From Spirochaetota bacterium (GTDB lineage Bacteria > Spirochaetota > UBA4802 > UBA5550), in NCBI GenBank assembly GCA_963664815.2, contig CAXXHB010000003.1, positions 32,001 to 96,000 on the forward strand: a DNA stretch of 64,000 nucleotides, read 5' to 3'. Numbering within the stretch: position 1 is the stretch's first letter; every line of letters begins with the position of its first letter. A program made the position numbers and the translations under genes. Shown here piece by piece: positions 1 through 64,000 of this stretch. Under the pieces are notes generated by a model. The model saw only the letters and a list, made by a program, of their open reading frames with translations. It searched no databases and was not told where the DNA came from.

Positions 1-2350
1 CCCTTGCAAATGCGATTGTAGTATCTATATAGTTACGGAAGCCGGGATAGGTTTCAAAATATTTTTTTATAAACTCAGCGGCCTCTTTCATCCCTATTTC
101 CGCCTGCTGCGACAGACCGTAAGGGGATACTCCGTATATTGTGGCGAAATTTATTATTTTTGCCTGCCTTCGCATGTCGGGAGTTATCTGGTCAATGGAA
201 ACCCCGAACACCGATGAAGCGGTCATGCTGTGAATGTCAATTTTGTCCTTAAATGCGGAGATCATGTTTGCATCATTTGAGTAGTGAGCAGCCAGGCGTA
301 ATTCTATCTGTGAGTAGTCCGCCGACATAAGCAGGAATCCCTTTTCTGGAATAAAACCTCTCCTTATTTGTCCTCCAAATTCATCCTTTATCGGAATATT
401 CTGCAGATTAGGATCTGAAGATGAAAGCCTGCCGGTGGCAGCGATCGTCTGGTTATAAGAGGTGTGGATACGGCCGGTTACGGGATTTATAAGCTTGGGG
501 AGTGAATCAATATAGGTGCCGTGAAGCTTGCTGAGAGTCCGGTAATCAATGAGGTAGCCGATTATTTCATGCGTTCCTTTCAGTTTTTCAAGTACCGTTA
601 TATCGGTAGAGAAGCCGGTTGAGGTCTTTTTTGCTGTTTTTAGCTTAAGTTTTTCAAAGAGTATCGTTGCGAGTTCCCTGGTCGAGTTAATGTTGAACTT
701 CTGGCCGGCGAGAGAATATATTTTTTTTTCTGTTTCCTGAACTCTTTCAATAATTATTTTTTTCATGTTTTCAAAATGGCTTGTTTCAATTCTTATACCG
801 ATGTATTCCATATCCGCAAGAATTGGAAGAAGAGACATCTCCATGGTTTCAAAGAGTTTAGTCAGGTTCTGTTCATCAAGCATCGGTTTAAATATTTTAT
901 ACAGCCTGAATGTAATATCTGCATCTTCAATGGCATATTCTGCAAGCCTGTCAAGGGGAACTTCTGAAAGAGGTACAGCGTTTTTACCTGTTCCGGTCAG
1001 TTCTTTGTAGGTAATAGTTTTATAGTTAAGATATATTTTCGCGAGATCATCCATGTTATGCCTTCTCTCGGAAGGATTGAGGAGGTAAGAGGCTATCATC
1101 GTGTCGAAGTATATTCCACGAAGTTCAATATTCGCACGCTTGAGTACAAGCATGTCATATTTTATATTCTGGCCGATTTTTTTTATATTTTCATTTTCAA
1201 TAAGCGGTTTTACAAGCGGCAGTGAAATTGCAGGATCGGGATATTCATCGCTGAAAAGCCCCTTACTCTGGAGAGGAAGGAACCATCCGCTGTTCTCTTT
1301 AATTGAAAATGACATTCCCACGAGATTAGCTTCAACCGGATGTATCGAATCGGTTTCAGTATCGAATGATACAACTTCTGCCCGGGTGATCTCTTCTATC
1401 ATAGCTTTCAGCTCTTTTTCTGTATGTATTGTTATATAATTTCGTGCTGCATCAGAAATAGAAGTAAAGTTCTCAGGTTTTATACCAGGGAAAAAATCGT
1501 TTGAAATGGACTGCATCTCTAATTTATTAAAGTATTCAACAGCAATATAAGGATTTATACCATTAAATATCATTTGTAAAAGATCTGCTTCGAGGGGAAC
1601 GTCTTTTCTTATAGTCACAAGATCGCGGCTGAGGAAGGCCATCTCTTTCCCGGTCTTAAGAAGCTCACCGGTTTTACCTTTTATTGAATCGGCATTTTCA
1701 TAAATTTTTTCCAGCGTACCGTATTCAGTAATCAGTTTCAGTGCAGTTTTCTCTCCGATTCCCTTAACCCCGGGAACATTATCCGCAGTGTCGCCCATCA
1801 GCGCCATGTAATCTATTATACTCTCCGGGCCGAGACCGGTTTTGTTAATAACACCCTGAGTGTCATAAATTTCGTATTCAGAGACACCTTTGGTATTGGC
1901 ATATATCCTTACATTATCCTTTACAAGCTGGTAGGCATCCTTATCTCCTGTTACCAGATATACTTCAAGCTCATCGGAAGAAAACTTTTCCGAGACTGTT
2001 CCAAGCACATCATCTGCTTCATAGTCGTCATGTTCGAGAATTGTAATTCCGAGGGTCTTTACCAGGTGCTTAATCTCGTCAATCTGGCTTCTCATCTCAT
2101 CGGGCATTTTTTCTCTGTTTGCCTTGTATTCCCCGTATAGTTTAAACCTGAACGATTTTTTCGGAGGATCAAAAGCTACCGCAAGGTAATCGGGAGACTG
2201 ATCTTTTATTAGTTTAAGGAGCATCCTTGAGAATCCGAAAATCGCTGAAGTATTCTGACCGCTGGAATTTTTCAGAGGTTTTTTAATAAATGCAAAATAC
2301 GCCCTGTAACAAAGGGCGTGTCCATCAAGAATATATAATTTTTTTTTCAT
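1..2350 (-). CDS. polA: DNA polymerase I (3' end runs off the window)
   Basis: Not in the ORF track. Manual minus-strand translation from the ATG at 2350 gives MKKKLYILDGHALCYRAYFAFIKKPLKNSSGQNTSAIFGF (5'-3' exonuclease). Further on are HTSYNQTIAATGRLSSSDPNLQNIP and SADYSQIELR (Pol A motifs). Confidence 0.97.
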   Translation of the reverse strand, partial: MKKKLYILDGHALCYRAYFAFIKKPLKNSSGQNTSAIFGFSRMLLKLIKDQSPDYLAVAFDPPKKSFRFKLYGEYKANREKMPDEMRSQIDEIKHLVKTLGITILEHDDYEADDVLGTVSEKFSSDELEVYLVTGDKDAYQLVKDNVRIYANTKGVSEYEIYDTQGVINKTGLGPESIIDYMALMGDTADNVPGVKGIGEKTALKLITEYGTLEKIYENADSIKGKTGELLKTGKEMAFLSRDLVTIRKDVPLEADLLQMIFNGINPYIAVEYFNKLEMQSISNDFFPGIKPENFTSISDAARNYITIHTEKELKAMIEEITRAEVVSFDTETDSIHPVEANLVGMSFSIKENSGWFLPLQSKGLFSDEYPDPAISLPLVKPLIENENIKKIGQNIKYDMLVLKRANIELRGIYFDTMIASYLLNPSERRHNMDDLAKIYLNYKTITYKELTGTGKNAVPLSEVPLDRLAEYAIEDADITFRLYKIFKPMLDEQNLTKLFETMEMSLLPILADMEYIGIRIETSHFENMKKIIIERVQETEKKIYSLAGQKFNINSTRELATILFEKLKLKTAKKTSTGFSTDITVLEKLKGTHEIIGYLIDYRTLSKLHGTYIDSLPKLINPVTGRIHTSYNQTIAATGRLSSSDPNLQNIPIKDEFGGQIRRGFIPEKGFLLMSADYSQIELRLAAHYSNDANMISAFKDKIDIHSMTASSVFGVSIDQITPDMRRQAKIINFATIYGVSPYGLSQQAEIGMKEAAEFIKKYFETYPGFRNYIDTTIAFAR

Positions 2351-2368
2351 AATTGATTGCTCCCGGAG

Positions 2369-2764
2369 TTAAATAGCCTGAGTCTGTTTGATCCTGTTCA
2401 TTTCGCTTATTTTTCCTATGAGTATCTCATCAGTTTTTGCGAGCCTCTGTGCAAGAATCTGTACCATTTTCGCAGCAAATTGCGGATTTAAGATAAGGAA
2501 AGATTTAAGTTGTGTAACATTATCTATATATGCCAGCTTTACGTCGCCGAGAGCCCGCACAGTTGCACTTCTCGGATGATCGGTAAAGAGCGATATCTCT
2601 CCGAAAAAATCACCCTCCTGCATGGTTGCCACTACAATATTTTCTTCACCACTTGAAAGAAACACACTTACACGACCTTCAAGGATTATATACATTCTCT
2701 GTTCCATCTGGCCGATTTTAATAATATTCTCGCCATTCTGGAAATACATAATGTTCTTTGACAT
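2369..2764 (-). CDS. Stand-alone cyclic-nucleotide-binding (cNMP) domain protein
   Basis: GDFFGEISLF..HPRSATVRA cNMP signature; no HTH; GGAGG RBS upstream. Confidence 0.9.
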   Translation of the reverse strand: MSKNIMYFQNGENIIKIGQMEQRMYIILEGRVSVFLSSGEENIVVATMQEGDFFGEISLFTDHPRSATVRALGDVKLAYIDNVTQLKSFLILNPQFAAKMVQILAQRLAKTDEILIGKISEMNRIKQTQAI

Positions 2765-2906
2765 TGTTCCTCCGGAGACATTGTTATTCTTCTATTATCG
2801 GCGTTTCATGCTTTTTCATCAATGAAGATTCAGGCGATTTTTTGATTTACAGAGCAGATATAGCAGGTTTAATATTGATCATCTCATATCGTAATTTATA
2901 AAATGC

Positions 2907-2934
2907 TAAAAAATAGAGTATTAATTGCCGATAA
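2907..2934 (+). promoter_or_regulatory. Putative sigma28 (FliA)-type promoter
   Basis: TAAA-N16-GCCGATAA upstream of ORF 3065. Confidence 0.45.
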
Positions 2935-3064
2935 GTAACAGATAATAGGTTATTAAATTTGCCTGGTTTTGACAGAATTTTTATGTAATAAAATAAGGGT
3001 TTATAGCTTTTGAAAAATAAGAATGGATAAAAACTATCTTTTAGTCTGAAATTTTTAAGGAGCT

Positions 3065-3874
3065 TTGATGATTACCTCAGAAATTAATAAGAGAGAAGAC
3101 CTGTTCCAGTCTGACAACTATATTGGAAGTATTCTCCATGGTTCAAAAAATGTTTTCATAAAAAAACGTTATTTGAATTCTAAAAGAGATTATCAAAGCT
3201 ATTTTGTAATTAACACGGGTAAAGAAATTGTAAAATCCTTTACAGTTCTTTATAATAATACATCTGCATTGAGAAGATTCTATTCAGGAATTCCCCCGTT
3301 TTTTCCGGATGATGATAACAGAGAAAGAGTGGAAAATTTCAGGACATATTTAACGGTTTTAAATGAAGATGTAATTAATTTTCTGTCACAAAGAATTACA
3401 GTTCTGAAAGAACAGGATAATCCCCTCGCCTTGTATGTAATACCTGAATTAATATGTAACGGGGTTAAAGCTAATTATATAATAGAAAAAAAAATCTCTG
3501 CCGATACAGGAAAAACATTCAAAGAGCATAATTGTATGCTTGAGATTGTCTGTCTCTCCAACAGGAGAAAACCGGATCACATAGATTTAATAATGCGGAA
3601 TTACGCACGGTATCATGAAGGTGTTGAAAAAAGTATTGAAGATGCATTAAGCAGCCGCTGGACAAAAAGGGTAAAATTCAGGAATGAAAAAAATCATAGA
3701 GAAAATACCGAGAGTTCTGAATATGGTCTCCCTTCAATTCATAATGTAATAAGAAAATATTATAATGGCAATCTGTTTTATGATGGATATGATGATTCAT
3801 TTCCTGATTTCGGTGCTTATCAGTTTACAATGCGCCTCCCGAAAGGTGAAGCTTACGATGTATCCCCTGTCTGA
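3065..3874 (+). CDS. Hypothetical protein, possibly a degenerate HATPase_c (GHKL)-like domain
   Basis: 269-aa ORF. ELICNGVKAN resembles an N-box and EYGLPSI a G2-like box. No HisKA domain. Confidence 0.55.
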   Translation: MMITSEINKREDLFQSDNYIGSILHGSKNVFIKKRYLNSKRDYQSYFVINTGKEIVKSFTVLYNNTSALRRFYSGIPPFFPDDDNRERVENFRTYLTVLNEDVINFLSQRITVLKEQDNPLALYVIPELICNGVKANYIIEKKISADTGKTFKEHNCMLEIVCLSNRRKPDHIDLIMRNYARYHEGVEKSIEDALSSRWTKRVKFRNEKNHRENTESSEYGLPSIHNVIRKYYNGNLFYDGYDDSFPDFGAYQFTMRLPKGEAYDVSPV

Positions 3875-3992
3875 AATTTAAAAAAAATATTAAAATATAT
3901 TATGGAACCTTTTATCCTCTTGCCGGGTCAAAGTTAAATAAAGAGATGAGTAAAATCATTGATATAGTATAACTGTAAATGGTCTCCTTTTT

Positions 3993-4037
3993 TTAGTCCA
4001 AGGCCCGGATTTTTAAATCCGGGCACCGGGACTTAAG
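3993..4037. terminator. Hairpin between convergent genes
   Basis: GCCCGGATTT (4003-4012) pairs with AAATCCGGGC (4015-4024), with outer TTAGTCC/GGACTTAA arms. Confidence 0.55.
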
Positions 4038-4111
4038 CTGAAACAGCAGAAAATAATGCAGAAGTATTGATGTATTACATAAGTGATTAATAGGTGTAAG
4101 CATTGATAAAT

Positions 4112-4594
4112 TCAGCTTTTAAATCTTCCATCTGAAGTTTTACCGGCAATTTCCTTCTCTTTTCCGGAAAACCATCCTGTACGTATCTCTTTTATGTCCT
4201 CAAACATCGGGACAAAGGGTTTAATGTCAATTAATGGTGTTCCATCAAGAATATCAATACCCTGAATCTTCAGAATATTCCCGGTCACAGACAGCAGCTT
4301 TACAACCGATAAACCTACAGGATTGGGTCTTACAGGGGATCTGGTTGAAAATATTCCTCTTTCTTCAGTATCGAGGAATGGGACAACCTTCAATTTGTAA
4401 TCAGTACATTTATGAAGATGGAAAATAAGGTATATGTGGGAGAAGCCTTCAAGATCAGCCAGACCGTCCGTGAATTCATCAAGAATCTCAATCCATCCAT
4501 TTGTGTTGTTATCCGCAGCAGGTTGTATAGGTACATTTTCAGCTGTCATAAACGGAGTGTGTATTATACCAATTGGTGAAAATTCTATCTTCAT
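4112..4594 (-). CDS. tsaA: tRNA m6t6A37 methyltransferase TrmO (TsaA/YaeB family)
   Basis: GLADLEGFSHIYLIFHLH, RGIFSTRSPVRPNPVGLS and DILDGTPLIDIKP motifs. Confidence 0.93.
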   Translation of the reverse strand: MKIEFSPIGIIHTPFMTAENVPIQPAADNNTNGWIEILDEFTDGLADLEGFSHIYLIFHLHKCTDYKLKVVPFLDTEERGIFSTRSPVRPNPVGLSVVKLLSVTGNILKIQGIDILDGTPLIDIKPFVPMFEDIKEIRTGWFSGKEKEIAGKTSDGRFKS

Positions 4595-5019
4595 AATGTT
4601 TTTACCTCATATAGTCAGGCATAATAATAAATAATTATTTAAGATGATTTTAATCAATTCAAAAAATTGATATCAGCCCCCTACTTTTGTAAGCAATAAA
4701 ATATTTCAATCCCCTCGTCTGTATCTGTATCGGAAGATGCAGCATGTATTTAAATCAATAATAATTCCAAAGCTTTTATATAATAAAAATGCACTACTAT
4801 CACCGCTGCCTTCGGTGGTGGTGATGCATAAACGTTTATTTACATTAAAGCATATGTTCAGGATCTTTTGCTGAAATAAAATGAAAAGATTCAGGCTTTA
4901 ATGTAGAATAAAACTGTTCTTTGAGATATATTTTATCTATGTGCTGTAGTAATTTCCGGATTGTCAATCAACAGGATGCCGAAATAAAGAATTCTTTATT
5001 TTAAAACAGGAGGATATAA

Positions 5020-8000
5020 ATGCCTGGTATGTTTGAGTCTGTCAGGAAAATTGTGTTTCATATCAGATATACCTGGAAGTCTTTACTTGTTGGAATGCTG
5101 TTATGTGCAATGGCAATTGCTTTATGGGTAGCCCTTGACTGGAGAGAGAAAAGCAATCTGCAGTTTAAAATAAGATCGGAGGCAGAATTTCTATCCTCCA
5201 ATATTGAAGCAGATCTGCGCAGCCGTATCCCGTCTTTGCAGCGTATCGTAAAAGAATGGGAGAGTCATCATTACATGTCCAGGGATGAATTTTTAAGTGA
5301 ATCAACTTCATACCTGATTGATGTTCCAGGTTTTCAGGCGCTGGAATGGGTGGACAGGAATTATTATGTGCGATGGATAGTACCGTTTGAAAAGAATAAA
5401 CAGGCGCTCAACCTGAATCTCGCCTTTGAAAAAAACCGTAAAAATGCGATGGAAAAGGCAAGAACTCTGAAATCTTCAACAGTAACATCTCCGGTAGATC
5501 TTGTTCAGGGAGGAAAAGGTTTCCTGATGTTTTTCCCTGTATATGTTCACAACAGTTTTGAAGGATATATTCTGGCTGTTTTCCGTATTAATGAATGGCT
5601 TGATTTTGTTTTCAACATGAAGAGTAATAATGATCTGTCCGAGAATTATATCATCAGTGTTTTTTTTGACGATATTCCGGTCTACCTGAAAGGGGATTTA
5701 CAACCGGTACAGAAATATGACTACAATGCGATTTCTTCAACACAGATCATCGATCATAATATATATGTTCATGTATATCCGACAGAAAAATTAATCAGCA
5801 AATATAAAACAGTTATCCCGGCAGTGGCGGTAATTTTCGGAGTTTTGTTATCTTTTCTTCTTTCTTTTATTGCCGGTCTTCTTCAGAAGGCAAACCTTCA
5901 GACATTGAAAATGCATGAGGCGAAATTGGCGCTTGAAACTGAAATAGATGAACGAAAGGCCATTGAGGAAAAGCTTCAACGCTCCCTGGTGCGTATTGAT
6001 CTTGCAACAAAAGCGGGCGGGATGGGTATCTGGACATGGGATTTGTCCAGTGACAGTCTTACATGGAATGACCGTATGTTTGATTTGTTTGATATTCCTT
6101 CCGAGACAATACTGACATACGAAACATGGCGGAAAACTGTTCATCCTGATGATTTATCTGCAACTGAACGCTTACTTATGAATTCAGTTAAGAGGGATGT
6201 TGTTTTTAATACTGAATTCCGTATTGTACTCAGGGATGGTTCCATAAGAAATATACGGGCTGCTTCAAGGACTGTAATGGATATTGATCATAATCCGCAA
6301 TATGTGACAGGACTCAACTGGGATGTTACCGACAACAGGAGAGCGAAGGAGTCATTGAAGGAAAGGGAAGAGCAGGTACGCCTGCTGCTCAATTCCACTG
6401 GAGAGGCAATTTACGGTATAAATATGCAGGGTGACTGTACATTTGCAAACCCGTCATGTGCAAGAATGCTCGGGTATTCTGACCCGGGATTGTTAATTGG
6501 TAAAAATATGCACACCCTAATACATCATTCCTATGCGGATGGAAAGCCGATGGTTGTTGAAAACTGCAGAATTTACTGCGCCATTAATCAGGGGAAAAGC
6601 ATGCATGTCGATGATGAAGTATTGTGGAGGGCAGATGGAACCAGTTTTCCGGTTGAATACTGGTCTTATCCTCAAAAGGCAGGAGATATAATTACAGGTG
6701 CTGTTGTAACCTTTATCGATATAAGCGAACGAAAAAAGGCTGAAGAATTACTGGCCATGGAGAGACGCAGGTTGTCATATATTCTCGAAGGAACAAACGC
6801 CGGTACATGGGAATGGAATGTTCAGACCGGGGAAACATTATTTAACCGCAGGTGGGCAGAGATTGCAGGTTATACTCTGGAGGAACTCAGTCCGGTTACA
6901 ATAAAAACCTGGGAAAATTTAATACATCCGGAGGATGCAGTGATTTCCAGGAAATTGCTTGAAAAACATTTTAATCATGAATCGGACTATTATGAATGTG
7001 AAGTAAGGATGCACCATAAGAATGGAACCTGGGTGTGGATATTAGACAGGGGAAAGGTTGCCACATGGGATATGGATTACAAACCGCTGCTTATGGCCGA
7101 GACACATACTGATATCACTGAGAAGAAGGAGGCGGAGGAGCGGATCTTAAATGCCAGAGATATGGCCGAAGCAGCAAATAATGCCAAAAGTACATTTCTG
7201 GCAAATATGAGTCATGACTTGCGGACTCCCATGAACGCGATAATCGGGATATCAGGCGTTCTTGTAAAAAAATATGATAACAGCAATAAACGTTTTAAAG
7301 AAGGGCTTCAGCTTATTCATGAAAGTGGTGAACGGCTTCTCACTCTTATAAATGATCTGCTTGACCTTTCAAGAATTGAATCTCAGAAGATGGATGTTTC
7401 AAACTCATGGTTTAAAGTACAGGATTTTGTACCTGGTATTTATGCGACAATGTCTGCATTGATAGGGAAAAGGAAAATTACTTTTGCTTTTGAAACGGAA
7501 GACATGGATAAATATATTTATAATGACAAAAATAAAATTTACCGTATATTAATGAATTTACTTGGCAATGCTGCAAAGTTTACAAGAGAGGGATCGATAC
7601 TTCTAAAGGTAAAAATTGATTCTGAGAAAACTGTTTTTGAGGTAATTGATACCGGGATCGGAATTAATGAAAAACAGCTCCAATATATCTTTGAGCCTTT
7701 TTATCAGGCGGATAATTCAATGACAAGGGAATATACAGGATCCGGGCTTGGCCTTGCCCTGTGTAAAAGCATGGCTGAACTGATGAACGGTATTATTGAG
7801 GTTGAAAGTGAGCCGGGTAAAGGTACAACAGTTTGTCTTTTACTGCCGGTGATCCGGAGTCAAAACATGTATTATGATGAAATGAATACCGGCAAAGGAA
7901 TTTGTGAAGATTCAGGCAGTCGCCTTACAATAAGCAGTAAGCGTATATTGATAGTTGATGATGAATCAATGGGAAGAGAAACTCTTAAATATATGCTGGA

Positions 8001-8286
8001 AAATATATATAAACTGTCACTTGCAGAAAACGGTAGTGACGCTGTAGAACTTTTTAAGAATAATAATTACGACATTGTTCTGCTTGATATTATTATGCCA
8101 GGTATGGGCGGGTACAAGGTTTTTGAGGAGTTCCGTAAAATAAATATAAATATACCTGTTATTGCAGTTACAGCAAGAGCCATGCCGCAGGATAAAATAA
8201 AAATTCTTGAATGCGGATTTGCCGCTTTTATATCAAAACCGGTAAATCAGGATGAACTTATTGAAACTATCGAGAGTTTTAATTAA
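5020..8286 (+). CDS. Hybrid sensor histidine kinase (CHASE - 3 PAS - HisKA - HATPase - REC)
   Basis: TM-flanked CHASE-like region (SPVDLVQGGKGF), PAS repeats, FLANMSHDLRTPMN H-box, NLLGNAAKF, GSGLGL and a C-terminal receiver. Confidence 0.95.
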   Translation: MPGMFESVRKIVFHIRYTWKSLLVGMLLCAMAIALWVALDWREKSNLQFKIRSEAEFLSSNIEADLRSRIPSLQRIVKEWESHHYMSRDEFLSESTSYLIDVPGFQALEWVDRNYYVRWIVPFEKNKQALNLNLAFEKNRKNAMEKARTLKSSTVTSPVDLVQGGKGFLMFFPVYVHNSFEGYILAVFRINEWLDFVFNMKSNNDLSENYIISVFFDDIPVYLKGDLQPVQKYDYNAISSTQIIDHNIYVHVYPTEKLISKYKTVIPAVAVIFGVLLSFLLSFIAGLLQKANLQTLKMHEAKLALETEIDERKAIEEKLQRSLVRIDLATKAGGMGIWTWDLSSDSLTWNDRMFDLFDIPSETILTYETWRKTVHPDDLSATERLLMNSVKRDVVFNTEFRIVLRDGSIRNIRAASRTVMDIDHNPQYVTGLNWDVTDNRRAKESLKEREEQVRLLLNSTGEAIYGINMQGDCTFANPSCARMLGYSDPGLLIGKNMHTLIHHSYADGKPMVVENCRIYCAINQGKSMHVDDEVLWRADGTSFPVEYWSYPQKAGDIITGAVVTFIDISERKKAEELLAMERRRLSYILEGTNAGTWEWNVQTGETLFNRRWAEIAGYTLEELSPVTIKTWENLIHPEDAVISRKLLEKHFNHESDYYECEVRMHHKNGTWVWILDRGKVATWDMDYKPLLMAETHTDITEKKEAEERILNARDMAEAANNAKSTFLANMSHDLRTPMNAIIGISGVLVKKYDNSNKRFKEGLQLIHESGERLLTLINDLLDLSRIESQKMDVSNSWFKVQDFVPGIYATMSALIGKRKITFAFETEDMDKYIYNDKNKIYRILMNLLGNAAKFTREGSILLKVKIDSEKTVFEVIDTGIGINEKQLQYIFEPFYQADNSMTREYTGSGLGLALCKSMAELMNGIIEVESEPGKGTTVCLLLPVIRSQNMYYDEMNTGKGICEDSGSRLTISSKRILIVDDESMGRETLKYMLENIYKLSLAENGSDAVELFKNNNYDIVLLDIIMPGMGGYKVFEEFRKININIPVIAVTARAMPQDKIKILECGFAAFISKPVNQDELIETIESFN

Positions 8287-8364
8287 ATTGTTTTCGCATA
8301 TGCCTGGTTTATGATGCAGCATGGCCGGTTTTTGTTTAAGATTGAAATCTGTTGAGGTCAGGAG

Positions 8365-8745
8365 ATGAAAAAGAAAATATTAATTGTTGATGATCTTTAT
8401 GCAAACCGTTATCTGCTTGAAGAAGTACTGGATGAATATGAAGTGTTCGGTGTATCAGATGGTGGTAAGATGCGGGAATATTTAAAATCATCTATCCCGG
8501 ATGTTATACTGATGGATGTTAACCTCCCTGAACAGGACGGATTTGAGATTACAAAAGAGTTGAAGAATAACCCTCTGACAAAGAATATTTCTGTTATTTT
8601 TTTAACCGTTCACAACACAAAATCAGATGTCATGCATGCTATCAAGGCGGGAGGTTCTGATTTTATTGTAAAACCTTTTGATGAAATTGATCTGAAGAGT
8701 CGTATTGAGAAAGTTTTAAAGGAAAAGGAGTTCAGGGATATATAA
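8365..8745 (+). CDS. Single-domain response regulator
   Basis: ILIVDD, ILMDVNLP and FIVKPF receiver motifs. Confidence 0.93.
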   Translation: MKKKILIVDDLYANRYLLEEVLDEYEVFGVSDGGKMREYLKSSIPDVILMDVNLPEQDGFEITKELKNNPLTKNISVIFLTVHNTKSDVMHAIKAGGSDFIVKPFDEIDLKSRIEKVLKEKEFRDI

Positions 8746-8763
8746 AAATCCTGCGGAGAGAAT

Positions 8764-9245
8764 GTGGAGAAATTTACAATACTCGTAGTTGATGATGAGC
8801 CGGCGAATATTTTCCTGCTGGAAGAGGTTTTATATAACTATAATGTAGTATCAGTAAAAAACGGCATGGAGATGTTTGATGTACTTGAAAAAACGTTACC
8901 CGACCTGATGCTGCTCGATATAATGATGCCCGGGATTGATGGATTAACGCTTGCTCGTCAGTTTATGATATACTCGCCAGGTATGGGGGAGAGGAGTTTA
9001 TTTTTATCATTGACGGGATATTAAAAGATAAGGCTTCACGAATACTGGACAGGATCAGAGAGGAGATTGCAGTGACAGAACTTGACCCTGAAAACCATAT
9101 TGCTGTTTCATTCAGCTGCGGGATAACAGATAATACTGAAATTGAAGATCAGGGTGATGTAATTGATTTACTTATAAAAATTGCTGACAGGAGACTATAT
9201 AATGCAAAATCAGGAGGGAGAAACCTGGTAATCAGTAATGATTAA
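8764..9245 (+). pseudogene. Internally deleted, frameshifted REC-GGDEF diguanylate cyclase
   Basis: The N-half of a REC domain ends at ~8960. A different frame from 8961 reads VYDILARYGGEEFIFII...VSFSCGI...ADRRLYNAKSGGRNLVISND* (stop 9243-9245). Confidence 0.85.
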
Positions 9246-9440
9246 TATTATCAGAATATTTTATATTTAAATTGTATAAAAAGGTGATCTTAATTTCCGG
9301 ATAATAAAACCCCGTCAGATTGTAAAGGGGTGATTATTTTGAAAATCAAACAGCATATCGTTTAATACCTTGGTTTGATAAACATGTCTTTAACAGGAAA
9401 ATATGATGTAAGTAAAAAACATGTAATGAAATAAAGAAGT

Positions 9441-9709
9441 TTTATAAGGCAAGGAACAGATGTTTCTCACCTTCTGCCGATTGTACTGACAGGTGTATTT
9501 GCAGCAGTATTTCCGATGCTTTTAACATATTGGGACTGGACTGTATATAAATATAGCAATTTTTTTTTCATATTCTTGTTAACATCGGAATGGTTATAGG
9601 GATTATGCCTGTTACAGGTCTTCCTCTTTGTTTTATTTCTTACGGAGGCTCCAATCTTTTCATGATTATGATGGGGGTCGGTATTCTCAATAATATCTAT
9701 AAGAAATGA
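9441..9709 (+). pseudogene. rodA/ftsW (SEDS family) remnant
   Basis: 9569-9709 reads HILVNIGMVIGIMPVTGLPLCFISYGGSNLFMIMMGVGILNNIYKK*, the SEDS C-terminal signature. It has no usable start and is out of frame with the upstream hydrophobic segment at a T9 run. Confidence 0.8.
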
Positions 9710-9889
9710 TCTGCATGTCTCAGTTTGTTCATAAACTGTAACTGGCAGGCTGTCTCTGCTTATTTTCCGACCAATGAGTCAGAATTAAAAAATTTTAGTG
9801 TATTTTAAAAAAATATTTGACAGGTTTCTCTTAAAAGAAACTTATAGCTTATTATAAATTCAGTGTGAAGGAAACATTTTAAAAGTTTT

Positions 9890-10003
9890 ATGAAATCTCT
9901 GGCAAAAAAATCATTTAATGTAATCTATGCAGTAAAAGAACTGAAGTCTGCAGGCTTCGGATATTTCTATTTTTATTTTTACGTAAGTGACATATTGAAC
10001 TGA
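9890..10003 (+). CDS. Phe/Tyr attenuator leader peptide (37 aa)
   Basis: MKSLAKKSFNVIYAVKELKSAGFGYFYFYFYVSDILN*. Eight of nine consecutive codons (9956-9982) are Phe or Tyr. It lies directly upstream of the aro-phe-tyr operon. Confidence 0.88.
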   Translation: MKSLAKKSFNVIYAVKELKSAGFGYFYFYFYVSDILN

Positions 10004-10005
10004 AA

Positions 10006-10069
10006 GAGTTTTATCATAAGAATATACGCGTAAAAAGCCCTTTGATAAAAACTCAAAGGGCTTTTTTTT
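10006..10069 (+). terminator. Attenuator: terminator hairpin with overlapping antiterminator
   Basis: Terminator: GCCCTTTGA (10037-45) / TCAAAGGGC (10053-61) + T8. Antiterminator: GAGTTTTATCA (10006-16) pairs with TGATAAAAACTC (10043-54) with one bulge. Confidence 0.88.
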
Positions 10070-10099
10070 GGTTAATCATTCAGCAAATGGAGAAGAAAG

Positions 10100-10924
10100 A
10101 TGAAAAATCTTAAGTTAGTAAAAATCAATGGTGATAATCTCAGAAGTACCTTTAAAGTCGGCAACTCGGTTATAGGTAAAGACTTTGTCATTGTAGGTGG
10201 ACCATGCTCTGTTGAGAGTGAAGAGCAGACAATGAAAACAGCGGAAGCTGTGAAAAAAGGGCATGGTAATATGCTTAGAGGCGGGGCATTCAAACCCAGA
10301 ACCTCACCCTATGACTTCCAGGGCTTAGGGCTTAAAGGGCTTAAAATCCTTGAAAAAGCAAAGCAGAAGACAGGATTGCCGATTGTCACGGAGGTCATTG
10401 ATCCCAGGGATGTTTCATGGGTATGTGAATATGCGGATATATTACAGATAGGCGCCAGGAACATGCAGAATTTCTCTCTTCTTAAAGAGGTTGGAAAATC
10501 AAACAAACCTGTCCTTCTGAAAAGAGGGATGTACTCAACTCTCAGAGAATGGCTTAATTGTGCGGAATATATTCTTGCAGAAGGAAATCCGGAAGTTATT
10601 TTATGTGAAAGAGGAATAAGAACTTTTGAAACATACACAAGAAATACACTCGACCTGAGTATTGTTCCTGCCGTAAAGGAGTTGACTCATCTTCCAATTA
10701 TGGTGGATCCCTCACATGGGACAGGTAAACTGAGTCTTATTGAGCCTATGTGTCTTGCAGCAGTTGCCGCCGGTGCTGACGGGCTTCTGCTTGAAGTACA
10801 TATCAATCCGGCAGAAGCAAAAAGCGATGCAGATCAGCAGCTAACACCGGAACAATTTTATGCAATTACGGAAAAAATTCTGAAACTTAAAAAATTTATG
10901 GATGCCGAGATTTTCAACTCATAA
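10100..10924 (+). CDS. aroF: DAHP synthase, type I-beta (no obvious N-terminal regulatory domain)
   Basis: [32 protein letters not shown] and DPSHGTG motifs. Confidence 0.95.
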
Positions 10925-10936
10925 CGGGTAATAAAA

Positions 10937-12013
10937 GTGAAAGAGATAAGAATAAATACAGGTGACCGTACATCGGTGGTTTTAATCGGGGAATCTATAA
11001 GGAATATACGGCAGTTCGTCCCGCCGGAGAATACTGTGATCGTAACTGATGAGAACCTTCACAGGTATTATTCATCAGTATATTCCGGCTATCCGTTGAT
11101 TGTAATCGGCACCGGTGAGAGTATTAAAACTCTGGCAACAGTTGAGACGATTATAAGAGGGCTCATAGAATTCAGGGCGCACAGGAAGACTTTTCTGCTT
11201 GGTATAGGTGGCGGAATTATCAGCGATATTGCGGGGTTTGCCGCATCGGTTTATATGAGAGGCATTCCTTTCGGGTTTATATCTACATCTCTTCTCTCCC
11301 AGGTAGATGCCAGTGTAGGGGGGAAAAACGGAGTAAATATTGACGGACTGAAAAATATGGCGGGAGTTATAAACCAGCCTCAGATTGTTATATGCGATCA
11401 CGAAATGTTAAGTACGCTTCCTGAAGAAGAATATATAAACGGCATGGCGGAACTTATTAAAACTGCATGCCTGGATAAAGAAGGACTTTTTAATTTTATT
11501 TCAGAAAACAGAGAAAAACTTTTAAAACGTGACAGCGATGCAGTTTCTGAAGCTGTGTACAGATCGGTAAAGTTCAAAGCCGGTATAGTTGAGGAGGATG
11601 AGATGGAGGATAATGTAAGGAGGATACTCAATCTCGGCCATACACTGGGTCATGCAGTGGAAAAGGTTAAAGGTGTTAAACATGGATTTGCCGTGAGTGC
11701 CGGTATCGGATTTGCATTGGAGTTTTCCGGACATTATGGAATGATTGACCCTGCAACCGGAAATGAAATAAAAGAAGTGATGAAGTATTTCGGCCTTCCG
11801 GACAAGATAGGTGATGTAGCGGAAATTGAAGATCTTCCGGAGATTCTTAAAGCAGTAGAGAGTGACAAGAAAAAGGGGGGCGCTGAGATAAACTTTGTTC
11901 TTTTAAAAGGCATCGGCAATAGTGTAATTAAAAGTATTAATCGGGAAGATCTTAAAGAATTTATATATAATTATAGTAAAAATAATATTGGTAAAAGGAA
12001 AATTAATGTATGA
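10937..12013 (+). CDS. aroB: 3-dehydroquinate synthase
   Basis: GIGGGIISDIAGF, QVDASVGGKNGVN and LNLGHTLGHAVE motifs. Confidence 0.96.
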   Translation: MKEIRINTGDRTSVVLIGESIRNIRQFVPPENTVIVTDENLHRYYSSVYSGYPLIVIGTGESIKTLATVETIIRGLIEFRAHRKTFLLGIGGGIISDIAGFAASVYMRGIPFGFISTSLLSQVDASVGGKNGVNIDGLKNMAGVINQPQIVICDHEMLSTLPEEEYINGMAELIKTACLDKEGLFNFISENREKLLKRDSDAVSEAVYRSVKFKAGIVEEDEMEDNVRRILNLGHTLGHAVEKVKGVKHGFAVSAGIGFALEFSGHYGMIDPATGNEIKEVMKYFGLPDKIGDVAEIEDLPEILKAVESDKKKGGAEINFVLLKGIGNSVIKSINREDLKEFIYNYSKNNIGKRKINV

Positions 12014-12651
12014 TATGTGTAAGTATTGCAGACCTGTCTGTAACTGAAGCGGTAAAAATTATAGAGAGTAGTGAACTTTCGGAAGTCAGGCTGGACAGAA
12101 TCAGTTTCGGTGACGGTGATATCAGGAAACTGTTTTCAACAGGGAAGATGACAATAGCCACATACAGGCCGGTAGATACTGTTACAGACAGTGAGAGGAA
12201 GAAAACCCTTGTTGAAGCGATTAATGCCGGGGCATCATACGTTGATATTGAAGTTGAGAATGATGATGATTATAAAAATGAAATTATTAAAACAGCTCAG
12301 ATAAAACAATGCAAAACAATTGTTTCGTATCATAACTATACTAAAACACCGGTTATCCGTGAACTTGAGCAGATAATGAGATGGTGTTTTGAGTGTAAAG
12401 CGGACTTCGCAAAGATAGCCTGCTATGTTGATTCGGCTGAAAGTTGTTCCAGGCTTCTTTCCCTTTACAGTTATGGAAAACCGGTTATTTCCATAGGGAT
12501 GGGACATGGCGGCAGGATCACAAGAATTGCTGCAACGCTTCTGGGGGCTCCATTTACTTATGCGTCAATTAATGAAAATAAAAAAACTGCTCCAGGGCAG
12601 TTTGATTCGGATAAATTAAAAACAATAATAGATATGATCAGGAATTCATAA
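12010..12651 (+). CDS. aroD: Type I 3-dehydroquinate dehydratase
   Basis: EVRLD, YVDIE, SYHNY, AKIA and TAPGQ motifs; operon context. Confidence 0.92.
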   Translation: MICVSIADLSVTEAVKIIESSELSEVRLDRISFGDGDIRKLFSTGKMTIATYRPVDTVTDSERKKTLVEAINAGASYVDIEVENDDDYKNEIIKTAQIKQCKTIVSYHNYTKTPVIRELEQIMRWCFECKADFAKIACYVDSAESCSRLLSLYSYGKPVISIGMGHGGRITRIAATLLGAPFTYASINENKKTAPGQFDSDKLKTIIDMIRNS

Positions 12652-13953
12652 ATGAAAGATGATAATCATATACTTCTGGGAGTGGCCGGGTCACCTGTTT
12701 TTCACAGCAAGAGCCCTGCAATTTTCAGATCAATTTTCCGGGAAAAGGGAATAGATGCGTCGTACATCAGGATTGCTGTAAGCTGGGCTGACGAGGCGGC
12801 GAGATTATGCAATGAACTCGATTTCCGGGGCATGAATGTTACGGCGCCCTTTAAATACAGCATAATTTCTCATCTTGACAATATCTCTGATGAAGCAGAC
12901 AGAATGAAAAGTGTAAATACTGTGGTAAACAGGTACGGAAAACTCACCGGATACAACACCGATCATTACGGTGTAACGTCGCCGCTTGAGAACAGGCTCG
13001 GGTCATTGAAGTATAAAAATGCCGTAGTTGCCGGAGCCGGAGGAGCCGGGGTTTCTGCCGCTTTCGGGCTCTCGCGTTCCGGATGCAATGTTACCGTATT
13101 GAATATAACAATTAATGAAGCGAAAAACTGCGCGGATAAATTCGGCTGCAGATATGACCTCCTTGCAAATATAAAAAATTATATTTCAGCTGCAGACATT
13201 TTTGTGTCCGCTCTTCCATATGAGGCAGATCCGCTGGATATCTCCTCCATGAAAAAAGGTTCCACGGTTATGGATGCATCGTATAAAAAATCCCATTACA
13301 GGGAGCAGGCAGAGAAATGCGGATTAACATTTATTCCAGGGGAAGAGTGGCTGGTTTATCAGGCAATTTATGCATGCGGGCATTTCCTTGATTTTAATCC
13401 GCCGGCTGAAACTGCATATTCAGGAGTAATTGAGCCGCGAAAAAAAAGCGATCTTATCTCCCTTATAGGATTTATGGGTTCCGGGAAAACTTCTGCAGGG
13501 ATGGAAATCGCACGTATCAGGAAGATGGATTTCATTGATCTTGATGAACTTATTGAACTGAAAGTACAAAAGTCAGTAAATGAAATATTCCGGACTATGG
13601 GTGAAGAAAAATTCCGTGAAATTGAAACGGATATGCTTTATTCACTTAAAAATAAGAAAAATTTAATTATATCATGTGGAGGGGGTATAGTTCTTGGAGA
13701 AAGAAACAGGGAGTTTCTCAGAAATGAAACAGAATGTATCTGGCTTTATTGCGGCATGGACACAATGCTGGAAAGAGTACATGACGGGAAAAGACCACTC
13801 ATAAATGCAATGAACGATCCAATTGAAGCAGTGGAGCTTTTCAATTCGAGAAAAAAATTTTATGCTTCATCGTGCGAATCAGTTGTCTTAACAGAAACAA
13901 CACCGGAAAAAACTGCGGAGCTTATAAATGAAGAAATACGTTTATCCTTCTAA
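12652..13953 (+). CDS. aroE: Shikimate dehydrogenase - shikimate kinase fusion (AroE-AroK)
   Basis: N-terminal HSKSP, GMNVTAPFK, GYNTD and GAGGAG. C-terminal IGFMGSGKTS P-loop, DLDELIE and SCGGG. Confidence 0.93.
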   Translation: MKDDNHILLGVAGSPVFHSKSPAIFRSIFREKGIDASYIRIAVSWADEAARLCNELDFRGMNVTAPFKYSIISHLDNISDEADRMKSVNTVVNRYGKLTGYNTDHYGVTSPLENRLGSLKYKNAVVAGAGGAGVSAAFGLSRSGCNVTVLNITINEAKNCADKFGCRYDLLANIKNYISAADIFVSALPYEADPLDISSMKKGSTVMDASYKKSHYREQAEKCGLTFIPGEEWLVYQAIYACGHFLDFNPPAETAYSGVIEPRKKSDLISLIGFMGSGKTSAGMEIARIRKMDFIDLDELIELKVQKSVNEIFRTMGEEKFREIETDMLYSLKNKKNLIISCGGGIVLGERNREFLRNETECIWLYCGMDTMLERVHDGKRPLINAMNDPIEAVELFNSRKKFYASSCESVVLTETTPEKTAELINEEIRLSF

Positions 13954-15175
13954 ACTCAGCGGAACAATAGCGGCGCCCGCTTCAAAGAGCATGATGCAGA
14001 GAGCCGTTGCTGCGGCTCTTCTCGCTCAGGGTGAAAGCATTCTGTTTCATCCTTCATTCTGTAACGATTCCATGGCTGCCATGAGAGTTGCAGAGGGACT
14101 TGGGGCAACGGTTGAGAAAACACCTGATAAGGTGATAATACACGGAGGAATTAATCCTGCAACAAACATACTTAACTGCGGTGAGTCCGGTTTGTGTATA
14201 AGAATGTTTACTCCTATTGCAGCGCTCACGGGTGAAAAAATTATTCTTACCGGGGAGGGATCACTTCCAGGAAGGCCGGTGTCCGGTATAGAAAACGCAC
14301 TTGAAAAACTTGGAGTTTCTGTTAAATCGAATAACGGTTTATTGCCGGTTGAGGTATCTTCAATACTTAAAGGAGGGATAGCTGAAATTGACGGAAGTTT
14401 AAGCTCCCAGTTTCTCACGGGTCTTCTTATGGCTCTTCCTCTTGCGGAGAATGACAGCATTGTCCATGTTAAAAATCTGAAAAGCAGAGAGTATATTGAT
14501 ATTACAATTGATGTGCTGGAAAAATTCGGAATTACAGTGAAAAATGAAGAATATAATGAGTTTAGAATTAAAGGCGGGCAGAGATTTAAACCCGCACAGA
14601 TTGATATTGAGGGAGACTGGAGCGGAGCAGCCTTTCTACTCTGCGCAGGAGCAATTTCAGGGAGTATAGGCATAACAGGTTTAAACCCTGAATCATGTCA
14701 GCCAGACAGGGCGATAGTAACAGCTTTAAGAAAAAGCGGTGCTGATGTTGATATAGAAAAAAATATTATACAGGTACATTCAAAAAACCTTTACGGTTTC
14801 GAATTTGACGCAACTGAGTGCCCGGATCTTTTTCCACCTCTTGCTGCTCTTGCTTTTTATTGTAAAGGGGAAAGCCTTATATGGGGAGCTGAAAGGCTGA
14901 AGCATAAAGAGAGCGACAGAGGTTTGGCTATAATATCTGAATTTAAAAAGATGGGGGGCTCGGTGAAGATAGAAAATGACTGCATGGTTATACGCAGCTC
15001 AGCTCTTACAGGCGCAAAAATTGATCCTCATGGAGACCACAGAATGGCCATGGCGTGTGCTGTGGCAGCAACCGGTTGCTCCGGGAGAGTGGAGATTGAC
15101 GATGCCGGGTGTGTTAACAAATCGTATAATGAATTTTATGACCATATGATAAAACTGGGAGTAGAAATAAAATGA
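13928..15175 (+). CDS. aroA: EPSP synthase
   Basis: PASKS, CGESG, SSQFLTGLL, RLKHKESDR and DHRMAM motifs. Confidence 0.96.
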   Translation: MKKYVYPSKLSGTIAAPASKSMMQRAVAAALLAQGESILFHPSFCNDSMAAMRVAEGLGATVEKTPDKVIIHGGINPATNILNCGESGLCIRMFTPIAALTGEKIILTGEGSLPGRPVSGIENALEKLGVSVKSNNGLLPVEVSSILKGGIAEIDGSLSSQFLTGLLMALPLAENDSIVHVKNLKSREYIDITIDVLEKFGITVKNEEYNEFRIKGGQRFKPAQIDIEGDWSGAAFLLCAGAISGSIGITGLNPESCQPDRAIVTALRKSGADVDIEKNIIQVHSKNLYGFEFDATECPDLFPPLAALAFYCKGESLIWGAERLKHKESDRGLAIISEFKKMGGSVKIENDCMVIRSSALTGAKIDPHGDHRMAMACAVAATGCSGRVEIDDAGCVNKSYNEFYDHMIKLGVEIK

Positions 15176-16152
15176 ACAGTTTCGGAAATATTTTCAGAGT
15201 ATCTATCTTTGGTGAATCGCATGGACCGGTTATCGGCATAACTATTGACGGGTGTCCGCCCGGAATAGATTTTAATGAATCCGACATGGCGGATGATATT
15301 AAAAGAAGAATGCCCGGCGCCGCAGGGACTACTAACCGCAGAGAGTCAGATGATCCGGAAATAATCAGCGGAGTATTCAACGGAAAAACAACCGGTGCGC
15401 CTCTCGGCATAATTTTCAGAAACAGTGATATGAAATCGGATGATTATAAAAAACTGAAAAATCTGCCAAGGCCGGGGCATGCGGATCTTACCGCAATGCA
15501 GAAATATAAAGGGTTTAACGATCCACGGGGCGGAGGGCATTTTTCTGGCAGGATTACTCTTCCGCTTGTTGCAGCCGGTTCTCTTGCAAAGAAAATTATT
15601 CATAATGTATCGATTGATTCAAGGATAGTTGAGATAGCCGGAAAAGAAGATTACCATAACATTCTTGAAGAAGTGATAGCGGCAGGTGACTCGGCGGGTG
15701 GAATAATTGAAGTAAAAATGTCAGGGATTCCGGCGGGACTTGGAGAACCTTTTTTTAATTCATTTGAGTCATATGTGAGTCATATTATATTTTCTGTACC
15801 AGCAGTAAAAGGGATTGAGTTCGGGTCAGGTTTCGCTTCTGCAGGGATGCTCGGAAGTGAACATAATGACATAATAATTTCACCGGACGGGAAAACGGAA
15901 ACCAACAATGCCGGAGGTATAAACGGAGGTATAACAAATGGTAATGATGTTATCTTCAGGGTTGCTGTAAAACCTACTCCAAGCATCAAAAAGGAGCAGA
16001 ATACCGTAAATATAGAAACAGGGGAAAAGGAGAAACTTGTCGTACATGGGAGACATGACGCATGTATTGCTTTACGGACGCAGGTAGTGTTTGAGGCATG
16101 CGCCGCAATTGCAGCGGCAGACCTTTATCTTGTCAGCAAATCATGTAATTAA
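15172..16152 (+). CDS. aroC: Chorismate synthase
   Basis: FGESHG, PRPGHAD, GGGHFSGR and GRHDAC motifs. Confidence 0.96.
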   Translation: MNSFGNIFRVSIFGESHGPVIGITIDGCPPGIDFNESDMADDIKRRMPGAAGTTNRRESDDPEIISGVFNGKTTGAPLGIIFRNSDMKSDDYKKLKNLPRPGHADLTAMQKYKGFNDPRGGGHFSGRITLPLVAAGSLAKKIIHNVSIDSRIVEIAGKEDYHNILEEVIAAGDSAGGIIEVKMSGIPAGLGEPFFNSFESYVSHIIFSVPAVKGIEFGSGFASAGMLGSEHNDIIISPDGKTETNNAGGINGGITNGNDVIFRVAVKPTPSIKKEQNTVNIETGEKEKLVVHGRHDACIALRTQVVFEACAAIAAADLYLVSKSCN

Positions 16153-16209
16153 TATCATGCTGCCGGAAACAGCTGGCAAAAAGAAAAATATTTAAACGGA
16201 GTAAATTTA

Positions 16210-17292
16210 ATGAAGCTTGAAGAAATAAGAACAACTATTGATCAGATCGATTCAAAAATATTGAAACTTCTAAATGACAGAATGGAGCAGGCAATTCTTG
16301 CAAAGAAATTTAAAAATTCAATTGAGGATCCTGAACGGGAAAGAGATATTATGGAAAAGCTTAAAAATACTCCCAATTCTCTGCTCGATCCGATATTGAC
16401 CGAATCGATTTATAAACTGATAATTTCCTGGAGCAAGAAACTTCAGGCGAAGGATTGCATGGTTATAGGCTTTCAGGGGGAACATGGAGCGTATAGTGAA
16501 GATGCTGCAAGAAGGTGGAACAAAGAGCTTCTTACGATACCATGCACAACTTTTAACGGTGTTTTTGAAGGTGTACATACCGGAATGTTTGATTTCGGTG
16601 TTGTGCCTGTTGAAAATACTCTCGGTGGAATAGTCGGGCCTGTGAATGAGCTTCTTATCAATACCGAACTTTTTATAGTCGGAGCTGTGGATATGCCTAT
16701 TCATCACAATCTGCTGATTCTGCCTGGAACTGATCACAGAGAGATACGTGAAGTATATTCACATTCTCAGGCATTGTCACAATGCAGGAGGTTTCTATCG
16801 AGAAATAATCTTGTTCCTGTGCCGTTTTATGATACAGCCGGAGCAGCAAGGATGCTGACCGAAATGAAGCCGAGAGCCGCGGCCTGCATAGCGGGGAGAC
16901 TTGCGGCAGAGCTTTACAACCTTGAGGTTATAAAGGAGAATATACAGGACTCTGACATAAACAGAACGAGATTTCTGATACTTGCCCGGGAAAGGGATAA
17001 CAGGGATGGAAATAAATGTTCCATAACATTCACGACAGCCCACAAATCGGGGACTCTTTTTGGTGTACTTGAGATATTCGCCACCGCCGGAATAAACCTG
17101 ACAAGAATTGAGTCTATCCCGACAGAACCGGGAAGCTATTCTTTTTTCCTCGATTTTGACGGTTACGATAAAGATCCGGTTGTAATTGCTGCCCTGGAGA
17201 AAGCCGGAAATTCCACTATAGATCTGAAACTTTTGGGGTGTTACGTTGAAAAATTTATCGATAACCAGACGATTAAAGAGGAGGAAGAATGA
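16210..17292 (+). CDS. pheA: Chorismate mutase / prephenate dehydratase (P-protein)
   Basis: N-terminal AroQ, FQGEHGAYSE, PVENT, SHSQALSQC, NRTRF and ACT domain with NLTRIESIP. Confidence 0.95.
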   Translation: MKLEEIRTTIDQIDSKILKLLNDRMEQAILAKKFKNSIEDPERERDIMEKLKNTPNSLLDPILTESIYKLIISWSKKLQAKDCMVIGFQGEHGAYSEDAARRWNKELLTIPCTTFNGVFEGVHTGMFDFGVVPVENTLGGIVGPVNELLINTELFIVGAVDMPIHHNLLILPGTDHREIREVYSHSQALSQCRRFLSRNNLVPVPFYDTAGAARMLTEMKPRAAACIAGRLAAELYNLEVIKENIQDSDINRTRFLILARERDNRDGNKCSITFTTAHKSGTLFGVLEIFATAGINLTRIESIPTEPGSYSFFLDFDGYDKDPVVIAALEKAGNSTIDLKLLGCYVEKFIDNQTIKEEEE

Positions 17293-18062
17293 AAATATTT
17301 ATTATTGGCGCAGGTCACATGGGAAGCTGGCTTACAGAAGAATTATGTCATGATCATGAAGTAGCGGTCTTTGATAAGGATCCGCGGAAGCTGAAATATT
17401 TTATAAATGTGCAGAGATTTCTCTCTGCTGAGGAAGTTAAAGATTTCAGGCCGGAACTCATTATCAATTGTGTAAGCCTGAATAAGACGGAAGAGGTTTT
17501 TAATATGCTCATTCCACTGGTTCCCGAAGATTGTATACTCGCAGATATTGCATCTGTTAAAAACGGAATTCATGATTATTATGAGAAAACAGGAAGGCGG
17601 TTTGTTTCAACACATCCAATGTTCGGGCCGACATTTGGGAATGTAAGGAATCTCAGCAGTGAGAGTGCAATCATTATAACTCAATCTGACATGGAGGGGA
17701 AGAAGTTCTTTAATGATCTTTTTTGCAGCCTTAAACTAAAAATTTATGAATACACATTTGAAGAGCACGACGAGATTACAGCATACTCGCTTTCCACTCC
17801 TTTTGCTTCATCTCTTGTGTTTGCGGCATGTATGAAAAAAATTGATGCACCCGGCACAACATTTAAGAAGCATATGGAAATAGCCAGGGGGCTTCTGTCT
17901 GAGGATGATTATCTTTTATCTGAAATTCTTTTCAATCCATATACCCTGAAGCAGATAGAGAGCATAAACTCACAATTATCATATCTTACCCATATAATCA
18001 AAGCAAGGGATTTTGAAGAGATGGAAAAATTTCTTACCAGACTCAGAGAAAATATTAAATAA
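17289..18062 (+). CDS. tyrA: Prephenate dehydrogenase
   Basis: GAGHMG Rossmann motif, DIASVK, HPMFGP and EEHD. Confidence 0.92.
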   Translation: MKIFIIGAGHMGSWLTEELCHDHEVAVFDKDPRKLKYFINVQRFLSAEEVKDFRPELIINCVSLNKTEEVFNMLIPLVPEDCILADIASVKNGIHDYYEKTGRRFVSTHPMFGPTFGNVRNLSSESAIIITQSDMEGKKFFNDLFCSLKLKIYEYTFEEHDEITAYSLSTPFASSLVFAACMKKIDAPGTTFKKHMEIARGLLSEDDYLLSEILFNPYTLKQIESINSQLSYLTHIIKARDFEEMEKFLTRLRENIK

Positions 18063-18064
18063 AA

Positions 18065-18128
18065 AAAGGGATCTGACTGATCCCCTTTCCTATACTTACT
18101 GATGGTAAAAGGGCCTGGTCCCTTTTAC
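18065..18128. terminator. Two adjacent hairpins between convergent tyrA and rlpA
   Basis: AAAGGGATC/GATCCCTTT (18065-18087) and GTAAAAGGG/CCCTTTTAC (18105-18128). Confidence 0.7.
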
Positions 18129-18139
18129 TGTATTCAGAA

Positions 18140-19204
18140 TTATTCCACTTCAAAAGAAGTTACGTTGTCTTCGCTGAGCATATTTCTCAATTTGCTCATT
18201 TCCTTCTTGTCTTTTAAGCCTTCAACACGGACTTTAAAAAAGTTATTATCCTGAATTATCCTTACATTACGATTGGTCATACTCTCAATTTTTAATTTTA
18301 AATTTTCAGCATTTTTTCTTGAATAGAATGCACCTGCCTGAATTTTCATACTGTTGCTGTTAGCGTTGCTGCTGCTGTTATAATCATCCGGACTTTCACT
18401 TTTAACATTCATATAATTTTCATCATCAGCAACAGGTTCAATATATTTTTTATTTTTATTGGAAGCTGAATTGCTGTTTATTTTTTTAATTATTTTTATC
18501 CCGACATTTGCTTCACCGGTTTTCACTATGCCGATTTCTTTTGCACCGGCATATGAAAGGTCTATAATGCGGTTTCCTCTATAAGGACCTCTGTCATTGA
18601 TTTTAAGTCTGACAGATTTTCCGTTTGAGAGATTTTTTACTTCAACTATTGTTCCAAAGGGCAGAGTTTTATGAGCTGCTGTCATATCATTCATATCAAA
18701 TACTTCCCCTGATGCGGTAGTTTTCCCGTGAAATTCTCTTCCGTACCATGATGCAGAACCTTTCTGGTAGAATTTTTCTGATTCATTTTCCTGATTTTCA
18801 GAATCATCTTCGTAGTTGTTATTATTTTTTACTGGTTTAGAATAGGACTCATCATTATATTCTTCAGGATCCTTATATTTTCCTTTAGTTTCTTTATACT
18901 CATCAGCTCCGGATTTGCTGTTTTCCCCGTTAGACTTTACGCGCATTTTTTTGTTATCATAATCCTTGCTATTATTTGCGTATTTATCCCCGGAATATGA
19001 GGATTTAGCCTTCTTATTCATTGCCGGAATTTCATCATCATTTGAGCTGTTATCGTTGTCGAATGCTTCAAATTCTTCATTCTGAAAGCTTCCTTTATAG
19101 TCGTTATTTTTGGTTTGAGCTTTTCCCGGCGTGCATCCCATAAAGAACATAATAACCACTGCGCCGACGAGAGATATTAACATGCTTTTCAGCAAATTAT
19201 ACAT
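18140..19204 (-). CDS. rlpA: Septal ring lytic transglycosylase RlpA-family lipoprotein (DPBB + SPOR)
   Basis: Lipobox FMGC, charged low-complexity linker, GSASWYG..TAAHKTLPFGT..INDRGPY..IIDLS, and SPOR IQAGAF. Confidence 0.93.
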   Translation of the reverse strand: MYNLLKSMLISLVGAVVIMFFMGCTPGKAQTKNNDYKGSFQNEEFEAFDNDNSSNDDEIPAMNKKAKSSYSGDKYANNSKDYDNKKMRVKSNGENSKSGADEYKETKGKYKDPEEYNDESYSKPVKNNNNYEDDSENQENESEKFYQKGSASWYGREFHGKTTASGEVFDMNDMTAAHKTLPFGTIVEVKNLSNGKSVRLKINDRGPYRGNRIIDLSYAGAKEIGIVKTGEANVGIKIIKKINSNSASNKNKKYIEPVADDENYMNVKSESPDDYNSSSNANSNSMKIQAGAFYSRKNAENLKLKIESMTNRNVRIIQDNNFFKVRVEGLKDKKEMSKLRNMLSEDNVTSFEVE

Positions 19205-19239
19205 ATTGGTACCTCCGAATATATAAACACCTGTTTATC

Positions 19240-19266
19240 TTATCGGAAAGGTGTATTTTATCTTTA
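19240..19266 (-). promoter_or_regulatory. Putative sigma28-type promoter of rlpA
   Basis: Minus strand TAAA-N15-TCCGATAA about 36 nt upstream of the ATG. Confidence 0.4.
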
Positions 19267-19544
19267 ATAATAATTTAATTTTATGTCGCAAAAATCCTTG
19301 ACCACTTCAACACATGGTATAATTAAAGAAAGATGCTGAATAGCCGTTATGCAGCGATTTGCGCAACCTGTCTGGGCATACTCGCAACGAGTATTGATAA
19401 ATAAAAATCTGAATAAACTGATTTTTATAATGATATCAAAAAGACGGTTACTACATCCCGCAGGTCTTCTTATTCGGACGTAAAAATGGAGGTTTTACGA
19501 CCACCATGAATTATTAAAAAAATATTTATATAGAGAAGAGATAA

Positions 19545-20579
19545 ATGAAAATATTATCGAGCAAACCTACAATAACAAGAAAAGAGCTTGAAGGTGTCCT
19601 TGACTGCCTTATTCAGGATGAACTTAATACCGGGAGTACTGTAAAAGCTTTTGAAACAGCTGTCTCTGAATTGACAGGCTTTAAGTATCCACTTGCGCTG
19701 AATTCCCTTGTTTCAGCGTACCTGCTGGTTTTTAAAGCGCTGGAAATAGGGGTTGGGGATGAGATCATAATTCCTTCATTTTTTAATATTGCTGCGCTCA
19801 GTGCACTGAAGTTGACAGGCGGTATTCCGGTAATAGTTGATTCTGATTCAAATTCAATTTTCCCCTCAACAGTACAGATCAGGGAAAAAATTACAGTAAA
19901 GACAAGAGCCATTATAGCAGGAGATGTATTCGGTTTTCATTTTGATGGAGAGGAACTAAAAGATTCAGGAATCCCTCTTGTGGCAGAGATTTCACATTCA
20001 GCCGGCACAGAGTTTAATGAGAAACCTGCAGGTTCGTGGGGGACTTTTGCTGTTGCATCATTTGCTCCTTCGATGATTATTACTACCGGAAATGGAGGGA
20101 TGGTGCTTACAAACAATTCCAAGTATTTCTCCGTGATGCGGGATCTCAGGGGATATAGTGATGAGTCAATTAACTATGATCTTACAATGACTGATCTGCA
20201 GGGTGCCATGGGTATAACACAGATTATGAAACTTAAAGATTTTTTAAAAAGAAGACGTGAAATAGCAAAAAAATATTATGAGGCAATCAGAATTACAACT
20301 CACAAGCCGCTCTTCCCGTATAATGATTCTTTTAGTTATCAGAGTTTCCCGGTAATATTTGACGCTCCGCTGGAACGGGTGGATAAGTACTGGAAAAAAT
20401 GCGGTATCGATGCATCAAAAGCCATTTTGTCACCGCTGCATATTATTGCAGGATTGAAGGGTTTTGATTATCCTAACGCCGACAGGCTCTCGAAGAAACT
20501 TCATTCAATACCTCTATATCCGACTCTGACAAAAAAAGAGATAGATAAAATTTCAAAATCTCTTGGTGCTTTTATATGA
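19545..20579 (+). CDS. DegT/DnrJ/EryC1/StrS-fold protein lacking the PLP lysine
   Basis: Family layout (GDEIIIPSF, MTDLQGAMG, SIPLYPTLT), but SFAPSMIITTGNGG replaces SFxxxKxxxxGEGG. Confidence 0.85.
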   Translation: MKILSSKPTITRKELEGVLDCLIQDELNTGSTVKAFETAVSELTGFKYPLALNSLVSAYLLVFKALEIGVGDEIIIPSFFNIAALSALKLTGGIPVIVDSDSNSIFPSTVQIREKITVKTRAIIAGDVFGFHFDGEELKDSGIPLVAEISHSAGTEFNEKPAGSWGTFAVASFAPSMIITTGNGGMVLTNNSKYFSVMRDLRGYSDESINYDLTMTDLQGAMGITQIMKLKDFLKRRREIAKKYYEAIRITTHKPLFPYNDSFSYQSFPVIFDAPLERVDKYWKKCGIDASKAILSPLHIIAGLKGFDYPNADRLSKKLHSIPLYPTLTKKEIDKISKSLGAFI

Positions 20580-20623
20580 TTGAATGGAATAGCGTGTCTG
20601 GTTTTATCCATTTTTTGTCTACA

Positions 20624-20795
20624 CCATTTTTTATGGGGGAGATGTCGCGATAGCGACAGAGGGGGAGGAAGTTTTAGAACAGATGCTGTATTTTAATGAC
20701 AGTAAGAATTATATACTTTGCTCCACATCTGCCTCCACATCCGCCTCCCCATCCGCCCTCTGGGCACCTTCCCCATGATAAGATGGGGAAGGGGT
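20624..20795. repeat. Inverted pair of GC-rich REP-like palindromes with a 3x12-bp tandem repeat
   Basis: GGGGAGATGTCGCGATAGCGACAGAGGGGG, then CTCCACATCTGC/CTCCACATCCGC/CTCCCCATCCGC (20721-20756), then the CTTCCCCAT..ATGGGGAAG hairpin. Confidence 0.7.
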
Positions 20796-20826
20796 TTTGT
20801 ATAAGTATTTGTTAAAGGAGAAAGCT

Positions 20827-21231
20827 ATGTACTTGTTAACAATAGAAGATCACTTTGCTTCAGCTCATCAGCTCAGAGGATACAGGGGAAAATGTGAAAA
20901 TATTCATGGGCATAACTGGAAGATTGTGCTGAATGTACAGGGTGAGAAACTTAATGAGATAGGCCTTCTTATAGATTATAATGATCTGAAAGATATTTTG
21001 AAGAAAATTACTAATTATCTTGATCATAAAAATCTGAATGAGACAGAGCCTTTTAATGTTATTAATCCAAGTTCTGAAAATATCGCAGAATACATTGCTC
21101 TTGAGGCTCAAAAGGAATTAACTGAAATTAACCCCGGGCTTTTTGTCGAATCAGTAACAGTATGGGAGTCCGATACTTCAAGATGCACTTTTTATCTGCA
21201 AAGAGGCTTCTCTAAGAGAGAAGTTCATTAA
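20827..21231 (+). CDS. queD: 6-carboxytetrahydropterin synthase
   Basis: FASAHQL..GKCENIHGHNW, LDHKNLN, SSENIA and WES. The ATG at 20827 follows AAGGAG. Confidence 0.95.
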   Translation: MYLLTIEDHFASAHQLRGYRGKCENIHGHNWKIVLNVQGEKLNEIGLLIDYNDLKDILKKITNYLDHKNLNETEPFNVINPSSENIAEYIALEAQKELTEINPGLFVESVTVWESDTSRCTFYLQRGFSKREVH

Positions 21232-21571
21232 TCTTTTTCTTTAACTCATCAAGATTTGAAGATTTTGTCAGGTATGCATCAGCAGTCCATGTCATGAAAT
21301 TGCTCTTGTAGTTGGAATAGGCTGTATAAATGATTACAGGAATCTTTTTCTCCATGGTAATTACTTTTCCGAGAGTTTCTATGCCATCCATTTCGGGCAT
21401 TCTTATATCCATTATAATCAGATCAAATCCCCCCTTCCTTATAAGTTCAATGGCTTCTTTACCGTTAGAGGCTTTTGAGACTTCATACCCTGAATCAATC
21501 AGATCCTCCTCGTAAAGATCGCGCAGATTTTCTTCATCTTCAACGATTAATAATTTTGGCATAAGGGTCAC
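21212..21571 (-). CDS. Single-domain response regulator
   Basis: LLIVEDE, IIMDIRMP and YLTKSS motifs. Confidence 0.92.
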   Translation of the reverse strand: MTLMPKLLIVEDEENLRDLYEEDLIDSGYEVSKASNGKEAIELIRKGGFDLIIMDIRMPEMDGIETLGKVITMEKKIPVIIYTAYSNYKSNFMTWTADAYLTKSSNLDELKKKINELLS

Positions 21572-21688
21572 CCGCTCTTTTAATATTTTAATTTATATTT
21601 ATAATATATATTTATAATATATCATTTTCTGCGGTTATAAAGTAATTTACACTATAATATATTTAATGTAAGTCACAATCAACAATTG

Positions 21689-23791
21689 TTAAATAAAAAT
21701 TTCATTATCAGTATTTTTTTGATCGGATGAAGGGATTGGGAGATGTATAGTAAACTCAGCTCCTCCATCTTCATTATTTAAGGCTGAAATTTTCCCTCTG
21801 TGATCCTTTACAATTTTTTTAACATTTGCAAGTCCAAGTCCCACACCTGTTACTTTTGTGGTAAAAAACGGTTCAAATATAATTTCCGGATCTTCTGCCT
21901 TAATCCCTGTTCCACTGTCAATTATTCTTATAACAACATATGAGTCTTCAGATTCAGTTATAATTGATAAAGTCCCCCCTGATGGAGTTGCCTCAATGGC
22001 ATTCTGGAATAAATTTAAAAATACCTGCTTCATCTGGTTAAAATCTGATTTAACATTAGGGAGATCTTCTGACAAATTTAGATTTATTTTAATATTTTTT
22101 TCAAGGAGAACATTTTTAAGGAGCCTGTAGGTATCTCTTATTATATGATTTACATCATTGAATTCTTTTATATATTTTGAGGGTTTGGTGAAATCCATCA
22201 CGTTTGAAAGAATTTTTTCAAGTCGTTCTGATTCTTTTAATATTATATCTGCCGATTTTATTACCTTTTTTATATCGAGCATGTTTTCAGAAGTATATTT
22301 AAGTATTCTTTTGGAATAACCACCCATCGTGACAAGAGGATTTCTTATTTCATGTGCAATATGAGAAGCAATTCTGCCTACAGCAGCCATTTTTTCAGAT
22401 TCAATGATGGCATCCTGTCTCTCCTCAATTTTTTTCATCTCCTTTTTTACTTCAATGAGATTAAGGTAGTTTTCTATAAGAAAAGCTGACTGAAAACAGA
22501 AAATGGAAAGAAGATCAATACTCTGCGTTGAAATTCCTGTCATATTATATTTATTATCTGCTATAATAATACCTATTGTTTTTTTAAATGAAATCATCGG
22601 CATTATCAGAAATTCATCGACTTCCATAAACTGCTTTATTTCCTCACTGACCCTGTTGTCGGATCGGGCATTGCGGATATGGATCCTTTCCATATTGTTC
22701 ACTGCCTGTGTAAAAATATTTATTTCGGAAAGATTGACCCTGTAGGCCTGTACCTTTTTCAGAAGGATGCCTCTTTTTATTTCAATTGGATATTGTACTG
22801 TAACATCAACATCTGCCGCAGAAAGAGAATTCCATATTTCAATTGCCTCTTCAAAGGAATCAGGACCAACAGCCATCTTTCCCTGGAGCATATCATTTTC
22901 CACCATAAAAAGCATTGCCCTGTTGAATCCCAGGCCAGATCCGGAGGTAACTCCTGCGAGTATATTATAAAATGTTGTTTCAGTTTCGTTTTCGTCACCC
23001 ATTGTCTCTGAAAGATGGCTTAATATTGAGGCATGATAATCTTTACTGAACCTATCAGTTATATCATCAATAATAATTACAACCTGTTCTTCTCCATTTA
23101 AAACCATACTTGAAATTTTCAGATCTGATATTATGGATTTTCTGTTTACCGACATAAGATGAACGTTTTTCAGTACGACTGAATCGGTTTCCCTGTTTTT
23201 CAGAATCTGGCTTATCCCCATTTTCAACCTGGTGTTGACGAAGTAAAAAATGCTGCTTAAGCCCTTGCCTATTACCTTTTCCCCTTCAATATTAAATTTT
23301 TTACAGAAACTTTCGTTTGCGTAGAGAATTTTTTCGTTTTTATCAATAACTATAAAATGAGAATTAATTGAGCAGATAATATGGTTGTATAGTTCATGAA
23401 ATTTTTTTAGTTCGCCGCTTTGAGATGCAACTATGGATTCAAATTGTTTGCCAACAGTAAGCAGTTCTTTTAATATCTGCGAAATATTATCAGTAATATT
23501 AATATCTGATTCAGTAAGTATGAATTTACCCTTTTTAAACTCGTCAATTATTTGCCGTAGATTTTTTAAATTGTTCCATAGGAAAAATCCTATCCTGTAA
23601 TAATAAAAATAGAGCCTGGAAAAAAAATAGATAAGCATTCCGGCGATAAGGATGTAATATGTTGATTTTTTAACGTTTTCCGCGTAAGCCAGCAGTCCAA
23701 ATATAAATAATGCGAGGATAAGATTCGGAATAAATATTTTTAGTGTCCAGAATAAGACATTTTTAAGATTCTTGTTTTTTAAAGTAAACAT
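21689..23791 (-). CDS. Membrane sensor histidine kinase (PAS-GAF-HisKA-HATPase, NtrB-like)
   Basis: Two TM segments, PAS, GAF (GLGFNRAMLF), IAHEIRNPL and FFTTKVTGVGLGL. Confidence 0.93.
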   Translation of the reverse strand: MFTLKNKNLKNVLFWTLKIFIPNLILALFIFGLLAYAENVKKSTYYILIAGMLIYFFSRLYFYYYRIGFFLWNNLKNLRQIIDEFKKGKFILTESDINITDNISQILKELLTVGKQFESIVASQSGELKKFHELYNHIICSINSHFIVIDKNEKILYANESFCKKFNIEGEKVIGKGLSSIFYFVNTRLKMGISQILKNRETDSVVLKNVHLMSVNRKSIISDLKISSMVLNGEEQVVIIIDDITDRFSKDYHASILSHLSETMGDENETETTFYNILAGVTSGSGLGFNRAMLFMVENDMLQGKMAVGPDSFEEAIEIWNSLSAADVDVTVQYPIEIKRGILLKKVQAYRVNLSEINIFTQAVNNMERIHIRNARSDNRVSEEIKQFMEVDEFLIMPMISFKKTIGIIIADNKYNMTGISTQSIDLLSIFCFQSAFLIENYLNLIEVKKEMKKIEERQDAIIESEKMAAVGRIASHIAHEIRNPLVTMGGYSKRILKYTSENMLDIKKVIKSADIILKESERLEKILSNVMDFTKPSKYIKEFNDVNHIIRDTYRLLKNVLLEKNIKINLNLSEDLPNVKSDFNQMKQVFLNLFQNAIEATPSGGTLSIITESEDSYVVIRIIDSGTGIKAEDPEIIFEPFFTTKVTGVGLGLANVKKIVKDHRGKISALNNEDGGAEFTIHLPIPSSDQKNTDNEIFI

Positions 23792-23867
23792 GTTTAACCA
23801 TTCATATTAATGATAGACAGATAATGTCAGCACATTATTGTTTCCTTTGATTTTTATAAGAAAAAAA

Positions 23868-24034
23868 GTTTTTCTTTCCCGACCCGCCAGGGGTATAGGA
23901 AAATATAACAGTTTCTTTTAAGCTAATAAATAGAGTTGTTTCCGAACTGTCATTTGTAGTGCTCAATAAGCCTTGATGGTGCTTTTTTAAGGGGCTTCAC
24001 ACCTTATACCCTGAAAAAAATTGAGAAAGGAAAC
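23868..24034 (-). ncRNA. Candidate rod-shaped structured RNA (6S-like?)
   Basis: Long-range complementarity: CAGGGGTATAGG (23888-99) with CCTTATACCCTG (24002-13), plus outer arms. Minus-strand TTGATT-N16-TATACT promoter at 24094-24067. Confidence 0.3.
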
Positions 24035-24159
24035 AAGTCTAATATTAAGGAATTATTACTGATATAAGTATATAAATAAATAGAAGTAAATCAAAATAAT
24101 CTTTAAAATTTATTATAATCATTGTGACTTGAATAATTCATAAACAACAGAAGGATCGA

Positions 24160-24762
24160 ATGAAAATTGTAATAGCATCGTCAAACAAAAATAAAATTCT
24201 GGAAATTAAAGATAAATTTTCTTCTATATCCGGTTTAGAGATTGTACCATTGTCTGACTATAAGAATGTACCTCAGATTATTGAGGATGCAGATTCATTT
24301 AAAGGTAATGCCGTGAAAAAAGCAGAGATTATAAGAGACTTTACGGGAGAGGTATCGCTTGCGGATGATTCAGGACTTGTAGTAGATGCCCTCAATGGCG
24401 AGCCGGGGATATATTCCGCAAGATATGGAGGTGAAAATTTGTCTGATATAGAAAGGTATAATCTTATACTGAAAAAACTGAATGGTGTTGAAGAGAAGAA
24501 ACGAACAGCAAGGTTTGTCTGTGCAATTGCAATGGCATTTCCCGGCGGACAGAAATTTGTAACGGAGAGAGCGTGTGAGGGAATAATCACCTGTAAACCG
24601 CTGGGAAGTAAAGGTTTCGGTTATGATCCCGTGTTCTATATCCCGGAATTGAAATCTACAATGGCTGAAATTTCTCTTGAAGTAAAAAACCGTATCAGTC
24701 ACAGGGCGAAAGCTCTGGAGTCTGCTTATGAAATATTTGCAGGGATGAATTATGCCGGTTAA
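24160..24762 (+). CDS. rdgB: Non-canonical purine NTP pyrophosphatase (RdgB/Ham1)
   Basis: ASSNKNK, ADDSGL, PGIYSAR, GFGYDP and KNRISHR motifs. Confidence 0.96.
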   Translation: MKIVIASSNKNKILEIKDKFSSISGLEIVPLSDYKNVPQIIEDADSFKGNAVKKAEIIRDFTGEVSLADDSGLVVDALNGEPGIYSARYGGENLSDIERYNLILKKLNGVEEKKRTARFVCAIAMAFPGGQKFVTERACEGIITCKPLGSKGFGYDPVFYIPELKSTMAEISLEVKNRISHRAKALESAYEIFAGMNYAG

Positions 24763-25402
24763 AATGACTAAATCCCGGTCAGATAAAATTTTATCACAGC
24801 TTTATGATTTTTATGGTGAGACTGTTCCGGATCTGAGCTTCAGGAATATCTATGAACTGACGATAGCTGTGGTCCTTTCGGCACAGACTACTGACAGGCA
24901 GGTTAATGGAGTAACCGGGCTTCTTTTTAAAAAGTATCCGGATTTTGAACATCTTGGGAATGCCGATCATGCCGATGTGGAAAAAATTATAAGGAGTACA
25001 GGCTTTTTCAGAACCAAGACAAAAAATATTATATCCCTGTCGCGCATGATCTGTTCAGAGTTTAACGGTGTGCTTCCGGATAACCTTGAAAGCCTTATTG
25101 AACTTCCCGGCATAGGGAGAAAATCCGCAAATGTAATACTCTCTATAGGATATGGTAAACCGGGGCTTGCTGTTGATACGCATGTATCAAGAATTTCAAA
25201 CAGACTTGGTTACAGCAGCAGTAAATCTCCCCTTGTGATTGAAAATATTTTATGCGATATAATTGATCCTTCTGAATGGAAAAAAACGCATCTTCTTTTT
25301 ATCAAGCACGGCAGGATGATCTGCAAAGCCAGGAATCCCGAATGTGGCCGATGCCCTGTCATAAAGGTTTGTATTTACTATGTGAGCCTGTTGAATAATT
25401 AA
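24752..25402 (+). CDS. nth: Endonuclease III
   Basis: LSAQTTD, LPGIGRKSA HhH, VDTHV and the CX6CX2CX5C 4Fe-4S motif. Confidence 0.96.
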   Translation: MPVKMTKSRSDKILSQLYDFYGETVPDLSFRNIYELTIAVVLSAQTTDRQVNGVTGLLFKKYPDFEHLGNADHADVEKIIRSTGFFRTKTKNIISLSRMICSEFNGVLPDNLESLIELPGIGRKSANVILSIGYGKPGLAVDTHVSRISNRLGYSSSKSPLVIENILCDIIDPSEWKKTHLLFIKHGRMICKARNPECGRCPVIKVCIYYVSLLNN

Positions 25403-25425
25403 ATCATTCAGTCTCTTATCCGGGA

Positions 25426-26781
25426 TCAGCTTTTAATTTTTTTATGTATGTACATCAGTCTGTTTATCATTTTTGAAGCATAATCTCTGAAGAAGAGTAC
25501 TACCTCTATATTGTATTTTTCTCTGTTTAAATCTTTTGCAGGGTCATGCCCGGTTATTTTTTTCAGAGATTCGTAAGCTCTATCTGATCGGGTTCTCTCC
25601 ACGTTTGTAAGCTTATCAATTAAAAAATTTATTGCAGCTATATCATTAGTATATGACAGTGATTCAAGAATAAATATTTTCATCGATTCATTACCTGTTT
25701 TGTAGAGATTATAGAATTCATCTTTATTTTCAACATAATAAGAGCTGAAATAACTGGTAAATTGTGTTAACTTAATTAAATCCGGTGGATTATTCAGCAT
25801 TTGAGAAACGGTGTAGGTTTTTAAAGTTTCAAAATTAAGTTTTATATTTTTTCTGTTAAGATGTATGAATATATATTCAATATTGTTAAGTTTGTTTTTC
25901 AGAATGATATTTTCCCATTCTCCAATAGAATAAGATGTGTCTTTCCCGTATTTTTCTACAAACTCAAAAAAAGCGGTCGTATCATCCGAATTTCCGTTTT
26001 CAAGAATATTCTTTTGCAATTTATCAAGGGTGAAAACAAATCCGGATTTGAGAAGAATACGCCCGGTAACAGAGAGAGTTGAGCTTCCAAAGGGGGCTAT
26101 ATAAAAGGAAAAAATAATAAAAGAAAGGATCAGCATAAATAAAAAAGACCCGCCGAAAACGGATAATAATACAGACCGCAATAAACCCAGATGACTTTTA
26201 ACATATCCGTAAGTAAGTATAAATATAAAGAAAAAATACTTTATTAGTTTAATGAAGTTAACGCCAATACCAGGTTCAAGAAGAGCATAAAGCGCATGAT
26301 CAGTTACAAAATATATAATTGAAAAGATTATGAATAATGGAATTGATATGCGGGGTCTTCTCCCCTGCCTGAGTACAACGAACAGTATAAGCGAGTAAAA
26401 AATTGTATTGGAATACCTTCCGTCGAGTAGTTTGTATGCCGGTTCAAAAGGCCAGTTCGGAGCTTTCAGGTAATTTATCATTGTGAAAACAATTGTAAGA
26501 AAATATATAAACAGAAAAGGGAATATCCGTATTGTAAAAAAGAGATAGTATTTACCTTTCCAGCCATAACGTGTGGTATAGTCATTCCGGTAATCATCGG
26601 GATTTATCTGTGAAAAAATGAATATCAGATAAAAGGAGAGAACCATTATATAAACTCTGGCAATTGCAGAAACACCGCCCCAGTTGTAACTGAGATTAAA
26701 TATGGCATTTACTATAAATAGCGGAATCATAATTATAAGAAAATGACTTATTCTTCCGAGTTGCTCTTTTAATATATGCAT
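25426..26781 (-). CDS. Polytopic membrane protein with a C-terminal HEAT-like tail, function unknown
   Basis: Multiple hydrophobic segments, then a helical tail (AYESLKKITG). Confidence 0.75.
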   Translation of the reverse strand: MHILKEQLGRISHFLIIMIPLFIVNAIFNLSYNWGGVSAIARVYIMVLSFYLIFIFSQINPDDYRNDYTTRYGWKGKYYLFFTIRIFPFLFIYFLTIVFTMINYLKAPNWPFEPAYKLLDGRYSNTIFYSLILFVVLRQGRRPRISIPLFIIFSIIYFVTDHALYALLEPGIGVNFIKLIKYFFFIFILTYGYVKSHLGLLRSVLLSVFGGSFLFMLILSFIIFSFYIAPFGSSTLSVTGRILLKSGFVFTLDKLQKNILENGNSDDTTAFFEFVEKYGKDTSYSIGEWENIILKNKLNNIEYIFIHLNRKNIKLNFETLKTYTVSQMLNNPPDLIKLTQFTSYFSSYYVENKDEFYNLYKTGNESMKIFILESLSYTNDIAAINFLIDKLTNVERTRSDRAYESLKKITGHDPAKDLNREKYNIEVVLFFRDYASKMINRLMYIHKKIKS

Positions 26782-27010
26782 AATTTCACCTGAACAATTA
26801 ATTTCTGAATTAGTAAATAATTCAATAATAAATTGTTGAATTATTTAAATGTTAATTACTAATTTTTATAAAATAGAAAATGATCTGTTTTTTTTCGCCA
26901 TCAAAGTCAGCAGGGATATAATATCTTTTTTTAATTAAAATATATTCAGGAACCATTACAAAAGATTTACTGTTTTTCTGTATATTTGCAATTGTTGTAA
27001 TTCAAAGGAT

Positions 27011-27733
27011 TTGGTAATGAGATTTAATCATATCGAATATGCCAGTTATTACCATGATCATATGATAGAAGCCGGATATCCCGGAAAGCTTCTTCCATTT
27101 ATTCTGGATGCGCTGGAGGGCAGCCTGACGGTTCTTGATATAGGAGCAGGAACCGGTTTCTTTTCTATACCTCTTGCTCAGGCCGGGCATCTGGTTACTG
27201 CTGTTGAACCATCAGAAGGGATGTTTCTTATCATGGAAAAAAATATACCTCCGGCAATTCACGCTTCAATAAAGATTTGCCGGGCAGAATGGGAAAGCTG
27301 GAATGGTGAATTCCACGATGCAGCGATCTGTGTTCATTCTCTCTATCCAATGAATAATCTGCAGCTTGCAATCAGGATGATTGATAATTCAGCTGCAAAA
27401 AAAATATTAATTGTCAGAGAAAATAAACTGATGAGAACTCTTCCCGGGATTATCAGGGAGAGATTTGGTATTTTGTCAAATCGTGATCTTAACAGTGAAA
27501 TCAGGGCAATTCTTAATGAAATTTCTGCTGAATGGAAGGTTTTTAACATCTGTGAGCAGAGGGAATATTTAATAAAGGATATTGGCCGCGAAGTTTCTTC
27601 AATTATTTACCAGTTGAGACTAAACGAAGATTCAAGAGATGAAGTCTGCAGAATAGCTGATGAGGAGATAAATTATCGCGGAGGAAGCTGTTTTTTTGAT
27701 GCAATTTATTCGGATAATGCTTATATTTTTTAA
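27011..27733 (+). CDS. Class I SAM-dependent methyltransferase
   Basis: VLDIGAGTG and VTAVEPS motifs; the start may be the ATG at 27017. Confidence 0.88.
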   Translation: MVMRFNHIEYASYYHDHMIEAGYPGKLLPFILDALEGSLTVLDIGAGTGFFSIPLAQAGHLVTAVEPSEGMFLIMEKNIPPAIHASIKICRAEWESWNGEFHDAAICVHSLYPMNNLQLAIRMIDNSAAKKILIVRENKLMRTLPGIIRERFGILSNRDLNSEIRAILNEISAEWKVFNICEQREYLIKDIGREVSSIIYQLRLNEDSRDEVCRIADEEINYRGGSCFFDAIYSDNAYIF

Positions 27734-27809
27734 TGAATGTATTTATTGTGCCTATATGTAATTGACTGATCAGGGTTAACATTTTTAATTAGTGCTGTGA
27801 GAGGTAAAT

Positions 27810-28166
27810 ATGGACAGTAACAATGTATTAAATATACAGGAACTTTCAGAAAGGCTTGATGGAGATTTTGATCTGTTTGTTGAGCTTTCAGAACTTTTTT
27901 ATGAAGATTCGTCATCTCTCCTTAATAAAATTGAAGATTCCATAAAAAAGAATGATTCCGAATCTTTAAGAAAATCTGCTCATACGTTGAAAGGTGCTGT
28001 TTCAAATTTTTCAGCACAGAGGGCATATGATGCTGCCTATGAACTCGAAATTGCCGGTAAAGACAAGGTGTTTGAAAATGCAGCGGAAAAATTCAATTCG
28101 CTGAAACATGAAATAGATAACGTAATAAACGCCATGAAGTCTTTAGTTATCAGAAAATCATTTTAA
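27810..28166 (+). CDS. Stand-alone Hpt phosphotransfer protein
   Basis: SAHTLKGAVSN motif. Confidence 0.92.
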   Translation: MDSNNVLNIQELSERLDGDFDLFVELSELFYEDSSSLLNKIEDSIKKNDSESLRKSAHTLKGAVSNFSAQRAYDAAYELEIAGKDKVFENAAEKFNSLKHEIDNVINAMKSLVIRKSF

Positions 28167-28179
28167 AGCTGAAATATAA

Positions 28180-28992
28180 ATGGCAGGTACGGGAAGTATA
28201 GTTGAATCAGTAATTGAATTCTGCAGAAATGCCGGTGTTATTCTTATGTCCGGTTTCAGGTCGGATGACACAGTGATCAGTTATAAAAGCAGGACTGATA
28301 TTGTTACAAATATTGATAATGAATCGGAAGAATATATTGTTTCCGCTATACGTGACAGGTTTGCCGGTCATTCAATAGTTGCAGAAGAGGGGAGGGGAGA
28401 AAAGACAAATAATGAATTTATATGGTATATTGACCCTCTTGATGCTACTAATAATTTTGCCCATGGTATACCCTTTTTCTGCGTTTCGATCGGAGTTTAC
28501 TCCCGTGTGGAGAGAGGGATAATCTGTGGTGCGGTATTTGATCCGTATCACAGGGAGATGTTCCATGCAGAGAAGGGTAAAGGAGCTTTCTGTAATGGAG
28601 AGCGGATTAAGGTTTCCGGTATTTCAGGTCTGGGGAAGTCTCTTCTTGCAACAGGTTTTCCTTATGCGAAGGATGATATGGAGAGAAACAACCTGATTGA
28701 GTTCAACCGGTTTCTTCCCGGGATTCAATGCATCAGGAGAATGGGATCTGCCGCTCTTGATTTATGCTATGTCGCATCAGGGAGAATAGATGGGTACTGG
28801 GAACCTCTCCTGAAACCATGGGATACGGCAGCAGGAAGTCTGATTGTACAGGAAGCGGGCGGAATTGTTACAAAATACAACGGGGGGGATTATGATCCTG
28901 AATATCCCGAAATTCTTGCATCAAACGGGCTTCTTCACCGTGATATGATTGAAATTTTAACTTCCGGAGATTCTGTTATTCATGGAGTATGA
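28180..28992 (+). CDS. suhB: Inositol monophosphatase family protein
   Basis: WYIDPLDATNNF, GSAALDLC and WDTAAG motifs. Confidence 0.92.
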   Translation: MAGTGSIVESVIEFCRNAGVILMSGFRSDDTVISYKSRTDIVTNIDNESEEYIVSAIRDRFAGHSIVAEEGRGEKTNNEFIWYIDPLDATNNFAHGIPFFCVSIGVYSRVERGIICGAVFDPYHREMFHAEKGKGAFCNGERIKVSGISGLGKSLLATGFPYAKDDMERNNLIEFNRFLPGIQCIRRMGSAALDLCYVASGRIDGYWEPLLKPWDTAAGSLIVQEAGGIVTKYNGGDYDPEYPEILASNGLLHRDMIEILTSGDSVIHGV

Positions 28993-30268
28993 AGTAAAAC
29001 CACGGTTTTATACAGTTGCCGAGATCAATGGTTTGATAAAGTCAGAAGTGGAAAACAATCCATATCTCGGAAGCATATGGGTTAAAGGAGAGGTATATAA
29101 CCTGACTTATCACTCATCAGGTCATATTTATTTTACCCTCAAGGATGACAACGCTTCTATATCTGCGGTTTTTTTCAAGTACGCTAATAAAAATTTAAAG
29201 TTCAGGTTTGAAGAGGGGATGAAGGTTCTCGTTTTCGGCGGTATAACTGTTTTTGAAAAAAGAGGGAGCTACCAGCTTAATGTTCTTCAGGCAAGGCCTG
29301 AGGGTGTTGGTGAGCTTCAGAAAAGAATAGAACAGCTGAGAAAAAAACTAAATGATGAAGGTCTCTTTGATAAGTCAAAGAAAAAGGAACTCCCGTTTCT
29401 TCCTGCCCGGCTTGGGATTGTTACATCTCCAACAGGCGCCGCAGTGCGGGATATAATAAAGGTCGCCCTGAGAAGATATCCTAACATCGAAATAATTATT
29501 TCACCGGCGAAAGTACAGGGTGACGATGCTGCCGAATCTATTGAAACTGCAATAAACGAACTGAATAAACCCGGGTGGAATATTGATGTAATCATTGCGG
29601 GAAGAGGAGGGGGGTCGTTTGAAGATCTTATGCCTTTTAATGAAGAGAATGTTGTACGGGCTTTTGCCGGATCAAGAGTCCCGATTATTTCCGCCGTGGG
29701 ACACCAGATAGATCATCCCTTATGTGACGATGCGGCCGATGTGGCTGCCCCGACGCCTTCAGCAGCGGCTGAACTTGCTATACCTGTGAAGACCGACATC
29801 ATCAGTGAAATTGAGTATATGAAAACAAGAATTAACAACTCGCTTTTAAACAGGTATACAGGTTACAGAACTTCATTACAGAATATAATGTCTAAAAAAA
29901 TATTCAGGGATCCCTATGAAATATTAAATTCCAGGCAGATGATCCTTTCAGACATAGAAAAAAGTATGCTTTACAGGATGAAACAACGGGTTTCAGGTCT
30001 CCGGGAAAAATTTTTAACGCTGCCGGATATCCCCGGACTTCATAAAAAAATAATCGTTGAGAAAAGTCACAATCTTGAGCTTCTTGTTCAGAAGCTGGAT
30101 AATCTCTCTCCGCTGAATATAATGCTGAGAGGGTTTTCTATTGTACTTGATAGAAATAAAAAAATAATAAAATCTGTTGAAAAAATAAAACATGGTGATA
30201 CAGTCAATATAAGATTTACTGATGGCAGCGCGACGGCTGTAATTGATTCAGTCAACAAGGAGAAATAG
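28982..30268 (+). CDS. xseA: Exodeoxyribonuclease VII large subunit
   Basis: SGHIYFTLKD, TSPTGAA, RGGGSFEDL, SAVGH and PTPSAAAE motifs. Confidence 0.96.
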   Translation: MEYEVKPRFYTVAEINGLIKSEVENNPYLGSIWVKGEVYNLTYHSSGHIYFTLKDDNASISAVFFKYANKNLKFRFEEGMKVLVFGGITVFEKRGSYQLNVLQARPEGVGELQKRIEQLRKKLNDEGLFDKSKKKELPFLPARLGIVTSPTGAAVRDIIKVALRRYPNIEIIISPAKVQGDDAAESIETAINELNKPGWNIDVIIAGRGGGSFEDLMPFNEENVVRAFAGSRVPIISAVGHQIDHPLCDDAADVAAPTPSAAAELAIPVKTDIISEIEYMKTRINNSLLNRYTGYRTSLQNIMSKKIFRDPYEILNSRQMILSDIEKSMLYRMKQRVSGLREKFLTLPDIPGLHKKIIVEKSHNLELLVQKLDNLSPLNIMLRGFSIVLDRNKKIIKSVEKIKHGDTVNIRFTDGSATAVIDSVNKEK

Positions 30269-30565
30269 GTGGAGAAAGAGAGAAAAGTCCCGCAAAAAAC
30301 AAGTTTTGAAGATGCCCTCCGTGAACTGGAGGAAGTGGCAGATAAACTCGAGGGGAATGACCTGGGGCTTGATGAATCAATCAGGGAGTTTGAAAAAGGG
30401 ATAAAACTCGCGCGGTACTGTCAGCAAAAACTTGAAGAGGCGGAAAGAAAAATTGAGATTCTCCAGAAGGGGGATGATGGTGAAATAAAACCTGGCAGGG
30501 TTGCTGTTAAAAATGACACCGGAGAGATTGAAGACGGAGAGGAGCTCCAGGGATCGCTTATATAA
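30269..30565 (+). CDS. xseB: Exodeoxyribonuclease VII small subunit
   Basis: SFEDALRELEE..LE..LDESI..FEKG motif; follows xseA. Confidence 0.95.
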   Translation: MEKERKVPQKTSFEDALRELEEVADKLEGNDLGLDESIREFEKGIKLARYCQQKLEEAERKIEILQKGDDGEIKPGRVAVKNDTGEIEDGEELQGSLI

Positions 30566-30578
30566 GAAAGGGAATAAT

Positions 30579-30956
30579 ATGAAAAAAATATTTATTTATT
30601 CAGTCATATGCGTGCTGATGGCTGGTTGCTCAAAAAGTGATGCTGTTAAATTCTGCGAAGGTGTTGATATTGACGGGAAAGGAGTCAGCTGCGGAAAAAA
30701 ATTTACTACAGGTGATCTTACCGGAGTAATTAAACAGAGTAAACCTTTTGAGACCGAACTTCTGGATTTGAAGGTTATGCGTATTGAAAAAAATTCAAAA
30801 ATTGTAGAAAAGATCATTCATCTTAAAGTAGAAAGGGACAAAAGCACAGCCAATACTCCGCTTTCATTTTATAACAGCGGGCAATATGTGGTTGAACTTT
30901 TTAAAGATAACGAAAAGCTTGGAGAAGGAAAAATAGAAGTAACTGATCTATACTGA
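30579..30956 (+). CDS. Hypothetical lipoprotein
   Basis: The ATG at 30579 gives MKKIFIYSVICVLMAGC, a lipobox. Confidence 0.8.
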   Translation: MKKIFIYSVICVLMAGCSKSDAVKFCEGVDIDGKGVSCGKKFTTGDLTGVIKQSKPFETELLDLKVMRIEKNSKIVEKIIHLKVERDKSTANTPLSFYNSGQYVVELFKDNEKLGEGKIEVTDLY

Positions 30957-30960
30957 TCAG

Positions 30961-31452
30961 TTACCCGTTTATATTTGCGAGTTTTTTCCTGTCCTCCATG
31001 TATACTACTATCACAAGAAGCAGAGCGCCGGCTATTATAACTGAATCAGCTATATTAAAGGTCGGCCACCTGTAAACGCCGTCGACTCCGATTGAGATAA
31101 AATCTACAACACCAGGCCTTCCCGGTATCAGCCTGTCATAGATATTTCCTGCTGCTCCGCCGATGATAAGTGCCATGGCGATTCTGAATAAGGCCGGCAT
31201 ATGCTTTTCATAAAAGTAGTAGGCAATCATTATAAGAAGAACAATGGCCGAAACGATCAGAAAAAAATGTTTGTACCCCTGCATTATGCCGAATACTCCA
31301 CCCTGATTGTAGGTAAGGTCAAAACGAAAAAACCCTCCTAAAAAATCGATCCTGTTATAAAAACCGAGGTGCCCTAGAGCCATATTTTTTGTTATAAGAT
31401 CTGCGGCAAATGCGGCAGCAACGGTAAATGCGGGTATAATATGCTTTTTCAT
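30961..31452 (-). CDS. lspA: Lipoprotein signal peptidase II
   Basis: NQGGVFG, GAAGNIYDR, VVDFI and FNIADS; downstream of ileS. Confidence 0.96.
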   Translation of the reverse strand: MKKHIIPAFTVAAAFAADLITKNMALGHLGFYNRIDFLGGFFRFDLTYNQGGVFGIMQGYKHFFLIVSAIVLLIMIAYYFYEKHMPALFRIAMALIIGGAAGNIYDRLIPGRPGVVDFISIGVDGVYRWPTFNIADSVIIAGALLLVIVVYMEDRKKLANING

Positions 31453-31464
31453 TTTTTTTCCTGG

Positions 31465-34224
31465 TTAAATTTTTTTTACAACAGTTGTACATCTTTCACA
31501 AAGTTCCGGATGTTCAGCATCGCTTCCCAGCTTTTCGAAAAAGTTCCAGCATCGGATGCATTTCTTTCCTTCACTTTTTGATGCGGCTATTGATGATGAA
31601 TCGTAAGGAGTAAGCCCGCTATCAGAGTCAGTTAATATAACCTTCGCCACCTGGAGGAATCTGCGGAGCTCATCCCCCATCCCTCTCATCAGAGCCCGGG
31701 TTGATTCATCCTTTACGAAAATCTTTATATCAGCTTCAAGAGATGCTTTAATTGTCTTGTCGCGTCTCAGATCTTCAAGGGCTTTAAGGACATCTTTTTT
31801 TATTTCAGCAATCTGGTTTATACGGTCATGGATTTCAGCATTGTTATATTTCTGATCAAGCTGGTAATACTTTTCCATATGCACAGAACCTTTTGATCCC
31901 ATAAATGTCCATATCTCTTCAGTAGTAAATGAAAGGACAGGGGCGATAAGTCTTACTATTGTATTGTAAATCTCGCTTAATACAGTGAGATTCGCCCTTC
32001 TTATTTGCGCGTCTTTTGCCTCAACGTAGAGTATATCTTTGGATACATCGAAATAAATTGAAGAGAGATCAACAGCACAGAAATTCAGCATCTTCCTGTA
32101 AACCTGATGGAATTCGAACTTCTCATAATTTTTTATTACCCCATCTGAAAGATGGTAGAGTTTATGAAGGATCCATTTGTCAACATCAGTGAGGTCTTTA
32201 TATGGCACTCTCTCGTTATCGGAAAAATCAGCGATGTTACCTATGATATACTTCATGGTGTTTCTGATCCTCCGGTATGAATCGGCAACCTGGTTCATCA
32301 TGTTCATGCCGATACGGACATCATTCCTGTAGTCTTCAGAGGATACCCACATCCTGAGAATATCGGCGCCGAACTTTTCCATGATTACTTCGGGCTCAAT
32401 ACCATTACCCATTGATTTGCTCATCGCCCTTCCGGTTTCATCAAGCATAAATCCGTGAGTAAGAACCGTTTTAAATGGAGCACGTCCCCTGAGCGCAAGT
32501 GCAGGCCATAGTGAAGACTGAAACCATCCCCTGTGCTGGTCGCTCCCCTCAAGATAAACGTCTGCCGGCCAGCTGAGTTCTTTCCACTTTTGACTGTCAA
32601 GAACGGCAAAATGTGATACTCCGGAATCAAACCATACGTCAAGTATGTCAAATTCCTTCACAAGGTTTTCCGAACCGCATGAACATCTGGTTCCTGCCGG
32701 GATAAGTTCTTTTAAGTCTCTGGTGTACCATGAATCTATTCCGTCTTTCAGCGCAATGTCAGCAAATAACTGAACGGATTCTGCTGTCATGAGATTTTTG
32801 TTGCAGTCGGCACATTTGAAAGAAGGGATTGGAACTCCCCAGGATCTCTGCCGTGAGAGGCACCAGTCCGGTCTTGTTTCAACCATGCTCCTGAATCTTG
32901 ATTCACCCCATGATGGAACCCATTCTGTCTGGTCAACTGATTCTAGTCCTTTTTTTCTCAGATCATTATGATCCATGCTGAAGAACCACTGTTCCGTTGC
33001 TCTGTAGATCAGAGGTTTTTTACATCTCCAGCAGTGTGGATAGGAGTGATCAATCTTCCCGCTTTGTACAAGGGCATTCCCGGCCTCCAGCAGTTTAACA
33101 ATTTCGCCATCAGCTTTGAATACATGCATTCCTTTCATTTCAGGAAAGTCTGATGTGTACTTTCCTTCATCATCAACCGGGCAGTAAACTTCCAGGCCGT
33201 TGGCAAGACCAATTATATAGTCATCGTGCCCATGGCCAGGAGCGGTGTGTACAATGCCTGTTCCCTGTTCGAGAGTAACATGGGTACCGAGAAGAACCTT
33301 TGATTCCCTGTCAATAAACGGATGGCGGACATGTAACTCTTTTATGTTATCAGGAGTAAGCTCAATTGTTTCGGAATGTTTTCTGCCGGTAGCAGATTCA
33401 AATTGTTCCAGGAGACCCTTCGCAAGAATAAAATATTCGTCTCCGAATTTATATGAGCAGTACTCGAAATCCGGGTGAAAGCTGACTCCGAGGTTAGCCG
33501 GTATTGTCCATGGTGTAGTTGTCCAGATCACTGCAAATGTCTTGTTTTTATCTCCGCCGAATTTAATGGATGCTGTTTCAACAGGGAATTTTACATAAAT
33601 GGATGTTGAGGTGTGCATGTCATACTCAACTTCAGCCTCTGCAAGAGCTGTTACGCAGGTTGGGCACCAGTAGATCGGTTTTTTGTTTTTATATATGAAT
33701 CCATTTTTAAGTATTTCACCGAAAACTTCAACTATGCGCGCTTCATAATCGGGAGACATTGTCTTATAAGGGTGATCGTAGTCTCCGAAAACCCCAAGCC
33801 GTTTAAATCCCTCCATCTGTATTCCTACATATTTTTCAGCATAGTCGCGGCATTTTTTCCTGATATCGACTTTAGGCATGGTTTTTGCCTTGTCGCCAAG
33901 TTCTTTGGTGACGTTAAGTTCAATGGGAAGACCGTGGCAGTCCCATCCCGGTACGTACGGGGATCTGTATCCCATCATGGTCTTGTGTTTTACAATAATA
34001 TCTTTCAGAATTTTGTTAAGAGCGTGACCAAGATGAAGGTGACCATTGGCATATGGAGGTCCGTCATGAAGAATATATGATTCGGCACCTTCGCGGGATT
34101 TCTGAATCTGTTCATAAATCTTTTCATCCTGCCATTTTTTGACAATTGCAGGTTCTTTCTGGGGGAGATTTGCCCTCATAGGGAAATCGGTTACGGGAAG
34201 GTTGACAGTTTTTGAATAATCCAT
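31465..34224 (-). CDS. ileS: Isoleucyl-tRNA synthetase (type 1)
   Basis: HDGPPYANGHLHLGH, EGSDQHRGWF, AMSKS and a C-terminal Zn finger. Confidence 0.98.
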   Translation of the reverse strand: MDYSKTVNLPVTDFPMRANLPQKEPAIVKKWQDEKIYEQIQKSREGAESYILHDGPPYANGHLHLGHALNKILKDIIVKHKTMMGYRSPYVPGWDCHGLPIELNVTKELGDKAKTMPKVDIRKKCRDYAEKYVGIQMEGFKRLGVFGDYDHPYKTMSPDYEARIVEVFGEILKNGFIYKNKKPIYWCPTCVTALAEAEVEYDMHTSTSIYVKFPVETASIKFGGDKNKTFAVIWTTTPWTIPANLGVSFHPDFEYCSYKFGDEYFILAKGLLEQFESATGRKHSETIELTPDNIKELHVRHPFIDRESKVLLGTHVTLEQGTGIVHTAPGHGHDDYIIGLANGLEVYCPVDDEGKYTSDFPEMKGMHVFKADGEIVKLLEAGNALVQSGKIDHSYPHCWRCKKPLIYRATEQWFFSMDHNDLRKKGLESVDQTEWVPSWGESRFRSMVETRPDWCLSRQRSWGVPIPSFKCADCNKNLMTAESVQLFADIALKDGIDSWYTRDLKELIPAGTRCSCGSENLVKEFDILDVWFDSGVSHFAVLDSQKWKELSWPADVYLEGSDQHRGWFQSSLWPALALRGRAPFKTVLTHGFMLDETGRAMSKSMGNGIEPEVIMEKFGADILRMWVSSEDYRNDVRIGMNMMNQVADSYRRIRNTMKYIIGNIADFSDNERVPYKDLTDVDKWILHKLYHLSDGVIKNYEKFEFHQVYRKMLNFCAVDLSSIYFDVSKDILYVEAKDAQIRRANLTVLSEIYNTIVRLIAPVLSFTTEEIWTFMGSKGSVHMEKYYQLDQKYNNAEIHDRINQIAEIKKDVLKALEDLRRDKTIKASLEADIKIFVKDESTRALMRGMGDELRRFLQVAKVILTDSDSGLTPYDSSSIAASKSEGKKCIRCWNFFEKLGSDAEHPELCERCTTVVKKI

Positions 34225-34404
34225 TTGGTCCTCTTAAACTATGGCATATTGTTAAGGGTTCACTTAAAAATTCTGTGACACCCTTGAGGGTCTTTTAAAC
34301 AGGAAAAAGCCTCTAAAACCCTATTAAAAACAAATTAAAACGTCTTTCCGGGAGGCATATTTGTCAATATTTTTTTATGGATACATCAAACTATAGTCTT
34401 CAGG

Positions 34405-35352
34405 TTATGGTTCTGTATTATAAATATTCTCCGAAATCCTGTCGAGTTCAGAAATTTCCCCGGCTGTAAGTATTAAATCCGAACCGCCAAGATTATCCAA
34501 TACCTGGTTTGCAGTACGCGCTCCGGCGATTGCTGCGGCAATTCCATTTTTTGAGAGAATCCACGCAACAGCAACATGTTCCGGCTTAACCCCTTTTTCC
34601 CCGGCGATTTCGGCGACTTTGTCAACAACTGTTTTTACCTTCGGCCAGTATTGCTTTTTAAAGAACCTGTAGAAAAAGCTTCTTGCGTCTCCCTTTTTAA
34701 ACTGCGGGTGTTCCTTATACTTTCCCGTAAGCATTCCTGCACCAAGTGAGCCGTATGAAATTATCCCTATATTATTATCAATGCATACCTTCATCTGGTC
34801 TGATTCGATTTCCCTTTCGAGGAGTGAGTAGTTCGGCTGAAAAGATACTATTTCTCCGTATCTCAAAGCATCTTTCAGCATTTGCCCTGAGAAATTACAT
34901 ATACCAATGTGTTTTATTTTTCCTGATTCTTTAGCTTTCATAAGTGAGACCATTGAATCTTCAAGAGGCGTTGATGGATCTGGCCAGTGAATCTGGTAGA
35001 GATCTATATAATCGGTTCTGAGCCTTTTCAGGGATTGTTCAAGATCGTGCATAATAAAATCCGGTTTAAGATTGTTCCTGTTCCCGTTTTCTATATCAAG
35101 ACCGCATTTTGTCGCAATGATGATCCTGTCTCTTCTGCCGGAAACAACAGAACCTATAAGCTCCTCAGCATGTCCGTTACCGTAAACCGGAGCGGTATCT
35201 ATGCAGTTGATTCCATTATCTATCGCCGTTTCTATTGATTTTATTGCGTTTTCCTCATCATAGCCGCTCCACATGGTTCCGCCGATTGCCCATGTTCCGA
35301 GGATTATCTCTGTTACATCGAGATCGCTCGATCCGAGTCTGCGTGTTTTCAT
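34405..35352 (-). CDS. Aldo/keto reductase
   Basis: LGTWAIGG, DTAPVYG, ATKCG and IDLYQIHWPD motifs. Confidence 0.94.
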   Translation of the reverse strand: MKTRRLGSSDLDVTEIILGTWAIGGTMWSGYDEENAIKSIETAIDNGINCIDTAPVYGNGHAEELIGSVVSGRRDRIIIATKCGLDIENGNRNNLKPDFIMHDLEQSLKRLRTDYIDLYQIHWPDPSTPLEDSMVSLMKAKESGKIKHIGICNFSGQMLKDALRYGEIVSFQPNYSLLEREIESDQMKVCIDNNIGIISYGSLGAGMLTGKYKEHPQFKKGDARSFFYRFFKKQYWPKVKTVVDKVAEIAGEKGVKPEHVAVAWILSKNGIAAAIAGARTANQVLDNLGGSDLILTAGEISELDRISENIYNTEP

Positions 35353-35843
35353 TTATTCACCTTTTATTAAAATATTTTCTGTGATAGATACTATAAATAC
35401 TCTCAGGGGAAATATGTCTAACCAGTTCAGAACTTTCCAGAAAAATTTATTCATTTAATAAGACAGTAACTGTTCTTACTTAATGCTGTAATAAACAGGT
35501 ATAACTTTACCGGGAAAATAAGTTTTAATGAATTTTTGTCAGGAATGATTCCCGCTGCTCCCTATACAGGGATTGTTTTGTCTCTTTGAGGTTAGCCGGT
35601 CTTTACAGCATTTATGCCATTTCCAGTACTGGAGATATAAAATATGTTACCGGCAACAGTTAAACAAGTTTCATCAGCAAATTCATACTGATCTAACAGA
35701 GTAATATTTATTTTTTACTACCCATAAAATCTAAAAAAAGACTTTACATTTACTTAAAAATAAATATTATCAAGTATATTATTAAGACTGCAGCCAGTAA
35801 AAGGTGATTTTTTGTTTATAATTAATTATTCAGAGGAGATATA

Positions 35844-35975
35844 ATGGGAGATAAGAGTCCGAAATCAAAAGATAAAAATCAGAAACAGAAAGACAGCAGT
35901 AAAGCAAAAGCTGTACAAAAAGCTAAGGATGAAAAAGATGCTAAGGTTGTAAATACAGCGAAGCCTAAGAAGTAA
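35844..35975 (+). CDS. Small Lys-rich protein (43 aa)
   Basis: MGDKSPKSKDKNQKQKDSSKAKAVQKAKDEKDAKVVNTAKPKK*, with a GAGGAG RBS just upstream; below the ORF-track cutoff. Confidence 0.7.
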   Translation: MGDKSPKSKDKNQKQKDSSKAKAVQKAKDEKDAKVVNTAKPKK

Positions 35976-36407
35976 TTTTTATAAGAATTTTTAATGTCTG
36001 TTGTACTGACATTGTTAAGAATACAGTTATTTGTACATGTAGTTTGCAGACAGATTAACCTCACTGTTTTATCAGTGAAAGAGGTTAAAAGTTTGAATCT
36101 ATAAAAATTAAGGTATAATTAAGAAATTCTTTTCATATCCGCAGGTACTATATATATCAATCCTGTTTTGCCTGTTAAATATTCCTTATTTATTACCTGT
36201 CTATATTATTTACATTCCCGTCGATAATTCAGCCGCCCGATTTTGCATTATTCAATTATAAATATTTAAAAAAAACATTCAGCTTATAATATTATTATTG
36301 ATTATCCACAGAGCATTCTTTTGCATGCATATTAAAGATAAGAACTATACAGAGCAGAGATTTCTTAAGCCGAATTTATAAAGATATAATAAGAGGATGC
36401 TTTTCTC

Positions 36408-37793
36408 ATGGAAAAAAAAGAGAGATTTTTAGAGAGCTACATTTTAAAAAACTACCAGTCAGCGCCATTCATGACAAAACAGCGTGTGTATGTTTTAATG
36501 TGGATGCAGATTGTATATATGCTGTTAAACGTCACAACTCAGACTTTGACAAATATACTGTCACCTCATGCAGCAACAAAATTTTACAACATAAGTATGA
36601 TTTTTTTAACTTTTGCTTTTATGGTCTGTTTTATAATTCTTAAATCAGGCACATACAGGATTGCTGCATATCTGTCTATTGTTCTTCCGCTTGTTCTTAT
36701 GACATTGCAGGGACTTCAGATAAGCACAGAAAGCGGAAAATTTGTATTCATGTATTATCTTGTGATGTTTATTGTTATGGCCTCTTTATTAGGGGACAGG
36801 ATCACTATCATTTTTATTACTGCTATGGTAATTACCGGGATTATTCTGATTGTAACGAAATCGGGTGATATCATTCCTGTTGATAAACATGGATCTTCTA
36901 TTGTAAATTTATCGATTGCCTCTTTTTTTACATCTGTAGTATGTATTCTTACATCTTGGATTGTAAAAGCAACTCTTGAAGAAACAGAAAAAAAGAATAC
37001 GGAGCTTGAGGAATCTCTTGCTGGAAATAATGAGATTTTAACAACGTGCACATCAGTAGCTTATACACTCAAAAACACAGCTGAAAATCTTTCTGTCAAC
37101 TCTGCAACATTTTCAGACAGCGCCCGGGCACAGGCTGCAGGTGTTGAAGAGATATCATCAACAATGGAGGAGATGCTGTCCTCCGTAAGTCAGAGTGCAG
37201 ATAACTCTGCTGAAGCTGAGTTGATTTCGGAAAAATCATATAAGCTGGCGGGAGAGGGGACTGAAATAGTAAACAAAGCAGTTATCGCGATAAACGAAGT
37301 GAACGAATCCTCAAGAAAGATATCGGACATTATTAATCTTATTAACGATATTGCTTTCCAGACAAACCTCCTTGCCCTCAATGCATCTGTTGAAGCAGCA
37401 CGGGCAGGTGACAGCGGCAGAGGTTTTGCAGTTGTTGCCTCAGAAGTGAGAAACCTGGCTCAGCGATCCAGAGGTGCTTCAGATGAAATAAGCAAGCTTA
37501 TAAAGGCATCAGTTGAAAAAATTTCAATCGGAACAGATCTTGTCAACAAAAGCGGAAGAGCATTAAAAGAAATATTCGGTTCAATAGAACAGACGAGGAA
37601 AATAATTTCAGAAATAAACTCTGTCAGCCGTGAGCAGAAAGAAGGGCTTGGGCAGGTTACAAATGCGCTGAACCAGGCTGATGTATTAAGCCAGAAGACA
37701 GCGACAGCCGCGGAGGAGCTCTTCTATTCATCAGAACAGCTAAAGAAGAATTCGGCCGAGCTTCAGGAACTCATGTCAATTTTTAAAAACTGA
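36408..37793 (+). CDS. Methyl-accepting chemotaxis protein with multi-TM sensor
   Basis: About 6 TM segments, then [32 protein letters not shown]. Confidence 0.95.
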
Positions 37794-37816
37794 TGATGTT
37801 TTCATTATCAGTTTTT
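37785..37816 (+). terminator. Probable intrinsic terminator after the MCP gene
   Basis: AAAAACTGATGAT / ATTATCAGTTTTT hairpin. Confidence 0.5.
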
Positions 37817-37920
37817 AATCAATCTTATACAGCAAATATGGTAATTGCTGAGTTGGATTTCATAAAAAAAGAATACAGGCTGGCGGTGATCATCCGGCTG
37901 AAAAAAATAAAAACCTTGTT

Positions 37921-39072
37921 TTACTTGACAACGGTTATTATTTTAATAGTGTCTTTAAGCTGATGGTTTCTTGAATAGTTATTTATTGCAATAATAAGAG
38001 CTGAAGTGAGCTTCTGATTTCTGTTTCCTATAATAACTCCTGAAGCTGTAATTAAATCCTCAGATAAATACATCCCCTCTTCAAGACTCTCCACCGGGAG
38101 TACCTTGTTGACAAAGCTTTTCTTTGTCGGGTCTGTTCGAAAAAACATTTTCTGTGCAATTGATAGAAGTGAGGGATCATAAAAACCTGGTTTTTTACTC
38201 ATATCAAGCAGCGCTTTCTCACTTTCAATACCTCCGGTTACTGCCTTATCATAGTCCAGGGCTATTTTTAAAATTCTGGAACCGACCGGTATTATATCTC
38301 CGGCAACATCATCAACTGGAAAGCCGTTGCCATCAAAGTTTTTCTCCTGGTACCTGATAATCTCTGCAACCTTGTCCAGCCGTGGAATGGTTTTTATCAT
38401 ATCAGCTCCTGTTGAGGGGTGGCTTAAAAACATTACATTTTCAGCTTCGGACAGGGTAAGGCCTTTATAGATTTTTTTTAATATATCATCAGGAATTGTG
38501 ATACAACCAATCTGTGAAAGAGTCGCCGCTATTTCAATCTGCCATTTGTTGTCGATATCAAGCTCATTGTAGATAGATCTTGCCAGGCTTCTGATTTTCT
38601 GTGTTTTATTGAAAGCCTGGGGTTTTGCAAGTGAAAGAAGATCTGTCAGTACTTTAATGCTTCCACCAAGCGTTTTCCCGAGCAGTTCTTTTTCTGCGGA
38701 GACGAGTTCATATTGTCTCACAGCATCTTTTATATTATTTACAAGATCATCCGGGGAACATGGTTTTGTGAGAAATCTGAAAATTTTTCCTTTATTTATA
38801 AGATTTATTATCGCTTCAAGATCAGCCTGACCGGTAAGCATTATCTGGATAGTGTCGGGCGAAAGGCTCCTTACTTTTTCAAGAAGTTCAACTCCATTCA
38901 TTTTAGGCATTTTAAAGTCCGATATAATAACCTGGAATGATTTATCATTCTCTATTTTTTCAATTGCGGAGGTACCTGAGTCTGCAACTTCAACATCAAA
39001 TTCATCGCACAGATTTCTTCTATATGCTTCAAGAATGTTTTTTTCATCATCAACAAGCAGTATTCGGTTCAT
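37921..39072 (-). CDS. Response regulator with a degenerate HD-GYP-like domain
   Basis: REC domain, followed by LSQIG (for LHDIG) and YQEKNFDGNGFP (for HHExxDGxGYP). Confidence 0.88.
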   Translation of the reverse strand: MNRILLVDDEKNILEAYRRNLCDEFDVEVADSGTSAIEKIENDKSFQVIISDFKMPKMNGVELLEKVRSLSPDTIQIMLTGQADLEAIINLINKGKIFRFLTKPCSPDDLVNNIKDAVRQYELVSAEKELLGKTLGGSIKVLTDLLSLAKPQAFNKTQKIRSLARSIYNELDIDNKWQIEIAATLSQIGCITIPDDILKKIYKGLTLSEAENVMFLSHPSTGADMIKTIPRLDKVAEIIRYQEKNFDGNGFPVDDVAGDIIPVGSRILKIALDYDKAVTGGIESEKALLDMSKKPGFYDPSLLSIAQKMFFRTDPTKKSFVNKVLPVESLEEGMYLSEDLITASGVIIGNRNQKLTSALIIAINNYSRNHQLKDTIKIITVVK

Positions 39073-39204
39073 AAAACAACTCCCTGATAAAATATATTTT
39101 TCAAATACACCCGTTTTGCTGAATCTGCAGCATTCAATTTCAGCAATAACCCGGATGAGAAGTTAAAAGCGCCTCCAGCCGATCCCGGACTGCAGCTAAG
39201 GGTG

Positions 39205-39567
39205 TCAGTTGAAAAGCTTTTCAATCTCCAGTATTATCATTTCGAAATCGCACGGTTTTGAGATATATTTATGTGCCAGAGATTCGGCCTCCTGAAATAT
39301 ATTTTCATTTACCTGTGCTGAAAGCATCACCCTTTTCATGTCGGGGTATTTGGTCCTTGCAGTGCTGAGCAGAGTTAAACCGGACATCCCGGGCATCATC
39401 TGATCTGATACAATTACATCATACCTTTTGGTTTCAAGCAATCTCAAGGCGTCTTCACCGGATGACGCAGTATCAAAATTTATATAACTTTTCTCTATAG
39501 TAAGAAGACGACTTAACCCCTCAATAAGATTCTCATCATCATCAACGAACAATATAGACAATTTCAT
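39205..39567 (-). CDS. Single-domain response regulator
   Basis: LFVDDD, VSDQMMP and ISKPC motifs. Confidence 0.9.
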   Translation of the reverse strand: MKLSILFVDDDENLIEGLSRLLTIEKSYINFDTASSGEDALRLLETKRYDVIVSDQMMPGMSGLTLLSTARTKYPDMKRVMLSAQVNENIFQEAESLAHKYISKPCDFEMIILEIEKLFN

Positions 39568-39569
39568 TT

Positions 39570-41975
39570 TTACTCCTTATCTTCAAGGGGAAGTTTTATA
39601 ATAAAAGTTGTCCCTCTTCCCGGATCACTTTCAAAATATAAAGAACCATGATGTTTTTCAACTATTATTGAATAAGATATGGCAAGACCCTGGCCTGTTC
39701 CCTTACCTACGTCTTTTGTCGTGAAAAATGGATTAAAGATCTTTTCCTTAATTTCAGCGGGAATACCGGTACCGTTATCTTCCACCCTGATAATTGCATG
39801 TGTATTATTACAGCCGGTATATATTTTAATAAGCCCTGAATCAGTTTTATTCTTTTCTTTTGCTTCAACTATTGCATCCTTGGCATTAACTAAAAGATTA
39901 AGGATCACCTGGTTTAATTCCGATTCATAACATGGTACATCAGGAAGAGTTTCATCCAGATTCAGCTGAAGTTCACAATCATATTTCCACTCGTTGCGTG
40001 AAACTGTTACTGTATTTTTAATAGCCTTGTTTATATTTGCCGGCATTTTTGTCCCAGTACCGGGATGGGAGAAGGCTTTCATCGATTGGATTATTCCGGA
40101 GACCTTGGCAACACCCTCCAGTGACTGCTCAAGAGCCTTGGGCATCTGCTCCAGGAGAAACGGGAGCTTTATTTTTTCGCTGAGTTCTTTTGCCTGCCTG
40201 ATTATGCGTGAAAATTCATCTAAATTGACGATTTTAGTATATGCCCTTTCATAAATATCCAGCGTATTAATAAGCCCGATAAATGATTTATTGATGAATT
40301 TAAGATTATCTCCAACATACTGCATAGGTGTGTTTATTTCATGTGCAACACCTGCGGCTAGCTGCCCTATTGCCTCAAGCTTATTAGACTGCAGAAGCTG
40401 GCTTTCAAGAATCTTCTGTTCGGTGAGGTCTTTGCCGAGAATTATAAATCCATCAAGCTTTTCCCCCCCTTTCTTTAATGGATTAATTGTCAGCCCCAGT
40501 ATGCCGTTTTTATTATCCTGTTTGCTGAACTTCAGGTTGTCAATTCTTATGCTTCTGTCTTCAATAATACAGTCGGAAATTCCCTCATAAATAATCTGCC
40601 AGTTCCAGTCAATTGCGGTCTCATAAAACAGTTTCCCGATTATATCAGAAGCATTTATTCCGAAAACCTGTTCTGCGAATGGATTCCAGTGAGTAATCCG
40701 GTCTTTTACTGAAACTCCGATAATAATACTTGAAAGGGAATTAATCAGGATATCCAGCTCCTCATTTATTTTTTTTAGTTCCTTTTCGTTTTCAACCCGA
40801 TCAGTAATATCAACCATTATTCCGACAATACCGGCTGTTTTCCCGTCGGGATTATTATACGTTGTTTTGTTGAAGTGGAAAACACGGGTTATCCCGTCAG
40901 CACATTTTATCTGTGATTCATAAATCTGAATTCCGGGATTATCCAGCAGCTCTTTATCCTTAGCTGTGTAATTCATTGCGAGATCGTGTGGTATTGTTTC
41001 GCCAAGATCAAAAGCGGTTTTATTTATTATTTCTTCACGTGGGAGACCCATTATTAATTCAGCAAATGAGTTATTACACCCCAGGAAGACCCCGTTAACG
41101 TCTTTATAAAAAACCGGATTGCTGATTGTGTTGATTAACGTTTCAAGAAACTGGAGATAATTGTTGAGTTTATCCTCTATTTCGATTTTATCGGTTACAT
41201 CTTCAAGTACACCATCAATCCAGTCCGGATTCCCGGACTCGCTGAAATGACACAACGCGGATATTGATGCCCAGAAAGGTTCTCCGGTAGTTTTTTTAAG
41301 TTTAACAAGATTATTCCGCATTTTTTTAAGCTCAATTATATCTGATCTGAACTCTTTCATTCTATCCATATCAAAAAACAATTCCTGGACAGTTGCCTCC
41401 AGCAGTTCTTCAATTGAATTATAACCAAATATAAGTGCTGCTGATAAATTAGCCTGAAGGATCTGCCCCGGGTTGGAAACAGATATCCTGAATACACCAA
41501 CAGGAAGATTTTCCATAAGTGTTCTATACCGTTCTTCACTTACTTTCAGAGCATTAAAAAGTTTTTTTCTTTCTTTTAAAATTCTGTTTTCATTGATGGC
41601 TCTTTTAATAGCAGGGACAAGGAGGTCAAGGTTATCTTTCAGTATAAAGTCAGTAGCGCCGGATTTAAGCGCTGTGACTGCCATTTCTTCACCAACAGCG
41701 CCTGTAACAAAAATAAAGGGAGTGTCCGGTGATAACTTCTTTGCCGTCTCAAGAGCTTTAAACCCGTCAAATCCCGGCAGATCAATATCAGAGAGTATAA
41801 TGTCCGGAGATAATTTTGTTATTTTTTCAGTAAAAGCTGACCTGTCTGATACCGAGTGGATCTGAAAGTTCAGATCACTGTGATTTAGTATATTCATTAT
41901 CAGTTCTGCATCTTCCTGGGAGTTTTCAATATGCAGAATTTTTTTTGATTCCCCTTTCAGTTTGTTTAACGTCAT
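39570..41975 (-). CDS. Cytoplasmic hybrid kinase REC-PAS-PAS-PAS-HisKA-HATPase
   Basis: N-terminal receiver, [12 protein letters not shown] and [15 protein letters not shown]. Confidence 0.94.
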
Positions 41976-41999
41976 TTATTCATCTCTTCTTTATTTAGT

Positions 42000-42401
42000 T
42001 TACTTATCTGAATAAAAAGATTCAACAATTCTGATAAATTCGGGCAGATTGAGCGGCTTTAAAAAAAAGTAGAGGGGATGTACTTTCATAGCTCTTTCCA
42101 TTAACTCAGGATCAGAATATCCGGTTAAAAAAATTATCTGTACATTATAGCGGGAAGTTTTCATTATTAATTCTGCCGTTTCAATTCCATCCATACTTCC
42201 GGCAAGCCTGATATCAAGAATAACCAGATCCGGTTTTAAGGCGGCAACGGATTCTATCGCTTCTTCACCGGTTGATACGCATGCAAGGACATTGTAGCCG
42301 CGGCGGGAAAAAATTTTCCCCATATACATTGCTGTAACTGCTTCATCCTCTACAATTATTATTGAGATTTCATTCATAACCAGACTCTTTTTTATAAACA
42401 T
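42000..42401 (-). CDS. Single-domain response regulator
   Basis: IVEDE, LDIRLAGSMDGIE and LKP motifs. Confidence 0.9.
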   Translation of the reverse strand: MFIKKSLVMNEISIIIVEDEAVTAMYMGKIFSRRGYNVLACVSTGEEAIESVAALKPDLVILDIRLAGSMDGIETAELIMKTSRYNVQIIFLTGYSDPELMERAMKVHPLYFFLKPLNLPEFIRIVESFYSDK

Positions 42402-42493
42402 TGTATTTAAATTTAATTGTCCATTTTATTAAGATTTTTTCGCCTGAGTTTAATTATACGCTTCAATCGATAATATTTACAATTCAACAGTTA

Positions 42494-44344
42494 TTAAATA
42501 TCCTGATGTTTAAAGTAAATGGAGGTTGTGGTTCCATTTTCACTATTAATTTTTAAATTACCGTCAATCTGCCTTGTGAGTATCGATACAAGCATTAAAC
42601 CCATGCTTGCTGAATCTTCAATATTGAAGTCATCCGGCATGCCTATACCGTCATCTGAAACACTGAGTATTAATAAATCATCTGATTTATGCAGAGACAC
42701 CCTGATCTCCCCATTCATGGTGCCGGGGTATGCATATTTTAATGAGTTTGTAATTAACTCATTAAGGATAAGACCCAATGGTATTAGTCTTTTTAAATCA
42801 AGCTTAACATCATCCAGTGTTGTTATAAGTCTGCCCGTAGTGGAATCAAAGTTATATGTTCTGAATATCGAATCGGTCAGACTTTTTATGTAAACATTCA
42901 GATCAATCCTGTCCAGATTTTTGGAACTATAAAGCTGTTCATATATTGCCGACATGGAATTAATACGCGAAATTGCATCGGCAAATATATTCCGGGCATC
43001 ATCATCCCTGATCTTATCCATGCCGAGGTGCAGCAGGCTGGCTATTATATTCATATTGTTTTTAACCCGGTGCTGAAGCTCCTTCAGCAGGATTTCCTTT
43101 TCACTGATCAGTCTTCGCAGGCTCTCTTCGGCATGTTTCTGGTCAGTTATATCCTGGTTGGCGCCATACCATTTAATAATTTCTCCCATGGAATTTCTGA
43201 TTACCCGCGCAAGAACGGCAATAATGCGTATTTCGCCGTCTCTGCAGATAATGCGGTGTTCAAGGCGTGTAGTATATTCCGGATTCTTATTTTCCAGAGC
43301 TTTGTCTATTTCCTGTTTAACTATAAATGCATCATCAGGGTGAACAAATTCCTTCGCATATTTTTCCATAGGCATTATTAAGCCCTCTATTGCTGCGCTT
43401 GTCCGGTAAATTTTATAGAATTCATCATTAAAAGTAAAACTACCTGTTTTAAAGTCATAGTCCCATGGGCCAAGTTGCGACAGTTCCGCGGCAAGAGAAA
43501 GAATGACCTGGCCTGATTTAATTAACTCCTCGTCAGCCTTTCTTTCTGTGATATCCTGGTTGATCCCGTGAATTTTCTTAAACAGATTATCATGTTCTTT
43601 TTCAACAAACAGCCATACGTTTACCCAGAATTTTTCATGATTTTCACGTAACATCTGTATTTCTATTTGCTCATGAAAATCGGGATCTTCTGACACAATA
43701 GCCTTGGTGATAAAATGCTTGAACTCTGCAGAAGATTCCGGAGCAATATATTTATCCATGAATACTTTCATTGACATTTTATAATCACCGGCATTGCTCA
43801 ACTGTATACCATGCATGTTATAAAACCGTTGATTAAAATAAAAAACACCTGTTGTTATATCCAGTTCCCAGTATGCCATATTTGCTGCCTGCATTGCATC
43901 TTCGTATTTATGATTTAACTGCAGTATTAATTTTTCTGCCTGTTTATTTTCCGTGATATCAGTAACAAAATTGAGAGTTGCGGGTTTCCCGTTCCAGTAG
44001 AAGAGAATAGCGTTAAGCTCAATCCATCGGATTGTTCCGTCTTTATTAATTATTCTGAACTGATAAATGTGGGGAACATAGTCACCTCTGATCCGGCTCA
44101 GATGATTTTCCATAACTATGTTACGATCTTCAGTATAAATAAAGTCGATAAACTGGCGTGAATACATCTCCTCTTTTGTATAACCTGTTAATTTTGTTGT
44201 GGCAGGATTAACATATTTCAGAGTATTATCCTGTGCAATAAATATGGCCTCTTTCGCATTTTCAATCAGCTGCTCATATAACCTGCCGGCTTCAGAGAAA
44301 ATATTTACAGTTGAATTATTTCCGTTTTTTTCTGATTTATCCAT
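42494..44344 (-). CDS. Cytoplasmic PAS sensor kinase, HisKA_2 type
   Basis: Three PAS domains, ELQHRVKNN H-box, NELITNSLKYA and MGLMLV. Confidence 0.93.
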   Translation of the reverse strand: MDKSEKNGNNSTVNIFSEAGRLYEQLIENAKEAIFIAQDNTLKYVNPATTKLTGYTKEEMYSRQFIDFIYTEDRNIVMENHLSRIRGDYVPHIYQFRIINKDGTIRWIELNAILFYWNGKPATLNFVTDITENKQAEKLILQLNHKYEDAMQAANMAYWELDITTGVFYFNQRFYNMHGIQLSNAGDYKMSMKVFMDKYIAPESSAEFKHFITKAIVSEDPDFHEQIEIQMLRENHEKFWVNVWLFVEKEHDNLFKKIHGINQDITERKADEELIKSGQVILSLAAELSQLGPWDYDFKTGSFTFNDEFYKIYRTSAAIEGLIMPMEKYAKEFVHPDDAFIVKQEIDKALENKNPEYTTRLEHRIICRDGEIRIIAVLARVIRNSMGEIIKWYGANQDITDQKHAEESLRRLISEKEILLKELQHRVKNNMNIIASLLHLGMDKIRDDDARNIFADAISRINSMSAIYEQLYSSKNLDRIDLNVYIKSLTDSIFRTYNFDSTTGRLITTLDDVKLDLKRLIPLGLILNELITNSLKYAYPGTMNGEIRVSLHKSDDLLILSVSDDGIGMPDDFNIEDSASMGLMLVSILTRQIDGNLKINSENGTTTSIYFKHQDI

Positions 44345-44618
44345 TTAATTATTCCGGTTTTATAAAAGTGTTTTACACTCTTATAAATATATAATAAGGA
44401 ATATAACCGGAAAAACAAATTATTTGAAAGTAACGGCTGCGAAATTGAAACTAATATAACTGTTTATTTTATGTTAAAATATATGTTAAGGTATTAAGAA
44501 TGAAATTTTGTAAATTTCATTACGTCTGAAAATAACTCTACAGCGCTTTATCATTACATGTTAAATAAATTTAATTGACAGATGTTTTTCTGTAAATATA
44601 GGCTTATGGTATTTTTAA

Positions 44619-46280
44619 ATGGAATTCAAACGCTTGTCCACTCGAATACAGCTATTATTACTTGCTGCACTACTTGCATCTGCTCTCTGCTCAGGCTGCG
44701 GCAAGAAGGAAAAGGATGTCCCGTACGCCTCTGAAGGTGTAATAGATCTGCGCGGCCATGATTTCGGCAGCCGGGGGAGTGCAAGTCTCAGCGGAGACTG
44801 GGAATACTATCCTATGAAACTCCTGTCTCCGGATGATCTGGAAAAACAGGAGAATACCGGCAGCAGGAGATTTGCCCGTATACCCGGCAGATGGAACTCC
44901 GGATGGAGAGTATACTTCCCGTCTTACGCCAGGGGGTTCGCGACATATCGTATCAGGGTCATCACCGGGAAAGTCCATGACGACTATCTCTCTCTGAGAA
45001 TACCAGTAATACAGTCAGCATACAGACTTTATATCAATGGTAAATTAATTCACAGGGAGGGGAATCCCGGAACATCAGCCGGATCTGCTGTTTCGGCTTA
45101 CTCAGACAAGGTTGTGCTGCTTCCCCCTGCAGATGGAGTATATGATATAGTTATTCAGGTTTCAAATTATATTTCCCCCAGCGGAGGGATCACGAGAAGG
45201 CTCAGTATCGGAGAAATGTCATATCTTGCCGATTCACGTCAGATGGAGAATCTCCTCTCTGCATTTCTTGTAAGCGCACTGCTGCTTCTAGGATTGTACC
45301 AGCTGTTAATGTTTTCTTTGCAGCGCGCGGAATTGCGCTACCTCCATTTCGGGATCTTCTGCTGGTGCACTATGATATATTCAATTGGTCTTAATAATTC
45401 CTACTGGTATACTGTTTTCTCTTTTCTGAGCTGGCCGCGCACCTACAGCTGCATGGCGATCGCCATATATATGGGCGGCGCATTTATACTGGCCTACATC
45501 CGGCAGATTTTTTCACCGGATATCCCGCGCAGGATTTTATATGTGACTTTCACTGTTAATACCGCCCTTTCAGCAGTTATGGCGGTTATTCCGGCTGAGT
45601 ATTACGCCTATCTGCTTCCTGTATTACATGCCGACATTGTAATTATAATCATGATGTCTGCATTCTTCATTATGCGCTCATCCTCAAAGTACCGTGAGGA
45701 TGCTGTTTATGTATATCTCGGGCTTGCTATTTATGCGCTGACAACTGTGTTTGACATATTATCTGCGGCAGGAATTGCACCTGGCTTTCCTAAGACGGCC
45801 CAATGGGGAATTCTTGTTATATGCATTATCCAGGTTGTCGGCATGTCCCGGTATTTTATAAAGGCCCGTCACAGGTCTCTTCATCTTGCCGTAGATAACG
45901 AAAAACTCAGGTCTCTGCTCGCCGGGAGGATGAACGAGGGACAGTATTCAATCACTGAGAGTATAGAAGGTAAAATAAATACTGCCATAGCATACCTGCA
46001 TGAGAACTTTAAAGATGATATTTCAAGGGAAAACCTTGCAGCTGCGCTTGAACTTCACCCGGACAGCTTCAGCCGCTACTTCAGGCTTCATACCGGCAGG
46101 AAATACAGTGAATACATAAATGAACTGCGAATTAAAGAGGCAATCCGTCTCATCAGTGAAACTGATGACTCAATAATATCTATTGCGATGAATGTCGGTT
46201 ACAACAGTCTTCGCACATTCAACCACTCTTTTCTTTCCATTACCGGGCGTACACCTGGTGATTTCCGCAAGGCTCAGTAG
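44619..46280 (+). CDS. Membrane one-component regulator: extracellular sensor + 7TM-DISM-like + AraC HTH
   Basis: Lipobox-like CSGC, LSGDWEYY..ATYRIRV beta domain, about 7 TM segments, and IAMNVGYNSLRTFNHSF..TGRTP. Confidence 0.88.
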   Translation: MEFKRLSTRIQLLLLAALLASALCSGCGKKEKDVPYASEGVIDLRGHDFGSRGSASLSGDWEYYPMKLLSPDDLEKQENTGSRRFARIPGRWNSGWRVYFPSYARGFATYRIRVITGKVHDDYLSLRIPVIQSAYRLYINGKLIHREGNPGTSAGSAVSAYSDKVVLLPPADGVYDIVIQVSNYISPSGGITRRLSIGEMSYLADSRQMENLLSAFLVSALLLLGLYQLLMFSLQRAELRYLHFGIFCWCTMIYSIGLNNSYWYTVFSFLSWPRTYSCMAIAIYMGGAFILAYIRQIFSPDIPRRILYVTFTVNTALSAVMAVIPAEYYAYLLPVLHADIVIIIMMSAFFIMRSSSKYREDAVYVYLGLAIYALTTVFDILSAAGIAPGFPKTAQWGILVICIIQVVGMSRYFIKARHRSLHLAVDNEKLRSLLAGRMNEGQYSITESIEGKINTAIAYLHENFKDDISRENLAAALELHPDSFSRYFRLHTGRKYSEYINELRIKEAIRLISETDDSIISIAMNVGYNSLRTFNHSFLSITGRTPGDFRKAQ

Positions 46281-46806
46281 CATTTAAAATTCTTTTTTCC
46301 CCATTTCCTTTATGTAGAGTCTGAATTTTTCTACAGGGTTGTAAGTCGGGAACCATTTAAATCCGATGCTGTCACTGTCCGGTTCTCCCTTCAGCCCTGA
46401 GTGGTTACCCCGTGCCATAAAAAAACTTCGCTTCTGCTGATTTTAAAGATAAACTGTCATCAGCGTGAAATATTGCAGGAAAGGCCTGAAATTCAAATGG
46501 ATTTTTTTTAGAGTAAAAAATATTATAAGTAGACTGAAAAACCGTGTTTAACTGTTCAGTTGTTTATTATTAAACAGTTTTTTTTCAGATATTTTATTCT
46601 GTTACAGGCTGGAATATCAACATAAAGTAAACATTTATTCTTATCAGGTGAAATGGATCAAAAATATCTGATGTGTAAAAAGCGGTAATATATACACATA
46701 TTTCATGAAATTAACCCCGAAAGTTTATGTATTTTAGTAATGAATTAAAAAAATTCCTCTTGCAAATATTATTATATTATATAAAAATATTCAAATATCT
46801 TATATT

Positions 46807-47005
46807 ATAGCAGTTAACGGTTGAATCAGTATACTCATTGTCATTTTTGCGAAGGCGGGAATCCCATAGAACAAGTATTATGAGATTCCGACAGTACAGC
46901 CACGATGGTTGTCTGTAAGCACAAAACAGAATGTTTTATAATTCTTGCCTTAGTTATAACTACGGCCGGAATGGTATGGTGCTAATTTTTTCGTGAAATG
47001 CTATA
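46807..47005. mobile_element. MITE-like element with a nested degenerate REP
   Basis: Ends TATAGCAGTT / AAATGCTATA (9/10 inverted match). Internal GTCATTTTTGCGAAGGCGGGAATCCC..GAGATTCCG..CCGGAATG. Confidence 0.45.
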
Positions 47006-47062
47006 GTTTTACTGGTCGTCAGAGCATTAATAGAAAAATACAATACGGGATGGAGAATTGAA

Positions 47063-47992
47063 ATGCGGAGAACTATTTTATTTTTTATTTCTTTAGCAGT
47101 ACTTTTTGCAGGATGTGGCGGTCTTGAAATGCAGATCAAAGATGCTTATGTTTATAGCCCTGTATCTCATTTAAAGGCAAAGTATCCGATTAAAGTTGTG
47201 ATATCAGGAAAATATGTTTCAAAAGAAGTTATATTGAAAGATGATATTTCCCAGATATGTAAAACAGAACTGGAATCTCTTAAATTGTTTACCGAAGTGG
47301 GCAATAAAGCCTCCGGAGGATATGATGTTGGAATTGATATGGATTTCTCCGAGGCAAAGGTTAACGGCAAACCCGGCCTGGTTCTGAATATAAGTATGAA
47401 ACAGTTTCCGGACAAAAAGCTTATTTATAAAACAAAGTACTCGGGAGCAGGGGAGGATGACAGTTATAAAAACTCCGAACAGTTTGCGGCCCTTTTGAAA
47501 AATGTTATCACTCAGTTTACCACTGATATTGATGCGAAATTTGCATTGTATGCCAAAGAAGGAAACCTTCCGGTAAACCGTTCAGGTAAAGAGGTAATCT
47601 GCGCAGTATTTAAATTTAAAGATACTGTGGAGAATGAACAATATGGTGATGCCGTATCAGGGATAATGATGGCAAACCTGACAAAAACAGAGAATGTTAA
47701 AATTGTTGAGCGGGACAGGATCCAGCAGGCAGTAAATGAGCTGCAGCTTCAGAGTTCCGGTATTTCAGATCCGGATAATGCCAAGAAAGTAGGGCAGTTT
47801 CTTAATGCTGATTTTTTAATATATGGCGATGTTTCAAAAATTAAAAACACCTACCACATAGTAATGCATGTTGTGGATGTTAAACTCGGGCAGATTGTTA
47901 TATCAAAGGATATCTCTGCGGACGATCCCGACAAGTTTGATCAGATTATTCAGCAGCAGGCAAATTATGTTTCACAGTTTGTATCCAGATAA
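47063..47992 (+). CDS. Lipoprotein with a C-terminal CsgG/TolB-N-like domain
   Basis: Lipobox FAGC; VKIVERDRIQQAVNELQLQSSG..AKKVGQFLNADFLIYG. Confidence 0.82.
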   Translation: MRRTILFFISLAVLFAGCGGLEMQIKDAYVYSPVSHLKAKYPIKVVISGKYVSKEVILKDDISQICKTELESLKLFTEVGNKASGGYDVGIDMDFSEAKVNGKPGLVLNISMKQFPDKKLIYKTKYSGAGEDDSYKNSEQFAALLKNVITQFTTDIDAKFALYAKEGNLPVNRSGKEVICAVFKFKDTVENEQYGDAVSGIMMANLTKTENVKIVERDRIQQAVNELQLQSSGISDPDNAKKVGQFLNADFLIYGDVSKIKNTYHIVMHVVDVKLGQIVISKDISADDPDKFDQIIQQQANYVSQFVSR

Positions 47993-48008
47993 TTTAAAAT
48001 TATAACTG

Positions 48009-48046
48009 ATAATAAAAAACCCCGGAATTGCGGGGTTTTTTATTAT
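48009..48046 (+). terminator. Intrinsic terminator (bidirectional type)
   Basis: ATAATAAAAAACCCCG-GAATTG-CGGGGTTTTTTATTAT. Confidence 0.88.
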
Positions 48047-48091
48047 TCAGATACTGACTCTAAAAGTCAAAATTTCATCTCTTTGAATTTT

Positions 48092-48129
48092 AATCCCGGT
48101 AATCCCTTAATCCTGTAATCTTGTTCAGA
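48092..48129. repeat. 38-bp direct repeat, copy 1
   Basis: AATCCCGGTAATCCCTTAATCCTGTAATCTTGTTCAGA; 35/38 identical to 49003-49040. Confidence 0.85.
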
Positions 48130-48321
48130 CTTTTATCCGCAAAATCGTACAGGTTCACCTGCGTCGGGATATTGTTACACTGTTTTTCTGAAAAAATATT
48201 ATTCCTGAAATTTTTAAAAAATCTGCTTGCCCCATGTCATTTGCTTTTCCGGACTGGTTATATAGAGACATAAGTCTCAATATAACGACAAAAAATAATA
48301 ATAAATAAGGAGAGTAAATGA

Positions 48322-48861
48322 ATGGCACAAGTAAAGCTTCACCCCTACTTAAGAACTGCGCATGGAGGTCTGGATGGTCTTGTGCTTTACAGGCGCTATG
48401 GAAAGATCTACATTAAAAGACGCACAATTCCCAATAATCCCCGCACAGAACCGCAGGTGAAATGCAGGGGTAATTTCAGCGTCAGTGTAAAGGCATGGCA
48501 GGTACTTCCGGAAGAGGAGAAGAACATTTACAGAATAAGGGCAAAGAGGAAAAAGAAGTCAGGTTACAGTCTCTTTATGTCGGAATATCTCCGTGGCATT
48601 GCACCCGGTTCCCCTGTAACTCCATCGGGAAGCATCGGAACGGGGGATGCAGCGATTGTATCCGCTTCAGGTGAAGTTACAGAAAATACATGTTACTATT
48701 CAGAAAACAGCAAATCAGCAGATGGGCAGAATAATTTTTATATGGTAAAAGATAAAAGTACATCTGTTAAAACGGGACTTAAACAGTATGAAGATCCTGT
48801 TAAAAACCGTTTCAATACCGTTTCAACACCGTTACCGACAGAGAAAAAAACACGTTTTTAA
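48322..48861 (+). CDS. Small basic hypothetical protein, putative nucleic-acid binding
   Basis: AAGGAG RBS. Basic N-terminal ~90 aa (HGGLDGLVLY..PNNPRTEPQ..R..F..AW..L..EEK..Y..SGYSLFMSEYL), then a low-complexity tail. Confidence 0.75.
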   Translation: MAQVKLHPYLRTAHGGLDGLVLYRRYGKIYIKRRTIPNNPRTEPQVKCRGNFSVSVKAWQVLPEEEKNIYRIRAKRKKKSGYSLFMSEYLRGIAPGSPVTPSGSIGTGDAAIVSASGEVTENTCYYSENSKSADGQNNFYMVKDKSTSVKTGLKQYEDPVKNRFNTVSTPLPTEKKTRF

Positions 48862-48902
48862 CTGTCAGCAGCGTGTTTGAGGCGAAATTGAGGCGAAATT
48901 GA
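48764..48902. repeat. 11-bp-period tandem repeats
   Basis: CTGTTAAAA at 48764 and 48797 (33 bp apart); ACCGTTTCAA[T/C] x2 + ACCGTT at 48806-48833; TTGAGGCGAAA x2 + TTGA at 48877-48902. Confidence 0.7.
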
Positions 48903-49002
48903 CTTCTTGGTAAAGAGAGTCAGGAATTTGTCATAAATATGCCATGGAATTGCATGTACACGATGTAGAGGAAGCTCGTACACGGTCAGTGTATTCGCAG
49001 TA

Positions 49003-49040
49003 AATCCCGCTAATCCCTTAATCCTGAAATCGTGTTCAGA
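49003..49040. repeat. 38-bp direct repeat, copy 2
   Basis: AATCCCGCTAATCCCTTAATCCTGAAATCGTGTTCAGA. Confidence 0.85.
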
Positions 49041-49160
49041 ATTATATATATAACAGGTTTAAGTTCGGGACTGGCTTCTTCGCAGCGATCCACCCGGATT
49101 ATCTGATAATTTCTTGACGACTCAGGTTATGATTGATTTAACTACTGTTATGGAGACTCT

Positions 49161-50156
49161 ATGAAAAAGGCACGTTATATATTTCTTGCTGTGGGAATAA
49201 TTCTTCTTGTTTTACTATTTGCAGTTTTCGGAATTAAAAAACCGGTTATGCAGATTATTGATTTCGGCTGGAGATTCTGGATATGCGTGCTGATATACAT
49301 GTTCAATCAGCTTCTGCTCACCTATGGCTGGATGGTTCTTATTACTTATCCATTGAAGGCCCGTCAATATTTTGATGTTCTTCTGGCAAGAATTGCGGGA
49401 GATTCAACTACAACTATAAACACAGCAGCCGGAATAGCCGGCGATGCGTTAAAGGCAATGTATTTAAAGGACGTTGTTCCCTTTAAAATAGGGTTCGCAT
49501 CTGTTGTAATGGACAGAACAATCCACATGGCGGGAAACACGTTGCTGATTCTCACGGGATTGTTTGTAGGTTTTTTTAAACTCAATATGCCCTTCTATGT
49601 CCTTGCGGGAATTTTTTTATTTTTCTCGGTTTTTATGGGGCTTTTGATATATATAATGAAGAAACAGAAGGATGGATTTATAAAATACGGTATATCAATG
49701 CTTCCGGTAAAATTCAGAGAAAAGATTTATGCATCTGAAAGCAGAAAAGAGAAGATAAATAATATTGATCAGGAGATCAGCTTTATTTTCAACAGCAGGG
49801 AAAATCTCAATCATTTCTGGATATCTCTCTGTATGCATACACTCCCTGTTATGGCGGCCGGCACGTTTGAGATTTTCATTATAATGTATTATGCGGGGGG
49901 GAGCGCAACAATACTCGATGCAATGTTCGTTTACCTGTTTGGACTTTTTATTGCGGCTGCGGCATTCTTTGTGCCGCTTAATATAGGTACAAGCGAGGGT
50001 TCTTACTCAATGGTACTGGCGTTTCTGGGTTATGATCCGGTTCTCGGATTAACTGTAGGTATTATCCGCCGCCTGAGAGCGCTGGTGTGGTCTGGTATCG
50101 GGTTGTTGCTTCTTTTCCATAAAGGACTTACGGGGAAGGACGCGGGAATTGAATAG
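49161..50156 (+). CDS. LPG_synthase_TM / YbhN-family flippase-like membrane protein
   Basis: GIAGDALKA, SVVMDR, FFVPLNIGTSEG and IIRRLR; multi-TM. Confidence 0.82.
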   Translation: MKKARYIFLAVGIILLVLLFAVFGIKKPVMQIIDFGWRFWICVLIYMFNQLLLTYGWMVLITYPLKARQYFDVLLARIAGDSTTTINTAAGIAGDALKAMYLKDVVPFKIGFASVVMDRTIHMAGNTLLILTGLFVGFFKLNMPFYVLAGIFLFFSVFMGLLIYIMKKQKDGFIKYGISMLPVKFREKIYASESRKEKINNIDQEISFIFNSRENLNHFWISLCMHTLPVMAAGTFEIFIIMYYAGGSATILDAMFVYLFGLFIAAAAFFVPLNIGTSEGSYSMVLAFLGYDPVLGLTVGIIRRLRALVWSGIGLLLLFHKGLTGKDAGIE

Positions 50157-50180
50157 AATAATAAAAAACGGATGGAATAA

Positions 50181-51848
50181 ATGAAGAGAGTACAACCGCT
50201 ATCTGACAGAATTGAACAGATGAAAGAGCCGCTGTTTTTGTTTTTTCTTTTTATAACAACACTGATATTCAGACTGCCGACTTTATTTAATGATTTCTAT
50301 GATGTGGACGAACTTGCTGCGATTGTCCAGACAAAAGAATTCCTCGCGGGATTCAAACCTGGAATTGATTTTTCAGAAAGCAAACTTCCCCTTTTTCATA
50401 CAATATATAAATTCTCCTATGGCATCAATGCTGCGTATGGATGGGTAATAGTTCATGCTGTAACAATTATTATTGTTTTCCTTACGGCACTTTCAGTCTA
50501 TTATATCGGCAGAGTGGTACGTGACCGGAGGACCGGTATTATAGCATCAATAATGTATGCTGTTCTTATCTCCTCTTTCAACAGGCATTTTATGGCGACA
50601 AACGGGGAGGTGATATATAATCTCCCGATCACGGCCGGGTTGCTCTTTTTTATTTTAATGATTAAAAACCGGTCCTGGTATTTAAGAATGCTTTATTCTG
50701 CTTTTATATTCATTGCTGTATACGCAGCAATGAATATTAAGGTTCATGGGGTAATACTGCTTTTATTTATTGCTTTCTTCATTATTCTGTATATCCCATA
50801 TTACCGTAATATTTTATCGCGAAGGATTTTACCATACATGGTAACAGCGGCGGTTGTTTTACTTGTTTTTACCATTGATTATTTTATAACAAAGAAATTT
50901 GCCTCCGGGATGATAAGCAGACTGCTGAATCTTTTGTTTTATGCCACATCAGATCGCAGCAGTAATCCACTTTTCCTGATCGGAGTATACACATACAGGC
51001 AGTTGACGCTTGGATTATGGCATATGGTTCTATGGGTACCGGCAGCGGTGTACATGTACAGGTTTGTCCGCAGCAGATTCAGGAGAGATACAATAGAGGA
51101 ATCGGCTGTGGCTATTTTTGCGCTGATTACCTTTCTTATGGTTTTCGCCGGGGGCGCCCGGCTTTATTACCACTATTTTATGACGACGTATCCTTCACTA
51201 TGTGTTATCGCTGCCATTGCGCTGGTTGCTGCTGATTCTTCTGCGGTTAAGAAAATCTATTCAAACATTACAATCGCTTTTTTAATTCCGGGATTGTTTT
51301 TTCTTTCATGGAATATTAAGGATATATATATTAAGTATTATAACCGGGAACTTTTTTATAATGAACCAGCGCCGCTTTTCTGGTTTCGTGCTGTTGTTGT
51401 AAGCTCGATGGATGACTATTTGCTGCCGAACGGCATTTATGTAAATACCGTTGAGTATATAAAAAACAGCACAAAACCTGATGAAACAATATTTGTCTGG
51501 GGTGATGGTCCGCATCTTTATTATTTCTCAGACCGGAGAATAGCAATACATCATGTATGGCCGAAAGGTATAGCATTAAGGATAGAACGGCTTTACAGGG
51601 AAAACAGTACCGGATCTTTATCTGAAGCTGAGATACTGGAGAATGGGTTTATCGTAAATATGGAAAGTAAAAAGCCGGCTCTGTTTATTGATACCTCGCC
51701 TAAAGGGCTTCACCGTGGCATAACAAGGTTCGGCAGTTTCGCCATGTATCCCTGCAAAGTTCCACCTCTTATGAAAAAGTATCTTGATGATCATTACCGG
51801 CTTGAAAAGGTAGTTGATGATTACAGAATATACCGGCGCGTCAGATAA
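50181..51848 (+). CDS. GT-C fold (ArnT/PMT-like) membrane glycosyltransferase
   Basis: DVDE after TM1, KLPL, ATNGE, YYHYF and PDETIFVWG. Confidence 0.82.
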   Translation: MKRVQPLSDRIEQMKEPLFLFFLFITTLIFRLPTLFNDFYDVDELAAIVQTKEFLAGFKPGIDFSESKLPLFHTIYKFSYGINAAYGWVIVHAVTIIIVFLTALSVYYIGRVVRDRRTGIIASIMYAVLISSFNRHFMATNGEVIYNLPITAGLLFFILMIKNRSWYLRMLYSAFIFIAVYAAMNIKVHGVILLLFIAFFIILYIPYYRNILSRRILPYMVTAAVVLLVFTIDYFITKKFASGMISRLLNLLFYATSDRSSNPLFLIGVYTYRQLTLGLWHMVLWVPAAVYMYRFVRSRFRRDTIEESAVAIFALITFLMVFAGGARLYYHYFMTTYPSLCVIAAIALVAADSSAVKKIYSNITIAFLIPGLFFLSWNIKDIYIKYYNRELFYNEPAPLFWFRAVVVSSMDDYLLPNGIYVNTVEYIKNSTKPDETIFVWGDGPHLYYFSDRRIAIHHVWPKGIALRIERLYRENSTGSLSEAEILENGFIVNMESKKPALFIDTSPKGLHRGITRFGSFAMYPCKVPPLMKKYLDDHYRLEKVVDDYRIYRRVR

Positions 51849-51874
51849 TAAGGAGAACCCGGTTTTTTGTTACA

Positions 51875-54825
<2,951 letters not shown>

Positions 54826-54839
54826 TTTATTCTCCTCTG

Positions 54840-56138
54840 CTACTTTGTTCCCGGGATAAGTTCAAGAATTTCTTTTATAGGCATACAGACAGAATCCGCT
54901 TCCTTTGACCTCTCATTTTCCAGAATCATTTTTGCAGTGCTGAACATTGCCGGATAGGATGACCTCAGCATATGGTTGGCATATATAATAATATTGGCAC
55001 CCCATGAATGAAGTTCGGTTTCAGTGAACTGGTTATATGTGGTGGGTACAAGAACAATCGGAATTGAAGTGTAATCTTTTCTGAACCTTAAACAGAATTC
55101 TTTTATATCATTGCCGGACTTTTCCTTGCTGTGGATCATGATGCCGTCGGCTCCGGCATGTACATAGGCCGCCGCTCTTTCAAGAGCGTCATCAACAGTT
55201 TTTCCGGCTATCAGGCTTTCAAGCCTGGCAATAATCATAAAATCAGCAGTTACCTGAGCTTTTTTCCCCGCACTTATTTTCTCGCAGAATTCAGGGATTG
55301 AGGCGAGGTTCTGTTCAACATCCGTTCCGAAAAGTGAATTTTTTTTAAGCCCCACTTTGTCTTCGATTATAACTGCGGAGACTCCGTTGCGTTCAAGAGT
55401 ACGGACTGTAAAAACGAAGTGTTCGGGAATGCCCCCTGTATCACCGTCAAAAATAATAGGTTTTGTTGTACACTCAAGGATATTTGTCAGATCCTGTAAT
55501 CTTGTAGTAAGATCAACAGCCTCTATGTCAGGTTTCCCCTTGCTGGTTGAATCAGTTAAACTGGAAGACCACATGCCGTCATAATGATGTATCCCGTCCT
55601 CTTTTTCTATTTCAATATTTTCAACTATAAGTCCTGACAGGCCGGAGTGTGCTTCCATAATCCTTACAATCTTTTTTGCGTGAATAAGGCGGCGTAGTGC
55701 TTTGAGGCGTATATCAGGAGTGGTGCCTATCGATTTTTGTGCTTCATGAAGCATCGAAGAGGTAATCCCGTGAGTATAGGGAATTTCTATTACGTCACCG
55801 CCGATCTGTTTCATGACTTCAAGAACGTCATCGCGTACCCTGCTTAACGGGCCGCTTTTCCAGTCGTCTCCGTGAATGATTGCATCCGGCCTGTATTTCA
55901 GAAGATTAGGGACATAACTCCATTCCTCCTGAGGTACAATAGTATCCACCCCTTTAATGTTTTCAACAACCGTTTTACGCTGTTCATATGTGAGGAAGGG
56001 GAGGCGCTTGTGTGAAGCTATTGCTGAATCAGTTAACAGGCCCGCCATTACCTTTCCGTGTTTTGACGCTTCATTGATAATATTGATTATTCCGGGGTGG
56101 ATGATATCGCCGGTTAAACCAAGATATATGGTTTTCAT
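54840..56138 (-). CDS. aepX: Phosphoenolpyruvate mutase with an N-terminal cytidylyltransferase-like domain
   Basis: Diagnostic EDKVGLKKNS (EDKX5NS), DGDTG and IYANH. N-terminal domain has HGDDW. Confidence 0.97.
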   Translation of the reverse strand: MKTIYLGLTGDIIHPGIINIINEASKHGKVMAGLLTDSAIASHKRLPFLTYEQRKTVVENIKGVDTIVPQEEWSYVPNLLKYRPDAIIHGDDWKSGPLSRVRDDVLEVMKQIGGDVIEIPYTHGITSSMLHEAQKSIGTTPDIRLKALRRLIHAKKIVRIMEAHSGLSGLIVENIEIEKEDGIHHYDGMWSSSLTDSTSKGKPDIEAVDLTTRLQDLTNILECTTKPIIFDGDTGGIPEHFVFTVRTLERNGVSAVIIEDKVGLKKNSLFGTDVEQNLASIPEFCEKISAGKKAQVTADFMIIARLESLIAGKTVDDALERAAAYVHAGADGIMIHSKEKSGNDIKEFCLRFRKDYTSIPIVLVPTTYNQFTETELHSWGANIIIYANHMLRSSYPAMFSTAKMILENERSKEADSVCMPIKEILELIPGTK

Positions 56139-56503
56139 AGTTTCTCCTTTTTTATAATGCAGTAAGGTTGCTTTAATCCCATAAAATATGCCATATCCCT
56201 GTGAAGAATAAAAAATGCCGTGGCTGCCTGTTCCTGTTTAATGATTCAGAGTTCAATATAACAGATCGGTTCACGGTGTTTTCACTGAGACTGATATAAT
56301 CTATTTGATTAAATTGCAACAATAATGAATTATAACAATCACCATCAGGTAACAGGGGCAATTTATTATATCAGTCAATTAATTAAAAGTTTTTTTTAAA
56401 AAGTCTCTTTTTTTTAAGAAACGTTTCAGGTAAATTTAACCGCAGGGTTTTCTGTTAATAATGCAGAGTGCTAATATTATTGACAAAATTTAAACAGGGT
56501 TTT

Positions 56504-56551
56504 CTCTATCATAAAGAAGAGATTTTTTAAAATCACTTCTTTATGATAGAG
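56504..56551. promoter_or_regulatory. 48-bp near-perfect palindrome in the divergent promoter region
   Basis: CTCTATCATAAAGAAGAGATTTT-TT-AAAATCACTTCTTTATGATAGAG: 23-bp arms with one mismatch; TTGACA at 56480. Confidence 0.65.
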
Positions 56552-56608
56552 CCCCGGAGTTTAATGCAGAGAGCAGAGCACTGTAAGTATTATGCATGAG
56601 GTGTAAAT

Positions 56609-57295
56609 TTGAATATTTTATATATGATTTTTTTCTATCCTATTGAACTCCTGATGGAGTTCCTGATGAGTAATATTTTTTTGTTTGTCGGTTCATACGG
56701 TGTATCTTTGATTTTGACGAGCCTGTCTATAAATATAGTAATGATTCCGGTTTTCTGGTATGCGGAAAAACTTCAGCAGCGGGAACGCGACATTCAGGCG
56801 GCAATGAGACCGAAAATTCAGGAATACAAGAGCGTTTTTAAAGGGTATGAACTGCATCTGTATATAACCAACCTCCATAAGCAGCACAACTACCATCCGG
56901 TATATGCACTGAGGTCATTACTCGGCTTATTTATCCAGGTACCTTTTTTTGTTGCGACTTATAATTTTTTATCTCATTACAAGGCTGTAGAGGGAGTTTC
57001 TTTCCTGTTTTTCTTGGATCTTGGAAAACCGGATATGCTTCTTTCCATGTTCAGTTATAGTATAAATATATTGCCATTTATAATGACAGCCGTTAATCTT
57101 GTATCAAGTTTTGTCTATGGTAAAATGCTTACAAAAGCGGAAAGAATCAATATATATGTTATAGCTCTGTTTTTTCTTGTGCTGTTGTATAAATCTCCGT
57201 CCGGTCTGCTGCTCTACTGGACCTGTAATAATATTTTCAGTCTGTTTAAAAGTATAGTGTTTGTAAAGCAGCTTCAAAAAAAATCTGACGCATAA
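56609..57295 (+). CDS. Short YidC/Oxa1-family paralogue
   Basis: YGVSLI, coiled hairpin (MRPKIQE), HPV..L..LFIQVPFF, FLDLGKPD, ILPFIM and PSGLLLYWTCNNIFS; TTG start after GAGGTG. Confidence 0.88.
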   Translation: MNILYMIFFYPIELLMEFLMSNIFLFVGSYGVSLILTSLSINIVMIPVFWYAEKLQQRERDIQAAMRPKIQEYKSVFKGYELHLYITNLHKQHNYHPVYALRSLLGLFIQVPFFVATYNFLSHYKAVEGVSFLFFLDLGKPDMLLSMFSYSINILPFIMTAVNLVSSFVYGKMLTKAERINIYVIALFFLVLLYKSPSGLLLYWTCNNIFSLFKSIVFVKQLQKKSDA

Positions 57296-57311
57296 TGTAA
57301 CGGGGTTAAAT

Positions 57312-58604
57312 ATGTTAACAATTACAGCCGTTTTCTTTTTATATTTTCTGCTTGTCGGCGCTAATGCCTATGCCTACCTGGATCCCGGTTCAGGGAGTAT
57401 GCTTATTTCCGCTCTTGTTGCCATGGTGACAATTTTAATCTACATGGTAAAGAGTTTTATATATGACAAGGTGAAGGTTCTCGGGAAAAAAAGCGATCTG
57501 CCTGATCTGAAAAGAGAATACAATGTTGTGGTATACTCGGAAGGGGGGCAGTACTGGAATGTTTTTCTTCCTTTACTTCAGGAACTTGAATCAAGAGGTG
57601 AGTCTGCCGTATATTTTACCAGCAGGCAGGATGATCCCGGTCTGCAGCAGGAATTTGAACATATAGAAAAAAAATACATAGGTGAAGGAAATAATGCATT
57701 CTTTGTTCTGAACAAACTCAGGGCGAATTTTGTCATCATGACAACTCCCGGTCTTGGAGTACTCCAGATTAAAAGGAGCAGGGGGGTAAAACACTATTGC
57801 CATATAACACATTCCGCCGGCACCTGCTCAAGCTACAAGGCCTTTTCTCTCGATTATTTTGACAGCGTACTTGTCGGCGGTACTGCCGATAAAAATATTA
57901 TAGCCGAACTGGAAGAAAAAAGAAGAACCCCCAAAAAACAGGTTGAGATAATCGGCTGCAGCTATCTTGACGTGTTACGTACAAAACTTAAAAACGGCAG
58001 TTACAGTTACAATCTTTTCGCTGAAAAGAAACCTACAATTCTGATCTCTCCCACATGGGGAGAACATGGCCTGCTGAGCAAATACGGCAGAGATCTCTTG
58101 AAGACACTTTCAGAATGCAGAGATTTTAATATAATAGTAAGACCTCATCCGCAATCCTTTGTATCGGAAAAAAAACTGATGGATGAGTTATTAAGCAGTT
58201 ATCCGGACAGTGACAGCTTAAAGTGGGATTCTGAAAAGGATGGATTAAAGGCGATGTTCCATGCTGACCTGATGGTAAGTGATTTTTCAGGGATAATATA
58301 CGATTATCTTTTCCTCTTTGAACGCCCGGTGCTTACTTTCAAGGCGCAGTTTGAAAAACGTGGAAGAGAGGCCATGGACTTGAAGGATGACTCACCCGAT
58401 ATTAAGTTTCTTGATAAAATAGGCAGAACGCTTCAGGAAACGGATATATCTGATTTAATAACGATTATAAAAAAGAGTCTGTCTGACAGGAGTGCGCTGC
58501 CTGATGTAATTAAAGAGGCTAAGGAAGCGCTTACACAGTTTCCCGGCGAATCGGGTAAGCGTGCTGTTGATTTCATTCAGTCTGTATTGAACAGTAAAAA
58601 ATAA
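57312..58604 (+). CDS. TagF/TagB-like CDP-glycerol glycerophosphotransferase-family protein with signal + YLDPG membrane anchor
   Basis: ANAYA-YLDPGSGSMLISALVA, ISPTWG, RPHP and ADLMVSDFSGIIYDY. Confidence 0.85.
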   Translation: MLTITAVFFLYFLLVGANAYAYLDPGSGSMLISALVAMVTILIYMVKSFIYDKVKVLGKKSDLPDLKREYNVVVYSEGGQYWNVFLPLLQELESRGESAVYFTSRQDDPGLQQEFEHIEKKYIGEGNNAFFVLNKLRANFVIMTTPGLGVLQIKRSRGVKHYCHITHSAGTCSSYKAFSLDYFDSVLVGGTADKNIIAELEEKRRTPKKQVEIIGCSYLDVLRTKLKNGSYSYNLFAEKKPTILISPTWGEHGLLSKYGRDLLKTLSECRDFNIIVRPHPQSFVSEKKLMDELLSSYPDSDSLKWDSEKDGLKAMFHADLMVSDFSGIIYDYLFLFERPVLTFKAQFEKRGREAMDLKDDSPDIKFLDKIGRTLQETDISDLITIIKKSLSDRSALPDVIKEAKEALTQFPGESGKRAVDFIQSVLNSKK

Positions 58605-58617
58605 TAAGGCAGCAGTT

Positions 58618-60411
58618 ATGATAAACAGAAATCCGCTTTTCATTAAAATTGATATGAGTATAAAAAGATTTATGCAGAGAGATTTAACAGTTTTTTTCAC
58701 GAACTCATTATTCTTTACAGGCCTGCTGTTAATCTATTCACTTGGATGTTCTTATCTTCTTCCACAGGGGGTAAATGCACATTTTGCCTCAATTTTATTG
58801 ATAGTTCTTTCCGGGATTTTTCTGCTTTTTGTGCTGATTTTTTCAGGCTGGCGTTTTCTTACACGGAAAATGTCTTATGCATATAATAAAAAATACGAGC
58901 CGTTTAAGACAGCAGACTTTATTTTCATATTGATCCCGATGACACCGGTTATGCAGTATATTCTGTCAAACCAGGATTCTCTGACTATGTTCAGCTCGTC
59001 TTTAATCTTTATAATCTTTGGAGTAACTATTGCCATATTCGGTATTGTTATTCCGGTACTGCTGTCACGTTTTGCTTTTAAAAAGGTGTTAATAACAGCA
59101 TCTGTCAGTTTTCTTTACATGATAATGAGTATGGCGTCTCTTGCGGCAGCCAATGGGTGGAGCGGGAAGGGAATAATCAGTATTCAAATTGTGATCCTCC
59201 TGATCGTTATTCTTGTTTTATCGTTACTGAGATTTATTCCTGAAAAAATTATTATAATTGCCATTGTTGTCTTTTTTACTGTAAACACAGTTACCGGAGT
59301 TTTATTTAAAAAATCAGAAGGTGGAGAGTCTGAAACGGTTAAGAATTTTTCTGTAATGTCTGCTCTTGAAGGGAAGAGGGTTAAAAAGCATAATGATGTT
59401 CTGCTGATAGTATATGAATCTTATCCCAATTATGAAACCTTAAAGCATTACGGTTTTGAAAACAGTGAACAGCTTGCATTTCTGGAATCAAATGGTTTCC
59501 GTATTTATAATGGAGTATATTCTCTCGGGATACCCACAGAACAGTCCATGTCGAGAGTTTTTAATGTCGAGCTGGATCTGAAAGAACATAAAAAGTACCT
59601 GGCAGGGGGTGGGGCTGTTCACAGTATTCTCAGAGGACAGGGATATAAAACATATGGTGTTTTTGACAACAGCTGGAATTTAAGAGGGCTCCCCATTGAC
59701 CAGATTAAATATGATAACTGTTTTCCAAGACCTTCCGGCGTTATGGATAGTAAGGTGCTTGTGAATGCAATATTTACAGGAGAGTTCAGCGATGCCGTGA
59801 GTTTTGAAGGGGTGGATTACAACTCATATATAGATCACAAGCATAAAGTAATTAAAAAGGAATATCCCTGCCCGGTTTTTATGTACTCACACAGCAGTTT
59901 TCCCGGTCATGGTCCCAGCGGTATGGGGATGAGACTTGAAGAGAGGGAGGGGAAGATAGCCGGACATCTTGAAGGCATCCAAAAAGCGAACGTTGAGATG
60001 AAACAGGATGTGGATGTAATAATAAAAAGTAATCCCGACGCTATTGTTGTTATAGCAGGGGATCATGGACCGTTTCTGACAAAAACAGGTTATGGTTTAA
60101 GCAAGGGACGGGGAGGTTTCAGCGCAGAGGATATCGACAGATATGATATCCAGGACAGGTTCGGGTCATTCCTTGCAATAAGATGGCCTGAAAAAAAATA
60201 TGCGGAAAAGTATGATATTAAGGTCTTTCAGGATATATTTCCGGCAATTTTTTCATACCTCTATGATGATGATTCGATATTTAATAAAATCAGGATTGAG
60301 AGAGTAACGAGAGAAATCAAGCGGATACTGGGTGTTTATGTAAAAGACGGGGTCATATATGGAGGTAAAGACAACGGGCAGAAACTCTTTTTAATGGAAC
60401 AGAAAAAATAA
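58618..60411 (+). CDS. Membrane-anchored alkaline-phosphatase-superfamily (LtaS/EptA/sulfatase-like) protein
   Basis: About 7 N-terminal TM segments, then LLIVYESY, PTEQSM (candidate Thr nucleophile), HSSFPGH and IAGDHG. Confidence 0.8.
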   Translation: MINRNPLFIKIDMSIKRFMQRDLTVFFTNSLFFTGLLLIYSLGCSYLLPQGVNAHFASILLIVLSGIFLLFVLIFSGWRFLTRKMSYAYNKKYEPFKTADFIFILIPMTPVMQYILSNQDSLTMFSSSLIFIIFGVTIAIFGIVIPVLLSRFAFKKVLITASVSFLYMIMSMASLAAANGWSGKGIISIQIVILLIVILVLSLLRFIPEKIIIIAIVVFFTVNTVTGVLFKKSEGGESETVKNFSVMSALEGKRVKKHNDVLLIVYESYPNYETLKHYGFENSEQLAFLESNGFRIYNGVYSLGIPTEQSMSRVFNVELDLKEHKKYLAGGGAVHSILRGQGYKTYGVFDNSWNLRGLPIDQIKYDNCFPRPSGVMDSKVLVNAIFTGEFSDAVSFEGVDYNSYIDHKHKVIKKEYPCPVFMYSHSSFPGHGPSGMGMRLEEREGKIAGHLEGIQKANVEMKQDVDVIIKSNPDAIVVIAGDHGPFLTKTGYGLSKGRGGFSAEDIDRYDIQDRFGSFLAIRWPEKKYAEKYDIKVFQDIFPAIFSYLYDDDSIFNKIRIERVTREIKRILGVYVKDGVIYGGKDNGQKLFLMEQKK

Positions 60412-60718
60412 AAGTTCAGACGAATGCCTGGTCATTACATCCGGTTTACAGAAAACTTTCCCGCAGAAAAGAGGAACAGTAAACTTCACGATCTTTCAGG
60501 TAATATTTTTTCAGGTTGTATTATGCAGTGTTATATCACACCGGTTTTAATACCTCAAAAATAAAAATATTCTCCATTATTATTAATTCACTTAAAGATA
60601 TACTTGATTTTTCGGTAATATAGGGCGATAATCATACTGAATATCCGGATTTATCGTTTAATGACTCTGATTTATTCCCGGTATCATAAACATAATCCGG
60701 CTAAATGGAAGGGGGAAT

Positions 60719-61555
60719 ATGAAACGCATTATTACATTTGCGGTTATGATCGCTGCAGCTTTTACTCTCGCTTTTACTCTCTATGGGGAAACCCAGCCTG
60801 AACTTATGGTCTTTACAAGGCCCGCCTGCGGGAGGTGTACTTATACTGTCGATTTCCTTAAAAAAAATAATATTAAATATACTGAATATTCAACATCGGA
60901 AACTGAAAACAGAACAAAGATGTGGGAAATCGTCCGCGCATCGGGGAAATATAAAAACGGTTCAATAAGCATGCCTGTTGTTGTTATAAAAGGGGAGGTA
61001 TTTATTAATATCCCTGACATGCAGGAGTTTACAGGATCAATCGCTTCGTTGATTGCCGGCAGGAGTACCCCGGTTATCGAAGGAGAAAATAAAACGGATT
61101 CTTCCGATCCATTTATTAATAGCATAAGAGAAAGGCATAACTATTACAGGAAAAACCATAATACTCCCGGTTTAAAATGGAATCCTGTCATTCAGCAGTA
61201 TGCGCAGGCATGGGCGGATAAACTTGCAGCTGAAGACAGAATGTATCACCGTCAACCGAATAAATATGGTGAAAATATATACTGGATCTCCGGCGGGGAG
61301 GTGGATGGCAGCTCTGTTGTTGACAGCTGGTATTCCGAAATAAAGTATTATAACTATAAAAACCCGGGTTTCGGAATGTCCACCGGACATTTTACCCAGG
61401 TAGTATGGAGCGGGTCAACCGAACTGGGATGCGGCAAATCCAGGTCAAAAAGGGGCGGAACATATGTGGTATGCAACTATAATCCTCCGGGGAATTATAT
61501 GGGGATGTTTGATAAAAATGTATTACCAGTAAGCGATAAGAGAAGTGGTAATTGA
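60719..61555 (+). CDS. Secreted glutaredoxin-like (CxxC) + CAP/SCP (PR-1/GAPR-1-like) fusion protein
   Basis: Signal peptide, CGRC, SMPVV cis-Pro, then HNYYR..H, GENI, WYSE, GHFTQVVW and VVCNYNPPGN. Confidence 0.88.
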   Translation: MKRIITFAVMIAAAFTLAFTLYGETQPELMVFTRPACGRCTYTVDFLKKNNIKYTEYSTSETENRTKMWEIVRASGKYKNGSISMPVVVIKGEVFINIPDMQEFTGSIASLIAGRSTPVIEGENKTDSSDPFINSIRERHNYYRKNHNTPGLKWNPVIQQYAQAWADKLAAEDRMYHRQPNKYGENIYWISGGEVDGSSVVDSWYSEIKYYNYKNPGFGMSTGHFTQVVWSGSTELGCGKSRSKRGGTYVVCNYNPPGNYMGMFDKNVLPVSDKRSGN

Positions 61556-61600
61556 AAATTACCTGTCATGTAAAAACAGCATAATTTATGAAAAAGGAGA

Positions 61601-62425
61601 ATGTATATAATGAAAATTAACAGGCTAAAGGAGTGTATCGTTTATTTTGCTTCTTTATGTATTTTATCTGTGGTAATTACCGGATGTACATCGGCAAAAC
61701 TTATTGAGTATTCATCAACTGCCGGTCAGGAACAGAAGGCATCCCTGATACGCACTGAAATGCTTATTATACATGGTGATGATGAAAAGATAAAGAGAAA
61801 TTATTTTGTTGTTTCTGCTGTTGATTATCCGCAGGATAATAAAAAAAATTATTATTTGATAATAGTTCCATCATTAGGGACAAACTCATATCCGAAGGTT
61901 GATGATCTGTTACTTAGCTATAATTATCCTTTTATAATTCAGGGGGGCAATATAAGCGATCTTATATCGAACCTTGAAAAAATCAGCGCTGAATGGGACA
62001 GCGCCGATATGAAATATTCGGGTGCAGTTTATAACTTTTTTCTCACTTCACCGCAGAGTTCTCATCCGATGTTTATAGATAACAGAACATTTGAAATAAC
62101 ACCGTTTATAAAGTTTAACTACAGCAAAACCGAAAACGGAGCCATGGCGAAACTTTCGCTTGGTAACCGTATGGAAGAAATTATTAATTCCACTGTTGAT
62201 GGAAAAACTGTTAAAACCAGGCTATTCATTCAGGATGATGAACAGAACTGGATATTCGAAAAGTCTGACCAGATGAAGGATTTTCTGAATATTCTTAAAA
62301 AAGGACTTATGGATCTTAAAGTAAAAGGTATGGATGGTTTTTCAAAAAAAGCTGAAGGCCTGACAGATACAAAACCTGCCGAAGAAAAGATTCAGAAAAA
62401 GGTACAAAAAAGAAGGAAAAAGTAG
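61601..62425 (+). CDS. Hypothetical lipoprotein
   Basis: AGGAG RBS; lipobox ITGC. Confidence 0.75.
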   Translation: MYIMKINRLKECIVYFASLCILSVVITGCTSAKLIEYSSTAGQEQKASLIRTEMLIIHGDDEKIKRNYFVVSAVDYPQDNKKNYYLIIVPSLGTNSYPKVDDLLLSYNYPFIIQGGNISDLISNLEKISAEWDSADMKYSGAVYNFFLTSPQSSHPMFIDNRTFEITPFIKFNYSKTENGAMAKLSLGNRMEEIINSTVDGKTVKTRLFIQDDEQNWIFEKSDQMKDFLNILKKGLMDLKVKGMDGFSKKAEGLTDTKPAEEKIQKKVQKRRKK

Positions 62426-62681
62426 AATTTTATGTTATAAAAATTAAGGAATATTTATTGATTTCATATAGTAAATTCTGCAGGATTATCAATGAAATAT
62501 GATTATCCTGCAGGAAAATTTAATTGCATTCCGGTTCTTTAATCCGGGGTTTCATGTTCCGGATTAAAGTACAGCTCGTATGATAATTATTTTGTTGATT
62601 TGATAACGACGCTCACCTGTAGTAATATACGGTTCAGCTATCAGGTATGGAAACCGTAATTTGAAATGTAGGGATTTGATA

Positions 62682-63608
62682 ATGAGCGTAATTTTTTTCT
62701 CTGTAATGAAACTGTTTATTATGCTTTTTGCAGGATTCACTGCCCGAAAGCTGGATGTTATCGATCAGCAAAGTACAAAAGGACTATCTTCACTTCTGAT
62801 AAAGGTAACACTCCCCGCGCTTATATTTACATCCATGCAGAAAGAATTCTCCCCGGAACTTCTCAGAGAGAGTTTCCTGATTACCGCCTTATCATTTGGA
62901 GTGTACGGCCTGTACTTTCTGATTGCCATGGTAACAGGGAGAGTGCTTGGCGGAGATAAAAAGGATACGGGTGTATATCAATTCTCAATACTTTTTTCAA
63001 ATGTAGGTTTTATGGGATTTCCTGTATTGGGCAGCGTATTCGGCGGCGAGTCAATCTTTTACGCGGCAATGTTTAATATTCCGTTTCACTTTTTTGTTTT
63101 CACGCTTGGAGTATTTCTTATGACCCGGGGACACTCGGAAGATGCAAGGTTTGACTGGAAACTGTTTCTTAGCCCCGGAATAATTGCTACAGCGGCAGGG
63201 TTTATTTTCTTCGTCTTCAGTCTTAAACTTTCTGTTATAATATATGATCCGATAAAATCAGTCGGTGATATTACTATTCCTCTTTCAATGATTACCGTAG
63301 GTTCAATGCTGACAGAAGTTCATTATAGTGAACTGCTCGCAGGATGGCGGGTATATCTTATATGCTTCATGCGCCTGGCAGTTTTACCCGCTGTGGTTTT
63401 TATCTTCGTGACGCTGTTTACTGATAACCCTGTGATGATTTGTGTACCTGTTGTTATAGCGGCTATGCCTGTTGCAGTTAATGCACCGCTTATAGCGCAC
63501 GAATATAACGGCAATGCCATTCTTGCATCAAGGCTTATGTTTATATCGACATTTCTTTCTTTGTTTACGCTCCCGGTTGTATTAATGGTTCTGAAAGCGT
63601 TAATTTAA
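62682..63608 (+). CDS. AEC family (auxin efflux carrier / malate permease) transporter
   Basis: VTLPALIF, FSNVGFMGFP, TIPLSM and AMPVA motifs. Confidence 0.92.
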   Translation: MSVIFFSVMKLFIMLFAGFTARKLDVIDQQSTKGLSSLLIKVTLPALIFTSMQKEFSPELLRESFLITALSFGVYGLYFLIAMVTGRVLGGDKKDTGVYQFSILFSNVGFMGFPVLGSVFGGESIFYAAMFNIPFHFFVFTLGVFLMTRGHSEDARFDWKLFLSPGIIATAAGFIFFVFSLKLSVIIYDPIKSVGDITIPLSMITVGSMLTEVHYSELLAGWRVYLICFMRLAVLPAVVFIFVTLFTDNPVMICVPVVIAAMPVAVNAPLIAHEYNGNAILASRLMFISTFLSLFTLPVVLMVLKALI

Positions 63609-63721
63609 CTCTTTGTAAAGGGTTATCCGGAAACATTTTTTATAAAGAGATAAATTCTATCTTGACTAAATTTCAGGATGAAACCTGATCTTTCTTATAA
63701 AACTAAATTTAAAGGTAACGT

Positions 63722-64000
63722 ATGAAAACAAAAATTTTTTATCTGATTATGACAGTAGTTATTTTCTCTACTGCCGGCTCATGCAAACAGGCTGACCTCA
63801 ATAGTGATAAAGGTAAATACAGCTACGCAATCGGATTTAATATCGGATCCAGTATGAAGAAGGATAATGTTGACCTTGATATGGATTCATTCACTGCTGC
63901 AATTGAAGATGCATTAAAAGGAACAGAGAGTAAGCTTTCTCAGGATCAGACACAGGCTGCCATGCAGAGTCTGATGGCTATTCTGCAGAAAAAGAGAATG
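63722..64000 (+). CDS. FKBP-type peptidyl-prolyl isomerase (Mip/FkpA), N-terminal part; truncated by the window edge
   Basis: MKTKIFYLIMTVVIFSTAGSCKQADLNSDKGKYSYAIGFNIG..DLDMDSF..AIEDALKG matches the FKBP_N pattern. Confidence 0.8.
   Translation, partial: MKTKIFYLIMTVVIFSTAGSCKQADLNSDKGKYSYAIGFNIGSSMKKDNVDLDMDSFTAAIEDALKGTESKLSQDQTQAAMQSLMAILQKKRM

Follow-up and report, generated by a model that had tools for sequence, protein, structure and literature searches.

Organisation of the locus

The window, a stretch of 64,000 nt from a Spirochaetota bacterium (GCA_963664815.2, CAXXHB010000003.1:32001-96000), carries three co-directional genes at 56609-60411 on the plus strand. They are separated by intergenic gaps of 16 and 13 nt and are divergent from a set of genes for 2-aminoethylphosphonate (AEP). 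The features are as follows.

51875..53722, minus strand: PntC (AEP cytidylyltransferase) fused to AEP transaminase (PntC::AEPT), 615 aa; TIGR03301, PDB 6PD1
53719..54825, minus strand: phosphonopyruvate decarboxylase (Ppd), 368 aa; TIGR03297
54840..56138, minus strand: PF01467 cytidylyltransferase-like domain fused to PEP mutase (PepM), 432 aa; PF13714, PF01467, TIGR02320
56139..56608, no strand: divergent intergenic region from pepM to the YidC-like gene, 470 nt
56609..57295, plus strand: gene 1, YidC/Oxa1-like paralogue, 228 aa, TTG start; PF02096, TIGR03592
57312..58604, plus strand: gene 2, membrane-anchored TagB/TagF-fold phosphotransferase, 430 aa; PF04464, AF2 model
58618..60411, plus strand: gene 3, polytopic alkaline-phosphatase-superfamily (AP) transferase, 597 aa; AF2 model, conserved residues

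An alternative ATG at 56624 would give a 223-aa form of gene 1 (P0079). The ORFs and gaps bore out an earlier reading of the DNA (the sequence-only reading), in which three tightly spaced genes diverge from pepM-ppd-pntC/AEPT. That reading also gave the two gene sets a shared promoter region; the divergent layout stands, but a shared promoter could not be demonstrated, because a promoter scan gave 16 sites against 15.7 expected, which is no excess. The divergent intergenic region contains an inverted repeat with 23-nt arms at 56504-56551, which was not found in loci L001 or L043, and an Rfam scan of the region returned no family at its gathering score.

The AEP operon

The PepM fusion scored 412.5 bits against TIGR02320, above the cut-off, 185 bits against PF13714 and 40 bits against PF01467, and has the sequence EDKVGLKKNS at residue 259, corresponding to the Ppm EDKxxxxxNS motif. 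Ppd matched TIGR03297 at 403.1 bits (cut-off 312.5) and PntC::AEPT matched TIGR03301 at 369.4 bits, also above the cut-off. Residues 1-613 of the latter aligned with Tde1415 (PDB 6PD1, E = 2.4e-250), for which there is also a crystal structure with CMP-AEP (6PD2). This is the gene set of the Pnt pathway (PepM-Ppd-AEPT with PntC/Tde1415), including the PF01467::Ppm and PntC::AEPT fusions, as set out in the main text of Rice et al. 2019 (PMC6697681). There, LicD-like phosphotransferases or glycosyltransferases are given as the likely downstream enzymes and the later steps are called enigmatic. That main text uses none of the terms TagF, YidC, sulfatase and glycerophosphotransferase. The present genome contains no LicD, and no stand-alone TagD was found in the window. 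The PepM-fused PF01467 domain weakly resembled glycerol-3-phosphate cytidylyltransferase (51 bits, below the cut-off), and CDP-glycerol is for this reason a possible alternative donor.

Gene 1 encodes a second YidC-like protein with an altered groove

Gene 1 matched PF02096 at 77.8 bits (cut-off 35) over positions 1-161 of the 163 in the model, and TIGR03592 at 85.4 bits (cut-off 84.3). It aligned with YidC2 of B. halodurans (3WO6, E = 2e-13) and with E. coli YidC, and consists of the five-helix insertase core only, complete by sequence; in this it is like the YidC/Oxa1 insertases (B. halodurans YidC2, 3WO6; E. coli YidC, 3WVF). Since a housekeeping YidC of 551 aa (199.8 bits) is encoded elsewhere in the same genome, gene 1 is a second copy, and the term paralogue used for it earlier was appropriate. 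It differs from the insertases in this respect, in that most of its relatives are fused to an enzyme, and in the hydrophilic groove of TM1. Asn42 (56732-56734) occupies the column of the groove Arg in 3WO6 and E. coli YidC ('..VR..'). Across 36 members of the subfamily this column held Asn (24), Ser (10), Gln (1) or Thr (1) and never Arg or Lys, so that the positively charged groove residue is absent from gene 1 and from all 36. Since 0/36 retain it and the housekeeping copy has a Lys there, the YidC-like protein has evidently taken on a new role. Phospholipid scrambling in vitro has been reported for E. coli YidC (bioRxiv 10.1101/2023.09.01.555937).

Gene 2 encodes an anchored TagF-like protein

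Gene 2 matched PF04464 at 40 bits (cut-off 22.1), although only over residues 182-349, the N-terminal half giving no sequence match to this family. The profile of the gene 2 family matched TagF (3L7I), TarL (8VA1) and Cps3D (8QOY). For the AF2 model (pLDDT 86.6) the best Foldseek match was TagF 3L7I (E = 5.3e-14, TMq 0.55), and the top 10 rows were TagF chains throughout. The likeness to TagB/TagF/TarL and Cps3D (PF04464) lies in the GT-B fold, with the C-terminal nucleotide-binding half aligned. 'RPHP' of gene 2, which contains the invariant H279, aligned with the His of TagF 'RMHY', and 'SDFSG' aligned with TagF 'TDYSS'; the invariant H167 had no aligned counterpart in the TagF sequence alignment. 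The active-site His residues of TagF are H444 and H584.

From the N-terminus, gene 2 has a signal-peptide-like segment (residues 1-21), the motif Y-L-D-P-G-S-G-S (residues 22-29, nt 57375-57398), one TM helix and the cytoplasmic GT-B domain. Y22, D24 and P25 were invariant in 36 sequences, and in relatives the Y-x-D-P-G-S/T-G-S motif followed an AxA-type segment or stood at the extreme N-terminus. Segment, motif and anchor distinguish gene 2 from TagB/TagF/TarL/Cps3D, as does the company its type keeps, namely genes for non-polymerisable head groups (AEP, choline). The PF04464 score, the top fold match and the N-terminal anchor all agreed with the earlier description of an anchored TagF-like protein. 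As far as is known, every characterised TagB/F enzyme acts in the cytoplasm on a glycan or polyol that is linked to lipid, and not on diacylglycerol.

Gene 3 encodes a protein of LtaS/EptA-like structure

Sequence searches with gene 3 returned no Pfam (E 0.01), NCBIfam or PDB-sequence match, PF00884 included. This domain was carried by 19 of the 78 gene 3 homologues, with P0015 scoring 33.6 bits (cut-off 25). The AF2 model (pLDDT 86.8) has seven membrane-length helices (residues 24-229, nt 58687-59304) followed by an extracytoplasmic domain of the LtaS/EptA/PbgA fold (residues 245-593, nt 59350-60396), and the positively charged loops place the N-terminus inside. The model matched PbgA/YejM, EptC, LtaP and LtaS with Z of 19.5-20.9 and rmsd of 3.7-4.0 over 271-293 residues (Foldseek E 1.4e-7 to 1e-5). 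For residues 245-593 the values were Z 20.5, rmsd 3.9 and 277 aligned residues for PbgA/YejM 5I5H, and Z 20.3, 19.9 and 19.5 for EptC 6A82, LtaP and LtaS 2W5R, respectively. The name LtaS/EptA-like was in this way upheld by structure and through the homologues, but not by the protein's own sequence. Because true sulfatases matched the model at a nearly equal Z of 18-20, assignment to the LtaS/EptA-type subfamily rests on the Thr among the candidate catalytic residues listed below, which were identified by conservation, and on the missing sulfatase (formylglycine) motif, C/S-x-P-x-R, which is absent from gene 3.

59416..59418, plus strand: E267
59536..59538, plus strand: T307
59908..59910, plus strand: H431
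60061..60066, plus strand: D482-H483

E/D267, T/S307, H431, D482 and H483 were kept in 39/39 gene 3 sequences, and the corresponding D, T, H and DH in 50/50 fusion proteins. This is the set expected of LtaS/EptA-type enzymes, namely a Thr nucleophile, metal ligands (an acidic residue and Asp-His) and a His that binds phosphate. The order of the motifs suggests a residue-by-residue equivalence to LtaS T300 or EptA T280, and judging by such conserved residues, and by TagF as the top fold match of gene 2, the proteins look catalytically competent. With LtaS, LtaP, EptA (MCR-1), EptC and PbgA (YejM), gene 3 shares an architecture in which a polytopic N-terminal membrane region precedes an AP-fold domain outside the cytoplasm, the conserved acidic residue, Thr/Ser, His and Asp-His pair and, presumably, chemistry through a Thr-phospho(no) head-group intermediate. 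Unlike that group, which has five helices and draws on bulk PG or PE, the gene 3 model has about seven helices before the domain, and the gene is accompanied by those for a YidC-like protein and for a cytoplasmic enzyme of the CDP/CMP-dependent kind.

Fusions and co-occurrence of the three proteins

In the 39 genome loci with a gene 3 homologue, TagF-like::AP fusions were present in four and a YidC-like::AP fusion in one; three YidC::AP fusions were found among the 78 gene 3 homologues. Metagenome loci yielded 50 fusion proteins that were 800 aa or longer, with PF02096 detected in 7/7 tested. Both fusion orders join cytoplasmic ends. A YidC-like domain was encoded in 50 of 77 TagF-like metagenome loci, as the next gene in 44, and in 19 of the 21 loci whose flanks extended for 3 kb or more in each direction, these neighbourhood counts being derived from our own ORF calls on short contigs for the best 80 of 307 relatives. 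The YidC subfamily occurred in 44 of 251 Spirochaetota genomes, and all 44 had a TagF-like gene; such genome counts are not independent, since the genomes are kin. The fusions in both pairings and the near-perfect co-occurrence supported the view, already taken in the sequence-only reading, that the trio is one functional unit.

In 32 of the 39 genome loci the gene 3 homologue had no TagF-like or YidC-like neighbour, and in 13 loci the same anchor motif was present on a small protein adjoining a gene 3 homologue, without a YidC-like gene. Up to six YidC::AP paralogues were encoded per genome, many of them dispersed, against one or two TagF-like genes, which suggests a diffusible intermediate. 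The topology of the trio fits an inside-to-outside relay.

Cargo genes differ between loci

The sequence-only reading had tied the trio to pepM/pntC and had named homologues found mostly without these genes as one outcome that would count against it. For the wider family, that is literally what the neighbourhood check returned. Genes for pepM/ppd/AEPT lay beside the module in 13/77 metagenome loci and in none of the flank covered in 64/77, and PepM was encoded in 19 of 48 TagF-like-positive Spirochaetota genomes and lacking from 29. Co-occurrence of PepM with the TagF-like gene (19 genomes of the 251, within 5 kb in 10) was nevertheless above the approximately 5.4 expected; nine of 28 PepM-positive genomes had no TagF-like gene. 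Elsewhere the module stood beside LicC/choline-kinase, TagD-like or other nucleotidyltransferase genes, the TagD-like genes adjoining relatives in L009/L048, L084 and L105. The module is therefore not phosphonate-specific, and other CDP/CMP-activating genes replace the pepM set in other bacteria.

Cargo type barely tracks the TagF-like tree: the labels required 10 changes, compared with 11.8 +/- 1.2 when shuffled, and 69/500 shuffles were as low, so the clustering is not significant and CMP-AEP donor specificity is not evident from sequence. AEP is nonetheless the likely cargo in this genome, because pepM was present in 5/5 informative loci of the window's own TagF-like clade (55-87% identity), the genome is without LicD, and PntC::AEPT is close to an enzyme that makes CMP-AEP. 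As worded, the proposal of a phosphonate decoration system was not supported for the module as such; for the present locus AEP decoration is likely.

E. inopinata (L016) and an Erysipelothrix MAG (L004) have a YidC-like gene and a TagF-like::AP fusion of 1027/1028 aa, with a LicC::choline-kinase gene a few genes away at most. In a review (PMC7174600), a tagF-homolog mutant of E. rhusiopathiae is described as attenuated, and the reference list of the review includes a paper on a phosphorylcholine-modified capsule. That this 'tagF homolog' and the TagF-like::AP fusion are the same gene is putative.

Proposed mechanism and alternatives

We propose, with about as much confidence as doubt, that the trio is one envelope-decoration relay, with AEP as its cargo here and other CDP/CMP-activated head groups in other bacteria. 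The divergent operon would make AEP and activate it to CMP-AEP, by homology to the characterised enzyme. The TagF-fold enzyme, probably held at the inner membrane face by its N-terminal anchor with the Y-x-D-P-G-S/T-G-S tip outward, would move the phosphono group from CMP-AEP onto a membrane-bound lipid or glycolipid. The YidC-derived protein, which most relatives carry as a fusion with the outer enzyme, would work in cis with the approximately 7-TM AP transferase and would most likely serve as the passage by which the charged head group reaches the outer leaflet, which is the weakest step of the scheme. Fold and conserved residues suggest that the outward AP domain would take the group on Thr307 and hand it to a surface glycan or lipid, a transfer likened to that of LtaS/EptA, which use head groups of bulk phospholipids.

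No relay may be involved at all. The TagF-like protein could attach AEP directly, on the cytoplasmic side, to a glycan precursor carried by a lipid, in the manner of TagB/LicD-type enzymes, with export by ordinary flippases, another outside job for the AP protein (attachment or trimming of a polymer, or transfer of a head group from bulk phospholipid) and a YidC-like protein that only aids assembly. This would agree with the fold match of gene 2, given the cytoplasmic acceptors of every characterised TagB/F enzyme, with the known LtaS/EptA enzymes, which require no dedicated donor synthase, and with the 32/39 gene 3-homologue loci lacking a TagF-like neighbour. We think it unlikely, since the TagF-like::AP fusions in four loci and the almost constant adjacency of TagF-like genes to YidC::AP argue for consecutive steps on one substrate, and a shared donor would better account for the several dispersed AP paralogues that accompany one TagF-like gene. 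A further alternative, under which the remaining steps may stand, is that the YidC-like protein handles no lipid and is a dedicated insertase or chaperone, which either translocates the short acidic N-tail of the TagF-like anchor or helps to fold the 7-TM domain. The full insertase core is kept (positions 1-161 of 163 in PF02096), and in the partner an invariant Asp lies in the N-out tail, often without a signal peptide; tails of this kind are substrates that YidC handles alone. That explanation also appears improbable in view of the loss of the groove Arg/Lys in 36/36, permanent fusion to each AP paralogue, up to six per genome, instead of a single copy, the housekeeping YidC already present, and the 13 loci in which the anchor motif occurs by a gene 3 homologue with no YidC-like gene.

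Adjacency to the phosphonate operon might be incidental and the trio unrelated to AEP, with CDP-glycerol as the source of a teichoic-acid-like glycerol-phosphate polymer that the trio makes or decorates. In favour are the CDP-glycerol annotation of PF04464, the TagD-like genes that adjoin some relatives, and the lack of pepM beside most relatives. The recurrence of the pepM arrangement in all informative loci of the window's clade, the 10 genomes with PepM within 5 kb of the TagF-like gene, and the lack both of a stand-alone TagD in the window and, in the genome, of a LicD as another possible user of CMP-AEP make this very improbable.

The proposed relay has parallels in GtrB/GtrA/GtrC, ArnC/ArnEF/ArnT and CsbB/GtcA/YfhO. 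Each of these works in three steps: a transferase on the cytoplasmic side uses a nucleotide-activated donor to charge a lipid carrier, the carrier is flipped by a small membrane protein, and a polytopic transferase that faces outwards decorates a surface polymer. The trio would follow the same three-step logic by analogy; it differs in that all three parts come from other families, its cargo would be a phospho(no) head group and not a sugar, and its supposed flippase is an Oxa1-superfamily protein. A literature search found no description of the three-part module. A more detailed version of the relay, which we put forward tentatively and consider doubtful as a whole, is that an Oxa1/YidC-family protein was turned from an insertase into a dedicated lipid-head-group conduit. 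A CDP/CMP-dependent TagF-type 'loader' would make a special donor lipid inside, YidC-fused AP transferases, of which one genome often has several that would differ in acceptor, would use this donor outside, and the Y-x-D-P-G-S/T-G-S tip would be a docking element that couples loader and transferase.

The module looks like a single machine that many bacteria share and combine with exchangeable cargo genes, and it is a candidate for a step in the surface delivery of small phosphorus head groups that lacks assigned enzymes. If the more detailed version of the relay is correct, it would constitute the missing route of phosphonates to the cell surface and, elsewhere, that of choline-, glycerol- or amino-alcohol-phosphates.

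The three genes form one unit

The YidC-like, TagF-like and alkaline-phosphatase-superfamily (AP) genes, together termed the module, lie on one strand and are separated by 16 nt (genes 1 and 2) and 13 nt (genes 2 and 3). Three genes with these gaps, divergent from a pepM operon, had been described by the sequence-only reading, and the ORFs were confirmed.

56609-57295, plus strand: gene 1, YidC-like protein, 228 aa
57312-58604, plus strand: gene 2, TagF-like protein (the loader), 430 aa
58618-60411, plus strand: gene 3, AP protein, 597 aa

The start codon of gene 1 is TTG, 5 nt past a GAGGTG sequence; starting instead from the ATG at 56624 yields the 223-aa database form. A 470-nt intergenic region separates the module from the three minus-strand genes of the 2-aminoethylphosphonate (AEP) operon. 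A promoter and terminator consensus scan was uninformative either way, with 16 promoter-like sites where 15.7 were expected, and an Rfam scan of the intergenic region returned hairpin look-alikes that were all sub-threshold. An inverted repeat at 56504-56551 (23-nt arms, 96% complementary, 2-nt loop) is located approximately 60 nt before the start of the YidC-like gene and was absent from the equivalent regions of two related loci, L001 and L043. No tiny membrane ORF was detected after gene 3 in 60412-60718. Directly 3' of the module, 60719-61555 encodes a 278-aa secreted-looking protein with a glutaredoxin-like domain and a CAP/SCP domain, which was not found beside the module in other loci.

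That the three genes form one unit was the strongest result of the analysis. Among the 39 genome loci carrying a gene-3 homologue, four (L004, L007, L009 and L016) encode a TagF-like::AP fusion (:: denotes a gene fusion) as one protein of 945-1042 aa, and one (L035) encodes a YidC-like::AP fusion beside a TagF-like gene; three further YidC::AP fusions were found among the protein matches to gene 3. Metagenomes were scanned with the TagF-like alignment and the best 80 of 307 relatives were analysed; a TagF-like ORF was called in 77. In these best-matching loci a YidC-like domain was present in 50 of the 77, in the immediate next gene in 44, and in 19 of the 21 loci whose flanks extended 3 kb or more on each side, counts that rest on a simple ORF caller, incomplete contigs and related genomes. 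Nearly all of these YidC-like proteins were 820-1010 aa in length. All seven of the large proteins that were tested scored above the PF02096 cut-off, and six had weak, sub-cut-off matches to PF00884 or PF01663. The C-terminal parts of 50 large proteins aligned with the gene-3 family (hhalign probability 81%, E 1.3e-5), and the D, T, H and D-H residues were retained in all 50 fusions. Most instances of the system are fused, and the window, with all three genes separate, shows the less common split state.

TagF-like and YidC-subfamily profiles were searched against 251 Spirochaetota genomes, sampled evenly. The TagF-like profile matched 48 genomes. YidC-subfamily matches fell into two score classes, one of at least 160 bits in frames of approximately 224-246 or 850-1010 aa, and one of 140-150 bits in frames of 509-613 aa, which corresponded to housekeeping YidC. 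With the cut at 160 bits, chosen after this split was seen, the YidC subfamily was present in 44 genomes, every one of which carried a TagF-like gene. Four TagF-like-positive genomes were without the YidC subfamily; three had weak TagF-like matches (E 1e-21 to 1e-54) and the other was only 86% complete. Fusions in both pairings and the 44/44 co-occurrence supported the proposal of a three-gene unit. Structure prediction of a complex of AP residues 1-250 with the YidC-like and TagF-like proteins reached 0.27, with the mark set at 0.32, and carries no weight either way. Since none of 16 other genomes of the window's own family had the module, it is patchy in that family and was probably acquired.

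Properties of the three proteins

Gene 1 encodes a YidC/Oxa1 core (PF02096, 77.8 bits, model positions 1-161 of 163; TIGR03592, 85.4 bits). Because the 5.2-Mb genome also carries a 551-aa housekeeping YidC elsewhere (199.8 bits), gene 1 is a true YidC paralogue, as originally labelled. Unlike true YidC insertases, it has lost the groove charge: where 3WO6 and E. coli YidC have Arg, all 36 subfamily members carry Asn, Ser, Gln or Thr. The housekeeping YidC (G000:C2:754518-755078 in the window's genome; L040:433-2088) has Lys rather than Arg at this position, in the motif '..LTKIVFMPL..'.

Gene 2 carries PF04464 (40 bits, residues 182-349), and a profile of 36 relatives matched TagF, TarL and the TagF-like polymerase Cps3D in the PDB. 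Its AF2 model (pLDDT 86.6) had TagF as best fold match (3L7I, E 5.3e-14). At the N-terminus, Y22-L-D24-P25-G-S-G-S comes after a hydrophobic segment that closes with A-x-A (ANAYA), and precedes one transmembrane helix and then a Lys/Arg-rich stretch. These features upheld the description of an anchored TagF-like protein; compared with known TagB/TagF (PF04464) enzymes, the anchor is new. The motif (Y-x-D-P-G-S/T-G-S) is near-invariant among TagF-like relatives, in which it follows a signal-like segment or lies 4-15 residues from the N-terminus, and a whole-genome motif scan found it once, in the TagF-like gene. From this arrangement the tip of the motif is therefore placed outside and the GT-B domain in the cytoplasm, the side where CMP-AEP, the proposed donor, is found. 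A second PF04464 gene (G000:C3:3034211-3034678; 31 bits, 537-aa frame) is distant from the window and lacks the motif.

Gene 3 itself had no Pfam, NCBIfam or PDB-sequence match, and PF00884 was present in 19 of 78 homologues. The AF2 model (pLDDT 86.8) comprised seven membrane-length helices (residues 24-229) followed by a domain at 245-593, which aligned with PbgA/YejM, EptC, LtaP and LtaS (Z 19.5-20.9, rmsd 3.7-4.0, 271-293 residues); true sulfatases also aligned, with Z of 18-20. Given these similar values, assignment to the LtaS/EptA type rests on the conserved acidic, Thr/Ser, His and Asp-His set (E/D267, T/S307, H431, D482 and H483, each kept in 39/39 family sequences) and on the absence of a C/S-x-P-x-R motif. 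The suggested LtaS/EptA likeness was thus supported by the modelled fold, by homologues and by conserved residues and not by a family match of the protein itself; gene 3 differs from LtaS/EptA-type proteins in having no PF00884 match and in having seven helices. The loops at residues 1-23 and 79-99 are K/R-rich and those at 45-54 and 118-123 are K/R-free, which suggests that the N-terminus is inside and, with seven helices, that the modelled catalytic domain would be outside. Two close relatives carry two tandem copies of the homologue (606 and 593 aa) behind the TagF-like gene (L044:1987-5614 and L045:9871-13498).

The cargo of the module

The minus-strand operon encodes PF01467::PepM (TIGR02320, 412.5 bits, cut-off 319.55; Ppm motif EDKVGLKKNS at residue 259), Ppd (TIGR03297, 403.1 bits) and PntC::AEPT, which matched PDB 6PD1 over residues 1-613 (E 2.4e-250). 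PMC6697681 identifies 6PD1 as Tde1415 and 6PD2 as this enzyme together with CMP-AEP.

The cargo in the window is most likely AEP, since the adjacent operon makes CMP-AEP, by close homology to a characterised enzyme. No LicD was found in the window's genome (96.2% complete), which also argues for AEP, because a LicD-type enzyme is the one proposed downstream of PntC (PMC6697681). Further support came from co-occurrence: PepM (above cut-off) and a TagF-like gene were found together in 19 of the 251 genomes, against approximately 5.4 expected from 28 and 48, and were no more than 5 kb apart in 10. A quick maximum-likelihood tree built from 85 TagF-like sequences put the window inside a clade of six (100% support), five of them pepM-linked and the sixth on a contig ending at the YidC-like gene, and this linkage likewise favours AEP. 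Other pepM-linked instances, L007 included, were also counted in its favour. In that Clostridiales locus (L007:1581-9759), genes for an NTP-transferase::PepM protein (689 aa), an Fe-alcohol dehydrogenase and Ppd immediately precede the YidC-like gene and the 1042-aa TagF-like::AP fusion, a gene set that suggests hydroxyethylphosphonate rather than AEP.

The module is not phosphonate-specific. Among the best 80 of 307 metagenome relatives, pepM, ppd or AEPT occurred in the examined flank of only 13 of the 77 TagF-like loci, so that the link to pepM sought by the sequence-only reading did not extend to most of the wider family; of the three loci in which no TagF-like ORF was called, two had them as well. 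LicC/choline-kinase-like genes were found in 10 of the 77 and TagD-like genes in three, 12 had only other nucleotidyltransferase fusions (NTP_transferase+HAD and NTP_transf_3+aminotransferase class I/II), and in 41, many on short contigs, no cargo gene was recognised. In the Spirochaetota sample, PepM was absent from 29 of 48 TagF-like-positive genomes, and the TagF-like gene from nine of 28 PepM-positive genomes. Of the proposed phosphonate system, AEP as probable cargo therefore stands here and phosphonate specificity does not.

Cargo type did not track TagF-like phylogeny to a significant degree: among 29 labelled rows (54 unlabelled and two mixed rows excluded) there were 10 label changes compared with 11.8 ± 1.2 after shuffling, and 69 of 500 shuffles were as low. 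Close TagF-like relatives therefore adjoin different cargo genes; either small head groups of different kinds are tolerated by the loader or its specificity is easily changed. Two gene types recur beside the TagF-like gene, encoding an NTP_transferase+HAD phosphatase (452 aa) and an NTP_transf_3+aminotransferase class I/II protein (approximately 610 aa), and could serve to activate a head group of the amino-alcohol phosphate type; instances are at L051:8031-9389, L060:5483-7303 and L087:3522-5354.

Convergent on the end of the AEP operon, 49161-51848 encodes an LPG_synthase_TM/HpnL-like membrane protein (331 aa) and a GT-C/PMT_2-like protein (555 aa), the latter assigned by a weak match below cut-off. 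The GT-C gene is conserved in L001 (66% identity). Because homologues of neither gene were found in the 80 metagenome loci (best 80 of 307), they are not core parts; their products may make the acceptor glycan in this genome.

Proposed mechanism

A relay is plausible, in which the loader would move the phosphono group from CMP-AEP onto a membrane-bound acceptor, the YidC-derived protein would help the charged head group across the membrane, and the AP domain would take the group on Thr307 and deliver it to a surface acceptor. Under the proposed topology the ends joined in the fusions are cytoplasmic, in the TagF-like to AP and the YidC-like to AP order alike.

Decoration could instead take place directly in the cytoplasm, and the YidC-like protein, which retains a YidC/Oxa1 core, could act simply to insert the N-out anchor or the seven-helix domain. 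An active role of the YidC-like part in cis and a free intermediate bound to the membrane are favoured, because up to six YidC::AP paralogues occur per genome, many distant from the single TagF-like gene, and because the groove Arg is lost in all 36 subfamily members while the housekeeping copy has Lys. The scrambling of phospholipids by E. coli YidC in vitro (10.1101/2023.09.01.555937) points the same way. The cargo might also be glycerol-phosphate; the adjacent CMP-AEP operon and the pepM-linked clade speak for AEP. Overall, the earlier interpretation was retained for the unit and for AEP as probable cargo, with the relay itself plausible, and was given up as a phosphonate-specific scheme.

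Gene-3 homologues outside the module

Neither a TagF-like nor a YidC-like neighbour was present in 32 of the 39 genome loci, mostly from Chloroflexota (approximately 33% identity). In 13 of the 39, all within these 32, the homologue adjoins a gene for a protein of approximately 460 aa (L006, L013-L015, L017, L019-L022, L031 and L036-L038; for example, L019:8056-9703), in Chloroflexota, Krumholzibacteriota, Bdellovibrionota and Chitinophagaceae. Its identification as a NoeA-like class I SAM methyltransferase, from the Atlas, is a lead only; a split TagF-like enzyme was ruled out (hhalign probability 0.3%). At least seven of the 13 loci encode a protein of approximately 80-150 aa with a signal-like segment, the Y-x-D-P-G-S/T-G-S motif and a transmembrane anchor as in the TagF-like enzyme. 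One possibility is that this anchor serves as a general adaptor, tethering various cytoplasmic head-group enzymes to the gene-3 AP family.

Relation to known systems and significance

The module is real, conserved and undescribed in the literature covered; its parts all come from known superfamilies. Its logic resembles that of the three-component sugar relays Gtr, Arn and CsbB/GtcA/YfhO, but every part comes from another family. Literature searches of open-access main texts found no description of a YidC, sulfatase and glycerophosphotransferase combination, no PF04464 and PF00884 pairing, and neither TagF with phosphoenolpyruvate mutase nor glycerophosphotransferase with 2-aminoethylphosphonate. 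Nor did the titles and abstracts listed by broader searches point to such a module. The words TagF, YidC, sulfatase and glycerophosphotransferase were absent from the main text of PMC6697681, and PMC8942020 mentioned only 'multiple sulfatases', in Selenomonas clusters. In the Erysipelothrix loci L004 and L016, the TagF-like::AP fusion lies near a LicC::choline-kinase gene; a 'tagF homolog' mutant of Erysipelothrix rhusiopathiae was attenuated, according to a review (PMC7174600), and no link between that gene and the fusion was found.

The majority of bacterial phosphonate clusters are thought to serve surface decoration. What follows CMP-AEP is described as 'enigmatic' by the paper that defined PntC (PMC6697681). 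The module is a concrete, testable candidate for these later steps in Spirochaetota, Bacillota and others, and the family is large, with more than 2,100 TagF-like relatives found in one search and the YidC subfamily together with a TagF-like gene in 44 of 251 Spirochaetota genomes. Its candidate scope extends to phosphocholine and glycerol-phosphate decoration, which affects host recognition and antimicrobial-peptide resistance. If the relay is correct, LtaS/EptA-type enzymes would gain a new donor logic, a purpose-made donor as opposed to bulk phospholipid, and gene 1 would be the first natural YidC-family protein specialised away from protein insertion, a specialisation that would bear on the recent finding of lipid scrambling by insertases.

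Follow-up and report, generated by a model that had tools for sequence, protein, structure and literature searches.

A YidC-like protein without the groove charge, encoded beside TagF-like and candidate EptA/LtaS-like enzymes in a Spirochaetota bacterium

The YidC-like gene and its surroundings

Within the window (the whole stretch of DNA that was analysed, 64 kb) three separate genes on the forward strand form a tight operon. It is headed by a gene for a YidC-like protein of 228 aa (YidCL, 56609..57295), the TTG start of which is preceded, at a distance of 5 nt, by the Shine-Dalgarno-like GAGGTG (56598..56603, forward strand), as read directly from the sequence. A 100% identical predicted-protein entry (P0001) corresponds to a 223-aa form starting at Met6; the relatives of YidCL, unlike this shorter form, retain an MNI(L/F) N-terminus. 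Starting 16 nt 3' of YidCL there is a gene for a TagF-like phosphotransferase of 430 aa (TagFL, 57312..58604; PF04464) and, 13 nt 3' of TagFL, one for a polytopic membrane protein of 597 aa (M597, 58618..60411) with what appears to be a divergent EptA/LtaS-like domain of the alkaline-phosphatase superfamily. On the reverse strand, divergent to YidCL, a cytidylyltransferase-like domain is fused to PEP mutase (54840..56138; TIGR02320, 412.5 bits versus 319.55; PF01467, 40 bits), and the same strand carries a phosphonopyruvate decarboxylase (53719..54825; TIGR03297, 403.1 bits versus 312.5) and a 615-aa protein in which an NTP_transf_3 nucleotidyltransferase is fused to a class-V aminotransferase (51875..53722; PF12804, 38.3 bits; PF00266, 74.7 bits). 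By these model matches the set for 2-aminoethylphosphonate (AEP) biosynthesis (Ppm, Ppd, aminotransferase and nucleotidyltransferase) is complete beside the operon. An Rfam search of the whole window, including the 470-nt divergent intergenic region, gave no known riboswitch or leader, a promoter and terminator scan of positions 56100-60800 gave counts not above those of shuffled sequence, and the sequence of a palindrome at 56504-56551 is not kept upstream of the four closest relatives.

YidCL consists of the 5-TM core of the YidC/Oxa1 family with an N-terminal helix and the cytoplasmic helical hairpin between core TM1 and TM2. PF02096 (60KD_IMP) matches with 77.8 bits (cut-off 35) over residues 30-218, that is, profile positions 1-161 of 163. 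The domain model TIGR03592 scored barely above its cut-off (85.4, cut-off 84.3), and all 15 of the full-length YidC equivalog models listed fell far under theirs (the best, NF002355, 76.6 versus 891). The AF2 model (pLDDT 89.2, pTM 0.81) has helices at residues 30-76, 79-92, 97-122, 155-171, 176-192 and 198-227, and its top Foldseek match was B. halodurans YidC (3wo7_A, TM 0.71, rmsd 3.2, E 2.5e-8), with E. coli 6al2 also matched. Judged by this model, YidCL can be assigned to the YidC fold with confidence.

Exactly two proteins of the genome contain PF02096, YidCL and a protein of 551 aa on another contig (C2), which scores 199.8 bits and has a long periplasmic domain. This second copy is the housekeeping YidC, and its neighbours, from translations read by eye, are a yidD-like ORF on one side and jag- and mnmE-like ORFs on the other; the YidCL locus is not in a neighbourhood of this kind. 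A housekeeping YidC accompanies YidCL in this genome and in all five of the other carriers checked, and the two are just 16-26% identical within a genome (six genomes compared). The first-pass annotation had described a 228-aa protein with no periplasmic P1 domain, outside the rnpA-yidD-yidC context. The ORF, the span of the PF02096 match and the AF2 model bear out the former, and the canonical neighbourhood indeed belongs to the copy on contig C2.

The groove position in a large clade

In phmmer alignments with PDB sequences, the YidCL stretch 'slsinivmipv' is matched without gaps to 'tilirlallpl' of B. halodurans YidC2 and 'tfivrgimypl' of E. coli YidC, and therefore Asn42 (codon 56732..56734, forward strand) corresponds to E. 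coli residue 366 and to the groove Arg of B. halodurans YidC2. The housekeeping YidC of the same genome reads 'VLTKIVFMPL' here, i.e., it has Lys at the groove position. The Arg or Lys, a membership feature of the PF02096 family, is thus absent from YidCL, and K/R is found in 5 of the 6 housekeeping copies compared. In the clade to which YidCL belongs, position 42 is N in 37 members, S in 21, T in 18 and G, Q or C in one each, with not a single Arg or Lys (0/79). A charge is found elsewhere, at Arg102 (codon 56912..56914, forward strand), which the alignment places in a clade-specific insertion of three residues where core TM2 begins on the cytoplasmic side; this position is R in 76 and K in 3 of the 79 members, and housekeeping YidCs have a gap or Gly-Gly at the site. 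A second clade-specific insertion, of four residues, is found in the hairpin, which has conserved charged residues. Read from the sequence, the YidCL groove would be polar, uncharged and open, with Arg102 at its cytoplasmic mouth.

The comparison with the housekeeping YidC, SpoIIIJ and YidC2 proteins (3WO6/3WO7; E. coli 3WVF/6AL2) gives a mixture of common and divergent features. PF02096, the 5-TM core and the cytoplasmic hairpin are shared, and so are Pro47, the Gln of 'IQxPFF', the D-L-x-x-P-D loop and the YW...N of the last helix. On the other hand, YidCL has neither the P1 domain nor a lipoprotein signal, the clade is usually fused to an enzyme, and the Arg/Lys of the housekeeping groove is replaced by N, S or T in 76 of 79 clade members.

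The first-pass annotation had proposed a specialised paralogue lacking the groove Arg, serving a single client or else turned into a lipid scramblase or carrier, to be compared with the housekeeping YidC by phylogeny. We looked for an Arg or Lys at the groove site and asked whether YidCL is the sole YidC of the genome, and found Asn42 and the second YidC described above; the missing Arg is therefore confirmed by the alignment to E. coli YidC and B. halodurans YidC2. In the tree (FastTree, local SH-like support only) the 79 clade members, YidCL among them, are separated from six housekeeping YidC cores with a local support of 98. This split, the 0/79 count and the conserved gene context described below give good support to the idea of a specialised paralogue.

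The Arg being absent and the scores on full-length YidC equivalog models very low, one could think of a decaying or functionless yidC duplicate that has lost a key residue. This is hardly credible. The frame is intact and preceded by a Shine-Dalgarno sequence, the fold model is confident, and species genomes contain no fewer than 645 loci of the clade, spread over at least six phyla (Treponema, Brachyspira, Sutterella and gut Firmicutes are among the carriers). Eleven positions (S38, P47, Y95, P112, D142, P156, T160, Y194, Y203, W204 and N207) show no variation among the 79 members, and in a comparison of six genomes YidCL is better conserved than the housekeeping core (37-51% identity among YidCL paralogues versus 20-50% among housekeeping cores). 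A pseudogene is all but ruled out by these conservation data.

What the lost charge means for insertion is less straightforward. According to the abstract of Chen et al. 2022 (PMC8920935), all homologues strictly conserve the positive charge in the groove, and E. coli YidC can do without it provided that residue 517 is hydrophilic or aromatic. The counterpart of E. coli YidC Tyr517 in an ungapped alignment is Trp204 (codon 57218..57220, forward strand), which is invariant (79/79), and because of this the loss of the Arg is weaker evidence against an insertase than the first-pass annotation had assumed.

The operon partners and their fusion to the YidC-like module

The main result of our analysis is the gene context of YidCL, i.e., TagFL, M597, the divergent CMP-AEP genes and the fusion of most relatives to the phosphotransferase, none of which the first-pass annotation had taken into account. 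TagFL matches PF04464 with 40 bits (cut-off 22.1) over residues 182-349, the catalytic half, and none of the NCBIfam models matched it. It shares PF04464 with the TagF/TagB/TarF CDP-glycerol glycerophosphotransferases and adjoins genes for cytidylyl-activated donors, but it differs from them in its N-terminus. Here a hydrophobic stretch ending in AYA, which looks signal-peptide-like, is followed by the motif YLDPGSGS (57375..57398, forward strand) and then by a TM helix. All 51 TagFL proteins that were aligned have the motif in the form Y-[LI]-D-P-G-[ST]-G-[SG], and the only six-frame match to it in the 5.2-Mb genome is TagFL itself. Canonical TagF proteins are not known to have a motif of this type and a TM helix.

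M597 is much more divergent. The protein itself had no match in Pfam at E <=0.1, and a profile of its relatives searched against PDB sequences gave nothing significant (the best relevant match was alkaline phosphatase, E 0.66). However, relatives at 53-60% identity carry a precomputed PF00884, and three distant ones of 795-850 aa (P0155-P0157) contain PF02096, i.e., they are fused to a YidC-like module. E/D267, S/T302, T/S307, H431 and D482-H483 are conserved in 32 of 32 sequences. For a fused relative with 29% identity to M597 (L026) we obtained a model of low confidence, for which the best Foldseek match was EptA (5fgn, E 1.8e-6), followed by MCR-1, EptC, PbgA and LtaS. In this fusion model (45-row alignment; pLDDT 66.1, pTM 0.55) the YidC-like part is confident and the TM block lies mostly below 60; the model is therefore silent on how the modules pack. 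With the weak support of these matches, the domain of M597 may be taken as EptA/LtaS-like and, from the topology expected of its polytopic anchor, outward-facing. M597 and the C-terminal two-thirds of the fusions would share with EptA/MCR-1/EptC, LtaS and PbgA (YejM) a sulfatase-type domain behind a polytopic N-terminal block, the domain having the conserved acidic metal ligand, the Ser/Thr, the His and the Asp-His pair. They differ in that M597 has diverged beyond recognition by Pfam and PDB profiles, and in that none of the solved enzymes has a YidC-like module or a known need for a TagF-like partner.

The window represents the split form of a system that is more often fused. At 63 of the 78 related loci the YidC-like module and the EptA/LtaS-like phosphotransferase are joined in one protein of at least 550 aa, and a TagFL homologue is present in 59 of the 78. 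All seven fused proteins scanned contained PF02096 and Sulfatase (above the cut-off in 6/7), and the long relatives among the matches listed had PF02096 in 120 of 120 cases, 42 of them with PF00884 as well; PF04464 was present in none of these 120, which gives no sign of a direct YidC-TagF fusion among them. A different arrangement is seen at three loci (L010, L012 and L022), where the TagF-like and M597-like parts are a single protein of ca. 1000 aa. In L012 and L022 this fusion adjoins a standalone YidCL, and in L010 it lies two genes upstream of one, with a second TagF-like fusion after YidCL. When 59 full-length fusions were compared in pairs, identity averaged 52% over the YidC-like part, as against 22.5% over the TM block that follows and 32% over the catalytic domain. 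A prediction of the YidCL and M597 complex scored 0.00 in two runs, which, with no folded controls, speaks neither for nor against binding.

Among 401 sampled genomes of the phylum, both YidCL and TagFL were found in 73 of the 84 carriers, only a match to the YidCL query in 9, only TagFL in 2, and neither in 317, although, the sampled genomes being related, these counts overstate the number of independent events. At least four of the nine YidCL-only matches are frames of 509-613 aa with 31-34% identity, and are probably housekeeping YidCs; the two genomes with TagFL only are 86% and 79% complete. The two genes were adjacent in 5 of 5 close relatives. The numbers of copies are uneven, with up to six YidCL and one or two TagFL per genome (6:1 in G156, 5:1 in G135), and T. 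putidum has four fused copies within ca. 11 kb.

One explanation for this association would be that YidCL is a dedicated insertase or assembly chaperone for its own partners only, acting either on the polytopic block of M597-type proteins or on the acidic N-out tail and helix of TagFL. The complete YidC fold has been retained, cytoplasmic hairpin included, the partners to which the clade is closely tied are membrane proteins, and TagFL has an Asp in its short N-terminal tail, which a TM helix follows, presumably in the way of the classic YidC-only substrates Pf3 coat and procoat. Moreover, a hydrophilic groove (N/S/T at position 42) and an invariant aromatic Trp204 are the conditions that spare the Arg in E. 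coli, going by the abstract of PMC8920935. We still consider this explanation unlikely. The housekeeping YidC is already there in every genome checked, each of up to six transferase paralogues per genome has its own fused copy and none is shared, and a module fused at the N-terminus would itself need to be inserted before it could help. Besides, the module is the most conserved part of the fusions (52% against 22.5% in the TM block), the opposite of a chaperone tracking a divergent client, and the invariance of the N-terminal motif in 51 of 51 TagFL proteins suggests that it has a permanent role and is not just a short-lived signal for insertion. The public label of the clade proteins, "membrane protein insertase YidC", is probably misleading.

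Another alternative is that the YidC fold serves purely as a docking scaffold, an adaptor that holds TagFL, by its YLDPGSGS-helix or through the hairpin, to the outward-facing transferase, with nothing passing through the groove. The very high conservation of both the YidCL module and the TagFL motif, the uniqueness of the latter in the genome, and the hairpin with its clade-specific insertion of four residues and conserved charged residues would all agree with it, and one TagFL for several YidCL fusions fits a conserved common interface. However, the conserved residues (S38, N42, Q110, Y203, W204 and N207) align with the canonical groove lining and not with the hairpin alone, the contact between TagFL and YidCL is only putative, and the route of a cytoplasmic product to an extracytoplasmic active site would be left unexplained, so that we find a scaffold with no other role rather unlikely.

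A possible head-group relay

The donor genes change from locus to locus while the YidC-like module stays. Near the related loci we found CT-Ppm (16 loci), Ppd (14), TagD-like (5), LicC-choline kinase (4) and IspD-like (4) genes. In the window, the protein encoded at 51875..53722 would, going by Rice et al. 2019 (PMC6697681), unite PntC with an AEP transaminase and make CMP-AEP, and the donor of TagFL is probably CMP-AEP and not CDP-glycerol. The PntC pathway as presented there shares with our locus the clustering of Ppm, Ppd, AEP transaminase and nucleotidyltransferase with cell-surface genes, and such neighbourhoods are given for Treponema denticola and others (Rice et al. 2019, PMC6697681). 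It differs in the transferases, since in that paper the neighbours are LicD-like phosphotransferases or glycosyltransferases, whereas the candidates here are the TagF-like, YidC-like and EptA-like trio. Neither YidC, insertase, glycerophosphotransferase nor sulfatase turned up in a text search of PMC6697681, and neither YidC nor insertase in one of PMC8942020.

Altogether, the three-protein system probably decorates the cell surface with phosphonate or phosphate head groups. TagFL, anchored by its N-out helix, would move a CMP-activated head group (aminoethylphosphonate here; phosphocholine, glycerol- or ribitol-phosphate elsewhere) onto a membrane-bound acceptor, probably a lipid, in the inner leaflet. 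The YidC-like module would be the conserved receiver of this step, the place where the head group crosses the bilayer, where TagFL docks, or both, and the groove residues S38, N42, Q110, T160, Y203, W204, T205 and N207, together with Arg102 at the cytoplasmic mouth, may serve passage or docking. The alkaline-phosphatase-type domain would then shift the head group outside to the final envelope acceptor in the manner of EptA or LtaS, whose donor lipids are phosphatidylethanolamine and phosphatidylglycerol, respectively. That YidCL is a dedicated receiver or translocation module, handing a membrane-bound head-group intermediate from the cytoplasmic to the outward-facing enzyme, and not a general insertase, seems to us plausible, with chances a little short of even. 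A broader version is offered more tentatively and with some doubt: a YidC fold converted to a dedicated head-group translocase, in a relay that makes a donor lipid inside (here with aminoethylphosphonate), flips it via the uncharged groove and takes off its head group outside. Hundreds of species would use such a relay, independently of LicD, to decorate their envelopes with phosphonate, phosphocholine and polyol-phosphate.

There is a precedent for such an activity. In a preprint by Li et al. (10.1101/2023.09.01.555937), glycerophospholipids were scrambled by E. coli YidC and further members of the Oxa1 family, both in vitro and in simulations; in proteoliposomes this was seen for YidC, Oxa1 and Get1. 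The clade shares with them the fold and the membrane-exposed hydrophilic groove, but scrambling is there a side activity of general insertases, and here it would be a dedicated job tied to two enzymes. Several points speak against the relay. Trp204 occupies the site at which, in E. coli, an aromatic side chain allows YidC to do without the Arg (abstract of PMC8920935), and the cytoplasmic hairpin, required by real insertases, is kept and highly conserved. The usual acceptors of the TagF family are polymers or lipid-linked glycans, a matching lipid product is not known, and ordinary phospholipids are already flipped in bacterial membranes, which makes the need for a dedicated scramblase not obvious. 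In the literature searched (titles and abstracts returned by full-text searches) we found no report of a YidC-like protein joined to, or associated with, enzymes of the TagF-like or sulfatase type, and no paper describing the three-protein system, which is widespread and unstudied.

YidC/Oxa1 proteins are the textbook protein insertases. In this family there is now a large clade without the groove charge, hard-wired to two envelope-modifying enzymes, against a charge called strictly conserved in the abstract of PMC8920935. Should the module turn out to move a lipid-linked head group or to pass it on, this would be the first example from nature of selection for scrambling, an ability of the YidC fold that was reported recently. 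With the three genes unfused in the window, each part of the system can be expressed on its own. If true, the relay would be an undescribed pathway by which bacterial surfaces acquire phosphonate, phosphocholine or polyol-phosphate groups, and such groups influence how the host recognises the cell and how well it resists cationic peptides.

A second YidC homologue and its clade

The YidC-like gene at 56609-57295(+) of the window (YidCL) is an intact frame of 228 codons with a TTG start, 5 nt upstream of which the sequence reads GAGGTG; the corresponding cluster entry, P0001, is a 223-aa form starting at Met6, the first residues (MNIL/MNIF) being nonetheless kept in close relatives. Against PF02096 it scores 77.8 bits (cut-off 35), with nearly the whole profile covered. 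The protein barely clears the core-domain model TIGR03592 (85.4 versus 84.3), and falls far below the cut-off of every full-length YidC equivalog model in the NCBIfam comparison. Its AlphaFold2 model, built from 32 relatives, is confident (pLDDT 89.2, pTM 0.81), with B. halodurans YidC as top PDB match (3wo7_A, TM 0.71, E 2.5e-8) and E. coli YidC (6al2, 3wvf) also among the best. In phmmer alignments to the PDB sequences, the first core helix runs without gaps along both solved proteins, placing Asn42 against the Arg of the B. halodurans stretch 'tilirlallpl' and against residue 366 of the E. coli chain (the groove position), and Trp204 against E. coli residue 517. The first-pass annotation, which described a minimal YidC without a P1 domain or the groove arginine, was therefore correct: P1 is absent, and E. 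coli position 366 is occupied by Asn42, neither Arg nor Lys.

It is also not the only YidC of the organism. The genome (3 contigs, 5.2 Mb) contains exactly two PF02096 matches, the second being a 551-aa protein on another contig. It has a long periplasmic domain and carries Lys at the groove position, and the ORFs on either side of it were identified by eye as yidD, jag and mnmE. The same holds in all five other carrier genomes checked, each with one housekeeping YidC (119-224 bits) and one to four members of the YidCL clade (82-98 bits). In Treponema putidum (the genome of locus L013), one contig carries four paralogues of ~900 aa within ~11 kb, each a YidC-like/phosphotransferase fusion (L086, L091, L092 and L093), and a partial fifth match to PF02096 is found in another part of the genome (L094, 38.5 bits). 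A housekeeping YidC of 286 aa from an Erysipelothrix-type genome (L085) aligns with Asp in the groove position and has Lys three positions further on; its branch is very long, and the alignment may have shifted here.

YidCL is no isolated case but belongs to a clade. A near-length search returned 79 protein clusters, and a one-genome-per-species scan gave at least 665 pattern matches, at least 645 of them encoding a relative. We kept 78 loci and aligned them with the window sequence (n=79). Position 42 is Asn in 37 sequences, Ser in 21, Thr in 18 and Gly, Gln or Cys in one each, never Arg or Lys, while position 102 is Arg in 76 and Lys in three; eleven positions are invariant. Arg102 is part of a 3-residue insertion immediately preceding core TM2, at a site that is Gly-Gly in housekeeping YidCs, and a second insertion, of 4 residues, is found in the cytoplasmic hairpin. 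In the FastTree phylogeny a branch with local support of 98 (SH-like only, one housekeeping row being a very long branch) parts the 79 sequences from six housekeeping cores, and YidCL clusters with four standalone genes of uncultured Leptospirales-type spirochaetes (support 100). In the same tree, sequences from records labelled Odoribacter, Bulleidia and Desulfovibrio (L014, L016, L018) are nearly identical (end branches 0.016-0.054), which suggests either that the gene moved between gut bacteria recently or that contigs were mis-binned.

The divergent intergenic region upstream of YidCL is 470 nt long and contains a 23-nt inverted repeat (56504-56551; arms 96% complementary, 2 nt apart), 57 nt before the start. 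No conservation of this sequence is seen ahead of the gene in the four closest relatives; two of these have other long palindromes.

Operon partners and fusions

A TagF-like protein of 430 aa (TagFL, 57312-58604(+); PF04464, 40 bits versus 22.1) starts 16 nt after YidCL, followed after 13 nt by a polytopic protein of 597 aa (M597, 58618-60411(+)) with no Pfam match. In M597, about seven hydrophobic segments precede a soluble domain; 32 relatives keep an acidic residue at position 267, Ser or Thr at positions 302 and 307, His431 and Asp482-His483, a pattern we take to be that of alkaline-phosphatase-superfamily phosphotransferases, and relatives at 53-60% identity carry a precomputed PF00884. 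All 51 aligned TagF-like proteins share an invariant N-terminal motif, Y-[LI]-D-P-G-[ST]-G-[SG], followed by a TM helix; it has a single six-frame match in the entire genome, and in TagFL it is preceded by a hydrophobic stretch ending in AYA that looks like a cleavable signal peptide. The divergently transcribed genes encode a cytidylyltransferase-PEP mutase fusion (TIGR02320, 412.5 bits), a phosphonopyruvate decarboxylase (TIGR03297, 403.1 bits) and a nucleotidyltransferase-aminotransferase fusion, which make up the CMP-2-aminoethylphosphonate (CMP-AEP) gene set as given by Rice et al. 2019 (PMC6697681).

Two genes just past the phosphonate set (49161-51848) encode a flippase-like LPG_synthase_TM protein of 331 aa and a protein of 555 aa that weakly matches PMT_2, a GT-C glycosyltransferase family (21.8 bits, cut-off 26.1); a PMT_2-like gene also adjoins the cluster in L005 and L006. 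These two proteins might make or alter the acceptor that is decorated. Immediately after the operon (60719-61555), a 278-aa protein unusually pairs glutaredoxin and CAP (cysteine-rich secretory protein) domains. The upstream stretch 39570-46280 encodes a pair of histidine kinases rich in PAS domains, one of them a hybrid kinase that includes a receiver domain, as well as a membrane sensor of the 7TMR-DISM type joined to an AraC-type HTH.

The YidC-like, TagF-like and M597-like parts are tied together by fusions. Of the 78 loci, 63 encode a protein of at least 550 aa whose N-terminal ~220 residues are the YidC-like domain, the rest being 13 standalone genes (at least one cut by a contig end) and two truncated ones. 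PF02096 is followed by Sulfatase in 7/7 fused proteins scanned (six over cut-off), and among the 120 long relatives listed all have PF02096, 42 also have PF00884 and none shows a YidC-TagF fusion; three distant M597 relatives (795-850 aa) carry PF02096, and the Neptunomonas fusion is 29% identical to M597. At L010, L012 and L022 the TagF-like and M597-like parts are one ~1000-aa protein, placed directly after a standalone YidC-like gene in the latter two and two genes upstream of it in L010, where a second TagF-like fusion comes after it. A TagF-like gene was within the fetched DNA at 59 of the 78 loci, many of the others being short contigs. The window itself has the fully split three-gene form with the CMP-AEP donor set. 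Beside the standalone gene of L009, a 1009-aa protein (8657-11683) with nucleotidyltransferase, PPDK_N and PEP-utilising domains may be an alternative way to activate a head group.

Among 401 genomes sampled across the phylum (E 1e-25 or better), 73 matched both YidCL and TagFL, nine YidCL only, two TagFL only (86% and 79% complete) and 317 neither, counts that overstate the number of independent events since the genomes are related. At least four of the nine are frames of 509-613 aa at 31-34% identity, and so probably housekeeping YidCs. The two genes are adjacent in 5/5 close relatives, and both are missing from a complete, single-contig genome of the same genus (G315), which makes the module accessory. 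Copies per genome are unequal, with up to six YidC-like against one or two TagF-like (6:1 in G156, 5:1 in G135).

Possible roles of the YidC-like module

A cytoplasmic CMP-dependent transferase combined with an outward-facing enzyme of EptA/LtaS type would need a carrier to bring the head group across the membrane, and this head group could be relayed through, or alongside, the YidC-like groove. The head groups used by EptA and LtaS come from membrane lipids. Moreover, proteins of the YidC fold scramble glycerophospholipids in vitro (preprint 10.1101/2023.09.01.555937). Taken together, these points lead us to favour, tentatively and at somewhat less than even odds, a part for YidCL in a head-group relay, by passage through the groove or docking alongside it.

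The main alternative is that YidCL is a dedicated insertase. The cytoplasmic hairpin is retained, the residue at position 42 is hydrophilic, and the invariant Trp204 sits at the E. coli position where, according to PMC8920935, an aromatic residue makes the Arg dispensable. However, a housekeeping YidC is present in all genomes checked, each paralogue has its separate fusion, and the pattern of conservation is inverted. We regard a dedicated insertase as less likely than the relay. Among 59 full-length fusions the YidC-like part averages 52% pairwise identity, compared with 22.5% for the TM block that follows it and 32% for the catalytic part; paralogues across six genomes are 37-51% identical to one another, and the housekeeping cores of the same genomes 20-50%, mostly 20-37%.

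Clade members are publicly named 'YidC/Oxa1 family membrane protein insertase', 'inner membrane protein' or 'hypothetical protein', and full-text searches of openly accessible articles returned no account of the clade or of how it is tied to enzymes of the TagF-like and sulfatase types. The present analysis contributes the split three-gene form with its CMP-AEP donor genes, the conservation of Arg102, the motif at the N-terminus of the TagF-like proteins and the genome-wide co-occurrence and copy-number figures.

The YidC-like module is the most conserved part, and the catalytic and TM blocks diverge. Donor-making genes also vary between loci (PEP mutase 16, decarboxylase 14, TagD-like 5, LicC-choline kinase 4, IspD-like 4, and glycosyltransferases). 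Each transferase paralogue has its own YidC-like copy, whereas a single TagF-like enzyme serves several of these. Such a pattern would suit a shared receiver module that recognises whatever the TagF-like enzyme hands over and is joined to variable output enzymes with differing acceptors.
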